Assembly: GCA_963662405.2 (NCBI GenBank)
Contig: CAXXKT010000003.1
Span: 416,001 to 480,000 of the forward strand
Length of the DNA stretch: 64,000 nt
Source: Syntrophales bacterium
GTDB lineage: Bacteria > Desulfobacterota > Syntrophia > Syntrophales > UBA2210
Reading direction: 5' to 3'
Numbering within the stretch: position 1 is the first letter of the stretch; each line of letters starts with the position of its first letter. Positions 1 to 64,000 of the stretch are shown here, piece by piece. The translations under genes were made by a program, and so were the position numbers. A model generated the notes under the pieces. That model searched no databases. It was not told the origin of the DNA and was given only the letters and a program-made list of their open reading frames with translations.

Positions 1-46
1 TCGTGCAGACTGCACGCTTTTTATCCAGATTTCCGTAGGTAACCTT

Positions 47-1471
47 ATGAAAGATGATAATAAGACGAATAGACAGCTTGTACATGAACTGACGGAATTG
101 CTCTCGCAAAAGGCCGAGGAGGCCCTTTGCTATGCCGAAAGCATTGTGGAAACTGTTCGAGAGCCTCTTCTGATCCTGGATGCGAATCTAAGGACAATCT
201 CGGCGAACCGCAGCTTTTATAAAACCTTTAACGTAACTCCTGGTGAGACGATAGGACGTCTCATCTATGACCTTGGAAACAAACAATGGGACATCCCCAA
301 ACTTCGACAGTTGCTTGAAGGAGTTCTTCCTGAAAAACAAGTGTTCGACGATTTCGAGGTTGCCCATAATTTCCAGGACATCGGTCATAAAATCATGCTG
401 CTCAATGCCCGCCAGATATATCGGAAGGACATCGGCGCAGAGATGATCCTTGTCGCGATTGAGGACATAACCGAGCACAAGCGACTGGAAGATCTATTAG
501 CTGAGGCCGAAGGGCGCTACAGGCGTGTTTTTGAGACCGCAAGCGACGGGATAGTCTTTTTCGAACAAAGAGAAGGGAATATAACCCATGCCAATTCGGC
601 CATCGAGAAGATGTTGGGCTATACCAAAAAGGAGATCATCGGTAATAAGCTTCGGGACATAGGTGTTTTGCTCGATATGGGTGATTTACAAACGACACTG
701 CAAATGTTGGTTAAGAGCGGCATTAGTAATTACGATGCTATTCCGGTAAGAACCAAGTCCGGGCAACATATCGATACGGATATATATCTCGCCAACAGGG
801 CAAGGTTGGTACAATGTAATATTCACGACATATCCAGTCGCATACAGGCGGAGGAGACACTTCAGCAAACCCTGGAAAGTCTTAGGAGTGCTGTCAGATC
901 AACTATTCAGGTAATAATATCGACCGTGGAGGCAAGAGATCCCTATACCGCCGGCCACCAGCGCCGGTCCGCGGATCTTGCCCGTGCCATCGCCACGGAG
1001 ATGAAACTTTCCCAAGACAGGATTGAAGGCATCAGGATAGCCTGTTCCATCCATGACCTCGGGAAGCTATCCATACCTGCGGAGATATTGTCCAAACCAA
1101 GAAAGCTAACGGAAGACGAGTTTTCCCTGATTAAAGAACATGCAAGGAAAGGCTACGACATCCTGAAAAATGTGGAATCCTCGTGGCCGCTGGCGGAGAT
1201 TGTCTACCAGCACCATGAACGGATGGATGGTTCGGGCTATCCGAGAAACCTGAAGGGTGACGAAATACTCATGGAGGCCCGCATTTTGGCCGTTTCTGAC
1301 ATAGTCGAAGCCATGGCCTCCCACCGTCCCTATCGCGCCGCTCTTGGTATTGACGCGGTCCTGAAAGAGATTGATGACAACCGGGGGATTCTGTACGATC
1401 CCGAGGCGGTGGATGCCTGTCTGAATTATTCCGGGAAAAAGGTTTTCAATTTAAAGGTGCTTGATGATTAG
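47..1471 (+). CDS. PAS/PAS/HD-GYP c-di-GMP phosphodiesterase
   Basis: Two PAS-like segments (ETVREPLLILD..., FETASDGIV...); HD motif HDLGK and HHERMDGSGYP. The extreme C-terminus may be frameshifted. Confidence 0.9.
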   Translation: MKDDNKTNRQLVHELTELLSQKAEEALCYAESIVETVREPLLILDANLRTISANRSFYKTFNVTPGETIGRLIYDLGNKQWDIPKLRQLLEGVLPEKQVFDDFEVAHNFQDIGHKIMLLNARQIYRKDIGAEMILVAIEDITEHKRLEDLLAEAEGRYRRVFETASDGIVFFEQREGNITHANSAIEKMLGYTKKEIIGNKLRDIGVLLDMGDLQTTLQMLVKSGISNYDAIPVRTKSGQHIDTDIYLANRARLVQCNIHDISSRIQAEETLQQTLESLRSAVRSTIQVIISTVEARDPYTAGHQRRSADLARAIATEMKLSQDRIEGIRIACSIHDLGKLSIPAEILSKPRKLTEDEFSLIKEHARKGYDILKNVESSWPLAEIVYQHHERMDGSGYPRNLKGDEILMEARILAVSDIVEAMASHRPYRAALGIDAVLKEIDDNRGILYDPEAVDACLNYSGKKVFNLKVLDD

Positions 1472-1709
1472 AGGAAATAATTGCTTCCATTCATGACCGA
1501 AAGTTGCAGTTTCGTAGGTGGCGTCAATACCCGGCCCATGTCCTTTTTTCTTCGATTACATATGCACAGTATGGGTTGAACTCTACTACCTGAAGATGTT
1601 CATCCAAAAACAAGACTACAATAAATAATCAATAACCTCATGGCACACTCAAGAGTGTAGATACGTGCTTATTAATATACAAGAAATAGGTATATCTTCA
1701 CTTGACTAC

Positions 1710-2873
1710 TCATGTTTCTTTTTCCTCTTTCTTGAGCAGTTTTTCTTCTTTTCTTGATAACTGAAACAATTTATCTTCAAGGTGTTTCATTTTATCCACT
1801 ATTCCAACAACATCCTTTAGCGTCGCCATTGCGCCAGATAAAGCCTCAACCGCATCCGCTGGATATTGAGAACCATTGAGAGTTCTTATTGATTGTCGTA
1901 TCAGATCATTAAAACGATTCACCCTCTTCTCAAGATCACGTTCAAGCACTATAACATTTTGATCAGTTTCTATTTTTTGTTCTTCCAGATATATTTCTTT
2001 TTGCAACTCCTCCTTTTCCTTGCCAACGCTTTTCTGAAAACGATTCTTCATTTCCATCAATTGTCTATCGTCCAAAACAGAAAGGCGTCGCAAAATCTTC
2101 TTGAGGTTTTGAATGGTCTTAAGGAATATATCCTCAGAGTTAGAAATTTTTTTAAGCTTATTTGAAATACTTTCTCTGTCCTTGGTAGTAAGATTAGCAT
2201 TGTCCGCCTGAATAATACGGATTATTTCAACAAGAGATTCTTCCATGTCCGAGATACTCTTAACCTCAAGCCTGGTAAATCTGTTTTCTTGTTGCCTGAT
2301 AACTTTCGATTCTTGGTTCTGGATATCGATTTCCTCGCTGATTTCCTTTGTCAATGGATTTTTCTTACTGAATCCGCTGGCGAGATCACTACTCGATTTC
2401 CATCCGGCGAGTATCTTGTAGACGGAGTAAATGAAAAGGACCAGCAAGGCGAGATTGACAAGCCCCATATTGTTATTGCCGAGATAGGAATAGATAAAAG
2501 GAAATTTCATCCACGAAAGAAGATAGAAGAGGGCATATACAACGAAAAAAGCCCGCTGGCCTGACATCCCGAATCCCCGGCACAATGCATAGGGTATCGT
2601 CGCGACGATAAACACGAGTAGCAGCGTTCCGATAATGCCCCAGCCTTCAAAGAGGATCGTCAACATATCCTTCCACATGAACGTCCCGGCAGTCATCATA
2701 AGTCCTACGGCCACGATCAACGGTTTCGCGTAGGCCCTGTCGAAGTGTTTTCTCAGTGCCAGGCCTGTCAGAGAAATAAAAAAGATCAGAAGGAGTGTAA
2801 AATAGACCCATTCGGAATACTGCGCCAGAAGATCGCTGGGGCGGATGGTATCAAGAGGAGACAGCAGGAACAT
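1710..2873 (-). CDS. Hypothetical polytopic membrane protein with long C-terminal coiled coil
   Basis: 387-aa ORF; about 5 hydrophobic segments in the first ~155 aa, then an E/K/L-rich heptad-like tail. Confidence 0.8.
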   Translation of the reverse strand: MFLLSPLDTIRPSDLLAQYSEWVYFTLLLIFFISLTGLALRKHFDRAYAKPLIVAVGLMMTAGTFMWKDMLTILFEGWGIIGTLLLVFIVATIPYALCRGFGMSGQRAFFVVYALFYLLSWMKFPFIYSYLGNNNMGLVNLALLVLFIYSVYKILAGWKSSSDLASGFSKKNPLTKEISEEIDIQNQESKVIRQQENRFTRLEVKSISDMEESLVEIIRIIQADNANLTTKDRESISNKLKKISNSEDIFLKTIQNLKKILRRLSVLDDRQLMEMKNRFQKSVGKEKEELQKEIYLEEQKIETDQNVIVLERDLEKRVNRFNDLIRQSIRTLNGSQYPADAVEALSGAMATLKDVVGIVDKMKHLEDKLFQLSRKEEKLLKKEEKET

Positions 2874-2985
2874 GACATTCCATGAAACCTTGGTATTTAT
2901 AAAGTTTACTATTTCAAAGGAATGATCGGTGAATCGTCATAAGTACGGCTATGGACCTGCCCATACTGCATCGTAGTAAATCTTG

Positions 2986-3627
2986 TCACGAATTGGCGGG
3001 GCATTCTCTATACAGTGAACCCCTATCGTCCTGACACAGAAGAGGATTGGAAGAACACTGAGTCTGGGCCGTTTTTGAACGGGTGGAATTCTCGATTGTA
3101 AATGCTCCGACCATATATTGGTAGTCGCCTCCCTGGAAGGCGATTCTGAGAGAAAGGTCTTGACAGTCAAACTCGTAAGGAAGGGGGGCGCCAACCGTGC
3201 CGTTATAGGATGTTGCAGGGATGGCAAATGCGTATTGTCCTTGGGGAAGGCACGAAAATGTAAAGCCCTCGGTTTCATTGACGGTTGTCCAGTCCATGGG
3301 GTGTGTTGTCCTGATGCGGTTCATGACAACCGAATAATTCGTGCTCGGTGTCTCGTAAAGAGAGACCTTTGAACCGGGAATTATGTTTCCCGAGACAATA
3401 CCGCCAACATCGATGCATGCGCCGTCGGATATTCTTGAAGGCGTGGATGCCTGTTCAGACGATGGGACACAAGGTACAAGTATCGTGATCGTGATGGGAA
3501 CGTTGAGAGGGCTGGGTTTTCCATGCTGAAGCACGCATGTGCTCTGTATCGCCAGTATGACGATCAGGAGAAAGATGGCACATTCGATTTTGTACTGTCG
3601 AAAATATGTAATGAACCTTTTGTGCAT
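2986..3627 (-). CDS. Hypothetical membrane-anchored/exported protein, Cys-rich, probable beta-sandwich
   Basis: 213-aa ORF with N-terminal hydrophobic anchor (CAIFLLIVILAI); FTFSCLPQGQYAFAI resembles carboxypeptidase-regulatory/Ig-like strands. Confidence 0.65.
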   Translation of the reverse strand: MHKRFITYFRQYKIECAIFLLIVILAIQSTCVLQHGKPSPLNVPITITILVPCVPSSEQASTPSRISDGACIDVGGIVSGNIIPGSKVSLYETPSTNYSVVMNRIRTTHPMDWTTVNETEGFTFSCLPQGQYAFAIPATSYNGTVGAPLPYEFDCQDLSLRIAFQGGDYQYMVGAFTIENSTRSKTAQTQCSSNPLLCQDDRGSLYRECPANS

Positions 3628-3669
3628 AGGTCCGGTTTAGGATCTCATGGTATTTATATTTTTCGGTGA

Positions 3670-4527
3670 TCAGTTGATTTGAAGGGATGCAGCCACAGAC
3701 CGGCCGATCTCATCATAGCCGGTTATGGTGATGGAAACTCGTTCTTTCGAACCCAACAGGGCCGCTTTCAGCAGTCCCCTGTCGATCGAAAGGGGTATCG
3801 TCGTTTGGACTGAGCTGTTGTTGAGACGGAGAGGACGAGGCAAGGCGCCCTCATATTCTGCGCTCTCCAATTCAGGTACTTTCCAAAAGAACAGGGTGAT
3901 GAGCTTTGCATGGCGATACCTCGTATCCATAGTCATTCGATATCCGGTCATGGTGACGCCTATGCCATTGGTCTCATGTATCTCGATGCATACCCGGTTT
4001 CCGGTCTTGCTGATCAGCCGCGCCGAAACCCTGGCACCGATGGTAAGTCTCTTGAGCCTCTCCAGATCACGGGGACTCATGCGAACGAGCACAAAGCAGA
4101 TATGGCCGTCACCGGTGTTACGGAAGGCATATTCCTTGATGCCCTGCTGTATGGAGTTCAAAAGCCATCTGGCGGTATAGCTGAGCCTTTCTTCGATATC
4201 ATGGTGTGTGTGATCGAGATCCCCGGATAATCGTGATTCATGGGATAAACGATACTCCGCACCCATTGCCTGGAGGATCTGACTGACAGCCGAATCGAGG
4301 GCCTGCCGCCGCGCCGCCTCGATCGAAGGGCAGGCCCGGGAGATACCCACAAATGAATCTGCCGGTATTGCGATCGCCCAATCGGGAATGTGCAGTGACA
4401 CCAATTTGGCTATGGAAGCGGATTCAGTTTTGAGGACAGCCGCCAAGGCCCCACCGGCATCACTTGAACCAAGGCTGACAGATGCCAGGATCGAAAGAAT
4501 GCAACATATACGGCGCAAGAAGGTCAC
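3670..4527 (-). CDS. Exported hypothetical protein, LPP20-like N-terminal domain
   Basis: Signal-peptide-like N-terminus; IPDW..FVGIS..ARRQALDSAVSQI pattern resembles LPP20-type lipoprotein domains; 3 bp downstream of the lipoprotein gene. Confidence 0.6.
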   Translation of the reverse strand: MTFLRRICCILSILASVSLGSSDAGGALAAVLKTESASIAKLVSLHIPDWAIAIPADSFVGISRACPSIEAARRQALDSAVSQILQAMGAEYRLSHESRLSGDLDHTHHDIEERLSYTARWLLNSIQQGIKEYAFRNTGDGHICFVLVRMSPRDLERLKRLTIGARVSARLISKTGNRVCIEIHETNGIGVTMTGYRMTMDTRYRHAKLITLFFWKVPELESAEYEGALPRPLRLNNSSVQTTIPLSIDRGLLKAALLGSKERVSITITGYDEIGRSVAASLQIN

Positions 4528-4530
4528 CGC

Positions 4531-5169
4531 TTAGACCTCGTTCCTCAGGCGTTCCAGCATTTCCAGGGCCTTTCGTTTGGCTTCCGCATCTTGATCCCGG
4601 ATGGCTTTTTTCAGAAGTCGATCGGCGGCATCGGTCTTTGCGGTGCGATAGTCTGCACGGCTGATTGCGAGATCGACCCAGGCATTATAGCGGAGGCGGT
4701 TCGCGATGGGATCAAAGACCCGCTCGTAATAGATGCTCTTCTGCGAGATGCCGCCAATCCGAAGATTCTCCACCGTCCAGGGCACGGCGTCGGTTACGTA
4801 GCGCCCGATGTCATCGCTGCCGTAATTGCCATGCATCACGGAACTGAATTCACCTCGCGCCTTGACTTCAACTGACTCAAGGAGATTCTTGACGGCCTCA
4901 CTTTTTGCCAGCCGGATCGTCAGGGCGTAATCACTCCCTCCCATGACACCGCCGGTGAAATGAAGACCCTCGTCATTTTCATAGAACGTGGTCCGGCTTG
5001 TCCACTCGGGACGATCAGTCGCGCCGGTCTTTTCCATCACCACCGGCCTGGTGAGCTCCGCCATCGCCTGATTCTGTTTGACTGCCTTGCCTCCTCCACA
5101 CCCGATAAGCACCACGAGGAATGGAACCAAAGACCAACCGACTGCCCATACTGTTACGTGCGTTTTCAT
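4531..5169 (-). CDS. Lipoprotein, LPP20-like
   Basis: Lipobox LIG-C after a hydrophobic leader; RPEW motif followed by LAKSEAVKNL helix; GGAGG RBS upstream. Confidence 0.7.
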   Translation of the reverse strand: MKTHVTVWAVGWSLVPFLVVLIGCGGGKAVKQNQAMAELTRPVVMEKTGATDRPEWTSRTTFYENDEGLHFTGGVMGGSDYALTIRLAKSEAVKNLLESVEVKARGEFSSVMHGNYGSDDIGRYVTDAVPWTVENLRIGGISQKSIYYERVFDPIANRLRYNAWVDLAISRADYRTAKTDAADRLLKKAIRDQDAEAKRKALEMLERLRNEV

Positions 5170-5189
5170 CTCTTTTTCCCTCCTGTATA

Positions 5190-5230
5190 TTCTTTTATGC
5201 TAAATTAATTTCTTTAATGCTAAATGTCAA
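5190..5230 (-). promoter_or_regulatory. Sigma70-like promoter for the leftward operon, overlapped by a 20-bp-period direct repeat (candidate operator)
   Basis: Minus-strand TTGACA (5230-5225), 17-bp spacer, TAATTT; TTCTTT(T/A)ATGCTAAAT at 5190 and 5210. Confidence 0.5.
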
Positions 5231-5296
5231 GGAAAGTTTTCTCCCCCAGAGATTTCTTTGGTGGATATTCGATTTCTTTTTTGCTACATTTTCACC

Positions 5297-5566
5297 ATGA
5301 AACTGCAACGGTTATCTCCCGAATATCTTTTGGAATTGGGAACCCGCATCAAGACGATACGGACGTACCTGAAATACGATCAGCGGCGGCTCGCCCGGTA
5401 TCTGCAAACCGCCGCCTCCCAGCTCTCGAAAATAGAGGCAGGCAAGGCGGAACCGGGCATCTACCATCTGCTGATGATTAAAAAGCTTGCGGACACAGAC
5501 GACTATTTACGGGAACACCTGACCTGGTCATGGCTGCTCGAAGGCAAAGGGAAAGGGGTCTTTTAG
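5297..5566 (+). CDS. XRE-family HTH transcriptional regulator
   Basis: LGTRIKTIR..DQRRLARYLQTAASQLSKIEAGKAEP is a canonical cro/C1 HTH; ATG at 5297 preferred over the track start. Confidence 0.85.
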   Translation: MKLQRLSPEYLLELGTRIKTIRTYLKYDQRRLARYLQTAASQLSKIEAGKAEPGIYHLLMIKKLADTDDYLREHLTWSWLLEGKGKGVF

Positions 5567-5572
5567 ATTGGT

Positions 5573-6808
5573 ATGGCGCACCGGCATTCGGGAGAAATTC
5601 AGCAAAGGGTCCGGCAGGCAGACAGAGATCTTTGGAATGCCCTGAAGAAGGAATCGACCGTTTCTCTCGTCGAACGAATCGTTGAAAACGCCGATGAGGA
5701 TGCGTTGGCAGTCCTTCATGATACGCGTACCGTTTTCTGCTACATGGGGAAGCGATTAAGGTTTGTCGAATTCCTCAATATACTGAAAGAGAAAAAAAGA
5801 AATGACCTGATAAGGTCCGGTTCCCTGATCGATGTTGATTACGTGGTGGAACGGGTCTATGATCTGACGGTGGCCAAGTTCCAGAATTTTCCCGTAAAGG
5901 ATCAAAAGAAGAAAGATCGAAAGAAGAAAGATCGAAGGAATGAGGAGGAAAAGCCAGATCGAGAATTCGCCGAAAATGTGGATTGCAGAAACTATTTCAA
6001 TGCATTCTTGATCAAGATGGAAGAGGTGCGGCGTGAGGGGAAGATAACATCTGAAATCGATGAGGAACAGGCGGCCGGTGAAATGCTGAAAATTCTGGTG
6101 TTCCGGCACTTCAGGCTTTCACTTAAAGAATGTCTTCGAAACAATGCACACTCTGTCCCTTATCAATGGAAGGTGGCCAGCACGAAAATCACCCTCTACT
6201 ATCCCCGGCATATGGGACCGGATCAATTTAAAACATGGCTTGAAGAAAATATCGACGTTCCTGGACCGAAGACAGATGTGAGATTGGAAAAGAAGCGCAT
6301 ACAACAGCGCATCGATGAAGAACTGAAAACAGGATACAGCGTTTCCTGCGATGAGCCATCTATCAATACTGAATTGAAAAGCGACGACAATCGGGCTCTC
6401 GAGGATCGCGAGGGGCAAAAATTTGTCGTGTCCTTGAGTGAGTGTGTGGCACGGGAAAAATCGGAGCATTTCACAGAACTGCGGCCAGCTATCAGGGCCC
6501 TCGGCTCGAAAGGCGTGTATAATCTGGTCCTCCGCATCTTTGCCGATATAACCGAGGGCGCCTACAACCTAAAAGAGGTCGCACAGAGCTTCGGGCTCAG
6601 CAAGGCATCTCTGAGCCGGTTTGCCGGTCCTGCCTGGTCGGGGAACGCTCGGCAGGAGATCCCCGATCTCTGGGCCAATACCGCCCATGTGCTTGCGGGG
6701 AATACCTTGTTTTCGGAAGTAGTCGAGAATGCAGGATTCGCAGGCGTAATCGATGATGTCTTGACCATGATCGCACCGGGGGAGGAGTGTGAAAATGGAT
6801 ACACGTAA
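5573..6808 (+). CDS. Sigma-factor-like DNA-binding protein (region-4-like HTH)
   Basis: C-terminal LRPAIRALG..VLRIF..EGAYNLKEVAQSFGLSKASLSRF resembles sigma70 region 4; SVSCDEP resembles the SLD-P linker. Region 2 is not clearly recognisable. Confidence 0.5.
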   Translation: MAHRHSGEIQQRVRQADRDLWNALKKESTVSLVERIVENADEDALAVLHDTRTVFCYMGKRLRFVEFLNILKEKKRNDLIRSGSLIDVDYVVERVYDLTVAKFQNFPVKDQKKKDRKKKDRRNEEEKPDREFAENVDCRNYFNAFLIKMEEVRREGKITSEIDEEQAAGEMLKILVFRHFRLSLKECLRNNAHSVPYQWKVASTKITLYYPRHMGPDQFKTWLEENIDVPGPKTDVRLEKKRIQQRIDEELKTGYSVSCDEPSINTELKSDDNRALEDREGQKFVVSLSECVAREKSEHFTELRPAIRALGSKGVYNLVLRIFADITEGAYNLKEVAQSFGLSKASLSRFAGPAWSGNARQEIPDLWANTAHVLAGNTLFSEVVENAGFAGVIDDVLTMIAPGEECENGYT

Positions 6809-7502
6809 GAATCTCTATTTTCTTCCTCTTATTGATGAGGCCCTGGGCAGTCATGAGCCGGAGGAAGCGTTGAAGAATGCCTTCACCGCCATACGCAGAC
6901 TCGGCAGGAAGCCCGAGTATGAAAGAGGATATACCCAGTTCAGGAGATTCATGAAGGCATACGTCGAAGCCTATTCGCACGTGCCCGGGTACGAACTCAT
7001 TATGCACGAAGCCATCTATCATCTGATCGACGATCTGGCCGCGGACACATACGAGGGATCAGAAGAGGAGAAACCGGCGCTCATTGAAGCATTGTCAAGA
7101 AACCCACAATGGCGGACTGCATACGAGCATGCGAAAGAGACACTGGCTGAGTTTCGCGCCCCTTCTCCTGAGTTGGCCATCGAGGTGTTGAAGGATGGCG
7201 AGACGATCGCCTCTCTTCCTGTATCGGAGATCCCCTTCAGCCTGACGGATATCGAGCCGGGGCGCTATACGGTACGTCTCTCCAACGGCAGGGTTCTCTG
7301 GGAGGGCCTCCTGGAAAAGAAGCACCTCCTCTGGTGGGAAGCGTATGGCCAAAGCGATCTTCCGATGGCGGCGAAAACCGAAGAGGATGCCCCTCGACCT
7401 ACGGTATCCGAATCTCTTATGGGCGGCGATGTGACAATGGATGTGATTCCTGATCTTCAAAGCGGGGAGATACGCTTCAGTCATGGAGAGCAAAGACGAT
7501 AA
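6789..7502 (+). CDS. Hypothetical protein, putative anti-sigma / protease substrate
   Basis: 237 aa, overlaps both neighbours by 20 nt; helical N-half, beta-rich C-half (IEPGRYTVRLSNGRVLWEG). The CDS looks real; the function is inferred from position only. Confidence 0.55.
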   Translation: MKMDTRKNLYFLPLIDEALGSHEPEEALKNAFTAIRRLGRKPEYERGYTQFRRFMKAYVEAYSHVPGYELIMHEAIYHLIDDLAADTYEGSEEEKPALIEALSRNPQWRTAYEHAKETLAEFRAPSPELAIEVLKDGETIASLPVSEIPFSLTDIEPGRYTVRLSNGRVLWEGLLEKKHLLWWEAYGQSDLPMAAKTEEDAPRPTVSESLMGGDVTMDVIPDLQSGEIRFSHGEQRR

Positions 7503-9174
7503 CAGGACCATCGGCAAAACAAAGACCGCAATCCTTTTGAAAGACACACGGGAACCGATAGCGATCATCACCGAGATATACGCGCAGGCTACCTCAGCAG
7601 ACCCTGAAGTGAAGATCACTTTTCATGGTCCCGTCACAGTCGAGGACAAAACGATTGTGCACCTTGAAACGGTCATCTTCCCGATCGTCAGCACCATATC
7701 GCATTCTCTCGGCCTTCCATCCCGCAACTTTGACATTTCCATTTCGAATGTGGGCGCCTCGTCAGCGAGAGATCTGGGCCTGAAGATCGCGGGTTTCTCC
7801 GCAGACGTTCCTTTCTTTCTGTCCATGCTCTCCGCCGGCACAGGAGCTGGTCTTCGACAGGATGTGATCGCTACGGGGCACATTGCCTCACTGGCCGGAG
7901 ATGTCGCGCCGGTTCTGGGTATCCCAGCCAAGATGGAAGCCGCCGTCGCTGCCGGCACTATCTCGGAGTTCCTCTTCCCGGATATTGAACATGATATGTC
8001 CGCAGCGCTCCTCATACCGAAAGACGAATTGAGTGCAGCTAAAAAATCCTTCTACCGATACAAAGGGGAAATCGGCCTCACAACCATCAGAGATATCCAT
8101 GACGCGATACAGATCTTTTTCACCGACGATGCCGTCGCCGTGTCTGCCCTTGCGAAGGGATTTTTCGACGGAAAAGCCGAAGCAACAAGGGACAACACCC
8201 CCCTGAACCGATCCGTCGCATTCTTTCTCGATGACAACGAAAATCGTTTCTGGCGCACCTTGAAAGACCTCCTGTTCCGCAAAGAATCCGAAAAGGCACG
8301 ATCCCTCATCCAGACTTTCATCGACTACCATCGTGCGCGAGAACGGTACCCGCGCAATTTCGGCGAGCGGCTGTACCGGCTGGCCATGTCACTGCCGCTT
8401 TTGGTCAGGAAACTCGATGGCCTCTTCCCGCTTCTCTCGGTCGATCAATGCATCGCCCTGTCTCGCCATGCGAAGCCAGCGGACCACACCGATGTCCAGC
8501 TGCTCTATCGACTGACATCACCGAATGAATTCACGAAACACATAGCTGACGAGAGTTCGGAAGCCGCAGGTACAGCACATGAAGAGGATCCGGAAGATCA
8601 GATGGTACGGAAGGTCCTGTTTGAACTGAGCGAGGTACATCTTGCACGAAAGATCGGCATGCCTCTGGATGAAGCACGGGCAAGCTATTTCCCCGGTACG
8701 ATCACCATAAAGGATGCTTTTGAATTCAACCAGGCAATTACCAGCTTCTATATTCACCTGATGCGGCATACGCAGTCACCCGAAGGTCATGTGTCATGGG
8801 ACGCCGCCGCATCCGAGGCATTAGATCGGTTGGAGGATTCATTTCGCAACAGGGGAGGCTATGCGACCGCCCTGACCGAAGCAAAAACGGGTATAAAGGG
8901 AGGCCTCCGTTTCGTATTCGACGTGATGACCGATAGCGAAAAATCGGTCATGAAGGCAAAGTATACGGCCATGATTCTCAAGGAGGCCATCGGTTCACTC
9001 GACTGGGAGGCGAAGGTTCGATGCGCCCGGCATATGCAGGATAGATACGGGCGGCATTTGCCGGAAGCATTCAAGGAAATACAACCCGAACAGCTTGCCC
9101 ATCGTTTGGAAGAAGCTCTGCGGTTTCTGTCGGAAGGAGAGAAAGATATAGATCACTGGCTGAGAACACACTAA
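7483..9174 (+). CDS. Lon (S16) protease catalytic domain fused to a C-terminal helical repeat-family domain
   Basis: GFSAD...VIATGHI..GDVAPVLGIPAKMEAA matches the Lon Ser-Lys dyad pattern (GPSAG..MTGEI..G.VLPIGG..K..AA); no AAA+ Walker motifs seen. Confidence 0.75.
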   Translation: MESKDDNRTIGKTKTAILLKDTREPIAIITEIYAQATSADPEVKITFHGPVTVEDKTIVHLETVIFPIVSTISHSLGLPSRNFDISISNVGASSARDLGLKIAGFSADVPFFLSMLSAGTGAGLRQDVIATGHIASLAGDVAPVLGIPAKMEAAVAAGTISEFLFPDIEHDMSAALLIPKDELSAAKKSFYRYKGEIGLTTIRDIHDAIQIFFTDDAVAVSALAKGFFDGKAEATRDNTPLNRSVAFFLDDNENRFWRTLKDLLFRKESEKARSLIQTFIDYHRARERYPRNFGERLYRLAMSLPLLVRKLDGLFPLLSVDQCIALSRHAKPADHTDVQLLYRLTSPNEFTKHIADESSEAAGTAHEEDPEDQMVRKVLFELSEVHLARKIGMPLDEARASYFPGTITIKDAFEFNQAITSFYIHLMRHTQSPEGHVSWDAAASEALDRLEDSFRNRGGYATALTEAKTGIKGGLRFVFDVMTDSEKSVMKAKYTAMILKEAIGSLDWEAKVRCARHMQDRYGRHLPEAFKEIQPEQLAHRLEEALRFLSEGEKDIDHWLRTH

Positions 9175-9188
9175 TCGAGGAGGAGAAA

Positions 9189-9770
9189 ATGTCTACGATA
9201 GATAGTCTTTGTGATGCCCTGGATGAAGTGGCAATTGCTCAACATGTGGGGATTGCCCATGATGAAGCACGGGCTTTTTACAGCCCGCGGAAAAACACGG
9301 TTTCCAGTTTTGATGAATTCAGCGATATGATCGGCGAGTATTACAGCTATCACATCGGGAAATGCGTCGTTCAAGGCGGCAGAATTGCGAGCTATGAAGC
9401 GGTGGGCCGGGCCAGCGAAATTGTGGAGAATGCATACAAACGCCAGGGAGGCAATCTCATGTCCGCCTACCGGAATGCGAGCGATGGAACCAACGGGGGC
9501 ATGAGGGTCATATTGGATGTAATCGCCGATCGGCTGAAGGAAGAATCAGTCGAACGATATGTCCGGCATGCCTTTAACAGGCATGTCGATCCGAGCTCAT
9601 GGGATCAGAAAGTAGGGATCATCCGACAATTTATTGACCGGAACCGGCATCTGCTTGGTTCGGCTATCGATTCTTCGCATCCGGAACGGTATGCGCAGAA
9701 TTACGACGAACTCATACGAGCGTTCATGGATGCACTGAAAAAATCATCGAACCTCTTCAGAAAATATTAG
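9189..9770 (+). CDS. Hypothetical helical protein, paralogue of the Lon-fusion C-terminal domain
   Basis: GAGGAG RBS; aligns by eye over its full length with the last ~190 aa of 7483..9174. Confidence 0.8.
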   Translation: MSTIDSLCDALDEVAIAQHVGIAHDEARAFYSPRKNTVSSFDEFSDMIGEYYSYHIGKCVVQGGRIASYEAVGRASEIVENAYKRQGGNLMSAYRNASDGTNGGMRVILDVIADRLKEESVERYVRHAFNRHVDPSSWDQKVGIIRQFIDRNRHLLGSAIDSSHPERYAQNYDELIRAFMDALKKSSNLFRKY

Positions 9771-9781
9771 GAGCAGGGGCC

Positions 9782-10351
9782 ATGTCGACACGGTTGGAGG
9801 AACTTATCGAGAGTATTGATCCGGTAAACATTATAGACAGGGTATCCATCGCTGTAGATGAAGCCTTCAATTCCTTTAAGTATGACAGACCCATAGGGTC
9901 ATTCGACGATTATGAGAAATACATGTCCGAATTTGTGCAACACATAGAACAGGTCGTCATCGGTTACAGGACGACCCATCCGGACGCCAGGGATTTTTTC
10001 TGGACACGGTATTCGAATCTTGTAAACAGGAAACAGGGACCGGATGCATGGAAGATGAACTACGAAAAGGTCCTTACCGGTAAGAGCGGCGGAACATACC
10101 AGCTTCTCAAAGATGTGGCTGCTATGATCCTGGAGGAGCAAAGCGGGCGACAGATCTCGACAAGAGTCTGGAACTTCTGGAATTCCCTGGACAACGATGA
10201 AAAGCTGGATACGGTGAATGAATTCTTGCGTAAATTCGGGCGAATTTTGCCGTCTGAGTATACCAGTGGGGTTTACTTGAAAATAAATTTCCCCCAGGTG
10301 CTGGAGAAATATCCGCAATTGCTGTTGGAGATCAGACGTGCTGTGGGGTAG
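9782..10351 (+). CDS. Hypothetical helical protein, second stand-alone paralogue
   Basis: Shares VDEAF, SFDDY, TGKSGG and LDNDEKL motifs at equivalent positions. Confidence 0.75.
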   Translation: MSTRLEELIESIDPVNIIDRVSIAVDEAFNSFKYDRPIGSFDDYEKYMSEFVQHIEQVVIGYRTTHPDARDFFWTRYSNLVNRKQGPDAWKMNYEKVLTGKSGGTYQLLKDVAAMILEEQSGRQISTRVWNFWNSLDNDEKLDTVNEFLRKFGRILPSEYTSGVYLKINFPQVLEKYPQLLLEIRRAVG

Positions 10352-10428
10352 GGGAACAAAAAAAGGCTACAAGCAGTTTTTATTGCAGATCTTACGTCTT
10401 ATAGCTTTGCATAAACAAAGGAGGTGAC

Positions 10429-11577
10429 TTGATGCATCAAATTATTTTCTATCCCGTGGGTAACGGTGATACCAGCCAAATCATACTAGAGAATGGCAAG
10501 CGAATCCTGTTCGATTTTAGGCATCTGAAGAAAGCGGAGGACGGAAAGGAACCGGAAATTGATTTGGCTGCTCGCTTAAAAAAAGAATTGAAGGATTGCG
10601 ATAGGACGTCTTTCGATGTCGTCGCCTTCACACATGGAGACGCTGATCACATCGAGAACAGTACGGAATTCTTTGAATTACTCCATGCTGAGAAGTATCA
10701 TGGTGATGGTCGAATCAAAATTAATGAGCTCTGGGTCCCCGCGGCAATGATCCTCGAAACGGCGGCGAATGATGAACAGAGCGCCGAATTCGTCACCTGG
10801 AGGCAAGAGGCTCGTTACAGATTGAAAGAGGGGAAAGGCATCAGGGTTTTCTCAAAGCCAGACAAGCTGAAAGAATGGTTGAAAGAAAACGATCTAACGG
10901 TTGACTCCCGGCGGCATATGATCACCGACGCAGGACAACTTGTTCCCGAATTCACCATAGGGAACGATGGAGTTGAATTCTTCTGCCATTCCCCATTTGT
11001 CATGAGCGTTGATGATTGCGACGAAGGTCAAAGAAATGAAGCTGCCCTCATCTTCAATGTCCGTTTCCAAGCAGGCTCAAACATTTTTGACTATTTTGCA
11101 GTCGGCGACTCCGAATGGGAAACACTGGAAGAAATCATCCAAACAACTAAGAATCATAATAATCAGGATCGGCTTGCATGGGACATCTACAGCTTGCCGC
11201 ATCATTGTAGCTATAAAACCCTGAGCGACGAAAAAGGGGAAAAGGAGACTATACCCAAGCCTTTGATCAAAGAGTTTCTATTGCAGGGAAAAGACAATGC
11301 CTACATCGTTAGTTCTAGCAACCCTATCGAAGATACGAAGGAAGGTCTGGAACAAACACAGCCACCTCATATCCAAGCGAAAAAGTGCTACGAGCGTTAC
11401 CTTACGGAAATCGGAGGGGCAAAGCTTCTGGTCACTATGGAGGAACCGAATAGAACAAAGCCAGAGCCTCTGATATTTGAAATCGATAGTAACGGTATCA
11501 GCCGAGGAGGGAAAATCCTAGGCTCAGGAATAACCGTCATAACCTCCAGACCAGCACCGAGGGCTGGTGTAAAATGA
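10429..11577 (+). CDS. Metallo-beta-lactamase-fold (ComEC/Rec2-like) hydrolase with C-terminal PRAG tail
   Basis: FYPVGNGD, FTHGDADH, VGD and LPHHCS motifs; GGAGGT RBS. Confidence 0.85.
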   Translation: MMHQIIFYPVGNGDTSQIILENGKRILFDFRHLKKAEDGKEPEIDLAARLKKELKDCDRTSFDVVAFTHGDADHIENSTEFFELLHAEKYHGDGRIKINELWVPAAMILETAANDEQSAEFVTWRQEARYRLKEGKGIRVFSKPDKLKEWLKENDLTVDSRRHMITDAGQLVPEFTIGNDGVEFFCHSPFVMSVDDCDEGQRNEAALIFNVRFQAGSNIFDYFAVGDSEWETLEEIIQTTKNHNNQDRLAWDIYSLPHHCSYKTLSDEKGEKETIPKPLIKEFLLQGKDNAYIVSSSNPIEDTKEGLEQTQPPHIQAKKCYERYLTEIGGAKLLVTMEEPNRTKPEPLIFEIDSNGISRGGKILGSGITVITSRPAPRAGVK

Positions 11578-13961
11578 CTGTCGAATTCATCTTTTTCGGA
11601 GATCCATATCCTGACCTCAGCCCTGATAATTTGAGGCAGAATGTATCAAAAAAGATTTTAAAGCTCTGCAAGGCAAGCAAAGAGTTTCGGATCGTTGAGC
11701 TGCGGTATAGAAGTCAAGATGCAAGGGTTTCTGACATCATCATCGTCGATTGTATGAACGATCAGATCCCTACTAGGAATCCCCACGGCATTAAAGTGCG
11801 GGAAAGGCTCGCTCTTGTTTTTACCCCAGAGATACTGCCAGAAGTAAGGGCTCTAAGGGCTAACTTTCCGATACTCCCACATATGATTTACGTCTCGCCG
11901 GGTGAACCAGCATTGCTGTGCCTGTATACGGACACGTGGCAGGCACTGGAGAGGACCTGGACACCACATAAACATCTGCAGCAGATACTATCGTGGCTCT
12001 CTGATTCGGCCAAGGGAACACTGCACCGGGGTGATCAACCCTTAGAGCCACTCTATTTCGAGAGTCTTTTTGAGATCGTATTGCCCCCTGATCTTGATGA
12101 AAAGGTTGAAAACCCCAATTTTGTCTTAATCCCTCAAGCCATAAAGATTGAGCGACCACCTTTGAATTTCAAAGTAGTTCGATGCTATTTCCAAGATAAA
12201 AAGTTGATATCAGCACAAGGGAAAGTGAAGGATAAAGTGTCAAGGATACCACTAATCGGAGCTCCCTCCGGGAAATACATATTCGTTGATTCATTGTTTG
12301 TACCACATGAGAGCAATGAAAATAAGAAGCTACCTCGCTTTGAAATCTTGACGGTTACCGGCCCATCTATAGTGCACGGCATTATCGAGCAGTATCCTCG
12401 GACACTAGGAGAGCTTGACGATCAAATGATGGCGCGAGGTGGTTCAATCCTAGAGTCGCTGAAAAATGTAATTCAAGAGAAAGCTCATGGCGGAATAATC
12501 TGTGAGGATTCAAGTGAATGCTTACTCATCCTGTCAATGCAACTGAAACGCGCAGCTGATGCCCAGCCTGAAGAAAAACACAAGAAAGCATTTGAAATCA
12601 TATCCGATCTTGCCGGACTCGGTGAAAAAACAGGTGCGTTGACGAAGAGCCCCACTGACGAAAAGTGGTACAATATTCCTACAGATAACAAGCAAGACTG
12701 GCGCAAAATCAAGATATGGCCCATCGAGGTTAAAACCGCCAATACGCAGGATTTAGCCCGTGTTGCGTCTGATGTTGACTTATTGACGGCAGATTTCATG
12801 GGAGTGTTAGCCGGTGTTGGTGCCTTGGGAGGATCTTTGGCAGAAATCTGGTCAAAGGAACGCTGGGGGGGGTGGAGCTTCATCGATCCGGATATTGTAA
12901 AATCACACAACATTATACGCCATATTGCCAGAGACTTTCATGTCGGTGCTTTTAAAGCCGATGTAGTTAAAGACATGGTGGCATACAATTATCAAGACGG
13001 TTATTATCATGCCTTCTCCATTCACAGAAGCGCCAATGATTTTAATTCAGATGTTGTTAGAGAAACTATTTCAAAAGCAGAGTTTCTTGTGGATGCCACA
13101 ACGACCATAGAGATACCTCGTGATTTAGCTCAGAAAGATGATGTGCCTCGCTCAGTGTCCGTATTCCTAACTCCTAGTGGGAAAGGGTCCGCTCTTCTAA
13201 TGGAATCGGAGGATCGTTTGCTGAGGTTGGATGCCCTTGAAGCACAGTATTATCGTGCTATTGTCAATGAGGAATGGGGAAAAGATCATTTAGAGGGACA
13301 CAAAGGAAATATAAGAGTCGGAGCCGGATGCCGCGATGCATCCGCCATTATCTCCTATGAAGCTATCCAGTTACATGCTGCCGTAATAGCACGCCAAGTT
13401 AGGCTATTACGAGATAAGGCTGCGGCACGCATCCAGGTGTGGTCTGGCAACTCTGTTACAGGTGCGCTTGCAGCTTATACGATTCCCGTTTATGCAGTCA
13501 ATAGATTTAACTGCGATGGTTGGCGTGTGATCATGGACTATGGCTTAAAAGAAAAACTGGCTGCAATAAGGATGTCTCACCTTCCCAATGAGACCGGGGG
13601 TATTATACTTGGGTATATAGACCACAAATTGAACCATATTTACATTGTTGATGTCCTTAACGCACCTATTGATAGTGAGGCAGATCTGACAGGGTTCACA
13701 AGGGGAGTACAGGGCTTGAGGGCTGCACTCGGTGAGGTTTGCCAGAGGACAGCTGGCATCGTCGGCTATATTGGCGAATGGCATTCCCATCCAGAATTTA
13801 CATCTGCCTATCCTAGCTCACTCGACCGCACTCTTATCAAAGAACTTGCAGCTGGTTTGGAACTAGACGGACATCCTGCTTTGATGATCATCGTTGGACG
13901 AACCGGAGAAGTTTCTGTGTCGGTTAAAGAAGCAGGGACTCGTGAATGTACAGTTATGTAA
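11574..13961 (+). CDS. Prokaryotic ubiquitin-system E2 - E1(ThiF) - JAB fusion protein
   Basis: E2-like LCLY; E1 GVGALGG, DPDIVKSHNIIRH and GAGC; JAB ETGG...YIGEWHSHP..PSSLD; ATGA overlap with the MBL gene. Confidence 0.88.
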   Translation: MTVEFIFFGDPYPDLSPDNLRQNVSKKILKLCKASKEFRIVELRYRSQDARVSDIIIVDCMNDQIPTRNPHGIKVRERLALVFTPEILPEVRALRANFPILPHMIYVSPGEPALLCLYTDTWQALERTWTPHKHLQQILSWLSDSAKGTLHRGDQPLEPLYFESLFEIVLPPDLDEKVENPNFVLIPQAIKIERPPLNFKVVRCYFQDKKLISAQGKVKDKVSRIPLIGAPSGKYIFVDSLFVPHESNENKKLPRFEILTVTGPSIVHGIIEQYPRTLGELDDQMMARGGSILESLKNVIQEKAHGGIICEDSSECLLILSMQLKRAADAQPEEKHKKAFEIISDLAGLGEKTGALTKSPTDEKWYNIPTDNKQDWRKIKIWPIEVKTANTQDLARVASDVDLLTADFMGVLAGVGALGGSLAEIWSKERWGGWSFIDPDIVKSHNIIRHIARDFHVGAFKADVVKDMVAYNYQDGYYHAFSIHRSANDFNSDVVRETISKAEFLVDATTTIEIPRDLAQKDDVPRSVSVFLTPSGKGSALLMESEDRLLRLDALEAQYYRAIVNEEWGKDHLEGHKGNIRVGAGCRDASAIISYEAIQLHAAVIARQVRLLRDKAAARIQVWSGNSVTGALAAYTIPVYAVNRFNCDGWRVIMDYGLKEKLAAIRMSHLPNETGGIILGYIDHKLNHIYIVDVLNAPIDSEADLTGFTRGVQGLRAALGEVCQRTAGIVGYIGEWHSHPEFTSAYPSSLDRTLIKELAAGLELDGHPALMIIVGRTGEVSVSVKEAGTRECTVM

Positions 13962-13988
13962 TTTCTTCCTGGGGGAAAGGAGGACCAT

Positions 13989-14486
13989 ATGAAGGATATC
14001 CTAAGCAAAATTTCGTCATACAATCTTTTCAATTACCTTCTACCGGGCATTATTTTTGCGGTTCTTGCCGAACGAATTACAGTTTACAAGATAATCCAGA
14101 GCGACATAATCGTTGGGCTATTTCTCTACTATTTTTTAGGCTTGGTGATCAGTCGTATAGGATCGTTAATAATTGAGCCCGCTATGAAGAAGGTCTCTTT
14201 CGTAAAGTTTGCTTCATACAAAGACTATGTCAGTGTTTCCGCTAAGGACCCGACTTTAGAAACATTATCTGAAGTCAACAACATGTATAGGACATTATGT
14301 GCCCTTTTTTTAATGCTCCTCGCGACTAAAGCTTTCGAATCCATCACGATGTGTGTCAATATGAGCGGCAAAATATCAGCATACATCCTTTTTGTTGTGC
14401 TTTTAGTGCTATTCGCACTTTCCTACCGTAAGCAAACAAAATACATCACCAAACGCATAGAGGCTGGCAAAGATGAGCATCGTTAA
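13989..14486 (+). CDS. Small 4-TM membrane protein
   Basis: 165 aa with four hydrophobic segments; GGAGGA RBS; overlaps the next gene. Confidence 0.8.
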   Translation: MKDILSKISSYNLFNYLLPGIIFAVLAERITVYKIIQSDIIVGLFLYYFLGLVISRIGSLIIEPAMKKVSFVKFASYKDYVSVSAKDPTLETLSEVNNMYRTLCALFLMLLATKAFESITMCVNMSGKISAYILFVVLLVLFALSYRKQTKYITKRIEAGKDEHR

Positions 14487-15328
14487 ATCGCTGTCCGTCG
14501 GAGACGGGGACATGTTTTATATCAAGCACGGTACAGACAATTTTACGATCATTGATTGTTGCTTGGAAGAGGCATGCCGTGAAGAGATCGTATCAGAGTT
14601 GAAACGCGAAAGCGCTGATAAATCGATTAAGCGGTTTATCTCAACCCACCCGGATGACGACCATACTGAACTTTTACTGTGTACGGAATGAGGCGACCAA
14701 GAAAGATTACACTGATGATTTCGACCGGTATTGCAGTTTAAGGGACTCCGACAAGGCCTTTTACCTCTATGAAGGCTGTACGCGAAAGTGGTTAAACAAG
14801 AACGACGAAGGAGAACACGGTAGCTCCGGGATTACTATTCTGTGGCCAGACAGGACAAACGAGTATTACAAGGCCGCTTTGGTGGCTGCCAAAAATGGAA
14901 AGGATCCAAATAATATCTCGCCGATTATCAAGTACAATCTGCGTGGTGGAGCCACATTCTTGTGGATGGGCGATATGGAATCCGATTTTATGGAGAACAT
15001 TGAGGATAGTCTCATCCTTCCGGCGGTAGACATATTATTTGCACCACACCATGGGCGAGACAGCGGCAAGATCCCACAGTCACTTCTTGATCAAATGTCT
15101 CCTAAGATCATCCTTATCGGGGAAGCGCCATCAATGCATCTGAATTATTACGACGACTACAACTCTATCACTCAGAACTCTGCAGGGGATATCATATTTG
15201 AGTGTACTGGTACACTGGTCCACATATACGGTTCTAATGACTCATACGAAGTTGATTTTTTAGAGGACTACTTATGTGACAATACTCATGGGTACTACAT
15301 CGGAACGCTCGACTCCTTTCAGCGATAA
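14473..15328 (+). pseudogene. ComEC-like MBL-fold hydrolase split by a frameshift/deletion near 14664
   Basis: N-part SVGDGDMF...FISTHPDDDH and C-part LNFYCV...MGD...APHHG lie in different frames. Confidence 0.75.
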
Positions 15329-15367
15329 TAAAAAAACCTTCACATATTTTTCAAAAAGGCACTATCT

Positions 15368-15395
15368 TGAAACAATAATTCGTTCCCCTCCGCTT
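15368..15395 (+). promoter_or_regulatory. Candidate alternative-sigma promoter TGAAACAAT-N12-TCCGCTT (copy 1)
   Basis: Same bipartite motif and spacing as 18542..18569; both copies are intergenic and upstream of operon heads. Confidence 0.6.
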
Positions 15396-15417
15396 ACTGG
15401 GATAGAAAGGAGGTTCC

Positions 15418-17889
15418 ATGAGCGAAGAAAAGGCGATTATCAAAATGGCAATGCCCTTGATGCTCAGAGCAAGGGTTGAAAATTTTTTGCATGATGAAAA
15501 CAGAAAAGGGTGTGATCCCCGGCTGTTTCCCGCTCCCGTTTCTCTGGAGCCGCCCTTTTCCCCCATTACCTATTCCGATAATTTTCAGAACAGTTCATTG
15601 TGTGATGAAATATCCTACGAGGCAATTCCTGACAGCAGGCAGTTGGTACGTCTTCAGGTTTGGCTTTCCCCGGATCAGAAATATGATTGGCTGAAGACAG
15701 AGATCTTTCTGAAGCAGCTGTCCCAGATATCTCATCGCATCGGATTCGAAATCATAGGCAACAGCGGGAAAATCCATATTGGTTTTTTGGTTCATCAAGA
15801 TGATATCCCCTTTCTTGACATCAGTTGCCGGGGTATGTTCGAGCGATGCGAATTAACACAAGCCCCATCAGTGGAAGGATTTGATGCATTAGTAGACCCC
15901 AAAGCACAGGTCAGCTTCATGGACTATTATCCGCCTCCTCCCTATTCACACTTGCTGACCTCTCCCAATGAATTCAAAGTGAGTCCATATCGATCGCTCA
16001 TTGCGGCTCTCATGACGATTGATCCTCCCGATTGGGGGTTTTACCAGGCACTGTTTCAACCGGTGCATCCCGATCACAACTGGCACAGGAATGTCGAAAC
16101 GCTTCTGGATGTCGAATATATGTTCAAGCTCATAAGCAGCCAAAACTCTCAGCGATACCTTCAGCAAGCGCCTTCCGGCGATCTTCGACAGATGGCCAGA
16201 GAGGTGGAGACCAAGTCACATAACGATAAGCCATTTTATTTTCTTGCCTGCAGGGTAGGTGCAATTTCATATCGAGATCCGCAGCGATATTTGAAGTCCC
16301 TGTCCGTGTTTTTTAACTTATTCCAGCATGGCAGAAGACCCATGGGGGTTATAACTGACCGTGAATATCGTCTTCACCTATCAATCGAAGAGATCAAGAC
16401 CATGTTCCAGCGTGGAGTAACCTATCGACCGGGATTCCTGGTAAATTCGTTTGAACTTTCAGGCCCTGTCCACATCCCCAATGCCGACATATTGGAATTC
16501 AGAACCCCTCGACTCAATCTGATCAATACCGTACCGGTTCAAAATGAGGATATCCATGAAGGGACCCCGATCGGGACCTACGAATATACCGGCACGGTTT
16601 ACCCAGTGTGTATTCCCTTGCATCTGCGACCCCGCTCTACCCATATCATTGGAAAATCCGGAATGGCCAAATCCACGACAATGGCGCATATGATCCTCGA
16701 TGATATCAATCGAGGTATGGGCGTTGCGGTAATCGATCCCCATGGGGACCTTATCGAAGACCTGTTGATCCGCATTCCTGAAGAACATATCGAAAGAACG
16801 GTCTACTTCGACCTGACCATCCCGGATTATGTCCCTATCTGGAATCCTCTCCAGAGATCGAGGGGACAGGACATCAGCCGTACAACCGAAGACATCATCT
16901 CTGCACTGAAAACGGTATTCCATTCCGGCTGGGGAGACCGAATGGAACATCTTCTCCGCCACGGACTGTATGCCCTGCTGCATATTCCGGGAGGCACCCT
17001 CCAGGATCTTTCCAACCTTCTCTTCAAGAGGGACAAGAAACGGTTGATTCGCGATGAACCTTTATTAAAGCTGCTTTTGCAGGCTGTGGATAATGATGTA
17101 TCAAGACGCTTCTGGGAATTTCATGTGCGAAATTATACTGCCGAGGCCTTCGACCCTCCGAAGCATAGACTGGATAAAATCCTTCTGTCAGGGAAGGCGG
17201 CGGTGATGCTTTCTCAACCCGACAACATGATCGATTTCAGACCAATCATGGATGAAGGCCGTATTCTTCTGGTGAAGCTTTCCCTGATAGGGAGAGAGCT
17301 GATGAAGGTCCTGGGCTGCTTCATTCTGTCTCTTCTGCATTTGACCGCCCTGGGAAGAAGCGACGTCCCGGAGGATCGCCGGAGACCGTTTCAGATATAT
17401 GTCGATGAGGCCCACCGGTTCGTCACTGATACCCTGGAAGACCTGATCGTCGAAACGAGAAAATTCAATGTGGGGTTGACGCTGGCACATCATTTTTTCA
17501 GCCAGTTCGGAAATATAAAGGTCGATGCCTTGTCCAGTGTGGGCACGACTATCATCATGAATGTCGATAGAAAGGACGCTGCATACCTCGTAAAGGACCT
17601 CAGGGAAGAAGTCTCCGCAAACGACATCACACAACTCAATCTGGGCGAAGCCATTGTGCGCATCGGCACCGATGTCGTCAAAATCAACACTCTGGGAAAA
17701 TTGACTGTTCCCTCGGACAACTTCAAAGATCAGATACTGCAACATTCATTGAGTCATTACTATCAACCAGAAAAGCTTGTCCGGGAGCGTATCCGAAACA
17801 AGAACGATCGATACAGTGTAGCCAATACTCATGCCATTCCCCCCAAACAGTACGATGAAGAAGAACTCACCTATGATGACGGATTCTGA
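15418..17889 (+). CDS. VirD4/TraG/HerA-superfamily ATPase (type IV coupling protein-like)
   Basis: HIIGKSGMAKST (Walker A variant), VIDPHGDL, IYVDEAHRF (Walker B), RKFNVGLTLAH; AGGAGG RBS. Confidence 0.85.
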   Translation: MSEEKAIIKMAMPLMLRARVENFLHDENRKGCDPRLFPAPVSLEPPFSPITYSDNFQNSSLCDEISYEAIPDSRQLVRLQVWLSPDQKYDWLKTEIFLKQLSQISHRIGFEIIGNSGKIHIGFLVHQDDIPFLDISCRGMFERCELTQAPSVEGFDALVDPKAQVSFMDYYPPPPYSHLLTSPNEFKVSPYRSLIAALMTIDPPDWGFYQALFQPVHPDHNWHRNVETLLDVEYMFKLISSQNSQRYLQQAPSGDLRQMAREVETKSHNDKPFYFLACRVGAISYRDPQRYLKSLSVFFNLFQHGRRPMGVITDREYRLHLSIEEIKTMFQRGVTYRPGFLVNSFELSGPVHIPNADILEFRTPRLNLINTVPVQNEDIHEGTPIGTYEYTGTVYPVCIPLHLRPRSTHIIGKSGMAKSTTMAHMILDDINRGMGVAVIDPHGDLIEDLLIRIPEEHIERTVYFDLTIPDYVPIWNPLQRSRGQDISRTTEDIISALKTVFHSGWGDRMEHLLRHGLYALLHIPGGTLQDLSNLLFKRDKKRLIRDEPLLKLLLQAVDNDVSRRFWEFHVRNYTAEAFDPPKHRLDKILLSGKAAVMLSQPDNMIDFRPIMDEGRILLVKLSLIGRELMKVLGCFILSLLHLTALGRSDVPEDRRRPFQIYVDEAHRFVTDTLEDLIVETRKFNVGLTLAHHFFSQFGNIKVDALSSVGTTIIMNVDRKDAAYLVKDLREEVSANDITQLNLGEAIVRIGTDVVKINTLGKLTVPSDNFKDQILQHSLSHYYQPEKLVRERIRNKNDRYSVANTHAIPPKQYDEEELTYDDGF

Positions 17890-17890
17890 A

Positions 17891-18502
17891 ATGCCAGGCG
17901 ATTGCAAAAGCATCGTTGAGACAGTAATCGGGCTTCTCGAAGAGGACACCATAGCCCGGGAAGTAGAATATCCTGTCAACCAGGCAACAAAAGAATTTGA
18001 ATTCGCCTTTGAGGAACCCATAACTCCGGCAGGATTCAACGGGATCATTGCATCCTTTGTCACACACATCAATAAGAGAGGCTTGCGTTTTCCCAGAATG
18101 TTGACCGATCGGGAAGCTCTGGCGGAAGCAGTGTATTTACTGGACCGTTATTCCGACGCGGAAGGGCCCGATCGGTATGCGGCGATCATGACTATCGTCG
18201 GAACCAACGGCCGGGAGGAAATGGAGAAGAAACTTCTTATGCTGGCAGAGATTATAAAAGTAATCGAGAGAGAAAAATATCGCCAGTGGGTGTTTCATCA
18301 CCATTTCCGGAGCCTGGAATGGGAATGCCGGTGCCGAATCGTATCGCTGCTTACAAAATCGCTGTCTCATAGTGCCTTTCCCGAATTGGAACGTCTCAAA
18401 CCGGCACAGCTGGTGGAATGCTTCGAAGAACTGATTGACATAGATCTTATCGGTCAAAACATCGTGAAACAGCTCGGCTGTGAAAAGGAGAAACAAATAT
18501 AG
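17891..18502 (+). CDS. Hypothetical helical protein, third stand-alone paralogue of the repeat-family domain
   Basis: ATG 1 bp after the ATPase stop; LEEDTIAREV, FNGIIASFVTH, GTNG, SLEWE and LKPAQLV align with the other copies. Confidence 0.72.
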   Translation: MPGDCKSIVETVIGLLEEDTIAREVEYPVNQATKEFEFAFEEPITPAGFNGIIASFVTHINKRGLRFPRMLTDREALAEAVYLLDRYSDAEGPDRYAAIMTIVGTNGREEMEKKLLMLAEIIKVIEREKYRQWVFHHHFRSLEWECRCRIVSLLTKSLSHSAFPELERLKPAQLVECFEELIDIDLIGQNIVKQLGCEKEKQI

Positions 18503-18541
18503 AAAGATTCATTATAGTCCCACACTTCTAAAAGAGCATTC

Positions 18542-18569
18542 TGAAACAATGCCTACGGTTCATCCGCTT
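18542..18569 (+). promoter_or_regulatory. Candidate alternative-sigma promoter TGAAACAAT-N12-TCCGCTT (copy 2)
   Basis: Matches 15368..15395; lies upstream of primase-xis-integrase. Confidence 0.6.
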
Positions 18570-18620
18570 CATAGGTAAAGACCTTTGACGAACAAGGGAA
18601 TCTGACCGGTGAGGCTACCT

Positions 18621-19631
18621 ATGAAATCCGTTAGCCACAAAAGAACGACTGCATCAAAGATCGGTCTTTTTCGATCAGTCTTTTCCGGTTTGCCCCATGT
18701 CTATGGAACATATGATGTTGATACAAAACGTTCCTGGCAAGTAAAGGAATCGGTAACGGCCAGGACTATCCTTGATCATCTCAAGGGCAATAAACATTTC
18801 GGCCTCTATCTGCTTGTTAACGACACTATCTGGGCCATTGCAGCCGATTTCGATCACCATGACCCGACAACCCCTTTAGACTTTATCAGGAAAGCCGGGC
18901 ATTATCGATTGCCCGCCTACCTCGAGATCAGCAAATCCAAAGGATTCCATGTATGGATATTTTTCCAGGAAGGTGGGGTCAAGGCATACAAAGCCCGGTT
19001 AGTGGTGAAGGCCATTCTTGAAGAAATAAAAGCCGTCGACACAGAAGTATTTCCGAAACAGGACTTTCTTGATTCACTGTCTTCTTACGGCAATTTCATC
19101 TACACTCCCTTATTCGGCCGGCTTGTTCCGGAAGGCAGGACTGTATTTGTCAATGTGGATACCTTGAAAGCCTTTGAAGACCAATGGAAGTTTCTCGCAA
19201 CCATTCAGAAGGTCGATGAAGCCCTTCTGGATGAGGTTATTGATATAAACAACCTCTCACGATCAAATCAAACGGACCTGAAAAAAGTCTCTCTAATAGA
19301 TAGCCCTGTACATTATCATACAGCCCTCCCACCCTGCATTCAGAGCATGCTCCAGAACGGCGTGAGGAGATTCCAGCGCTCCAGTTGCTTCAGATTAGCC
19401 GTGCAACTCAGAAAAACAGGCTTACCTTTTGATGCTACACTCGCGGTTCTCCAGGCCTGGTCACTCAAAAACAAACCGGAAGATGGAAAGCGGATAATTA
19501 CTGCCGAGGAAATCATGGAACAAACATTGTGCGCGTACCGTAAATACTATTCAGCGTATGGATGTGAAACGCCCGAAATGAAACCGTTTTGTCACGAAGA
19601 CTGCCCGGTAAAAAAGAAAATAAGCATTTGA
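18621..19631 (+). CDS. Archaeo-eukaryotic primase/polymerase (TOTE-like AEP) with Cys-rich C-terminal domain
   Basis: AADFD, YLEISKSKGFHVWIFF and EVFPKQ..YGNFIYTPL; C-terminal LPPC..YGC..FC..DC. Confidence 0.8.
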   Translation: MKSVSHKRTTASKIGLFRSVFSGLPHVYGTYDVDTKRSWQVKESVTARTILDHLKGNKHFGLYLLVNDTIWAIAADFDHHDPTTPLDFIRKAGHYRLPAYLEISKSKGFHVWIFFQEGGVKAYKARLVVKAILEEIKAVDTEVFPKQDFLDSLSSYGNFIYTPLFGRLVPEGRTVFVNVDTLKAFEDQWKFLATIQKVDEALLDEVIDINNLSRSNQTDLKKVSLIDSPVHYHTALPPCIQSMLQNGVRRFQRSSCFRLAVQLRKTGLPFDATLAVLQAWSLKNKPEDGKRIITAEEIMEQTLCAYRKYYSAYGCETPEMKPFCHEDCPVKKKISI

Positions 19632-19643
19632 GGAAGAGAGAAC

Positions 19644-20030
19644 ATGGAAGTGGATTTCGATCTTGAAGCAATCTATGGACATTCTATCAGTTCCAAAGAA
19701 CTTGCCAAATTTCTTGGACTTGACCGGCGCACAATAGTTAAGTATGCTGCCTTATGGGGTGGTGTGGAAGTTGCACCCGGCATCTGGCGGTTCTTTGAAA
19801 AGAGAATAGAGGAGGTCCTCAATGCCGAGCAAAGTTTTGAAAAGAGGAACATTGCGATACCGGGCAAATGTAAATGTGCAAGGCCAGAAGAGGCAAAAGT
19901 TGTTTCCAGACGACAGCAAGAAGTCTTATCAGGCGGCTCTCTTTTGGGAAAAAGAAACAAAAATCGAATTGGAGAAGCAGTTATCCCAGATAAATTCGGT
20001 ATCTTTAGCGATAGGACAATGGTCGAATGA
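19644..20030 (+). CDS. Excisionase-like HTH DNA-binding protein
   Basis: SSKELAKFLGLDRRTIVKY..GIWRF is a winged-HTH pattern; lies directly upstream of and overlaps the integrase. Confidence 0.65.
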   Translation: MEVDFDLEAIYGHSISSKELAKFLGLDRRTIVKYAALWGGVEVAPGIWRFFEKRIEEVLNAEQSFEKRNIAIPGKCKCARPEEAKVVSRRQQEVLSGGSLLGKRNKNRIGEAVIPDKFGIFSDRTMVE

Positions 20031-20946
20031 GTACTTGACAGAAGCTGAAAACCGATTTGTCAGAGATACCTTCAAAGAAAAAAAAGCTGCCTTTGCTAAG
20101 TTTTACAAAGATGCAGGCCTACCACGCGAATTTCTCATTCACGATCTCACAATTACAATTTGCAGGAAATTTCTGCTAAAGCAAATGAAGGAGAGATCAG
20201 GCTATGCCGCCAATAAGGACAGAAAAAATCTTGGAGCCGCATGGAGATGGGGCTTTGATAACATGGAGGGATGGCCTAAAGGCGTAAACCCCTTTTTAGC
20301 TATCAAAAAGTTTCCCGAAAAGAGAAACCCGCGATATGTGCCACCTGAAGATGACTTCTGGAAGGTCTATGAACAGGCACAAGGTCAAGACAAAGTCATG
20401 CTGTTAGTATTTCTTCATCTGGCAGCCAGAAGATCTGAGGTATTCCGGATGAAGTGGGCCGATGTTGATTTTAAAAACAACCGCATCTGTCTCTGGACCC
20501 AGAAGCGAATGGGCGGTCATACAGAATATGACTGGCTGCCTATGACGTCTGATCTTCGGAACGCGTTACTGCAGTGGTGGCAAGAACGGCTCATGCAAAC
20601 AGGCGTTGATAAAGAACATGTCTTTATCTGCCTTGCAGAAACTTGCTTTTGCGAAGACTATTACGGAAAGCCCTTTACAGTCAGGCAACATTTTATGGAA
20701 AGCCTGTGTAAGAAGTCGAAAGTAAAACCTTTTGGGTTCCATGGAATAAGACATTTGACTGCATCAATCCTTTACAAGAAAGGCTATCCTTTGGCCGTCA
20801 TCCAAGCGATATTGAGACACGCAAATCCGAATACGACAGCGCGTTACATTCATAGCCTTGGATTAGAGGAAACGAGGGAAGCACTTGAGGAAGGTCTGAA
20901 AGGTCCTGCTGAAGTGATTGAATTTCAGAAAACAAGTATCATATAA
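19822..20946 (+). CDS. Tyrosine recombinase / integrase
   Basis: ARRSEV (R), FHGIRH (HxxR), LRH and TARY (Y) catalytic set; GAGGAGG RBS. Confidence 0.93.
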   Translation: MPSKVLKRGTLRYRANVNVQGQKRQKLFPDDSKKSYQAALFWEKETKIELEKQLSQINSVSLAIGQWSNEYLTEAENRFVRDTFKEKKAAFAKFYKDAGLPREFLIHDLTITICRKFLLKQMKERSGYAANKDRKNLGAAWRWGFDNMEGWPKGVNPFLAIKKFPEKRNPRYVPPEDDFWKVYEQAQGQDKVMLLVFLHLAARRSEVFRMKWADVDFKNNRICLWTQKRMGGHTEYDWLPMTSDLRNALLQWWQERLMQTGVDKEHVFICLAETCFCEDYYGKPFTVRQHFMESLCKKSKVKPFGFHGIRHLTASILYKKGYPLAVIQAILRHANPNTTARYIHSLGLEETREALEEGLKGPAEVIEFQKTSII

Positions 20947-20978
20947 AAAAGCCCTCAGAGGTTACGTCTCTGAAGGCT
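20945..20978 (-). terminator. Intrinsic terminator (minus strand)
   Basis: Stem AGCCCTCAGAG / CTCTGAAGGCT (one G-U pair in the minus transcript) followed by a U-run. Confidence 0.6.
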
Positions 20979-21002
20979 ATGTGTGTCCGGATGTGTGTCC
21001 GG
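20979..21002 (+). repeat. Perfect 12-bp tandem repeat ATGTGTGTCCGG x2 (candidate integrase arm sites)
   Basis: Directly visible between the integrase stop and the tRNA 3' end. Confidence 0.75.
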
Positions 21003-21004
21003 AG

Positions 21005-21046
21005 AAAAATGGCGGTGACTGAATTTTGTAAGTCACCGATTTTATT
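21005..21046. terminator. Hairpin immediately downstream of tRNA-Glu, possibly a bidirectional terminator
   Basis: CGGTGACT / AGTCACCG stem flanked by A- and T-runs. Confidence 0.55.
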
Positions 21047-21121
21047 TGGTAGTCCCACGGGGAATTGAACCCCGGTTTCCGGCGTGAGAGGCCAGCGTCC
21101 TAACCGCTAGACGATGGGACC
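21047..21121 (-). tRNA. tRNA-Glu (anticodon CUC)
   Basis: Reverse complement GGTCCCATCGTCTAGCGGTTAGGACGCTGGCCTCTCACGCCGGAAACCGGGGTTCAATTCCCCGTGGGACTACCA folds as a cloverleaf with encoded CCA. Confidence 0.95.
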
Positions 21122-21124
21122 ATA

Positions 21125-21198
21125 TGGCTGGGGGACCAGGATTCGAACCTGGGTTGCAGATTCCAGAGACCTGAGTCCTACCGCTAGACGATCCCCCA
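21125..21198 (-). tRNA. tRNA-Gln (anticodon CUG)
   Basis: Reverse complement TGGGGGATCGTCTAGCGGTAGGACTCAGGTCTCTGGAATCTGCAACCCAGGTTCGAATCCTGGTCCCCCAGCCA. Confidence 0.95.
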
Positions 21199-21455
21199 AT
21201 GGAACCGTCCCGAACGTGCGGTAACTAGACAAATAGCTCTCAAATGTCAAGTTTATTTTATCACTACCTTGCTCTTTTAAGGGACTTTCTGAATAATTTC
21301 AAGTAAAAAATAGTAGCCGACGAGAGGACTATCCCTGCTTCGGAGGTCCTGCTTGATAGTTTGCCACGGAGGATAGTTGTAAAATTTCCTTGACACTCAA
21401 CCGATTTTGTAATTATGTTTCATTCTTTTTTTAGTTAGTCATAAGCAGGTGCGTT

Positions 21456-21992
21456 TTGCAGATCACTATCTCGAACATCCCTGAAGAGGGGGTGCATCTT
21501 CAGTTCTCTCGAAGTGGAGAGTGGTTTGACCGGTTGCTGCCGGTGGGTGATGACTGCGGTTTACATGTTCGGAAGATCGATGTGCAGTGTCGGGTTGAAA
21601 AGGTCTTGAAAAATGTCTCTGTGAAAGGCAGAATCGAGGCCGAAGGTGGACTCGACTGCTCAAGATGCCTGGAGCCGTTTGATTTTCCCGTAGATGTTGC
21701 ATTCCAGTACATCTTGACGCCGGTGGAAGAACGGGAAGACGATGAGCTGGAATTAACCTATGATGATCTGGAGTACAGTCACTACAACGGCGATACCATT
21801 GACCTGGGAGAGCTTGTCGTCGAGCAGATTCTACTCCAGGTTCCCATTAAGCCCCTGTGCGACGATTCCTGTAAGGGGCTGTGCTCGGTCTGTGGAATCA
21901 ATCTGAATAAAGAGTCGTGTGATCATACAGTGGAGCAGGTGAGAGCTCCGTTTGCTGCTTTGAAAAATTTTAAGGTGAAAAAGGAAAGGTAA
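21456..21992 (+). CDS. yceD: DUF177/YceD family protein
   Basis: CSRCLE and PIKPLCDDSCKGLCSVCGINLN motifs; upstream of rpmF. Confidence 0.92.
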   Translation: MQITISNIPEEGVHLQFSRSGEWFDRLLPVGDDCGLHVRKIDVQCRVEKVLKNVSVKGRIEAEGGLDCSRCLEPFDFPVDVAFQYILTPVEEREDDELELTYDDLEYSHYNGDTIDLGELVVEQILLQVPIKPLCDDSCKGLCSVCGINLNKESCDHTVEQVRAPFAALKNFKVKKER

Positions 21993-22000
21993 TCAGTACC

Positions 22001-22177
22001 ATGGCAAATCCAACCAATAGGCATTCAAGAACAAGGAGAAACAAACGGAGGTCTCACGACGCACTTGCGTCTGTTACCACCTCCATATGTCCGCAGTGCA
22101 GCGAACCGAAGCTGCCCCACCGCGCGTGCCCCCATTGCGGTTTCTACAAGGGGCGTGAAGTCATCTCCGTCGAATAG
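22001..22177 (+). CDS. rpmF: 50S ribosomal protein L32
   Basis: Not in the ORF track; translates MANPTNRHSRTRRNKRRSHDAL...CPQCSEPKLPHRACPHCGFYKGREV. Confidence 0.95.
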   Translation: MANPTNRHSRTRRNKRRSHDALASVTTSICPQCSEPKLPHRACPHCGFYKGREVISVE

Positions 22178-22213
22178 ATATACCTAAAATCCGTGCCCTG
22201 AGGGCGAAAGAGT

Positions 22214-23167
22214 ATGGATAATATAGGTGTCGTTTTCCCGGGTCAGGGTTCACAATACGTAGGGATGGGCGGGGACCTGTACGAAAAGTTTCCTGTGGTA
22301 CGGGAGGTTTTTGATCAGGCAACGGAAGCCCTCGGTACCGACATTGCCCGGCTTTGTTTCGATGGTCCGCAGGAGGTCCTTGATCTGACGCCGAATACCC
22401 AGACGGCTATTTTAACCGTCGACGTTGCCTTCTACCGGGTCTTTGAGAGTGTTATAGGGTTGACACCTGCGGTTGTTGTTGGGCACAGTTTGGGTGAGTA
22501 TGCCGCGCTCTGCGCCGCCGGGGCCCTTGATTTCTCTGATGCGGTCAGTCTGGTGTATGCGCGCGGACGGTATCAGCAGGAAGCGGTTCCTCCGGGAGAA
22601 GGGTGCATGGCGGCCGTTGTTGGCCTCGACAGGGGAGCCGTCGAAGCCTTATGCCGGGCGGTGAGCGGGAGTGGTGGAATCGTCGAGGTGGCGAATGACA
22701 ACAGTCCCGGCCAGTTTGTCATCTCCGGAAATACTGCGGCGGTGGAGCGTGCCATGGAACGTGCCAAGGGGGCGGGTGCCCGGATGGTAGTCAAGCTTCC
22801 CATCAGTGTGCCTTGTCACTGCAGTCTTCTTGACGGGGCGGCGCAGAGACTGAACAGATATCTCGGTATGATCCCCATACACGACTGCCGGATCCCGGTT
22901 ATCCCGAACTGTGATCCGGAAGCCCTGCATTCGGAAGCTACGACAAAAAAACTCCTGGTCCGGCAGTTCAGCGCGCCTGTCCGATGGCAGGAAACGGTCC
23001 GGCGCATATCCCGAATGGGGGTGCAGGCGGTTGTCGAGATAGGGCCGAAGAAGAAATTGTCTGGTCTTATCAAAAGGATAGAACGAGGTATCAAAACCCT
23101 CAACATAGAAGACACCGTCTCCCTGGATTCGACGGCCGAATTTTTCGATAGGAGCAGGGCGGTATAG
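22214..23167 (+). CDS. fabD: Malonyl-CoA:ACP transacylase
   Basis: FPGQGSQ and GHSLGEY motifs. Confidence 0.95.
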   Translation: MDNIGVVFPGQGSQYVGMGGDLYEKFPVVREVFDQATEALGTDIARLCFDGPQEVLDLTPNTQTAILTVDVAFYRVFESVIGLTPAVVVGHSLGEYAALCAAGALDFSDAVSLVYARGRYQQEAVPPGEGCMAAVVGLDRGAVEALCRAVSGSGGIVEVANDNSPGQFVISGNTAAVERAMERAKGAGARMVVKLPISVPCHCSLLDGAAQRLNRYLGMIPIHDCRIPVIPNCDPEALHSEATTKKLLVRQFSAPVRWQETVRRISRMGVQAVVEIGPKKKLSGLIKRIERGIKTLNIEDTVSLDSTAEFFDRSRAV

Positions 23168-23200
23168 AAACCGGTGTCGCTCGTGATACAATCTTGGGTT

Positions 23201-23968
23201 ATGCAGATGGAAAAGCCGATGAAAACATCTCTGGCGGGAAAGACGGCTTTAGTCACCGGGGGATCGAGGGGTATCGGAAGGGCTGTCGTTTTGGAGCTTG
23301 CTCGCCTGGGGGCCTTTGTTTGCATCAATTATGCCCGCAATGAGACGGCGGCCCGCGATGCCCTGAACGTTGTGCGGGATCAGGGGGGACGGGGGATGCT
23401 TGCCCGGTGTGATGTGTCGAATTTCGATGCCGTTCAGGATATCGTGAAGCGTATCGTCGATGAGACGGGACGAATCGATATCCTGATCAATAACGCCGGC
23501 ATTACTCAGAACGGTCTCTTTGTCAGGATGAAACCCGAGGCATGGAGCAGTGTTATTGATATCAATCTGACCGGGACGTTCAACTGCAGCCGGGCGGTAA
23601 CCCGTTATATGATGAAACAGAAGTGGGGGCGGGTTATTAATATGACATCCGTGGTGGCCCTCGCGGGCAATGCCGGGCAGGTGCCATACGCTGCATCAAA
23701 GGCGGGGATTGTCGGGCTTACCAAATCCCTGGCGCAGGAGCTTGGCCCGAGGAATATTTGCGTGAACGCCGTCGCACCCGGTCTTATCGAAACCGACATG
23801 ACCGGATCGATGGAGGATACGATGAGGGGGGAAGTACTAAACCGGATCCCGCTGGGGAGAGCGGGAAGACCTGGCGATGTCGCCGGTGTCGTGGGATTTC
23901 TGGTTTCCGGGAAGGCCGACTACATAACGGGACAGGTGATACAGGTCAACGGCGGGCTGTATATGTGA
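23201..23968 (+). CDS. fabG: 3-oxoacyl-ACP reductase
   Basis: TGGSRGIG, NNAG and YAASK; start uncertain (23174-23220). Confidence 0.93.
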   Translation: MQMEKPMKTSLAGKTALVTGGSRGIGRAVVLELARLGAFVCINYARNETAARDALNVVRDQGGRGMLARCDVSNFDAVQDIVKRIVDETGRIDILINNAGITQNGLFVRMKPEAWSSVIDINLTGTFNCSRAVTRYMMKQKWGRVINMTSVVALAGNAGQVPYAASKAGIVGLTKSLAQELGPRNICVNAVAPGLIETDMTGSMEDTMRGEVLNRIPLGRAGRPGDVAGVVGFLVSGKADYITGQVIQVNGGLYM

Positions 23969-24006
23969 CGCAGGCTGCAATCTGAACAGACGAAGGAGGA
24001 AACGGA

Positions 24007-24246
24007 ATGACCGCGAATCTTGACGAAAAAATCAAGGCTATTATTATTGAACAATTGGATATCACAGAGGAAGAGTGCATTCCTGCTGCTGCGTTTATCG
24101 ATGACCTCGGGGCCGATTCCCTCGACATAGTGGAACTGATTATGGCGATGGAGGATCACTTCGGGCTGGAGATATCGGATGACGATCTGGAAAAGATCCG
24201 AACCGTCAAGGATATCACCGATTACATCAAGGAAAGAATATCATAG
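24007..24246 (+). CDS. acpP: Acyl carrier protein
   Basis: DLGADSLD motif. Confidence 0.96.
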
Positions 24247-24248
24247 GT

Positions 24249-25496
24249 ATGATATCAAAACGGAGGGTTGCCATAACAGGCCTCGGAATTGTGAGCCCTC
24301 TCGGTAATTGCCTGGAGGATACCTGGGAGGGAATCTGTTCCGGACGATCCGGTGTCGCGGAGATTACCCGGTTCGACACCGCCGGTTTCAAGACCCGAAT
24401 TGCGGCTGAGGTCAAGGGATTTGATGCCCGAGCCTTTGTCGATGCCAAAGAGTTTCGCAGACTGGATGACTTTATCATCTATGCCCTTGCCGCCTCGGAG
24501 ATGGCACTGCACGATGCCGGCCTGGTGATAGGCGATAGAAATGCCGAGCGGGTCGGGGTGATCCTGGGGTCCGCAATCGGGGGGTTGACGACTATCGAAA
24601 AGGAGAAGGAAATCCTCCTCAATCAGGGGCCGGGGAAAATCTCCCCCTTTACCGTTCCGGCGATATTGGCCAATCTGGCGGGGGGGCAGGTATCCATTCG
24701 TTTTGGTGCCAAGGGGCCCATCAACTGTTCCGTCACGGCGTGTGCCGCCGGGAACAGTGCCATCACCGATTCGTTTCGGACGATAGCCGGTGGATACGCG
24801 GACGCGATGATCACCGGCGGTACGGACGCGGCCATTGCGCCCTTGGCCGTTGCGGCATTCGGAGCCATGAGAGCGATATCGACACGAAACGATGAGCCGC
24901 AGCGGGCGAGTCGCCCCTTTGATAATGAGAGAGACGGGTTTGTCATCGGCGAGGGGTGCGGTGTCATCATTCTCGAAGAGATGTCGTGTGCCCTCGATCG
25001 GGGAGCCCGCATCTATGCCGAACTCGTGGGAGCAGCCTCGACATCCGATGCCTTTCACATGGCGGCGCCTCCCCCCGGACATGACGGGGCCGTGAGGTGT
25101 ATGCGGCTCGCCCTCCAGGATGCTGGTATGAAACCCGCGGATATCGATTATATCAACACGCACGGTACCTCTACCCCCCTGAACGACAGCGCTGAAACGT
25201 TAGCGATCAAGGAGGTCTTCGGCGAGCACAGTTCCACGGTCGCGATCAGCTCGACCAAATCGATGACAGGTCACATGCTGGGGGCTGCGGGAGGGGCCGA
25301 GGCCATCTTCTCGATCAAGGCCCTCCGGGAAGGGGTGATTCCGCCGACGATCAACCTGGATCATCCCGATCCGGTGTGCGATCTGGATTATACGCCGCAC
25401 CGGGCAATACGCAGGGAGATCAAGACCGCCATGTCGAACGCCTTCGGGTTCGGCGGGGTCAATTCAGTTTTGATATTCAAGAGGTTTGAAGGTTGA
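24249..25496 (+). CDS. fabF: Beta-ketoacyl-ACP synthase II
   Basis: TACAAG, HGTST and GHMLGAAG. Confidence 0.95.
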   Translation: MISKRRVAITGLGIVSPLGNCLEDTWEGICSGRSGVAEITRFDTAGFKTRIAAEVKGFDARAFVDAKEFRRLDDFIIYALAASEMALHDAGLVIGDRNAERVGVILGSAIGGLTTIEKEKEILLNQGPGKISPFTVPAILANLAGGQVSIRFGAKGPINCSVTACAAGNSAITDSFRTIAGGYADAMITGGTDAAIAPLAVAAFGAMRAISTRNDEPQRASRPFDNERDGFVIGEGCGVIILEEMSCALDRGARIYAELVGAASTSDAFHMAAPPPGHDGAVRCMRLALQDAGMKPADIDYINTHGTSTPLNDSAETLAIKEVFGEHSSTVAISSTKSMTGHMLGAAGGAEAIFSIKALREGVIPPTINLDHPDPVCDLDYTPHRAIRREIKTAMSNAFGFGGVNSVLIFKRFEG

Positions 25497-25942
25497 AAGA
25501 CGCTATTCTGAAGATTATCATCGGTTCCGATCATGCCGGGTTCGCCTTGAAGGAGGAACTGAAGAAGGCCGTTGCCGGGATGAAGGATATCGGTACCGAC
25601 GGCGAGGATTCGGTAGATTATCCCGATTTTGGTGCCCGGGTGGCCCGCGCGGTCTCATCGGGGGCCTTTGAGCGGGGGATCCTGGTCTGCGGTTCCGGTG
25701 TGGGAATGTCGATTGTTGCAAATAAATTCGCCGGTGTCAGGGCGGCCCTCTGTACGGACGTAGAAACGGCCCGCCTGAGCAGGATGCATAACGACGCCAA
25801 CGTCCTCGTTCTTGCCGGTCGGCGCACCGATACGAAAACAGCCGTGGCTATCGCGGAGGTGTGGCTGGCGACCCCTTTCGAAGGAGGGCGACACGAACGG
25901 AGGATCGATAAGATACGGAAAATTGAGGAGGAATTAAGATAA
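25493..25942 (+). CDS. rpiB: Ribose-5-phosphate isomerase B
   Basis: GSDHAG, CGSGVG, HNDANVL and FEGGRH. Confidence 0.95.
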
Positions 25943-27186
25943 TGTCCATATTGCAGAAAACGGATCCGGAAATCGCCCGGGCCATAAGTGATGAAACAGG
26001 GCGACAGGCCGGCAAGCTCGAACTGATTGCATCGGAAAATTTCGTAAGCGAGGCGGTCCTCGAGGCCCAGGGTTGTATCATGACGAACAAGTATGCGGAG
26101 GGATACCCCGGGAAGCGATATTACGGTGGATGCGAATTTGTAGACGTCGCCGAGACCCTCGCCAGGGAGCGGGCAAAGAAACTTTTCGGTGCCGATCATG
26201 TCAACGTCCAGCCCCATTCCGGGAGCCAGGCGAATATGGCGGTGTATTTCGCCACCATCCAGCCCGGCGATACGATTCTGGGAATGAATCTCTCTCACGG
26301 TGGTCACCTGACCCACGGAAGCCCCGTCAACTTTTCGGGGAGGCTCTACAATGTCGTTTCGTACGGCGTGGACAGGGAGACGGAGACCATCGACTTCAAC
26401 GAGGTCGAGGCCCAGGCCAAAAAACACAGGCCCAAGATTATCGTCGTCGGTGCGAGTGCCTATCCACGAACAATTGATTTCCAGTCCTTCCGTGAGATAG
26501 CGGACAAGGTCGGAGCGGTTATCATGTCTGATATCGCACACATAGCCGGTCTGGTCGCCGTCGGTTTGCATCCCTCCCCTGTCCCGGTCTGTGAGTTTGT
26601 CACGACGACGACCCACAAGACGCTTCGCGGCCCGCGGGGCGGCATGATCATGTGCAAGGATGAATATGCCAAGGTGCTGGACAGTCGCATTTTCCCCGGG
26701 AGCCAGGGGGGACCGCTGATGCATGTCATTGCGGCCAAGGCGGTGGCCTTTAAGGAGGCCCTCGAACCGGGATTTAAGGAATACCAGACCCAGATCCTGA
26801 AAAACGCTACCGCCCTGGCGGAGACGCTGATGGAAGGGGGGGTCCGTCTCGTTTCGGGAGGGACCGATAACCACCTGATCCTGATCGATCTGACCGATAA
26901 GGGGGTCACGGGAAAAGAGGTTGAAGCGGCGCTTGATCGGGCGGGAATCACCACGAACAAGAACGGCATTCCCTTTGACACCCAGGGGCCCATGGTTACC
27001 AGCGGGATACGACTCGGGACCCCGGCCCTGACGACGCGGGGGATGAAAGAAGGGGAGATGGAAACGATCGGGCGCCTTATCACCTCGATCGTTAACGATG
27101 TCACCAATGAAGACCTCATCGGGAAGGTGAGGGAAGAGGTGACGGCCCTGTGTGAGGCATTCCCTCTGTATCGGGATCGCCTGTAG
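25942..27186 (+). CDS. glyA: Serine hydroxymethyltransferase
   Basis: [14 protein letters not shown] and [14 protein letters not shown]. Confidence 0.97.
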
Positions 27187-27254
27187 GATAACCGTTGTTT
27201 CCTCATATTTCCGCCGTGACTATGAGAGAATGACGGCACAAGGAACGGCGAACA

Positions 27255-27713
27255 ATGAAATCTGAAGTGCGGATCGAACGTCCCTCGTGGGATCAGTATT
27301 TCATGGATATCGTGGAGTTGATTTCGAAGCGCTCCACCTGTCTGCGACGGAAGGTCGGCGCCATCCTGGTGAGGGATAAACGGATACTGGCGACGGGATA
27401 CAACGGTCCGCCGGCGGGGATCACCCACTGCTCGGAAGTCGGGTGTTTGCGGGACGAACTGAACGTTCCCTCGGGCCAGCGGCATGAGCTGTGCCGCGGG
27501 CTTCATGCCGAACAGAACGCTATTATCCAGGCCGCGCTCCATGGGGTGAGTACAAAGGGGGCGACGATCTACTGTACCAATCACCCCTGTATCATATGTG
27601 CCAAGATGATCATCAATTCAGGGATCGATTCCTTCGTCTACAAGGAGAAGTATCAGGACGAACTTGCCCGGGAGATGCTTCGGGAGGCGGGCGTAGAGGG
27701 GAGAATGTTATGA
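27255..27713 (+). CDS. dCMP/cytidine deaminase family protein
   Basis: HAEQNA and PCIIC zinc motifs. Confidence 0.92.
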
Positions 27714-28168
27714 ACTGTCCTTTCTGTTCAAACGGGGAGAACAAGGTGATTGACTCGCGCATCAGCAGAGACGGCACCGCGATACGGCGGAGGAGAGAGT
27801 GCCTGAATTGCAAGAAACGTTTCACCACGTACGAATATGTGGAGGATGTTATCCCTGTTGTCGTCAAAAAGGACGGCAGAAGGGAAGAGTTTGATCGAAC
27901 AAAGATCTTCGTGGGGTTGAAGAAGGCATGTGAGAAACGCCCGATCAGCATAGAAGCCATAGAGGGTGCGGTTGACAGGATCGAGCAGGAGTGTCAGGAA
28001 CTCCAGATGAAAGAGATTCCCACAAGTGTCATCGGCGAAAAGATCATGACGGTTCTCCATGATCTCGATGCGGTTGCCTATGTCAGGTTTGCCTCCGTGT
28101 ACCGCGAGTTTCGGGATGTGAATGAATTTATGGAAGAATTGAAGGGGTTTCTTAAAAAGGACGGCTGA
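27710..28168 (+). CDS. nrdR: Transcriptional repressor NrdR
   Basis: [21 protein letters not shown] and AYVRFASVY; true start is the ATG at 27710. Confidence 0.96.
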
Positions 28169-28803
28169 TGTTTACCGGGATTGTTGAAGACGTGGGTATT
28201 GTGCGAGAGGTAACCCGGAGGGGTAATGACGCCATCCTTGCCGTCAATACCTCAATGGACCTGAGTGCCGTCAAGATCGGAGACAGCATTGCGGTGAGCG
28301 GGGCCTGTCTGACGGTTGTATCCCTCGCGAATGGCTGTTTTTCCGCAGATGTGTCGGCGGAGACCCTAGCACGTACAATCTTAAAGCAATCGAAGGCGGG
28401 GGACCGTGTAAATCTGGAACGGGCCCTGACCTTGAATACGCCCCTGGGCGGGCATTTCGTCCTCGGGCACGTCGATTGTGTCGGTCATATTCGTGAGCGA
28501 AAAGAACAATCAAACTCCATCATATTCGGGATCGAGATCGAAGAGGAGATAGGCAGGTATATCGTCGCAAAGGGTTCAGTCGCGGTCGATGGTATCAGCC
28601 TCACCGTTAACCGATATGAAAACAGCAGATTTTATGTTAATATCATCCCTCATACCGCCCGTGAGACGACTCTCCGCTTCAAGAAGGCCGGAGAGCAAGT
28701 GAACGTGGAGACCGATATCCTGGGTAAGTATGTTGAGCGGTTTCTCCGTCCCGGCGTGGGAATCGATGAGAATTTCCTCGCGAAGTATGGATTTTTGAAG
28801 TAG
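28168..28803 (+). CDS. ribE: Riboflavin synthase
   Basis: MFTGIVE N-terminus, GACLTV and GISLTV. Confidence 0.95.
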   Translation: MFTGIVEDVGIVREVTRRGNDAILAVNTSMDLSAVKIGDSIAVSGACLTVVSLANGCFSADVSAETLARTILKQSKAGDRVNLERALTLNTPLGGHFVLGHVDCVGHIRERKEQSNSIIFGIEIEEEIGRYIVAKGSVAVDGISLTVNRYENSRFYVNIIPHTARETTLRFKKAGEQVNVETDILGKYVERFLRPGVGIDENFLAKYGFLK

Positions 28804-28838
28804 TACGGCAATAAAAAACATGAGGTAAAGGAATCAAA

Positions 28839-30038
28839 ATGGTTAGTACAATACAAGAGGCCATTGAAGATATCAAAAATGGCAAGATGGTGATACTGGT
28901 CGACGATGAAGACCGGGAGAATGAGGGAGATTTGTGCATGGCCGCTGAGCACATTACGGCGGATGCCATCAATTTTATGGCGACGCATGGCAGAGGTTTG
29001 ATCTGTCTCTCCATGGCGGGTGAGTTGGCGGATAAATTGGAACTTCCCCTGATGACGAGGAATAACGAATCACGGTTCGGGACGGCCTTTACCATTTCGA
29101 TTGAAGCACGGACGGGGGTGACCACCGGTATCTCGGCGAAGGATCGGGCGACGACGATCCTGACGGCGGTTGACGACGGAGCCAGATCCGGTGATCTGGT
29201 CAGCCCGGGGCATGTTTTCCCCATACGGGCCCGCAAGGGGGGTGTCTTGGTCCGGACGGGACAGACCGAAGGGTCGGTGGACCTGGCCCGGCTGGCATAT
29301 CTCAAGCCCGCGGGAGTTATCTGCGAGATAATGAAGGAAGATGGTACCATGGCGAGGATGCCCGATCTTGAGCTGTTCGCCAAGGAGCACGGCATCAAGA
29401 TCGTTACCATCGCCGACTTGATCGATTTCAGGATGCAGCATGAGCGGCTCATACGGAGGACCGCCGAGGCAAGTCTTCCGACCAAATACGGGGGAGAATT
29501 CAGGATCATTGTGTATGAAAACGATGTGGACGACATGAAGCATATCGCCCTCGTCAAAGGAGATATCAACCCCGATGATGAGGTGCTCGTCCGGGTACAT
29601 TCCGAGTGCGTCACCGGTGACCTTTTCGGTTCGCTCCGCTGTGATTGCGGTGATCAGCTCCACAAGGCCATGGAGATGGTGGAGGAGGAAGGGAAGGGGG
29701 TCATCGTTTATATGCATCAGGAGGGGAGGGGCATCGGAATAGTGAACAAGGTCCGTGCCTATGACCTCCAGGAGAAGGGGCGCGATACCGTCGAGGCGAA
29801 TCTTGAGCTGGGATTCAAGGAAGATCTCCGGGATTACGGGATCGGGGCGCAGATCCTCGTTGATTTGGGGGTCAGGAAGATGCGCCTCATGACCAATAAT
29901 CCCAAAAAGATCGTCGGGGTCGAGGGGTACGGTGTGACGGTGGTCGAACGGGTTCCGGTCGAGATTGAGCCGAATGAGAGCAACGTTCGCTATCTGAAGA
30001 CGAAAAAAGAAAAAATGGGGCATTTACTGGAAATATAG
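28839..30038 (+). CDS. ribBA: Bifunctional DHBP synthase / GTP cyclohydrolase II
   Basis: [16 protein letters not shown] and RCDCG. Confidence 0.96.
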
Positions 30039-30129
30039 CGATGACGACTTCGGCTGTGGGTGTCTTTGCCGCGATGTCTCAACCGGTCGGTCCGCGCCGA
30101 AGCTGTCGGAAATGGGTGGAGAGAGAGCT

Positions 30130-30594
30130 ATGCCGAAAATCATAGAAGGGAAGATCGTTGCCAAGGGGCTGAAATTCGGGATCGTGGCCAGCCGGTTTAA
30201 TGATTTTATCTGCGGGAAACTCATCGAGGGGGCACTGGATGCCCTGAAACGGGCAGGTGCGGATGAAAAGGATATCAGCCTTGTCCGGGTTCCCGGTGCC
30301 TTTGAGATCCCACTCATTTCAAAGAGACTTGCCAAAAGCGGTTCGTTTGACGCGATCATATGCCTGGGGGCTGTCATACGGGGTTCCACGCCACATTTTG
30401 AGTATGTCAGCGCCGAGGTTTCCAAAGGCGTTGCACTGGTGACGCTGGAAACGGAAACGCCGGTCGCATTCGGCATTATTACCTCTGACACGTTGGAACA
30501 GGCCATTGAGCGGGCCGGGACCAAGTCGGGGAATAAGGGGTGGGATGCCGCCATATCAGCCATTGAGATGGCCAATCTTATGCAGCTGGTATAA
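30130..30594 (+). CDS. ribH: 6,7-dimethyl-8-ribityllumazine synthase
   Basis: [13 protein letters not shown] and GSTPHFEY. Confidence 0.96.
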
Positions 30595-30624
30595 CAAATC
30601 CCAGTATTCAACCCGAGGGAATTA

Positions 30625-31044
30625 ATGGGTCATAGAAGAAAGGCACGGGAGATCGCCTTACAGGTTCTCTACCAAATTGATGTTACCAAGATCGATTCCG
30701 ATGAGGCCATCGATCTCTTTCGGGATAACTTCGGGATGTCCGAGGAGACGGCGGAATTCTCCACGCAGTTGATCCAGTGCACCCTGGCCCACCTGAATGA
30801 AATCGACGAACTGATAAAGAGCTGTTCCCAGCACTGGTCACTGGAGCGGATGTCGAAGGTAGACCGAAATATTCTCAGAACGGCGGTCTGCGAATTTCTC
30901 TATTTTGATGATATCCCCCCAAAGGTAACCCTCAACGAAGCGATCGATATTGGGAAGAATTACGGCTCGGATAATTCGGGCTCTTTCATAAATGGTATCC
31001 TTGATGCCATGTATGTACAACTCTGGGGAAAAGATGAAGATTAA
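30625..31044 (+). CDS. nusB: Transcription antitermination factor NusB
   Basis: RRKAREIALQVLY, DRNILR and FINGILD. Confidence 0.95.
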   Translation: MGHRRKAREIALQVLYQIDVTKIDSDEAIDLFRDNFGMSEETAEFSTQLIQCTLAHLNEIDELIKSCSQHWSLERMSKVDRNILRTAVCEFLYFDDIPPKVTLNEAIDIGKNYGSDNSGSFINGILDAMYVQLWGKDED

Positions 31045-31606
31045 GGTGTCGTCCGGGTCGATCGATATGTTGGCGTATGACGGCCTGGCCTTCGGTTTTT
31101 TCTCCGATGAACGTCCTCCGAGAGGGTATTGTGGCCTTGTCGATTGGCGCTTAAACGGATTGATATCCAACCTGATCGCCGCAGAAAAACTCACCGGTGC
31201 CTTTATGGAAAAGGTGCTTATTTCCACAAACTACCGTATTCCTTCCCCCAAGATACTCCTTGTAGGGTTGGGGGAATCGACCCAATTGACATATGAAAAA
31301 TTGTACACCGTCGGGTATTCTACGCGCCAGACGCTGATGGGGATGGAGTGTGTTGATTTTGCCTTTGATATACCTGTTTCGGACAGATGTGACTTGGCGG
31401 TTCCCCGGATGACCGTGGCGATGGTGTCGGGAGTTGTCGAATCCGGGGGTATGGGACAGGGGGATGATGTCTCAGACCTCGTTGTATTGGGCAGCAGGCT
31501 GTTTTTTGATGAGATTGTCCTGGGAATGCACGAGTTCAAGGTCAGCGTCAAGGGGAGCATTTCCGTTGATATTATAGCTGATGAGGGGCGGGCGGAGGCG
31601 GAATAG
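31034..31606 (+). CDS. Stand-alone peptidase M17 N-terminal-like domain protein
   Basis: DERPPRG..GLVDWRLNG and KILLVGLG patterns; no M17 catalytic domain. Confidence 0.65.
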   Translation: MKIKVSSGSIDMLAYDGLAFGFFSDERPPRGYCGLVDWRLNGLISNLIAAEKLTGAFMEKVLISTNYRIPSPKILLVGLGESTQLTYEKLYTVGYSTRQTLMGMECVDFAFDIPVSDRCDLAVPRMTVAMVSGVVESGGMGQGDDVSDLVVLGSRLFFDEIVLGMHEFKVSVKGSISVDIIADEGRAEAE

Positions 31607-31608
31607 CC

Positions 31609-32982
31609 ATGAGGGTCATTGTAATCGGAGCCGGTGAAGTCGGCTACAATATTGCGGATATCCTCTCCAAAGAAGGGAACGATATCATCATTATCGATAC
31701 GAACGAGGAACGCCTGAAAAGCATCTCGGAGAATCTGGATGTGCAGACGATCACCGGGAGCGGGAGCAGCCCTCAGGTACTGAAAAAGGCGAAACTCAGC
31801 CAGGCGGAAATGGTGGTTGCCGTTACCGACAGCGATGAGACCAACATCGTGGCGTGTCTCCTCGCCTCCGCACAATCCACGTCTCCCTTCAAGATTGCAC
31901 GCATACGGAACCCCGATCTGAACAGAGAATCGGCCCTCTTCGACAAGGCCCATCTCAATATCGACCTGTGTATCAATCCGGAGCGGGAGGCGGTCAACGA
32001 CGTCATCAACCTGATGGAGTACTCCGGGGCCTCGGAGGTTATTGACTTTGCCGGGGGGAGCGTTAAACTCGTCTCTTTCTATGTGGATGCGGAGTGCGAC
32101 GCCGTCGGGAAGAACCTGGAACAGATCATGGAAATCTACCCGGAAGGCGAGGATATCCTCATTGCCTCCATCACACGGGGAAATGAGCCCATCATTCCAT
32201 CCGGAAAGACGGTGATCAAGGAGAAAGACCACCTCTTTGTCTTTGCAAAATCCGAAAATGTTCGCAATATGCTCAAGTTCTTCGGAAAAAAGGAGAAGCC
32301 CTCGACGCGGGTTTTTATCGTGGGTGGTGGTGACACGGCGCTGATGCTTGCCGAGGCCCTCGAGAAGAAATGGGTCGATACCATCAAACTGATCGAGAAG
32401 AGGCAGGACCGGTGCGAACTACTCGCCTCCCGTCTCGACAGGACCATCTGCCTGCATGGGGACGGGACGGATCAAGACCTGCTCAAGGAAGAGAACATAC
32501 GGGACGCCGATTACTTCATCGCGGTGACCGACGATGAGGAAGAGAATATCCTGAGTGCCCTCCTGGCAAAACAACTGGGGGCCAAGAAGACGATATGCCT
32601 GGTCAACAAGGCCGGGTACAACCACCTCATTCCCGTGATCGGAATCGACGGGGTCATGAATCCCCGGCGTGCCAGTATCGGAAAGATCCTGCACTTCATA
32701 CGAAAGGGAAAGGTGATCTCCGCAACCCCTCTCGGGGATGAAAAGGCGGAGGCCGTCGAGTTTATCGCCCTCGAGACATCCGATATTACGGATAAGCCCC
32801 TCAAGGATATCGACTTTCCACGAGGGACCATTGTCGGCCCGATTGCCCGTGATGGTGAGGTGATTATCCCGGGAGGCGATACCATCATCCTCCCCGGAGA
32901 TCACGTTATCCTGGTAACGCTTCGCTCCTCGATTCCGAAGGTCGAAAAGATCCTCACGGTCAAGTTGGATTATTTCGGATGA
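31609..32982 (+). CDS. trkA: Trk potassium uptake NAD-binding subunit
   Basis: Two RCK_N (GAGEVG, GGGDT) / RCK_C pairs. Confidence 0.95.
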   Translation: MRVIVIGAGEVGYNIADILSKEGNDIIIIDTNEERLKSISENLDVQTITGSGSSPQVLKKAKLSQAEMVVAVTDSDETNIVACLLASAQSTSPFKIARIRNPDLNRESALFDKAHLNIDLCINPEREAVNDVINLMEYSGASEVIDFAGGSVKLVSFYVDAECDAVGKNLEQIMEIYPEGEDILIASITRGNEPIIPSGKTVIKEKDHLFVFAKSENVRNMLKFFGKKEKPSTRVFIVGGGDTALMLAEALEKKWVDTIKLIEKRQDRCELLASRLDRTICLHGDGTDQDLLKEENIRDADYFIAVTDDEEENILSALLAKQLGAKKTICLVNKAGYNHLIPVIGIDGVMNPRRASIGKILHFIRKGKVISATPLGDEKAEAVEFIALETSDITDKPLKDIDFPRGTIVGPIARDGEVIIPGGDTIILPGDHVILVTLRSSIPKVEKILTVKLDYFG

Positions 32983-34430
32983 ACACGAAGAACATACTCT
33001 ATATCCTGGGATCTCTCCTCTTTTTCCTGGGCCTGACCATGCTTGTTCCCCTTGTATGTTCGCTTTACTATCGGGAGGGGGATACCGCGGCCTTTCTCTA
33101 TTCGATTGCAATGGCGTTTTGTGTCGGCGGGTTCTTTTACCTTCTCTTCAAACCATCCAATGGTACGATGAGCCTGACTCACAGGGAGGGCTTCCTGGTT
33201 GTTGCCACCGGATGGCTACTCGTCGCGTTATTCGGATCTCTGCCCTTTATGATTCAGGGGGTTCTGCCCCACTTCAGTGACGCTTTTTTCGAGTCCATAT
33301 CTGGTTTTACCACGACAGGGGCTACGGTCATTGAGCGCATCGACGGTCTTCCCCACGGCATCCTCATCTGGCGTTCACTGACCCAATGGCTGGGGGGGAT
33401 GGGGATTATCATTCTTTCCATCGCTATTTTCCCCCTCCTCGGTGTCGGGGGTATGCAGCTCTACAAGGCCGAGCTCCCCAGCCCGGTGAAGGATAAGATC
33501 ACCCCCCGGGTTGCCGAGACGGCTCGTACCCTGTGGATCGTCTATATCGTTATTTCCATCGTCGAATTTATCATGCTCCTGATAGGCGGGATGGATGTTT
33601 TCAATGCCCTCTGTCACACCTTCACCACCATGGCCACCGGTGGTTTTTCCACGAGCGATGCCAGTATCGCACACTTTCACAGTGCCTATATAGATGGCGT
33701 TATTACCTTCTTTATGCTGGTTGCCGGGATAAACTTTACACTCCACTACGGTCTTATCATGGGAAACTTTCGGGCCTTTTTCGCGAACAGCGAGCTGCGC
33801 CTGTACCTTGCGATTATCCTGACCGCCGTGGTCATCGTAACCGTTACCCTCCGGCAGCATGCCCTGTATGATGGGGCCGACTCGCTCCGGTATGCCTCAT
33901 TCCAGGTGGTTTCGATTATCACGACCACCGGTTTTACCACTGCCAATTTTGATAACTGGCCGGCGCTATCAAAGATAATCCTTCTCCTCCTGATGTTTGT
34001 GGGGGGGTCGGCTGGTTCTACGGGTGGAAGCATTAAATGCCTCAGGATTCTCCTGATACTGAAACATAGCTATAAGGAGTTGTACCGGCTTGTTCATCCC
34101 CACGCAGTGACCGCGATGAAGCTGGGAAAGAGGACCGTGTATCCCGAGACCATGGCAAGTATCTGGGGCTTTTTCATGCTGTATCTTATGATGACGGTGA
34201 TTGCCTCGGTCATCCTGACCCTCCTCGGTTTGGACATGATGACGGCCTTTTCATCCGTTGCCGCGACGATCGGCAATGTCGGGCCCGGTTTCGGTGGGGT
34301 CAACCCTGCCTCGACCTACAGCGGGATCCCCTGCCTCGGTAAATGGGTGCTTTCCTTCTGCATGCTCGCCGGAAGACTCGAGATCTATACGGTTATCATC
34401 CTGTTGATCCCCGAATTCTGGAAGAAATAG
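32979..34430 (+). CDS. trkH: Trk potassium uptake membrane subunit
   Basis: SGFTTTGAT, TGGFS and GSTGGSIK selectivity-filter motifs. Confidence 0.95.
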   Translation: MNTKNILYILGSLLFFLGLTMLVPLVCSLYYREGDTAAFLYSIAMAFCVGGFFYLLFKPSNGTMSLTHREGFLVVATGWLLVALFGSLPFMIQGVLPHFSDAFFESISGFTTTGATVIERIDGLPHGILIWRSLTQWLGGMGIIILSIAIFPLLGVGGMQLYKAELPSPVKDKITPRVAETARTLWIVYIVISIVEFIMLLIGGMDVFNALCHTFTTMATGGFSTSDASIAHFHSAYIDGVITFFMLVAGINFTLHYGLIMGNFRAFFANSELRLYLAIILTAVVIVTVTLRQHALYDGADSLRYASFQVVSIITTTGFTTANFDNWPALSKIILLLLMFVGGSAGSTGGSIKCLRILLILKHSYKELYRLVHPHAVTAMKLGKRTVYPETMASIWGFFMLYLMMTVIASVILTLLGLDMMTAFSSVAATIGNVGPGFGGVNPASTYSGIPCLGKWVLSFCMLAGRLEIYTVIILLIPEFWKK

Positions 34431-34679
34431 GAACCATATCGTCGAAACCGCCCTGGGACCCGCAGCAACTCACGTCTGGAGCAGAGTTTTTCTCATACGG
34501 AATATGCGCGGCTTTTCCCACACATAATTTCATCGTCATTATCCCCTATCATATTATAATAATGGAGGGAAACGTGGGGCGCTGAGGCAGCGTTGCCAAA
34601 AAAGACCAGAACACAGGCCTTGCAATTCACCCCGAATGCAATTACGCTGTATTACAATGAGATACACTGAAGGTGCTGT

Positions 34680-34898
34680 ATGAGCACGGCAATATCAATC
34701 AGGGTCTCGGATGAGATTGCCTCGAAACTCGCTGAAATCTCGAAAGAGACGGAGCGATCCAAATCGTTCCATGTACAGAAAGCCCTGGATGCCTATCTGG
34801 CGGATCTGGCTGATCTGCAGGTCGCCCATGATCGGCTGCACGATACGCTTGATCGGATTGTCTCTGTTGAAGAGATGAGGAAAGATCTTGAACTATAA
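34680..34898 (+). CDS. Ribbon-helix-helix (CopG/RelB-like) antitoxin
   Basis: AISIRVSDEI..RSKSFHVQKALDAYL; upstream TGTATTACA palindrome. Confidence 0.8.
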   Translation: MSTAISIRVSDEIASKLAEISKETERSKSFHVQKALDAYLADLADLQVAHDRLHDTLDRIVSVEEMRKDLEL

Positions 34899-34973
34899 CA
34901 TTACCGATAAAACAAGTTAAAACTGGTCAGAGTTTCTTCGCCGGTTTCGTTCTTAATCAGAAGGAGAAGCATC

Positions 34974-35666
34974 ATGTCATTAATAGAAGATAACATACGG
35001 AACATACGAGAAAATATTGCCGAGGCGGCCCTGAAATCGGGGCGGGATCCTTCCGGGGTCCATCTGATGGCTGTGACGAAGACCGTTGACGATGAGCGTA
35101 TCCTCGAGGCAATCGAGGCCGGTGTCGCTATCATGGGCGAGAATTACATCCAGGAGGCGAAGCGGAAGATCGAGACAATGGATGTGGATGTGAAGTGGCA
35201 CATGATCGGTCACCTCCAGTCCAACAAGGCAAAGTACGCGGTCAGGCTTTTTGATATGGTCCACTCCGTTGACCGCATAGGGTTGGCCGCAGAGCTCGAT
35301 AAGCGATCGGCAGCCGTGGGACGGGTGACCGATATCCTCGTCGAGGTAAACGTCAGCGGTGAGGAAAGCAAGAGCGGTGTCCGCGCGCAGGAGGCCCCCG
35401 CCCTGATCAGGGAGATCGCATCCCTCGGAAACCTCTCGGTCCGGGGGCTGATGACGATGCCCCCCTGGTTCGATGATCCCGAGGATGCCCGGCCGTACTT
35501 CGTGGCCTTGCGCGAACTGAAGGACAAAATCGCCGCAGAGGAGATCCCCCACGTCGAGATGAACGAACTCTCCATGGGGATGTCGGGAGACTACCGGGTC
35601 GCCGTTGAGGAAGGGGCGACCATCGTCAGGGTCGGGACGGCCATATTCGGCGCGCGGGCGTACTAG
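34974..35666 (+). CDS. yggS: PLP homeostasis protein YggS
   Basis: AVTKT, GENYIQE, WHMIGHLQSNK and SMGMSGD. Confidence 0.95.
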   Translation: MSLIEDNIRNIRENIAEAALKSGRDPSGVHLMAVTKTVDDERILEAIEAGVAIMGENYIQEAKRKIETMDVDVKWHMIGHLQSNKAKYAVRLFDMVHSVDRIGLAAELDKRSAAVGRVTDILVEVNVSGEESKSGVRAQEAPALIREIASLGNLSVRGLMTMPPWFDDPEDARPYFVALRELKDKIAAEEIPHVEMNELSMGMSGDYRVAVEEGATIVRVGTAIFGARAY

Positions 35667-35673
35667 TTCGGCC

Positions 35674-36654
35674 TCACTCTCCGCCTTCCGTGGTTTCGCT
35701 TTCCGGGGGTTGACCCTTGTAGATAAACCGCTCGAGGAGCCGGTGATAGGGCGTCCAGTTTGTCTCATTCCCCGGGGCTTTCATGAATTCACTGAACGCG
35801 TTTGTCTTCGCGTCCAGGTCATCCATAAAGTTTACGATGAGGGCCTCCAGCGTCTTGGGCCGTTTGGGCGACCCGAATTCCAGGACCCCATGGTGGCTGA
35901 GGAGTATGTGCCGAAGCTCGAGGGCGAGCTGCCGCGGGAAGCTCTCGATTGCGGCGATCTTTTCATTTACGAACTCCACCGCCAGGACGATGTGGCCGAC
36001 GAGCCGCCCCTCGTCCGTGTAATTCATCGTGCCGTTGAAGGACAGCTCGTGAATCTTCCCTATGTCGTGCAGGATCCCCCCGGCAATGACGAGGTCCCGG
36101 TTCAGATTCCGATAGTGCCCTGTTACCAGATCGAGGAGCTGCGTCACGGAGAGGGTATGTTCGAGGAGCCCCCCGATATAGGCGTGATGAAAACCCTTTG
36201 CGGCGGGCGCCTTTCGGAAGGCATCCGCCGTCTCCTCGTCGTCGAAGATCAGATCGAGGAGGGTTCTCAGGTGCGGGTTTTGTACGGTCTCTACAATGGC
36301 CATGAGCGCCTCGAACATTTCGGCAGTATCCGAGGCGGATGACGGGAGGTAGTCGGCAGGGGTGACCGTGGGGTCGTCGACGACGGAGATCCTCGAGATG
36401 GACAGCTGGATGAGATTTCTGAAGCTGACCGCCTGGGACTGGATCTGGATAATGTCGCCCGTCTGGAATATCTCGTTCATCTCGGCCGCGCGGTCCCAGA
36501 CCCTCCCGTCGACCTCGCCCGTCTTGTCTCTGAGCTTCAGATTCAGGTAAGGGTTCCCTTTCTGTGAGATGGCCATATTCTTTTCGGTAACGAGGAACAG
36601 GTCTTGAACCCGGTCCCCCGCGTGTATGTCCTTCACGTAACTCTGTTTGATCAA
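35674..36654 (-). CDS. yhaM: OB-fold/HD-domain 3'-5' exoribonuclease YhaM-like
   Basis: HHAYIGGLLEH, LHDIGK and SHHG; start at TTG 36654 overlapping the fdhD stop. Confidence 0.88.
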   Translation of the reverse strand: MIKQSYVKDIHAGDRVQDLFLVTEKNMAISQKGNPYLNLKLRDKTGEVDGRVWDRAAEMNEIFQTGDIIQIQSQAVSFRNLIQLSISRISVVDDPTVTPADYLPSSASDTAEMFEALMAIVETVQNPHLRTLLDLIFDDEETADAFRKAPAAKGFHHAYIGGLLEHTLSVTQLLDLVTGHYRNLNRDLVIAGGILHDIGKIHELSFNGTMNYTDEGRLVGHIVLAVEFVNEKIAAIESFPRQLALELRHILLSHHGVLEFGSPKRPKTLEALIVNFMDDLDAKTNAFSEFMKAPGNETNWTPYHRLLERFIYKGQPPESETTEGGE

Positions 36655-37418
36655 AATCGTATCCGCCTTTCGTTGGTGTATATCTTGAATGATTTTCCTC
36701 TCACGTGACCGATGAGGGTAATTCCTGCTTCGTGCAGGATATCGAGCGCCTCTGAGGTCGGGACCGAGTGGGAAATCATGATGGGGATCCCCAGCGCCCA
36801 CACCTTCCGGGCAATCTCGGAGGAGACACGCCCCGTCTTGACGATGATCTTATCTGAACAGTCGATGCCGTTCAGGAGGGCATATCCGCCCAGCATATCG
36901 ATGGTGTTGTGCCGTCCGATGTCATCGCGCAGGGCGAGGATCTGTTCCGTATCTGCGAGGGCCGAACAGTGGGTACCATGTGTTAACCGGTGGAGTTCTG
37001 ATGAGGTCAAAAGCTCTTCCATCAATGTGATCGCTTTCTGCGCGGAAAGGAAGATATCGGATGAAATCCTGTTTCCCCCCGTTTCAGGCTGTCTTGCCCT
37101 CGATCCGCTCGACAGGACGATGGGATCCGAAGGGGGTGCCAGCGGAATAGTCGTATCCATTGTCAGCACATCGACCCGTGATCCATCAGAAGAAACTGCA
37201 ACCCTTTCGATGCCATCGGGAATCGTGAGCAGGTCCATCGAGCGGAGATACCCTGTTGCCAGTTCTTTGAGATGAATGCCCGTGCAGGCGATCGTTGTGA
37301 TCCTTTTCCCGTTGAGGAGGATCTCCACCGGTTTCTCCCTGATGACCGGTTCGGAGATGTCAGATGTCGTGTTTTCTCGGTAGAAACGGATATCTACCTG
37401 TTGTATGGGGTCGCTCAC
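36651..37418 (-). CDS. fdhD: Formate dehydrogenase accessory sulfurtransferase
   Basis: THGTH, DIGRHN and TGRVSSE. Confidence 0.9.
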   Translation of the reverse strand: MSDPIQQVDIRFYRENTTSDISEPVIREKPVEILLNGKRITTIACTGIHLKELATGYLRSMDLLTIPDGIERVAVSSDGSRVDVLTMDTTIPLAPPSDPIVLSSGSRARQPETGGNRISSDIFLSAQKAITLMEELLTSSELHRLTHGTHCSALADTEQILALRDDIGRHNTIDMLGGYALLNGIDCSDKIIVKTGRVSSEIARKVWALGIPIMISHSVPTSEALDILHEAGITLIGHVRGKSFKIYTNERRIRF

Positions 37419-39325
37419 TGTGCTCTCTCTCTCAACATTCGGTAGTTCTCGACCCGGATAGTCAGTTTTGTCTTATCAAAATATTCCATAAGTGGAATAA
37501 TGAACTTGCGCGATAATCCGGTCAGCTCTTTGAAGGTGGCGGGAGAGGCCTTCCCCTCTTGGACGAGGACCGCCCGATACTCTTCTTTCAACCGGTCGAG
37601 GGCCTCGCGGTGAAAATACAGGTCTTCATTGATTTTGACGAGGATATTCGTGCTGAGCATGACATGCAAGATGTCGGCGACCGCCTTCCGTTTCCCGGGG
37701 AAACGTTCAACGATCTCCTTGATTGAAGGGGGAGTGAGGGCGGCGTCTCGGTAGATGCCGGTGATCTCTTCCCTGAGTTTTACATCTTCGTCTTTCAGAT
37801 TTACGGTGTGACTCTCGATACGGACCGTATCTTTGTCCGTGGTGATTCTTTTGTCATCCGCCAGATCTTTGATCGCTTTACTGAAGAGCTTGGGATCGAT
37901 ATATCCTCCGAGGGTGCTCCTTAGCTCCTCCTTGGAGATTCCCTCCTTCAGGGGATATTTCTGGTGGTATGCCGTAATGCCGGTCAGGACACGCTCTTGA
38001 AAAGCACCGTACACGCCGGAAGAGACGATCCGGCGTTCATCCCGGTCGACCATGAGGGCATTTTTACCCGACAGCATCTTCTCGATGATTTTCTCCTGCT
38101 CGCCGGGCGGCAGGCCGGTCCGTATCGCCAGCCTCAGGGCTGTAATGCCCTCGAGCCCCGCCCTCTCCAATATGATGTCAGTTTTCTCTTCACCCCTTCC
38201 CCGGTGGAGCCTCTCGGACTCCCCGGGTTGCACATGTTTCCTGCGTTTTTGGGCGAGGGGATCGGTGACCTCTCCCCCTCCGATCGTGGTGATGGGGGAA
38301 TAACTCCTGATGACGAAATGGTCGCCCGACATGGCCACCACCGGATTTTCGGGGAGCACTTGTGCGTATGCCGTCTTCCCCGGGTCCAGCTCATCGTGGT
38401 CCGGCAGTATGATCCGCGCGATCGCTTCGCTGGTTCCTGTGTGAAATCTGACGAGTGCTCGATTCTTCAGTTTTTTGCCGGCGCCGGCGAGATAGCGCAG
38501 ATGGACATCCAGACGACTCGATGCCTCAAAAGTGGCGGGGCGGGCAAGGACATGCCCCCGCTCTATCTTTGCACGGTCGATTCCTTGGAGATTGATGGCG
38601 GTTCTCTGTCCTGCCTGTGCCGTATCCGCCGCCTCGTTATGGACCTGAATCCCGCGTATCTTCGCCAGTCCGCCGGTCGGCATGATCTCGACGATCTCTC
38701 CGATCCGAATGTTTCCTGAAGCGAGGGTGCCGGTTACCACCGTACCAAACCCCTTCATGGTGAATACCCGGTCCACGGGGAGGCGGAAGAGCCCTGAGTC
38801 TGCTCGGTCCTCCAGGGTGGCAATCATGGTGCTCAGTTGATCGATGAACGCCGGGAGACCCGCGCCCGTCATGGCCGACAGGGGGATGATCGGAGATTCA
38901 TCCAGGAAGGTTCCCTCTAAAAAAGTCTGGATATCTTCCTGCACCAGGCCCAGCCATTCCTCATCCACCATATCAATCTTCGTCAGGGCCACGATTCCTC
39001 TCTTAATCCCCAGAAGTTGACATATCTCGAGGTGCTCGCGGGTTTGGGGCATAATCCCCTCATCCGCCGCTATGACGAGGACCACCAGATCGATCCCCCC
39101 GGCACCGGAGACCATGTTTTTTACGAATCTTTCATGGCCGGGGACATCTACAACCCCGATTTTCTGCCCGCCGGGGAGGACCAGGGGGGCGAATCCGAGC
39201 TCGATGGTAATCCCGCGCTCCTTTTCTTCCTTGAGACGGTCCGTGTCTACGTTGGTGAGGGCCTTGATGAGGGAAGTTTTACCATGGTCGACATGCCCCG
39301 CCGTGCCCAGGATGATGTGCTTCAT
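37415..39325 (-). CDS. selB: Selenocysteine-specific elongation factor
   Basis: [19 protein letters not shown] and C-terminal winged helices ([14 protein letters not shown]). Confidence 0.96.
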
Positions 39326-39484
39326 ACGGTCGTTCTCTTTCTTCGGCTTGTGCCGAGAACATCTCCTGATGAAATACCAAAACCGTGCTCATTACACAAG
39401 GTGATTGTCTGTACCTCCGATTTCACCGTAACATGATCACGTTTTGTAATATGATGGTGACTATGATATGAAACAGGACCGATT

Positions 39485-39901
39485 ATGAAGATACTGGGCC
39501 TTGATTACGGAGACAAAAGAATAGGTGTGGCGATCTGCGATGAACTGGGAATAGCAGCGAGAGGCGTCGCGACGGTTACCAGGAAATACTGGAAGCGGGA
39601 CATTGCACAGATCGCAACACTCGTGCGGGAGTATGGCGCCGAGATGATCGTTATCGGGTATCCCGTCCGGCTGGATGGTACGGAAGGGATCCAGTGCGGG
39701 AAGGTAAACGATTTTATCGAGACCCTCGCGACGGGGATTGATATCCCTGTCGTAAAATGGAACGAGGCCCTCTCAACGAAAGAGGCGGAAGGCCTTCTCC
39801 GGGAGGCGGATGTGAAGCTGAGAAAGCGGAGGGGGGTTGTGGACAGGATAGCGGCCGCTATCATTCTCCAAGATTATCTGGATCATAACCCGGTGACGTG
39901 A
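39485..39901 (+). CDS. ruvX: YqgF/RuvX family nuclease
   Basis: LGLDYGDKRIGVA and DRIAAAIILQDYL. Confidence 0.93.
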   Translation: MKILGLDYGDKRIGVAICDELGIAARGVATVTRKYWKRDIAQIATLVREYGAEMIVIGYPVRLDGTEGIQCGKVNDFIETLATGIDIPVVKWNEALSTKEAEGLLREADVKLRKRRGVVDRIAAAIILQDYLDHNPVT

Positions 39902-39948
39902 AAAAAGCACTCATTCCAATGGGCGAAACGCCAGGGTGAAGAGGGTGA

Positions 39949-40962
39949 ATGAGTAAGGGATGGATGAAGACACTGGTCATTATACTCATCACCTGTGTGG
40001 TGAGCGGGGTGCTTCTGTGCCTGTTCTTCATCAACCTTGCGACAAGCCCGATCGATTATCAATATCGGGAGGTCACCGTCGAGATTCCCCGGGGGACTTC
40101 CTTCGCCCGGACGGTCGCTATCTTGGAAGATGCGGAGATAATCGGTAATGCAAGGGCATTTTATCTGTTGGCATTTCTGAAAGACGCACTCAATCGTATC
40201 AGGGCGGGTGAATACGACCTGCGCAGTTCCATGACGCCGATGGAAATTCTGGAACGATTGGTTGAGGGAAAGGTCAAGGAATATCCGGTATTCATCCCGG
40301 AGGGCTACACGTTGCAACAAATAGCTGACCGACTTGAAGAACAAGGACTTGCCGACCGGGAGATTTTCGTCAGTCTTGCATCGGACAAGAAACTGCTCTC
40401 ATCGATCGGTATAGAAGGGGACAGCGCCGAGGGTTATCTTTTCCCCGATACCCATATGCTGAACAAGTCGATGGGGGAAGAGGGTATTATACGCTTCATG
40501 GTGCGGCAGTTCCGGAGGATCATGACGCCCGAACTGCTCGAACGGATGGAACGGCTTCATATGGGTGAGAATGAAGTCGTAACGCTTGCTTCGATTATCG
40601 AGAAAGAAGGAGGGGGCGTTGCGGAGATGCCTCTTATATCGGCCGTTTTTCATAACAGGCTGAAGCGGAAGATGCGATTGCAGAGCGACCCCACCGTCAT
40701 CTACGGTATCGAGGATTTTGACGGAAATCTCAGGAGAAAGGATCTGAAGCAAAAAACACCCTACAATACATACCGGATACGGGGATTACCCCCCGGACCG
40801 ATCTGTAGCCCGGGGGCGGAGGCGATCAGGGCCGCTCTCTTCCCGGCGCCGGTGCAGTATCTCTATTTTGTCTCGAAAAACAACGGTTCCCACCACTTTT
40901 CTACCAATCTTGCCGACCACAATAAGGCCGTCCTAAAATATCAAATTAAAAGGCGGAAATAG
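39949..40962 (+). CDS. mltG: Endolytic transglycosylase MltG
   Basis: EGYLFPDT, LASIIEKE, LQSDPT and YNTY..GLPPGPI. Confidence 0.95.
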   Translation: MSKGWMKTLVIILITCVVSGVLLCLFFINLATSPIDYQYREVTVEIPRGTSFARTVAILEDAEIIGNARAFYLLAFLKDALNRIRAGEYDLRSSMTPMEILERLVEGKVKEYPVFIPEGYTLQQIADRLEEQGLADREIFVSLASDKKLLSSIGIEGDSAEGYLFPDTHMLNKSMGEEGIIRFMVRQFRRIMTPELLERMERLHMGENEVVTLASIIEKEGGGVAEMPLISAVFHNRLKRKMRLQSDPTVIYGIEDFDGNLRRKDLKQKTPYNTYRIRGLPPGPICSPGAEAIRAALFPAPVQYLYFVSKNNGSHHFSTNLADHNKAVLKYQIKRRK

Positions 40963-40985
40963 CTTTTCCCCTCGTGTTTTTTTTC

Positions 40986-41047
40986 TTGACAAAGCAGCGG
41001 TGCACTCCTATAGTTCAATCAGGTGGAGCGAAGTGGGATTTTGTGGA
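40986..41047 (+). promoter_or_regulatory. dcw promoter with three MraZ boxes
   Basis: TTGACA (40986), 17-bp spacer, TATAGT (41009); GTGG(A/G) at 41023, 41033 and 41043 with a 10-bp period. Confidence 0.85.
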
Positions 41048-41058
41048 GGTTTTTATCG

Positions 41059-41505
41059 TTGTCTGTATTCAGGGGAAGGCACTACCACACCATCGATGAA
41101 AAAGGGAGAATTATCTTCCCCGCCAAGCTCTGTCAGGTTTTCAAGGAGAGGTATGACGAGCGGATGGTGATCACCAACTGGGACCGGTGCCTCCTGGTCT
41201 TCCCCTATAACGAATGGATCGCGATTGAGGAGAAAGTCTTTTCGCAGTCGATCATCAAAAGAGAGGTACGGGCATTTCAGCGTCTCTTTATGTCGGGTGC
41301 TGTGGATTGTTCTTTCAATGAGCAAAGGCGAGTGCTGATACCACCCGCCCTCAGAGAATACGCGAAACTCGAGAAAGAGATCGTCATCGCCGGCATGGGA
41401 CGGAGCATAGAGATCTGGAGTAGGGATCGCTTTGAGGAGGAACTTGACGACTCCGTCCAGAATATAGAGGCCTTCAGCGATTACATGGCCGATCTGGGGA
41501 TATGA
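41059..41505 (+). CDS. mraZ: Transcriptional regulator MraZ
   Basis: FRG..IDEKGR and RVLIPPALREYA; TTG start after GGAGG. Confidence 0.93.
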   Translation: MSVFRGRHYHTIDEKGRIIFPAKLCQVFKERYDERMVITNWDRCLLVFPYNEWIAIEEKVFSQSIIKREVRAFQRLFMSGAVDCSFNEQRRVLIPPALREYAKLEKEIVIAGMGRSIEIWSRDRFEEELDDSVQNIEAFSDYMADLGI

Positions 41506-42443
41506 GAAAGTCAACCTATCATGAACCGGTAATGCTTGCAGAGACGGTCGATTCATTGGATTGCAAGCCGGCGGGCGTCTATGTCGACGGAACGATAGGG
41601 GGTGGGGGGCATGCGAAGGAGATCCTGATACGGACGGCCCCTGATGGGATCTTGATCGGCGTTGATCGTGACGATGATGCAATTGCTGAGTCCGCGTTGA
41701 GACTCGAGCTCTTTGGCGCGCGAGCCATTTTGGTGAAGGCGAATTTTACACAGATCAGGGATATCGTTTCGGCGCGGGGCTTTGAGAAAGTGAACGGGAT
41801 TTTGCTGGACCTGGGAGTTTCGTCACATCAGTTCGATGCACCCGAAAGGGGATTCGGGTTTTCCCGAGACGCACCACTTGACATGAGGATGGATCAAGAA
41901 AGTGGCGTGACGGCCTTTGACATCGTCAACGGGTTCCCGGAAGAGAAACTGAAGAAGATTCTAAAAGAGTACGGTGAAGAAATGATGCCCGGACGAATTG
42001 TACGTGCAATTTCGGAAAGGCGGAGGCTGTCTCCCATACGAACGACCGCTGAACTTGCCGAGATTGTCAGAGTCGCACTCCCCGGCCACCTGAAGCACAA
42101 GAGGATACATCCCGCCACAAAGACCTTTCAAGCCCTCCGCATCGCCGTCAACGATGAATTGGAAAATCTCCGCACCGCGATCGAATCGGGAATCGACATG
42201 CTCGAAGAGGGGGGGAGATTCTCGATCATCTCGTTCCATTCACTCGAAGACCGGATCGTCAAGGATCGGTTCCGCTCTTGGGAAAAGGGGTGTATTTGTC
42301 CTCCCGATTTTCCGGTTTGCCGGTGCGGCAGGAGCCCGAAACTGAAGGTGCTGACAAAGAAACCGGTCATGTCCGGAGAGGATGAAATCGTTTCCAATCC
42401 GCGGGCACGAAGCGCCCGGTTGAGAACGGCAATAAGGATTTAA
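41502..42443 (+). CDS. rsmH: 16S rRNA m4C1402 methyltransferase
   Basis: HEPVM, DLGVSS and FHSLEDRIVK. Confidence 0.96.
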   Translation: MRKSTYHEPVMLAETVDSLDCKPAGVYVDGTIGGGGHAKEILIRTAPDGILIGVDRDDDAIAESALRLELFGARAILVKANFTQIRDIVSARGFEKVNGILLDLGVSSHQFDAPERGFGFSRDAPLDMRMDQESGVTAFDIVNGFPEEKLKKILKEYGEEMMPGRIVRAISERRRLSPIRTTAELAEIVRVALPGHLKHKRIHPATKTFQALRIAVNDELENLRTAIESGIDMLEEGGRFSIISFHSLEDRIVKDRFRSWEKGCICPPDFPVCRCGRSPKLKVLTKKPVMSGEDEIVSNPRARSARLRTAIRI

Positions 42444-42445
42444 AC

Positions 42446-42733
42446 ATGACGGGGCTGGGCGCGAAAAAAAAGTGGCGAATCTCCCGGCTTATTGTCGTTG
42501 CGCTTCTGTTTATGGCGGCTGCCCTTTTGTATGTATGGGTTCGTATCAGTATCACGAACGTCGATTATCGGATAGCGAGAGAAATGCATCGCAGGGAAGT
42601 CCTCATGGAGGAAAATCGAAAGTTGAAAATTGAGATCGCGACGCTCAAGTCTCCAAGCAGGGTAGAGGCTATCGCGCGGGCCAAGCTCGGGATGCACTAT
42701 CCGGAAAGGGATCAGGTAATTTTCCTGAGATGA
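42446..42733 (+). CDS. ftsL: Cell division protein FtsL
   Basis: Single TM plus coiled coil, RVEAIARAKLGM; lies between rsmH and ftsI. Confidence 0.88.
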   Translation: MTGLGAKKKWRISRLIVVALLFMAAALLYVWVRISITNVDYRIAREMHRREVLMEENRKLKIEIATLKSPSRVEAIARAKLGMHYPERDQVIFLR

Positions 42734-44712
42734 GCACAAAATCGAAAAAATGGCTGAGATTCAGGGTGGTGTCACTGATGGTCTTTTTCCTCGTGCTGTA
42801 TGTGGCGTTGGTCTCGCGGGCCTTTCAGCTCCAGGTTGTCTCGGGGGAGACCCTGGGATCGCTTGCCGACAGACAGCACAAAAAGAGCCTGACATTGAAT
42901 CCGGAGCGCCGATTTATATTTGACCGGAACGGGCAGAAACTGGCCGCCACCATCATGGCCGATTCCGTCTATGTTGATCCATCGTCCGTGCAGGATCAGC
43001 GGAAGGTTGCATCGAAACTCTCCTCCGTTCTGGGCATTAAGAGAAGGGATGTTACGCGAGAGCTTGCAAATCAGGGGAGTTTTCGCTGGATTGCCCGGCA
43101 GATCTCTCCGGCGGGAGCGGAACGTATCAGCGCCATGGATCTGAAGGGGGTGCACCTGGTGCGGGAACCAAAGAGATTCTATCCGCACCGAGAGATGGCA
43201 TGTCACCTTCTCGGCTTTGCCGGTCTCGATTCCACCGGTCTTGAGGGATTGGAATTGCAATACGATGACTATCTCAAGGGTGTTCCCCAGGGGGTGGTGT
43301 GGGGACGAGACGCACGCGGACACCGGATCTATCTGGATGATGACGCGGGGAATGGCTCAAACGACAGAAGCTGCAGCCTCTTTTTGACTATTGATAGTAA
43401 GATCCAGTACATTGTTGAATCGCAGCTGCACAACGCCATAGAGCGAACCGGTGCCAAAGGGGGGAGTATTATCGTGATGGACCCCCGAACCGGTGAAGTC
43501 CTGGCGATGGCCAATGGGCCCAGCTTCAATCTCAACACCTTTTCCACCTATCCTGCGGATGCCAGACGAAACAGGGCCGTCACCGATTGCTTCGACCCCG
43601 GTTCGGTCTTCAAACCCTTTGTCGCCGCCGCCGCTTTTGATGAGGGGGTTGTGGAGGAAACGGACCTGTTTAATTGCGAGGATGGGCTCTATGTGGTGGA
43701 TGACCGGATAATCCATGAGGCACAGAATAAGAAGTATCAGGAACTGACACCCGCGGATATTCTCAAACACTCCAGCAATATAGGGATTGTCAAGATAGCG
43801 GAAAAGCTCGGGAAAGATCGCTTTCACCACTACATTACCCGATTCGGATTCGGTTCGAAGACAGGGGTCGATCTCCCCGGAGAATCGGCGGGGATCCTGA
43901 GGGCTCCTCATGAATGGCGCGATGTTGACTTCGCAACGATGGCCTTTGGTCAGGGACTCTCGGTGACCCCCCTCCAACTCGTGAGTGCCATGTGTTCCAT
44001 AGCGAACGGCGGTGTCCTGATGAAACCGTATGTTGTACGATGCCTGGTGGACAAAAAAGGGGACGTCATCAAACAGTTCGAACCGGTTGCCGTCAGGCGG
44101 GTGATATCTGAGGAGACTGCGCGAAGGGTTGCCTCTATCCTCACCGGTGTGGTGGACGGAGAGGGGGGGACCGGCAGGAATGCCCACATCGTGAATCTTC
44201 CCGTGGCCGGGAAGACGGGTACATCGCAGAAGTTTGACTTTTCTACGGGACGGTACTCCTCAAAAAAGGTGGCGGCTTCATTCATCGGCTTTTTCCCCGC
44301 TGACGATCCCCAGATGGTTATTCTCGTCGTTTTGGATGAACCGAAGATTGACAGATGGGGTGGTGTTGCGGCTGCACCGGTTTTTAAGAGGGTTTCGGAA
44401 CAGATACTGAGATGCTCCAACAGCAGCATGGAGGTTCCGGAAGTCGCCGAGGAGCGTAACGGCACGAAACGCAGGATTATGCAGGTATCTGCCGTGGCGG
44501 CGGATATGCCCCGTCTCGACGTTATTGTTGATCAATCGGTAATCCCCGATTTTGCCGGGCTCTCCATGCGAGAGGCCCTGCGGATCGCTCAGAGAAGGGG
44601 GATGGAGATACGAACTGCGGGGAGTGGTTGGGCCGTGAATCAGAACCCCGCTCCCGGCACCCCTATAGAGGGGAATCGCCCCTGCTATGTCCTGTTTGAT
44701 AGTGGAGGATGA
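42730..44712 (+). CDS. ftsI: Penicillin-binding protein 3 with PASTA domain
   Basis: SVFK, SSN and KTGT motifs. Confidence 0.93.
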   Translation: MSTKSKKWLRFRVVSLMVFFLVLYVALVSRAFQLQVVSGETLGSLADRQHKKSLTLNPERRFIFDRNGQKLAATIMADSVYVDPSSVQDQRKVASKLSSVLGIKRRDVTRELANQGSFRWIARQISPAGAERISAMDLKGVHLVREPKRFYPHREMACHLLGFAGLDSTGLEGLELQYDDYLKGVPQGVVWGRDARGHRIYLDDDAGNGSNDRSCSLFLTIDSKIQYIVESQLHNAIERTGAKGGSIIVMDPRTGEVLAMANGPSFNLNTFSTYPADARRNRAVTDCFDPGSVFKPFVAAAAFDEGVVEETDLFNCEDGLYVVDDRIIHEAQNKKYQELTPADILKHSSNIGIVKIAEKLGKDRFHHYITRFGFGSKTGVDLPGESAGILRAPHEWRDVDFATMAFGQGLSVTPLQLVSAMCSIANGGVLMKPYVVRCLVDKKGDVIKQFEPVAVRRVISEETARRVASILTGVVDGEGGTGRNAHIVNLPVAGKTGTSQKFDFSTGRYSSKKVAASFIGFFPADDPQMVILVVLDEPKIDRWGGVAAAPVFKRVSEQILRCSNSSMEVPEVAEERNGTKRRIMQVSAVAADMPRLDVIVDQSVIPDFAGLSMREALRIAQRRGMEIRTAGSGWAVNQNPAPGTPIEGNRPCYVLFDSGG

Positions 44713-46244
44713 AGGGGAGACCCGTCATGAATATCTCATGTCTGCTGGATGGAGTGGATATCCTCGATGTATCGGGCGATATATCAGGCGAGGTCTCCGG
44801 TCTGTGTCATGATTCGCGGCAATGCTCCAAAGGGTCCGTATTTGTAGCCGTTTCAGGTACTCAATTCGATGGGCACGATTTTATTGCCGGGGCGGTGGAG
44901 CGCGGGGCTCGGTGTGTCGTGTACGATAAAGAGGACCTGTCCCCCGTGCCGTCGGCGACCTGCATACGGGTGAGAGATAGTCGTCTCGCCCTCGCGACAC
45001 TCGGGAGGAATTTCTACGGCAATCCTTCCCGTCGTCTCTGCTTGATCGGGGTGACCGGGACGAACGGTAAGACGACGGTGACCTATCTCATGGAGTCGAT
45101 TCTGCGGGCCGCCGGGTTCTCCACAGGGGTGATCGGGACGGTCAATTACCGGTATGGAGGCACGGCCTTCCCGGCCCCCCACACGACACCCGAATCGATC
45201 GAACTCCAAAAAATGCTCAGAGAAATGGCCGATGCCGGAGTAACACACGTGGTGATGGAGGTCTCGTCGCACGCGATCGATCTGAAACGTATCTATGGTT
45301 GTGAGTATGACCTTGGCATATTTACGAATCTTTCCAGCGAACATCTTGATTATCACCGAACGATGGAGGAATACTTCCAGGTCAAAAAGAGATTTTTTGA
45401 TGATCTGGTCGCCGGACATGCCGTGGTGGTCAATGTGGATGACCACTGGGGGGCGAGACTCCGCAGGGAAATGCGGACGCGGGTGGTGACCGTGGGCGCG
45501 GATGAGCCCTGCGACATATCCCCTGCCGACGTTGTCTTTTCCCTGGAGGGTATCCATGCCCGCATACGCGCAGCCGGTTGTGAATTTTCTGTCGCCTCTT
45601 CTCTGACCGGGAGGTTCAATCTCTCTAATATTTTAACCGCTACCGCCGGGGCCCTGTCGCTCGGGGTATCGCCGGAGATGATCCGATCGGGGCTTGAGGC
45701 CCTGAAAGCTGTTCCGGGTCGCCTGGAACGGGTGAGCCGACCGGGAGAGCCGGTGGTCTTCGTGGATTATGCCCATACGGGGGATGCCCTTGATAAGGTG
45801 CTCGGAACCCTCTCCGAGTTCAGAGAAAAAAGGATTATAACGGTTTTTGGATGTGGCGGTGACCGGGATCGCACGAAACGGCCCGAGATGGGGAGACTCG
45901 CGGCGGCGATGAGCGATCTGACCATTATCACTTCGGATAACCCGAGGATGGAGGATCCCCTACGGATCATAGAGGAGATAGAGAGGGGGATCGACGCCGC
46001 GACGGTCAGATATACCCCGAAAGAGGTCGCTGGTGGTCTTGCCGGAAAAGGGTACACGATCATGCCGGACCGGCGAGCCGCTATTGGTCTGGCGTTATCC
46101 ATCGCCGATGAGTCGGATATCGTTCTGATTGCGGGGAAGGGGCACGAAGATTACCAGATCGTGGGGACCCGCAGATTCGCTTTCGATGACAGGGTGATTG
46201 CCCGGGAGGTCCTTTCCGGTCGCAGGGTAGGAGGCACGTGTTGA
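44709..46244 (+). CDS. murE: UDP-MurNAc-tripeptide ligase (meso-DAP type)
   Basis: GTNGKTT, MEVSSH and DNPR. Confidence 0.95.
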   Translation: MKGRPVMNISCLLDGVDILDVSGDISGEVSGLCHDSRQCSKGSVFVAVSGTQFDGHDFIAGAVERGARCVVYDKEDLSPVPSATCIRVRDSRLALATLGRNFYGNPSRRLCLIGVTGTNGKTTVTYLMESILRAAGFSTGVIGTVNYRYGGTAFPAPHTTPESIELQKMLREMADAGVTHVVMEVSSHAIDLKRIYGCEYDLGIFTNLSSEHLDYHRTMEEYFQVKKRFFDDLVAGHAVVVNVDDHWGARLRREMRTRVVTVGADEPCDISPADVVFSLEGIHARIRAAGCEFSVASSLTGRFNLSNILTATAGALSLGVSPEMIRSGLEALKAVPGRLERVSRPGEPVVFVDYAHTGDALDKVLGTLSEFREKRIITVFGCGGDRDRTKRPEMGRLAAAMSDLTIITSDNPRMEDPLRIIEEIERGIDAATVRYTPKEVAGGLAGKGYTIMPDRRAAIGLALSIADESDIVLIAGKGHEDYQIVGTRRFAFDDRVIAREVLSGRRVGGTC

Positions 46245-47656
46245 AGGAGAAGACAGCGCCCATACTGAAGGTTGAAGAAGTCGTGAGGGCGACGGGGGGG
46301 ACCCTCGCTCGAGGGAATCCCGCGCTTTCGTTCGAGGGGGTTTCGATCGATTCACGGGGGGTGATCGCGGGCAATCTCTTCATCCCTCTCGCGGGAGAGC
46401 GGTTCGACGGCCATGGCTTTATCCCGGATGCGGTGCGCCATGGGGCCGCGGGGGTGCTTGTCGGACGGGAAGCGGCAGGATGGACGGCTCACATCGAGGG
46501 TGATGTCTCCGTGATTCTTGTTGATGATACCCTGCGCGCACTGGGGGATCTCGCCAATTCGTGGAGAAATCTCTTTACCGTTCCGGTCGTGGCGGTCACG
46601 GGCAGTTCCGGCAAGACGACGACGAAAGAGATGATAGCCACGGTGGCGGGGCTGGCCGGGGCGGTTTTGAAGAGCAGAGGGAATTACAACAACCTGGTCG
46701 GGCTCCCTCTGAGCCTCTTCGAGTTGCGTGAAGAACATGAGATGGCCGTCGTTGAACTGGGGACCAACACGAGGGGAGAAATCGCGAGGCTTGCCGCCAT
46801 AGCCGATCCGAATATCGGTGTGATCACCAATATCGGGCCGGCTCACCTGGAGGGGTTCGGATCTCTCCAGGCGGTCATGGAGGAAAAGGGAGACCTCTTT
46901 TCCCATATGAGAGATCAGGGAACGGCGGTTTTTAACCGGGATGATCCCCTGTCACGGACCTTGGCCGAGCGATGGGGGGGGAGGAACATTGGGTTCGGGA
47001 TAGAGGAAAACGCCTTTGTGAGGGCGGAGCGCATCTTTATGAGAGGTGAGCGGGGTGTGAGTTTCACCCTCAATATGGGGGAAATCGGGAAGGGGATTGA
47101 TATGACCGTCGTCGGCAGGCACAACATCTACAATGCCCTGGCCTGTGCGGCCGCCTGCTGGGCCCTGGAGATCCCCTACGACCTGATCTGTGAAGGACTG
47201 TCGGCATTCAGGCAGATTACGAGCCGCATGGAGCTGCACCGCTTGAGAGGCGGCGGTACCGTTATTAACGATACCTACAATGCGAACCCCGCTTCAGTCA
47301 GGGCGGCCCTCGAGACATTACATGATCTCAAAGGAAGGAATGAGAGCGTTGTCATATTGGGAGATATGCTCGAACTGGGAGAAGAGGCCGAGAGACTGCA
47401 CGAGGAAATCGGCAAGGTAATTGCCGACACCGGCGTCGGAGCCCTTTTCCTCAAGGGGGATTTTTCAGAGGCCGTGATACGAGGGGCACTGGAAGGGGGT
47501 TTTGACAGGGAGCGTGTCTACCCCGCCGAAAACCCGGACATGATCATGGATCAACTCCGGGTAATGATCCGAGAGGGAGATTGGATCCTGATAAAGGGGT
47601 CGCGGAAAATGCGGATGGAAGAATTTCTCGCCGCCATCTTGGATGCGTGCGGGTGA
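46238..47656 (+). CDS. murF: UDP-MurNAc-pentapeptide ligase
   Basis: GSSGKTTTKE, DTYNANP and KGSR. Confidence 0.95.
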   Translation: MLKEKTAPILKVEEVVRATGGTLARGNPALSFEGVSIDSRGVIAGNLFIPLAGERFDGHGFIPDAVRHGAAGVLVGREAAGWTAHIEGDVSVILVDDTLRALGDLANSWRNLFTVPVVAVTGSSGKTTTKEMIATVAGLAGAVLKSRGNYNNLVGLPLSLFELREEHEMAVVELGTNTRGEIARLAAIADPNIGVITNIGPAHLEGFGSLQAVMEEKGDLFSHMRDQGTAVFNRDDPLSRTLAERWGGRNIGFGIEENAFVRAERIFMRGERGVSFTLNMGEIGKGIDMTVVGRHNIYNALACAAACWALEIPYDLICEGLSAFRQITSRMELHRLRGGGTVINDTYNANPASVRAALETLHDLKGRNESVVILGDMLELGEEAERLHEEIGKVIADTGVGALFLKGDFSEAVIRGALEGGFDRERVYPAENPDMIMDQLRVMIREGDWILIKGSRKMRMEEFLAAILDACG

Positions 47657-47805
47657 CAGGTGCGAATTTGGATTCTCCGATGAGAGGAGAGTCGTGAAAC
47701 TACCGTATATAGTTGTTAATTTATTGTAACATACTACATAATGTGGTATGCACCGAAGGTAATGTTTCGCCCGCCGATATCAGGGGCGAAGCCGGGAAGG
47801 GATAC

Positions 47806-48882
47806 ATGATCTACCATCTGTTATATCCGCTCAGCGATACCTATTCATGGCTGAATGTATTTCGATACATCACCTTCAGGACCATATACGCGACGATCAC
47901 CGCTTTGGCCATCTGTTTCATTCTCGGACCCTGGGTGATCGGTAAGCTCCGGGCACTCAGCATCGGACAGCCGATTCGCAACGACGGTCCCGACTCGCAC
48001 TTGTTGAAGGAAGGGACTCCCACCATGGGTGGTATCCTGATTATCTTTTCCGTTGTCGTATCGACTCTCCTCTGGGTGCGGCTGACCGTCGATTATGTCT
48101 GGATCATGTTGATGGTTATGGTCGGATACGGTCTGATCGGTTTCTGCGATGATTACCGAAAGTTGTCAAACCGAAGCAAGGGAATCCCGGGGAAGGTGCG
48201 CCTGTTGGCGGAGGTTGTGATAGCCCTCTTTGTCAGTCTTCTTTTGTACGGCGATCCCGATTTCAACTCGAATCTGACCGTTCCCTTTTTCAAGACCTTG
48301 CTTCCCGATCTGGGCTGGGGGTATGTGGTTCTTTCCACCTTCATTATCGTCGGGGCGGCAAATGCGGTGAACCTGACGGATGGTCTCGACGGTCTTGCAA
48401 TCAGTCCGGCGACGATCTGTTTCGCAACCTACCTCCTCTTCGCCTATTTTGCCGGTAACATAAAAATGGCCGGGTACCTGCAGATCCCCTATGTGGCAGG
48501 GGCGGGAGAACTGACCGTCTTTTGCGGTGCGATGGTCGGGGCCGGCCTCGGTTTTCTCTGGTATAACACCTACCCCGCCCAGATATTCATGGGCGATGTG
48601 GGGTCGCTTTCTCTGGGCGGAGCCTTGGGGACGTTGGCGATCCTTACCAAGCAGGAGATCCTGCTCGCCATCGTGGGGGGTATCTTTGTGGTTGAGACTG
48701 TCTCGGTCATTTTCCAGGTGGGGTGGTTCAAGGTATCAAACGGGAACCGCATCTTCAGAATGGCGCCGATTCACCACCACTTTGAGCTGAAGGGATGGGC
48801 GGAGCCCAAGGTGATCGTTCGTTTCTGGATTATCTCCGTCATCCTGGCGCTGATCGCCGTCAGTACATTGAAGTTGCGGTAG
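47806..48882 (+). CDS. mraY: Phospho-MurNAc-pentapeptide transferase
   Basis: [16 protein letters not shown] and [12 protein letters not shown] at 47806. Confidence 0.96.
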
Positions 48883-48916
48883 GGCGAACGGGAAAGGCAG
48901 CCGCGGGAGCATACGG

Positions 48917-50308
48917 ATGGATTTCGAGGGAAAGACAGTCCTGGTAATCGGCCTGGGAAAGACGGGGGTGGCAACATCGCTCTTTCTTCTCGATCGGGGT
49001 GCCACGGTGTTGGCCACCGACGAGAAACCGGTTTCCGAACTGGGTAAGGGTATCGATTCCCTCAAGGGGATACCGGGTGTTGAACTGGAAATCGGGCAGG
49101 ACGATGTGGGTATCTTGTCGAGAGTGGATCTCATTGTCCCTTCACCGGGGGTTCCCCCTTTCAATCCCCTCCTGGCGGAAGGAGAGAGGAGAGGGATCAC
49201 GATCGTCAGTGAACTGGAACTCGCCTCGCGGTACGTCAGGAAACCGATCATTGCGATCACCGGGACCAATGGGAAAACGACGACGACGACCCTCTTGGGC
49301 GAAATCCTGGCACACTGCGGCAGGCGTGTCTTTGTCGGCGGCAATATCGGTGACCCGCTCATAGGGCATGTGGGCAGTGAGCAGGAGGAGGATTATATCG
49401 TTCTGGAGGTCAGCAGTTTCCAACTGCAGTGGGCCAGGGATTTTCACCCCTCTATCGCGATCCTGCTCAATGTCACCAGTGACCATATCGACTACCACGG
49501 CTCCCTTGAGGAATATCGGCTTGTCAAGGAACGGATATTCGCCCGTCAGGGACAGGGGGATCTGGCCGTCTTGAATGCGGACGATCCCCGGTCGCGCGAT
49601 CTGGCAAGGCGGCTTTCGGGCGAAGCGGTCGCCTGCTTCAGCTCGTCTTCGGTCCTGGAGCGGGGGATCTGTATCAACGGGGATGTATTGCGATACCGCA
49701 GCGGGGATTCGGATGAAGAATATCCCATTGTAAAGATACGACTCAAGGGAGGACACAATCTGGAAAATATCATGGCTGCGGTCCTTGCCGCCCGGATGTG
49801 CGGATGCCCCCCTGACGGGATATGCGATGTCCTTGCTTCTTTCCCCGGTATTGCGCACCGAACGGAGTTTGTCGGAGAGGTTGCGGGAGTTCGGTATTAC
49901 GACGATTCGAAAGGGACGAACGTGGATGCGGTATACCGCGCCCTACAGTCCTTTTCCGGTCCGGTGATTCTCCTCGTCGGGGGCAGGTACAAGGGGGGGG
50001 ATTTCGGTATCCTGACGAAGCTGCTCAGGGAACGGTGCAAGGCCCTGATCATATTCGGCGAGGCGGGCCAAAAGATAGAGAGAATGATCGGCGGTATCGT
50101 AGAGACCAGACGGGTACCAAGCATGGCGGAAGCTGTCGTTACGGCCCGCGGGATCGCTTCAGATGGAGATACGGTCCTTTTGTCACCGGGCTGTTCGAGT
50201 TTTGATGAATTCAAAAACTATGAGGAGCGGGGGGACGTATTCAAGGACATGGTTTTGCAGAGAGGTCATGAGCAGGGGAGCAGGGTATGGGAAAGCAATC
50301 TCCGGTAG
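48917..50308 (+). CDS. murD: UDP-MurNAc-L-Ala:D-Glu ligase
   Basis: GTNGKTT, EVSSFQL and DDSKGTN. Confidence 0.95.
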   Translation: MDFEGKTVLVIGLGKTGVATSLFLLDRGATVLATDEKPVSELGKGIDSLKGIPGVELEIGQDDVGILSRVDLIVPSPGVPPFNPLLAEGERRGITIVSELELASRYVRKPIIAITGTNGKTTTTTLLGEILAHCGRRVFVGGNIGDPLIGHVGSEQEEDYIVLEVSSFQLQWARDFHPSIAILLNVTSDHIDYHGSLEEYRLVKERIFARQGQGDLAVLNADDPRSRDLARRLSGEAVACFSSSSVLERGICINGDVLRYRSGDSDEEYPIVKIRLKGGHNLENIMAAVLAARMCGCPPDGICDVLASFPGIAHRTEFVGEVAGVRYYDDSKGTNVDAVYRALQSFSGPVILLVGGRYKGGDFGILTKLLRERCKALIIFGEAGQKIERMIGGIVETRRVPSMAEAVVTARGIASDGDTVLLSPGCSSFDEFKNYEERGDVFKDMVLQRGHEQGSRVWESNLR

Positions 50309-51423
50309 CGAGCGGCAGGCCGGACATTACGCTCTTCATCGTTACGATTGTCCTGGTCGTCATCGGGACGGTGATGATCTACAGCTCCAGTTCCATCATT
50401 GCCATGGAGAAATATGGCGACGGGTACCACTACATCAAGAAACAGATCGTCTTTGTCCTGCTCGGTCTCGGCATCATGATCGGGGTCTCCAAGGTGCCGT
50501 ACCGGTTCCTCAGAAAGGTGGCGTATCCCGGCGTGTTCATGGCGATAGCCCTTTTGTCTTTGCTTATGGTCCCCGGTGTCGGGACAACGGTGGGAGGGGC
50601 CACGCGGTGGATCCGGGTGGGGGGCATCTCTTTCCAGGTATCCGAACTGGTGAAGATCCTGTTGGTCGTATTCTTGGCCCACTACCTGACAAAGAAGATA
50701 GCCCACATAAAGGAGTTCTCACGTGTTTTCCTGGTCCCGCTGGCGTTTCTTGTGGTCATTCTCGGCCTCGTATTGTGCCAGCCTGATTTCGGGACGGCCG
50801 CTATCATGGTGATGGTATCCATGCTGATGTTTTATCTGGCGGGGAGCAGGCTTGTCTTTCTGGCCGGTCTCACGGCGGCGGCGATCCCCGTGGGCGTGAT
50901 CCTGATCATGCAGGAAAGCTACCGTATGCGGCGACTGATGTCTTTTCTCAATCCATGGGATGACCCCACCAGGACCGGATTCCAGATCATCCAGTCGTTC
51001 ATCTCTTTCGGTTCCGGCGGTACCTTCGGTGTGGGGCTGGGAAACAGTATGCAGAAGCTCTTTTATCTCCCCGAACCGCATACGGATTTTATCCTTGCGG
51101 TTATCGCCGAAGAGAGCGGGTTTTTCGGGGTTACGGTTATCATCCTGCTCTTCTCGTTCCTTGCCCTTCGGGGGTTCGTGATTTCGTTTCGGTGCCCGGA
51201 TCTGTTCGGAATGCTCCTGGCCGCCGGTCTCACCACCGTGATCGCGATGGAGGCATTTATCAATATGGCGGCGGTGATGGGGCTTATCCCTACCAAGGGG
51301 TTGGTGCTTCCCTTTCTCAGTTACGGGGGTACCTCATTGATGGTGTGTATGTTGGTGATCGGGATACTGTTGAATATTTCTTCCCATCAGGGAAGTGAAG
51401 CGGTGAGTCGGGAGACTCCATGA
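50287..51423 (+). CDS. ftsW: Peptidoglycan polymerase FtsW
   Basis: GATRW, QPDFG, LPEPHTDF and LSYGGTS. Confidence 0.95.
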   Translation: MGKQSPVASGRPDITLFIVTIVLVVIGTVMIYSSSSIIAMEKYGDGYHYIKKQIVFVLLGLGIMIGVSKVPYRFLRKVAYPGVFMAIALLSLLMVPGVGTTVGGATRWIRVGGISFQVSELVKILLVVFLAHYLTKKIAHIKEFSRVFLVPLAFLVVILGLVLCQPDFGTAAIMVMVSMLMFYLAGSRLVFLAGLTAAAIPVGVILIMQESYRMRRLMSFLNPWDDPTRTGFQIIQSFISFGSGGTFGVGLGNSMQKLFYLPEPHTDFILAVIAEESGFFGVTVIILLFSFLALRGFVISFRCPDLFGMLLAAGLTTVIAMEAFINMAAVMGLIPTKGLVLPFLSYGGTSLMVCMLVIGILLNISSHQGSEAVSRETP

Positions 51424-51483
51424 CCGGACCGGCAGGACGATGTGAAGGGCCTATATCGTGGTCGGATTTTCTGTGTGATGTGT

Positions 51484-52608
51484 ATGAAACAAAAGAGGAA
51501 CAAACTGGTGATAGCCGGCGGCGGGACGGGAGGTCACCTCTTTCCCGCGGTGGCAATTGCCGAGGAATTTCTGGGGCGCTCTGAGATGAACGAGGTCCTC
51601 TTCATAGGAACGCAGAGAGGACTGGAGGCACGTCTCCTCCCCGGCCTGGGCTTTGTGCTTCGCACCATTACCGTGCAGGGGATGAAAGGGCTGGGTGTGA
51701 GGGGAATGGTCGCCGGTCTCCTGAAAATTCCGCGGGGGTTCGCACAGTCGTTCTCCGTCCTGCGTGAGTTTCGTCCCGATATCACGGTGGGTGTTGGCGG
51801 TTATGCGTCAGGCCCCGCCGTGTTGGCGGCCCATTGGATGGGAATCAGGACGGCGGTGGCCGAACAGAACGCCATCCCGGGGTTTACCAACCGGATGCTC
51901 GGCCGTTTTGTTGACCGGGTATTTCTGACCTTCCCCGACAGGGAAGGACGGTTTGCACCCGCGAAAACGATCGTGACGGGAAACCCCGTGAGAAAGGAAT
52001 TCTTTGAAGGGATATCGCCATCATCAGAAAAAGAGAAGGACAGCTTCTCCATCCTCGTCTTCGGGGGGAGCCAGGGGGCTCGGGCCATCAACCGGACGAT
52101 CGTGGAGAGTATGGGGTATCTCGATGACCTGAAGGAGCGGCTTATCATTACTCACCAAACGGGGACATCGGATCTTGACGAGGTGACGGCTGCCTATCGT
52201 GACCTGAACATAGCGGCCGATGTGCGCCCCTTTATCGGCGATATGCCGACGGCATACGGGGCGGCGGATCTCTTGATATGCCGGGCGGGAGCGACCACCA
52301 TCGCCGAGATTACCGCCGTGGGGAAGGCGGCGATCCTGATCCCGTTCCCCTTCGCGGTCGGGGGACATCAAGAGTTGAATGCGCGTGTCCTCGCGGATGC
52401 GGGGGCGGCGGAGATGATCCGGGAGGATGCCCTTGACGGAAGAGCGCTTGCCGGGGTCATCAGGGTGCTTGCCGGGCATCCGGAGCGGATACGAAGAATG
52501 GAAACCGAATCGAAGAAGCTGGGAAACATACAAGCGGCTGGGCGGATCGTCGACGAATGCATGGCGCTCTTGGATGAAGGTACGGCACAGGAGGTCGGGA
52601 GGGCCTGA
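51484..52608 (+). CDS. murG: GlcNAc transferase MurG
   Basis: GGGTGGH, GGSQGA and RAGATT. Confidence 0.95.
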
Positions 52609-53981
52609 TGTACAGAAAGATAAAGAAGATACATTTCGTCGGGATCGGCGGCATCGGCATGAGCGGGATTGCCGAAGTCCTCATGAATCTCGGATACACG
52701 ATCAGCGGGTCGGATCTGGAACGGTCCGATATCACGGCGAGGCTGGAGTCGCTCGGGGCCGTCGTTTCTTACGGGCACCGGTCGTCGAACCTCACCGATG
52801 TCGATGTGGTGGTCAAGTCAACGGCCGTCGGCGAAGACAACCCCGAGGTCGTGGAGGCCCACAGCAGAAACATCCCGGTTATCCCGCGGGCGGAGATGCT
52901 GGCCGAGCTTTTAAAGCTGAAGTACTCCATTGCCGTGTCGGGATGTCACGGAAAGACGACCACCACCTCGATGATCTCGACGGTCCTCGCCCACGGCGGT
53001 CTCGATCCGACGATGGTGATCGGGGGGAGGCTGGACAGTATCGGGAGCAATGCCCGTCTGGGAGAGGGGGATTTTATCGTCGCCGAGGCGGATGAGAGCG
53101 ACGGCTCGTTCCTCCGGCTGAACCCGTATCTCGCCGTCATCACCAATATCGATCGCGAACACCTGGACTACTACCCCGGAATCGGCGAGATCAAGGACGC
53201 CTTTCTGCAGTTTGCCAACTCGGTCCCCTTTTACGGGTCTGTCATACTGTGCGGTGATTGTGACAATGCGCGGGACATCCTCCCGCGGATCAAGCGAAAG
53301 ACCATTACCTATGGAATCTATCAAGAAGCGGATTTCCGGGCCGCCGACATATCATTCGAAGGCCTGATCTCGCGCTTTTCGCTTTTCCAGCAGGGGAAGG
53401 CCCTGGGGGAAGTGGAACTCAGTGTTCCGGGTCTGTTTAATGTGTACAATGCCATGGCCACCGTGGCCGTCGGGATGGAACTCGGCATGGAATTCCCCGC
53501 CATACGGGAGGGGATACAGACCTATCGGGGTGTCCATCGCCGTCTGGAGATCAAGGGGGAGGCCGGTGACGTGACGGTGGTCGACGATTACGGGCATCAC
53601 CCGACCGAGATCAAGGCGGTACTGGCGGCGGCGAAAAACGTATGGAAAGGGAGGCGTATCGTTGTCTTTCAACCGCACCGGTACACGCGCACCCATGCCC
53701 TCTTTGACGATTTCCTGGATTCATTTGATGACGCCGATGCCCTTATCCTGACGGACATCTATGCCGCCAGCGAGAAGGAGATACAGGGCGTGCATTCCAT
53801 CAATCTGAGCAGGGCCATCCAGGATCACGGCCATGGGGATGTGACCTATCTGTCTGGATTCAATGAAATCATCGATCACCTGTGCGCCGTCACACGGCCG
53901 GGTGACGTGGTCATGACCCTGGGTGCGGGTAATGTGTGGAAGATCGGTGAGGATCTGCTGAAAAGGCTGAGAGGGGCGTGA
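52608..53981 (+). CDS. murC: UDP-MurNAc:L-Ala ligase
   Basis: [16 protein letters not shown] and DDYGHHPTE. Confidence 0.96.
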
Positions 53982-54925
53982 GGGGAGCCGTCGGGATGAT
54001 CATGGACACGCAGATCAGACAAGATATAGCGGCTATCGTTGCCGGGGAGGTCCTCTTCGATGAGCCCATGTCGGCTCACACATCGATGGGTGTCGGAGGG
54101 AGGGCCGACGTGCTGGTTTCCCCACGGAACGGGGGCTCCTTGAAAACCCTCCTCTCGTTCCTCCTGGAGGCGGGAATTCCCTTCCTGCCCATCGGAAACG
54201 GGACGAACCTGATTGTCAGGGACGGGGGATACCGGGGGGTACTGATCTCCGTGAAGGCGCTTCGAAAACTCGTGGTGACGGGAACGGATGATGCCGGCGG
54301 TGTCCGCCTCCACGCTCAGGCGGGGGTTTCCTGCTCCGAACTGGTTGATTTTTCGATCAGGAAATCCCTGGCCGGGATGGAATTTTGCGCGGGAATACCG
54401 GGGAGTATCGGGGGTGGCGTGAGGATGAATGCCGGTGCATGGGGGAGGGAGATGAAGGACGTCGTGACATCGGTCTTTCTTATCAACGGTACGGCGAAGG
54501 AGCGAGAGATACGAAGAGACGATCTCCTCTTTTCATATCGGAATCTTGCACTCCCCGACGGGGCGATCATTACCGGCGCCGATTTTTACCTCAACCCGGG
54601 TGATGGGGAGGGCATTCGTGAACGGATCGAACAGATCATCGCAACGCGGAAGAAACGGCATCCTCTGACGTACCGAAGCGCCGGTTCCGTCTTTAAGAAC
54701 CCCTCGGTCAGTCCGGCGGGGAAACTGATCGAAGAGGTCGGTCTCAAAGGGTTCAGGATAGGGGGCGCGGAGGTATCCGAGAAACATGGTAACTTTATCG
54801 TGAACCGGGGGGGCGCGACGGCGGCCGATGTCATCGCCCTGATTGAAATGGTTAGAGACCGGGTTCGGGATGAACGGGAGATCACCCTTGAGATGGAATT
54901 GCAGATCATAGGGGACGAGGCATGA
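53978..54925 (+). CDS. murB: UDP-N-acetylenolpyruvoylglucosamine reductase
   Basis: [22 protein letters not shown] and HGNFIVN. Confidence 0.95.
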
Positions 54926-55764
54926 AGAAAACCCGCACGCCGACCATCGCGCCCAAGAAAAACCGCTTGAAACGAAAGTCGGCAATGAACTCCGGCGAGA
55001 TCTACAAAATATTGGGCCTTGTTGGCTTTGCGGGTCTGTTGGCGGTTATGATGGTATACGCGTACAATTGTGCCCTCTGTGCCGATTATTTCAAGCTGAA
55101 GCATGCGGTCATTAGAGGGTGCAATAAGATCAGCGCAAAAGAGGTGAAAATGATCGCGGGGATAGATGCCCCCATGAATATCCTCAGCGCGAATGTGGAA
55201 AAGATGAAGCGGGAACTGGAGAAACATCCGTGGATCAAGAAGGCCTCCGTCGGAAGAGAGCTTCCCGATAGATTGATCATCGAGCTTACGGAGCGAAAGG
55301 CCACCGCTCTCCTTCAAAAGGGGAAAGATCTCTATATCGTGGATCGAGACGGTGTCGTGTTCAAGCGGCTCGAGGCGACCGATGGTGTTGACCTCCCGGT
55401 CTTTACCGGGTTCTATCGGAACGAAAATCTGCGCGAGGACCTGTTGAAAAAGGCGTTTGTGTTTCTGGGGTGTCTCTCCGAAAACAATTACTGCCTCCGA
55501 CCCTGGAACGTATCGGAAATTTATGTGGATGCGATACACGAATTTTCCGTTTACACGGACAAAAACCTCTTTCTGAACGTGGGCCTTGATGAATACGACA
55601 AGAAATTGAAACGACTGAAGAAAGTAATTGCTGACTTGGCGCGCAGAGGTGTGGATGAGGAGCCGCTCAGTATTGACCTTGTCGATGCCAGCAGGATTGT
55701 CGTCCAACATGGAAATTCATTCAGCCGGGATGGGCTGAAGACGGAGCACAAGACGAAGATATGA
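54922..55764 (+). CDS. ftsQ: Cell division protein FtsQ
   Basis: TM plus POTRA (HPWIKKASVGRELPD); position before ftsA. Confidence 0.88.
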   Translation: MKKTRTPTIAPKKNRLKRKSAMNSGEIYKILGLVGFAGLLAVMMVYAYNCALCADYFKLKHAVIRGCNKISAKEVKMIAGIDAPMNILSANVEKMKRELEKHPWIKKASVGRELPDRLIIELTERKATALLQKGKDLYIVDRDGVVFKRLEATDGVDLPVFTGFYRNENLREDLLKKAFVFLGCLSENNYCLRPWNVSEIYVDAIHEFSVYTDKNLFLNVGLDEYDKKLKRLKKVIADLARRGVDEEPLSIDLVDASRIVVQHGNSFSRDGLKTEHKTKI

Positions 55765-55841
55765 GCAATGCTGTGATAATCAGGTTTTGTTTCGATGTGT
55801 CTGCAACGGCTCCGGGGGGTACCGACAGGAAGGACGATTAG

Positions 55842-57068
55842 ATGGCAAAGAGAGAAAATATCGTCGTGGGTCTCGATGTGGGAACGACGAAAACGTGTGT
55901 TATCGTCGGTGAAGTGACGAATGTCGGGATCGATATTATCGGAATCGGTACGCACCCCTCGATCGGACTTCAAAAGGGGGTTGTCGTCAACATCGACAGC
56001 ACGGTGGATTCGATCAAGAGGGCTGTCGAAGAGGCCGAACTGATGGCGGATTGTGAGATTCGGTCCGTTTTTACCGGTATTGCAGGGAGTCATATCCAGG
56101 GATTAAACAGTTACGGTATCGTAGCGGTGAAGGGGGGCGAGGTCGGTGAATACGATGTCAAGAAAGCCCTGGAGGCGGCCAAGGCGATCGCTATTCCCCT
56201 TGATCGGAGGGTGATTCACATATTGCCGCAGTACTACATGGTTGATGATCAGGACGGGGTGCGAAATCCCATCGGTATGTCGGGTGTCAGACTTGAGGCC
56301 AAGGTTCATGTCGTCACCGGCTCCGTGACGTCCGTGCATAACATCATCAAGTCCGTGAACCGGGTCGGCCTGAGTGTGGATGACGTGATCCTGAATCCGA
56401 TCGCCTCGAGTGAGGCAATCCTCAGCCAGGATGAAAAGGATTTGGGGGTGGCCCTGGTCGATATCGGCGGCGGCACCACGGACGTTGCGGTTTATGCAGA
56501 AGGAAGCATCCAACATACCGCCGTTCTTCCGGTGGGGGGGAATTATGTGACCAACGACATCTCCGTCGGTCTGCGAACGCCGGTCCTGGAGGCCGAAAAA
56601 ATAAAGATGAAATACGGTTGTACCTATACGCCTCTGATACCGCAGAATGAGGTCATCGAGGTCCCCAGCGTGGGGGGAAGAGACCCGAGAAATGTGTCTC
56701 GCCAGGTGCTGGGCGAGATCATAGAGCCGCGTATAGAGGAAATACTCGGTCTGGCGCATCGGGAGATCGTCAAGTCCGGGTATGACGATCTCCTAGCGGC
56801 CGGTGTCGTGCTGACCGGCGGAACCGTGATTTTAGAGGGGATGACGGAGCTGGCGGAGCAGGTGTTCAACATGCCGGTCCGCAAGGGGTATCCGGTGGGT
56901 GTGGGAGGGATTACCGATATCGTCAACAGCCCGATGTATACGACGGGGGTCGGGCTGGTGATGTCTGGAAGTGTAGGTCGTGCCGATTATGCCGTCAAGA
57001 AAAAGGAAAAGAAGATAATCAGTAAACTCGTCAAACGGATGGAAGGGTGGTTTAACGATTTTTTTTAG
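55842..57068 (+). CDS. ftsA: Cell division protein FtsA
   Basis: GLDVGTTK, DIGGGTT and LTGG. Confidence 0.96.
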   Translation: MAKRENIVVGLDVGTTKTCVIVGEVTNVGIDIIGIGTHPSIGLQKGVVVNIDSTVDSIKRAVEEAELMADCEIRSVFTGIAGSHIQGLNSYGIVAVKGGEVGEYDVKKALEAAKAIAIPLDRRVIHILPQYYMVDDQDGVRNPIGMSGVRLEAKVHVVTGSVTSVHNIIKSVNRVGLSVDDVILNPIASSEAILSQDEKDLGVALVDIGGGTTDVAVYAEGSIQHTAVLPVGGNYVTNDISVGLRTPVLEAEKIKMKYGCTYTPLIPQNEVIEVPSVGGRDPRNVSRQVLGEIIEPRIEEILGLAHREIVKSGYDDLLAAGVVLTGGTVILEGMTELAEQVFNMPVRKGYPVGVGGITDIVNSPMYTTGVGLVMSGSVGRADYAVKKKEKKIISKLVKRMEGWFNDFF

Positions 57069-57083
57069 AGGGGAGGTATTGAT

Positions 57084-58253
57084 ATGTTTGAACTTGTACA
57101 GGGTGGTGGCCGGAGCAACGCCGCGAATATCAAGGTTATCGGTGTCGGAGGTGGGGGAGGTAATGCCGTCAACATGATGATCACCTACAACCTCGCAGGA
57201 GTCGAGTTTATCGTGGCCAACACGGATTCACAGGCCATGGTGGCGTCGAAGGCCCCGATCAAGGTCCAGCTGGGGGCTGAGATTACCAAGGGGCTTGGGG
57301 CCGGTTCAGACCCCGAAGTGGGGAAGAAGGCCGCCATCGAATCACAGGAGAGGTTGCGGGAGATCCTGGATGGAGCGGATATGGTCTTTGTGACGGCAGG
57401 CCTCGGTGGTGGTACCGGGACGGGTGGTGCGCCGGTGGTGGCTGAGATAGCGAAAGAGCTCGGGGCACTGACCGTTGCTGTTGTCACGAAGCCCTTTCAG
57501 TTCGAGGGGAAAAAGCGGTGGCGCCAAGCCGAGGAGGGCCTGGACGAGTTGCGGCAGATGGTTGACACACTCATCGTGGTTCCGAACCAGCGGCTTCTGA
57601 CCGTCAGCGGTAGAAGCATGTCTCTCCCCGATGCCTTCAAGAAGGCTGATGATATCCTCTACAACGGCGTAAAGGGTATTTCCGACCTGATCATGGTCCC
57701 GGGATTGATCAACCTTGATTTTGCCGACGTGAAGAACATCATGTCCGAAATGGGTCTGGCGATGATGGGCACCGGGGTGGCTGAGGGTGATAACAGGGCC
57801 GTTGAGGCTGCCCAGAAGGCGATTTCATCACCGCTCCTGGAAGACAATTCAATCCAAGGGGCCCGGGGCGTTCTTCTCAACATCACCGGGAACTCGGAGA
57901 TGACGCTTTTTGAAGTGAACGAGGCCTCCTCGCTGGTCCAGGCCGAGGCCCACGAAGATGCAAACATCATATTCGGAACGGTCTTGGATGATACCATGGG
58001 AGATGAAATCCGCATAACGGTTATTGCAACGGGATTTGATGCAAAAGACGGCAGGGTCCCCGAGCGAGCCACGGATCTTTCGAGTGCACAAAGCGCCGCG
58101 AGGAAACGGGATAATTTTGAAAGACCGACCTTTATCAGGAATCGGGCTGAACGGACGGGAGAAAAGCCGGTCGTTATCCGTATGGGCATGATTAGTGAGG
58201 ACGATGACCTGGATTTTGAAACCCCCGCTTTTCTCCGGAAACAGATGGATTAG
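57084..58253 (+). CDS. ftsZ: Cell division protein FtsZ
   Basis: GGGTGTG tubulin signature, NLDFADV and C-terminal FETPAFLRK. Confidence 0.97.
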
Positions 58254-58736
58254 AACAAAAGAGCGGGTGGCAGGGGGATGCCTTACCTCTCCCTTGTCTT
58301 GTGGTGCCTTATGCACGGGAGAAGAGGCGGATAATCCTCCATGGCATCGTACGGCGATCATGGCCCACCTCCCCCATGACGCCGCCGGACGGTTCCGTGA
58401 TGGACGATCCCTCTGCCGATTGTCGATGCCGCTTCCATGCAAGCGAACGCTTGCACGCCCGGATGCGGAACGCCGACACAACCCGCAGTCAAAAAAACAT
58501 CCGTCTTCTAAAGAAATCTGCGTAAAATCCGATATTCTAACATGAGATGCTCGGCACCGTTTGTTCTCGGCGCCTGTGGTCGTGGGACGAACAACGGAGC
58601 CTGAACCTGAGGGGAGACGGAACCATGGCGGGGAAACCAATAATGACCGAAATATCCAGGGAGAGGGAAGAGGTGGTCCGGTTTCTTTGGACAGGTAACA
58701 GGGATTTATAAGTGGGAAGTTGCCCTGGGTTTGTGT

Positions 58737-59567
58737 TCATGCCGCAGCCTGTCCCTGTGGTAGTGATTCAAAATAAACCATAGCCGGTGTCTTTCTGTCA
58801 AAAGTATTGTGCCACCGTTTCTCGTTGTAGAACTGAAAATAGTCGGTAAGCCCCTTCTTCAACTCTTTCATTGAACCGTATGCCTTCAGATAGATATCTT
58901 CGTACTTGACGCTCTTCCAGAGCCGTTCGATGAAGACATTGTCCATCCATCGCCCCTGACCGTCCATGCTGATAGAGATATCATGAGAGCGAAGGACATC
59001 GATGAATGCCTGTGAGGTAAACTGACTGCCCTGATCGGTATTGAAGATAGCCGGGCGCCCATACGTGGTGAGTGCTTCTTCAAGCGCATCCACACAAAAC
59101 GCACTGTCCAACGTATTCGACAACCGCCAGGAGAGGACCATCCGACTCGCCCAGTCCATAACGGCTACCAGATAACAGAACCCTCGTTCCATGGGAATAT
59201 ACGTGATATCGGCAGACCATACGTGGTTGGGACGGATGATATCAAGTCCCCGTAACAGATACGGATATATCGGGTGCTGGGGATGCTTTATCGATAATCT
59301 CGGCTTGATGTACAACGCCTCGATCCCCATGCGACGCATCAACCGACGTACCTTATCACGTCCGATATCATACCCTCTCTGCCACAGCTCATTGCGAATC
59401 TTCCGACTCCCATAGAAGGGATACTGAAGATGAATCTCATCAATCTGACGCATCAGCTCCAGATCCTTCGCGCTGACCGGAACCGGAGAGTAATAAACAC
59501 TCGATCGGGACAGCTCCAAGAGTTCGCATTGACGGGTTATGGGCACACTCTTTTCTCTCTTGATCAT
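58737..59567 (-). CDS. IS3-family transposase OrfB (DDE)
   Basis: WSADITY, NTDQGSQF and DNVFIERLW. Confidence 0.93.
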   Translation of the reverse strand: MIKREKSVPITRQCELLELSRSSVYYSPVPVSAKDLELMRQIDEIHLQYPFYGSRKIRNELWQRGYDIGRDKVRRLMRRMGIEALYIKPRLSIKHPQHPIYPYLLRGLDIIRPNHVWSADITYIPMERGFCYLVAVMDWASRMVLSWRLSNTLDSAFCVDALEEALTTYGRPAIFNTDQGSQFTSQAFIDVLRSHDISISMDGQGRWMDNVFIERLWKSVKYEDIYLKAYGSMKELKKGLTDYFQFYNEKRWHNTFDRKTPAMVYFESLPQGQAAA

Positions 59568-59866
59568 CGCTTTGCGCTCGTTCCGTTGATGCGACCGAGC
59601 GCATGTGATAAAAAATCATTCTCCATCGATAACTGTCCGATCTTGGCGTGAAGTTCTTTTACATCCGGACCCTGGTTGTCCTTATGACCCTTGCCAAATA
59701 CGTCCGATGCGTGATCCATCAACTGCTTCTTCCATGTGGTGATCTGGTTCGGGTGTACCTGATACCGCTCGGCAAGCTCAACGATCGTCTGGTCCCCTTT
59801 CAGTGCCTCCAATGCCACCTTCGCCTTGAAGGACGGTGCATGGTTCCTCCGCGGTCTCTTGCTCAT
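59564..59866 (-). CDS. IS3-family transposase OrfA (HTH)
   Basis: FKAKVALEAL..HPNQITTWKKQ; slippery GATTTTTTA run near the 3' end. Confidence 0.92.
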   Translation of the reverse strand: MSKRPRRNHAPSFKAKVALEALKGDQTIVELAERYQVHPNQITTWKKQLMDHASDVFGKGHKDNQGPDVKELHAKIGQLSMENDFLSHALGRINGTSAKR

Positions 59867-60996
59867 ATCTCTTTCCTCCTTACGTCCACTATAGAGCAAC
59901 TTTCCCACTTATGCACCTGTCCAAATTTGCCCGACCAGCTCTGGATAACGATGTCCTCTGCGCCTTTCAGGAGTACCAGGATATCCAGGGGAAGGTAGGC
60001 GATAAAGGCAATCTGGAAGGCGAAGAACGGGCGGCGCTTGAGCAGGCCGTTGCTCAGGCAAGTGCAATGGCGGTGGAGGCCGAGATAGCCGGTATTGAAC
60101 TGCGGCAGGTTATCCATGCCTCGGCCGACGGGATCATGGTGATCAATGAAGACGGTACGATTCAGCTCATCAATACGGTCCTCCAGGTATTTTTGCATAT
60201 GACCGGCGATGAAGCCGTTGGGAAGAGATGCTCCGATATCCTGCGGGATGCGCGGTGTGACAGTGCGGATTGTCCATTAAGAGCCATCTTACATGATAAA
60301 GAACAACATGTTGAATATGACACTGAAAAAAAGAGGAGTGATGGCGCCCTCATCCCCTTCATCTGCAGCGCTACGCCCTTCACGGGTTTCGACGGCGAGC
60401 CGGCTGGGGTGGTTGTAACCCTTAAAAACATCAGGGAGCGAAAATACGCCGAGGATAATCTCAGAAAAGCGAACGAGCAACTTGAACTGCTTGCGACAAT
60501 CGATGGGCTGACCCACGTGGCCAACCGCCGTTCCTTCGATCAGACGATCAGTCGTGAATGGGGCCGGCTGCGGAGAAACGGCGGGCCGCTCTCGCTGATA
60601 CTGTGTGATGTTGATCACTTGAAATTGTACAACAATACGTACGGACGGCAAGCGGGGGACGCGTGCCTCTGCGAGATTGCCCGTACCCTTGAGAAGCAGG
60701 TGCGCCGGAGCGGCGATTTTGTTGCTCGGTACGGCGGGGGAACCTTTGCTGTTATTCTCCCGGGGACGGATGCCGACGGGGCGCTTCACGTCGCCGAGGG
60801 CCTACGCCTGAGCGTCGAGCGACTCGGTGTGGTGCATGGCGCCTCACCGGTGAAGCGCACGGTGACGATCAGTCTGGGGGGAAGTAGTGCCGTTCCGTCT
60901 GATAAGGGGGGGGTGGAAACACTGGTCGAACGGGCGAACGTGGCTCTCCGTGATGCAAAGACATCCGGACAGAACCGCGTCTCTTTTATACAGAGA

Positions 60997-61130
60997 GGAG
61001 CGTATCGCTCCCCGTTGAGTTCTTAGGTCTCATACCGGTTCTCATTTCTTCTCTTACATATGCGTGGGAGTGTATCGCTCCCCATGGATTCCTAAGATCT
61101 CACACAGATTCTCATCTTCTCCCTCTATGC
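60997..61130 (+). repeat. Imperfect ~70-bp tandem duplication
   Basis: GGAG(C/T)GTATCGCTCCCC...TCTCA...TTCTCAT...TATGC starting at 60997 and 61067. Confidence 0.7.
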
Positions 61131-61254
61131 ATTGAACGATCATGAATCAACCGCGCCCCGGTCAGGCGGGACTGGTCGGATCCGTTGATTCTGATTCTGA
61201 ATTTCGAAGGCGAATGCCTCAGGAAACGAACAGAAATGAAGCGGGCGGTGAACA

Positions 61255-62364
61255 ATGTCGAATAATGGTATCATAGTCGAACAAGAAACCCTTGCTGAAC
61301 ATGATGAGAGACCCCCGTACGATCAGTTATTCCGAGACTATCATCGGATGCAGGAAGAGACGCGTGATTTAAAACGGCAGCAGGCGCAAACCCGGGATGA
61401 ACTCGAGGCGGCGATCGCGCGGGCCAACAAGATGGCCGTTGAGGCGGAGATTGCCAATATCGAGCTGAATCAGATACTGAATACGTCGGTTGATGGGGTG
61501 GTTTTGATCAACGAGAATTTTGAGATACAGCGCATCAATACGGCCCTGTTGTTGTTTATACGGAAGGCGGAAGACGAGGTTATCGGGGAAAAGTGCCATG
61601 ATATCATCCATGATTCCCGGTGCGGGAGTGAGGATTGTCCGCTGTTCAGGATCCTGCACGGTGAGGGCCGTATCGAGTGTGATATTGAGCAATGGTGTGG
61701 TGGAGAAACTCCGGTCCCCTTTATTTTTACCGCCACTCCCTTCCGGGGCCTCGACGGTGCCTTGAGCGGCATGGTGGCCGGGTTAAAGGATATTACGGAA
61801 CGCAAACAGGCCGAGGAGGCCCTCAAGAGGGCCAATAAACAGTTGGAACGTCTTTCAACGATCGATGGGTTGACACAGGTGGCCAACCGTCGCTGCTTCG
61901 ATCAGACGATCGAGCGGGAATGGGGACGTCTGAGACGCGAAAAACAGACGCTCTCACTTATCTTGTGTGATGTGGATTATTTTAAATTATAAAACGATGC
62001 ATACGGACATCTGGCCGGGGACGAGTGCCTGAAATCCGTTGCCGGCGCCTTGCATGGCAGCGTGCGGCGCAGTGCTGATCTGGTCACGCGGTACGGAGGT
62101 GAGGAATTCGCCGTTATCCTGCCGGCAACCGACACACGAGGCGCCGCCCAAGTCGCTGAATCGTTGCGATTGAGGATTGAAAGACTTCAATTGGTTCACC
62201 GCGACTCATCCGTGAGCCCGCATGTTACCATCAGCCTGGGCGTTGCCACCACCCTTCCCTCGTTAAGGGTCGGACCAAAGGATTTGATTGCCGGTGCTGA
62301 CGGGGCCTTGTACGACGCGAAAGCGTCCGGGAGAAACCGTGTGGCGGTCAGATATGTGCAATGA
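61255..62364 (+). pseudogene. PAS-GGDEF diguanylate cyclase with an in-frame TAA at 61990-61992
   Basis: DVDYFKL*NDAYGHLAGD continues in the same frame to RYGGEEF...GRNRV. Confidence 0.85.
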
Positions 62365-62389
62365 CACACGATCGGCCACCGGGAGATGA

Positions 62390-62698
62390 TCAATCACGGC
62401 TTTTCTTTCTTGGAGATTTACGAGACATGTACCGCCACCCCCGCTTGGCCAGGAGTCGTGAATAGCGAATCCCCTCCGGACCGGCCAGCAGTGCCCCCAA
62501 GCCCAGCATCCCCCAAGACAGGGCGTAGAGGACAAAGCCGAGGTAGGTAAAAAATATATCACGTGCGCCGATAGCGACGGCATTACATACCAGCAGGGCC
62601 ACCCACCCGAGCGGCTGATTGATCGTCAGGAGCAGTATCCCGATATAAAACCGGGGGCTGAACCGCTCAGATCTCGTATTGCCTGATGTGTCTTGCAC
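62390..62698 (-). CDS. Small two-TM membrane protein
   Basis: 102 aa with two hydrophobic segments; GGAGG upstream. Confidence 0.65.
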   Translation of the reverse strand: MQDTSGNTRSERFSPRFYIGILLLTINQPLGWVALLVCNAVAIGARDIFFTYLGFVLYALSWGMLGLGALLAGPEGIRYSRLLAKRGWRYMSRKSPRKKSRD

Positions 62699-62731
62699 CG
62701 ACGTTCGGGCCTCCTTGGGGGCCTGCCTCTG

Positions 62732-63961
62732 CTACACGTTGAAGGCTTCCCCCTCCTTTGGGGCAATGCAGAGAGTGGAGGCCCCTCGTTCCGCTAACAC
62801 GGCCCGTGCTGTCTCCAGCTTCGTGTCTATATCGTCATCCGTTTGATCCAGGTCATGGTGGAACAGGTACAGCTTTTTCACGCCGGCCCGGTCGGCCAGC
62901 TCCACTACGCGGTTTACCGATGAGTGTCCCCAACCGATCTTGTCCTCGTATTCCTCATGCATATAGGTGGTATCGCTTATCAAGACATCGGTGCCTGCGA
63001 TAAAGGCTTCCAGCTTTCCGATATACTGTCCGTCGTATAGGTCGCTGGAATGAGGGTAAAGCTCATGGTCCGTCACGTAGCAGAATGACTTACCCTTGTA
63101 GTCAAGGCGGTACCCCAGGCACTCGCCCGGGTGCTCCAGGAATATGGTTTGTATCGTTGCTCCCCCGATAACGAGCTGTTCCTCACCCAGGTCGTGGAAG
63201 GAAAGTCTCGCGCCGAATTCCTTGATATGAATGGGAAAATATGTTCCGTTCATCTGTTCCGCTATCAATTCGCGCAGGGAGACGGTCCCCCGTAAGGGAC
63301 CGTAGATATTAAAGGAATTTTCCTTTGAATAGAGGGGCGCGAAAAAGGGAAGGCCATGGATATGATCCCAGTGTGGGTGTGATATGAAGATGGAACCCTT
63401 TGTTTGCGTACGGTGTTCGGCTATGAGATGATTCGAGAATTCTTTGATTCCACTCCCGGCGTCGAAGATGAAGAGTGCGTCTCCGGGGAGATGAAGACTG
63501 ACGCAGGGGGTATTCCCTCCGTATCGCACCGTTTTGTGTCCCGGTACCGTCAGTGTCCCATGCACACCCCAGAAGATAAATCTGATTTCGTTCTCAAGAA
63601 GCTGTTTGAGATCACATACGACCTCTTGTACCCCACCCGCTTTCGGTATGAGTTCGTCGGCCCCGGCGGCGAGTGCTTCCTGACGGATCTGATCCGATTG
63701 ATCTATAGACAGGAGGACTATCCTGGTATCGCTCAGGCCATGAATTCCCCGCAGGTGTCGAATGATTGCAGCACTGTCCCTTCCGGAAGCAGCTGTATCC
63801 ATAATAATACAGGAGGGACGGTGGGCGACAATCTTCGACACGGTATCGCTCCCGGCGCTGCCGGCACAGACTGAATGCCCCTCCGAACTCAGGGTTTCGA
63901 TGAGCGTCCGTGTGAAGGAGGGATCGTCATCAATAACAAAAAACCTGTATTTCCTATTCAT
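62732..63961 (-). CDS. Response-regulator receiver domain fused to an MBL-fold hydrolase
   Basis: N-terminal VIDDD..IMD..IPK receiver; YGGNTPC, DAGSG, SHPHWDH, GWGHS and LFHH. Confidence 0.88.
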   Translation of the reverse strand: MNRKYRFFVIDDDPSFTRTLIETLSSEGHSVCAGSAGSDTVSKIVAHRPSCIIMDTAASGRDSAAIIRHLRGIHGLSDTRIVLLSIDQSDQIRQEALAAGADELIPKAGGVQEVVCDLKQLLENEIRFIFWGVHGTLTVPGHKTVRYGGNTPCVSLHLPGDALFIFDAGSGIKEFSNHLIAEHRTQTKGSIFISHPHWDHIHGLPFFAPLYSKENSFNIYGPLRGTVSLRELIAEQMNGTYFPIHIKEFGARLSFHDLGEEQLVIGGATIQTIFLEHPGECLGYRLDYKGKSFCYVTDHELYPHSSDLYDGQYIGKLEAFIAGTDVLISDTTYMHEEYEDKIGWGHSSVNRVVELADRAGVKKLYLFHHDLDQTDDDIDTKLETARAVLAERGASTLCIAPKEGEAFNV

Positions 63962-64000
63962 GGCGCTTCCGGACGGCGGATTTATACGGTGGCGAAGATT

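Follow-up and report, generated by a model that had tools for sequence, protein, structure and literature searches.

Four diverged copies of a helical domain and a putative protease-gated sigma switch in an integrative element

Why would one locus keep four diverged copies of a single small domain, one of them attached to a protease? The question arose from a 64,000-nucleotide window of a Syntrophales bacterium (contig CAXXKT010000003.1, positions 416,001 to 480,000, forward strand), where an alignment by eye had placed related segments, here called D, at the C-terminus of a Lon-like protein and in three free-standing genes. We found that these genes lie at the integrase end of an element of ~113 kb integrated at tRNA-Glu. 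The block runs in the order sigma-like factor, putative anti-sigma, Lon Ser-Lys protease with D1, D2, D3, VirD4/HerA-like ATPase, D4, primase and integrase, and its features in the window are as follows.

5258..5566, +, XRE-type HTH regulator (Pfam HTH_19, E 1.3e-7); not core (3 other loci, by clustering)
5573..6808, +, atypical sigma70-like factor, 411 aa (AF2, VIA, Foldseek)
6789..7502, +, putative anti-sigma and Lon substrate, 237 aa (inferred role)
7483..9174, +, Lon-type (S16) protease domain, helical middle and D1, without an AAA+ module (invariant dyad, PDB matches)
8599..9174, +, D1, protease C-terminus, residues 373-563 (D profiles, tree)
9189..9770, +, D2, stand-alone D (homologue searches, AF2)
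9782..10351, +, D3, stand-alone D (D profiles, tree)
10429..13961, +, cargo outside the block: 6A-MBL anti-phage system, MBL protein and E2/E1/JAB fusion (NF058524 and NF058523, above cut-off)
13989..15328, +, cargo: PDC-M48 A/B (PADLOC, E 2e-65 and 7e-98)
15368..15393, +, promoter-like TGAAAC-N16-CCGC, 50 bp upstream of the ATPase start (motif scan)
15418..17889, +, VirD4/TrwB/HerA-like P-loop ATPase, 823 aa, with an acidic Y-D-x-F tail (DUF87 and TrwB_AAD_bind, both weak; phrog_5156, E 2e-34)
17873..18502, +, D4, stand-alone D, overlapping the ATPase stop (D profiles, tree)
18542..18567, +, promoter-like TGAAAC-N16-CCGC, 67 bp upstream of the primase (best-scoring site in the genome)
18609..19631, +, AEP (TOTE-type) primase (PF22548, E 3e-35)
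19644..20030, +, excisionase-like HTH (HTH_17, E 6.5e-4; phrog_2907, E 0.004)
19822..20946, +, tyrosine integrase (PF00589, E 4e-23)
21047..21091, no strand, 45-bp att repeat, 3' end of tRNA-Glu(CTC) (tRNA 21047-21121, minus strand)

The second 45-bp att copy lies 113 kb upstream (C3:323968-324012), and the features of an integrative element (ICE/IME), namely integrase, excisionase and tRNA att repeats, are present. Contigs spanning attR contained no joint, and they carry no information on excision. The element also encodes a relaxase (Replic_Relax, E 9e-17) and the coupling-type ATPase (weak TrwB/T4SS-DNA_transf matches). Scanning the element ORFs, and the whole genome with PF03135, brought up no recognisable VirB4 or mating-pair genes; a divergent transfer channel could be formed by membrane proteins without assigned names together with two further HerA-like ATPases. 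The 6A-MBL cargo genes had no match in the 67 related loci compared, PDC-M48 B is split across two reading frames, and the inserts at this cargo site vary between loci, most being non-defence genes.

The original prediction of one domain in four diverged copies was borne out by the pairwise HHalign comparison proposed with it. Using family alignments of 48, 63, 61 and 45 sequences for D1, D2, D3 and D4, all six pairs were significant over 181-194 columns (Prob 98.9-100, E 1e-45 to 3.6e-17), and eight of eight control pairings of D with two neighbouring families stayed below Prob 3%. The D3-D4 comparison, repeated with independent alignments, gave Prob 99.2 and E 1.2e-19. Compared as single sequences by Smith-Waterman, with 1000 shuffles as background, the pairs reached z-scores of 32 for D1-D2, 13.7 for D1-D4, 13.3 for D2-D3 and 10.5 for D2-D4; those of D1-D3 (3.3) and D3-D4 (1.7) are unconvincing when taken alone. 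These results indicate that the four are true paralogues. All blocks aligned by eye were found in the four translations, 'VGTNG' of the third block not being conserved as a motif among D4 members. The four reading frames also stood, and the D4 start moved from 17891 to a probable ATG at 17873.

The domain had been described as alpha-helical and ~190 aa long, and the AF2 model of D2, the one copy folded, agrees: it is all-helical, with ten helices (pLDDT 92.7). D1, D3 and D4 presumably share this fold, as judged from profiles rather than superposition because D2 alone was folded. No D region matched a family in four libraries (Pfam, PHROG, NCBIfam, PADLOC), and a D profile search of the PDB reached a best E of 0.2. 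Foldseek, given the D2 model, yielded no clear neighbour in the PDB (best E 0.88) and no viral fold match in BFVD (best E 0.81); VIA listed no clear neighbour and no death-fold row (best Z 5.5, rmsd 7.4), and the ESM Atlas gave no usable match. This does not show that the modelled fold is new. The death fold has six helices, and D, at ~190 aa and without a Pfam or fold match, cannot be recognised as one.

The D2 search returned 189 homologues, and 1343 representatives at E≤1e-3. All four D copies are present in 41 of the 67 loci, across several phyla, and in 27 of the 31 with long flanks. Records titled Pontiella sulfatireligans F21 and Desulfocarbo indianensis SCBM are among the cultured carriers. 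In a quick tree, D1, D3 and D4 each fell inside a starred clade in 20 of 20 cases, with D1 and D4 as sister classes (SH-aLRT 95); D2 is the most conserved copy and D4 the most diverged. On this sequence evidence the four classes are old and held at fixed positions. Between one and seven copies of D occur. Simpler elements have one D adjoining relaxase and ATPase, which suggests a transfer-linked origin, and the probable starting point of D was a lone accessory of these proteins. Sigma and Lon are absent from the single-D loci within the locus sequence examined, and these elements show that D can be retained without any protease. Among the 150 of 1343 representatives seen, the fusion partners of D were Lon, one ~180-aa domain of no known family (P0219, L099) and singleton in-operon partners. 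A search of long proteins gave at least two matches among 8000 candidates; both are single-contig fusions of this block's own genes and were therefore not counted towards modular reuse. HHalign against 13 other element families brought up no further D copy concealed in them (Prob ≤2.3%), none turned up in the viral contigs, plasmids and phages searched, and one divergent D used as query found no genome locus.

The gene carrying D1 encodes a protease without its own ATPase (AAA+) module and with D1 at its C-terminus. Its S106 and K150 dyad is invariant in 43 of 43 members, and in the PDB the protein comes closest to Lon protease domains (E 1.7e-9). No SAVED domain was found on it with Pfam, NCBIfam or PADLOC. 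The 411-aa protein encoded upstream had no match in sequence or profile libraries. Its model (AF2 pLDDT 85.5) comprises a sigma2-like region at 28-190, an insertion and a sigma4-like HTH at ~283-380. In VIA, sigma-factor entries take the first five places (best Z 7.2, rmsd 2.5, 90 residues aligned), SigR region 4 aligns at Z 5.1 (rmsd 2.6, 65 residues), and sigma chains dominate the Foldseek list, though at E>0.05. These middling scores point to a putative sigma70-like factor, which was matched in 42 of the 67 loci. Between the two genes, the 237-aa product has an invariant A194-A195 within (L/M)AA(D/E)T in 34 of 34 members, and in the Atlas it points weakly to zf-HC2 clusters (0.82). Neither CalpT nor any solved anti-sigma came up as a homologue (Pfam on the 34 members, PDB); the protein is a putative anti-sigma and Lon substrate.

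A promoter-like motif, TGAAAC-N16-CCGC, stands upstream of two genes of this block. Of 54 loci, 35 have it ahead of the ATPase, and 31 of 44 spacers before the primase contain it, compared with 0.16 in shuffled spacers and 0-2 at other spacings; it was absent upstream of D2 (0/60), D3 (0/60), Lon (0/46), sigma (0/38), anti-sigma (0/39) and D4 (0/44). With a matrix built without this genome, three element sites, one before parA, ranked among the top five genome-wide. The second-best site (C1:1739729) lies inside a host regulator gene and was taken as background. Such a bipartite motif of fixed spacing would lend indirect support to the sigma70-like role of the 411-aa protein. Since the strict motif also recurs in host genomes (12-18 times in each of five, versus 2-6 for the reversed pattern), a host sigma factor may read it. 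A sigma70 consensus scan was uninformative (29 versus 20.6±4.6). In some loci, a motif-like sequence occurs inside the sigma gene, where it overlaps conserved Cys-Arg codons; this element lacks it.

The relay of sigma, anti-sigma and Lon, together with the motif, was not part of the original prediction and offers a context that explains the D copies. Most likely, D is a soluble adaptor that associates with itself and activates a protease; the transcription factor of the element, released by that protease, would then turn on the replication and excision genes. The first step is visible at the level of sequence: an element-encoded Lon-type Ser-Lys protease without ATPase is fused to D1. Upon a signal, D1 would assemble with free D2 and D3, gathering and activating the protease domains. 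Lon would then cleave the 237-aa neighbour behind A195 of its (L/M)AA motif, which would expose an Ala-Ala degron at the new C-terminus and hand the protein over to host proteases for clearance. From the observed motif, the freed sigma70-like factor, its presumed reader, would transcribe ATPase-D4, primase-xis-integrase and parA-parB-relaxase, and the element would from then on be set to replicate, excise and be mobilised. More speculatively, D4, a protease-free sister of D1 made only after the switch, would feed back, the likelier role being that of a decoy by which signalling is shut off. We put the chance that D copies co-assemble and activate Lon, with the anti-sigma destroyed, the sigma factor freed and D4 feeding back, at about even. 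A fuller version, in which D2 and D3 scaffolds polymerise with D1 as a signalosome and release a private sigma factor, and in which sigma-induced D4, free of protease and tied to the coupling ATPase, completes the loop, is more tentative; if true, inflammasome-like logic would have evolved independently from a DNA-transfer accessory and would decide when the element moves. Because one D sits on an intact Lon and the others are free, and because the classes are old and fixed and copy number runs from one to seven, homotypic adaptor logic seems the likeliest of the three roles first proposed (adaptor, coat subunit or export substrate). Against the switch, fusions of D to varied effectors, as known adaptor domains have, were not found among the 150 of 1343 representatives. 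The middling sigma scores, the lack of CalpT homology in the 237-aa family, the recurrence of the motif in host genomes, the protease-free single-D elements and the failure to recognise mating-pair genes weigh against it too.

The closest known system is CalpL-CalpT-CalpS, a type III CRISPR SAVED-Lon protease, anti-sigma and ECF-like sigma, in which SAVED filaments activate CalpL, cleavage requires filament formation, and CalpT is cut in 'LAAA' after the second Ala to expose a C-degron (bioRxiv 2024.05.08.593097). Our locus likewise has an ATPase-less Lon with a Ser-Lys dyad, an adjacent (L/M)AA substrate-like protein and an adjacent sigma-like factor. Unlike it, the element has D at the sensor position with no SAVED, CRISPR or cyclase seen; the ORFs scanned held no cas gene, the one weak Cas4-like score falling on a PD-(D/E)XK nuclease. 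It also has three free paralogues of the sensor-position domain and a predicted output of mobile-element genes. In contrast to CalpT, the 237-aa family lacks MazF-like and DUF2080 domains (Pfam, 34 members; PDB) and has only the LAA-type motif in common, and the CalpL and CalpT PDB entries had no sequence match to element proteins. Effector-associated and bacterial death-like domains (Kaur et al. 2021, PMC8195603) are also all-helical and recur within a locus, one copy on an enzyme and the rest on their own, and homotypic bridging would be the natural reading there as for D; D differs in its ~190 aa, its lack of a Pfam or fold match, the absence of varied effectors among the 150 representatives and its mobile-element backbone. 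In ICEBs1, too, an element-encoded protease, ImmA, destroys a regulator, ImmR, and turns on excision and transfer genes (PMC5812530), but here the predicted target is an anti-sigma rather than a repressor, and the protease is Lon-type and would be gated by D instead of RapI or RecA. CARD-only proteins (PMC3775265) are enzyme-free duplicates of a protease's recruitment domain, as D4 is to D1; this is analogy without homology, and the decoy role of D4 is a proposal. The literature searched, with most subscription papers outside its scope, held no description of such a system, and the supplements of Kaur et al. could list the domain. Oligomerisation-gated protease, anti-sigma and sigma relays are already known from CRISPR immunity, and the same logic was seemingly assembled independently around D, which has no family or fold match, and wired to the life cycle of a mobile element whose carriers include sulfate reducers, Planctomycetota and further little-studied phyla. 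Known adaptor folds and known routes to the excision decision would each gain a new member, and a small orthogonal sigma-promoter-protease set would come with them. The model is directly testable, because S106, K150, the predicted cut after A195 and the promoter sequence are specified.

The strongest alternative, although an unlikely one, is that D is mainly an accessory of the coupling ATPase in the manner of TraM, which would bind the acidic aromatic C-tail of this pump and connect it with the relaxase or substrate; through its fusion to D, the Lon protease would dock on or prune the machine. The order relaxase-ATPase-single D in two elements (L101, L102) and ATPase-D-xis-int in a third (G049) fits this role. 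So does the Y-D/E-x-F/L tail of 39 of 47 ATPases, a related pattern being absent in 7 of 7 control families. In the F plasmid, TraM is a helical accessory that binds the acidic, Phe-ending tail of TraD (PMC3159463), but D has no ribbon-helix-helix head, and neither Foldseek nor VIA showed a TraM-like fold or DNA-binding head for D2. The tail is moreover confounded: because the motif DNA of 36 of the 39 holds an out-of-frame ATG, usually the D4 start, its conservation could stem from gene overlap, which leaves three ATG-free cases and the non-overlapping L101 and L102 to favour selection on the protein. This role also leaves the co-transcription of D1-D3 with sigma and anti-sigma unexplained.

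We consider it doubtful that the D proteins are secreted or transferred ATPase substrates signalling to neighbouring cells. Basic tails serve as type IV signals, and those of D1-D3 are basic (median +2 to +3 over the last 15 residues), D2 ending in FRRL in 38 of 62 members. However, D4, co-expressed with the ATPase, has no such tail, primase tails are comparably basic, and no secretion channel was recognised in the element ORFs scanned. ATPase export, as first suggested, would thus be a minor possibility. An equally small chance attaches to D as a sensor of a nucleotide, phospho-site or ubiquitin-like tag, in the position of the CalpL SAVED domain and fed by kinase/WD40 or E1/E2/JAB genes. D1 does lie C-terminal to Lon, 17 other loci have a kinase and 21 have WD40, kinase, FHA and PP2C genes adjoin the single D in some, and D25, R28, H55, D110 and K117 are invariant in D2. 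Those polar residues, however, are not common to all four classes, no ligand-binding fold was matched, and three free copies better suit a scaffold. Sensing would be compatible with the protease switch as its input step.

Less probable again is an anti-phage or abortive-infection system, as the nearest analogues, immune relays, and the defence cargo inserted here might suggest: the motif-bearing genes are ATPase, primase/integrase and parA/relaxase, the inserts are variable and mostly non-defence, and PADLOC matched no D, sigma, anti-sigma or Lon protein. A phage-triggered escape of the element is possible. It is hardly credible that D proteins, small, multi-copy and next to a pumping ATPase and primase, coat element DNA, as first suggested, or form a particle, since, besides having no viral fold match and being absent from the viral contigs, phages and plasmids searched, they are near-neutral to acidic, with median pI 5.5-6.6 and net charge -1 to -6.

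The four amino-acid stretches quoted in the original prediction were all found in translations of the window, where the copies of the domain, called D, were located as follows:
Residues 373-563 of ORF 7483-9174: D1, fused to a Lon-like protease
ORF 9189-9770: D2, stand-alone
ORF 9782-10351: D3, stand-alone
ORF 17831-18502: D4, stand-alone

As single sequences, four of the six pairs of copies scored clearly above shuffles (z 10.5-32), and two did not (z 3.3 and 1.7). With family alignments from 67 related loci, all six pairs were significant across almost their full length and 8/8 control pairings stayed below 3%, the D4 family members having been picked partly on likeness to D and partly on position; the weakest pair was upheld by an independent alignment pair. 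The pairwise profile alignment proposed as a check thus bore out the claim of one domain in four diverged copies, and we conclude that the D copies are real and conserved.

The D2 structure was predicted confidently (pLDDT 92.7) with helices throughout, as the predicted alpha-helical character implied. Structural searches with this model gave no clear neighbour, and no family library searched has a name for D. No match in these searches placed it in a recognisable death-fold or EAD family. The D2 profile retrieved 1343 representatives at 50% clustering. D proteins are soluble, with a charge that ranges from acidic to neutral. Mean pairwise identity was 58% for D2 (inflated because the loci were collected with D2 patterns), 38% for D3, 36% for D1 and 27% for D4. 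A quick tree was built from 101 rows: 20 of each class, taken from the window and 19 of the 67 loci, together with 21 divergent D. Each of D1, D3 and D4 formed one starred clade in it, and 11 divergent rows grouped with D2; D1 and D4 were sisters with support 95. At one locus (L099:889-2777) and in protein P0219, an unnamed ~180-aa N-terminal domain is fused to D; a second D lies on the opposite strand, and ThiF, JAB and resolvase genes adjoin.

The recurrent gene order, sigma-like, 237-aa protein, Lon-D1, D2, D3, ATPase, D4 and primase, was found in Desulfobacterota, Planctomycetota, Verrucomicrobiota, Ignavibacteria and other lineages. D1-D4 were all present in 41/67 loci and in 27 of the 31 with long flanks, and contig ends explain most of the incomplete sets. 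Any D occurred in only 5/401 genomes of the phylum, this one counted. Ribonucleotide reductase lies 3' of the primase in 13/67 relatives (for example L013:14673-16979) and is absent at the window locus. D3 and the ATPase are at most 300 bp apart in 43/54 loci; therefore, 6A-MBL and PDC-M48 are inserted cargo in the window. Between D3 and the ATPase promoter (window 10352-15367), inserts differ among the 11/54 loci that have one, and elsewhere include lectin/Lcl proteins and a MoxR-vWA pair. PDC-M48B (14473-15328) occupies two reading frames with a break near 14650 that reflects either a frameshift or an error in assembly.

The 3' end of tRNA-Glu recurs as a 45-bp copy 113 kb upstream, which marks the element boundary, and the block sits in an integrative element bounded by 45-bp repeats. 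Sequence on the left flank of the upstream att copy (G000:C3:323900-323967, this genome and contig) resembles by eye the end of another element, which suggests tandem islands at the tRNA-Glu site. The rest of the element carries parA-parB-Replic_Relax and two additional HerA-like ATPases; no mating-pair genes were recognised among the element genes scanned. Two further clusters lie on it:
G000:C3:362876-377892, minus strand: second conserved operon (L005)
G000:C3:399576-414068: gas-vesicle cluster, cargo of the element (L007)

The former encodes Cdc6-like AAA, Zn-ribbon, WD40, Ser/Thr kinase-Sel1, JAB, E2-like and ThiF proteins, a 959-aa HerA/FtsK-like ATPase and a 171-aa coiled-coil protein, and the latter three GvpL/F, GvpG, GvpK, GvpA-like, and AAA and ArsA-like ATPases. 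Four unnamed genes at window 1710-5169 (minus) are hydrophobic or lipoprotein-like. One of them, of 387 aa, also lies 5' of the sigma gene in L060, L061 and L066 and is a possible component of a divergent transfer channel.

The Lon domain matched Lon protease domains among solved structures (E 1.7e-9), with G-x-S106 and K150 kept in 43/43 orthologues. In the 237-aa protein, encoded 5' of Lon, Ala194-Ala195 is invariant within (L/M)AA(D/E)T (34/34). The 411-aa protein model has sigma2-like and sigma4-like parts, and its five best structural matches were all sigma-factor entries, at Z of only 6.2-7.2. We consider a sigma/anti-sigma/Lon relay likely. In many relatives, kinase and WD40 genes lie immediately 5' of the sigma gene and are therefore a candidate source of the input signal, which they may supply to the relay. 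The Lon-D1/D2 segment is duplicated in L052 (3142-7613); in L024 and L035, D2-D3 have moved to a position 5' of sigma.

The promoter-like motif TGAAAC-N16-CCGC was first spotted by eye in D4-primase spacers, and the genes behind it make up a predicted regulon. GAAA-N17-CCGC occurred in 31/44 of these (an in-sample count) versus 0.16 shuffled, and 0-2 times at ten other spacings. Out of sample, the motif lay upstream of the ATPase in 35/54 loci. With gene starts estimated from typical lengths, it was not found before D2 (0/60), D3 (0/60), Lon (0/46), sigma (0/38), anti-sigma (0/39) or D4 (0/44). A matrix built from 49 foreign sites and run on this genome ranked window 18539 first, 15365 third and a site before parA fifth. 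Each of five host genomes also contained 12-18 instances of the strict pattern, compared with 2-6 of the reversed one, and therefore a host factor may read the motif. In L061, L066, L015 and L018 the second half is CCAC. L066 and L061 show this at both sites and their sigma2 segment is divergent as well, so that sigma and promoter may co-vary.

D1-D3 are encoded together with the sensor genes, beyond motif control, and the D4 gene, which overlaps the ATPase stop, is under the motif. Protease-bearing D1 with free D2 and D3 would form a proximity-activation scaffold, and D4, the sister of the protease-borne copy, would give feedback, since it is induced and carries no enzyme; we propose this because these four components fit it. 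That D is the relay's homotypic activating scaffold we judge an even chance, and the full feedback model rather unlikely. The EAD principle (as outlined in PMC8195603) offers an analogy for the scaffold, although D is not a recognisable EAD family, and CARD-only decoys (as outlined in PMC3775265) one for enzyme-free D4. According to bioRxiv 2024.05.08.593097, the CRISPR SAVED-Lon protease CalpL is activated via filament formation and cleaves the anti-sigma CalpT in 'LAAA', giving a degron ending LAA; CalpL-CalpT-CalpS, as described there, has similar working logic, but the block does not belong to it. ICEBs1 ImmA/ImmR, as described in PMC5812530, has a similar purpose, but the block falls outside it too. 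Among the literature listings searched, no paper described this system, which is undescribed as far as they go.

Variant loci pair D with the ATPase. The order is ATPase-D-xis-integrase in genome G049, a 170-contig assembly in which no Lon-D or sigma match was found, and kinase-relaxase-ATPase-single D-integrase in L101/L102, two similar 14-kb contigs from one metagenome. D therefore probably originated beside a relaxase and a coupling-type ATPase. L100 has seven D copies. The ATPase C-terminus carries a Y-D/E-x-F/L tail in 39/47, resembling the TraD tail that TraM binds (as reported in PMC3159463), which we treat as a lead only because the same bases contain an out-of-frame ATG in 36 of the 39. 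In the window ATPase (15418-17889), Walker A reads GKSGMAKST, with Ala replacing the family-consensus Gly.
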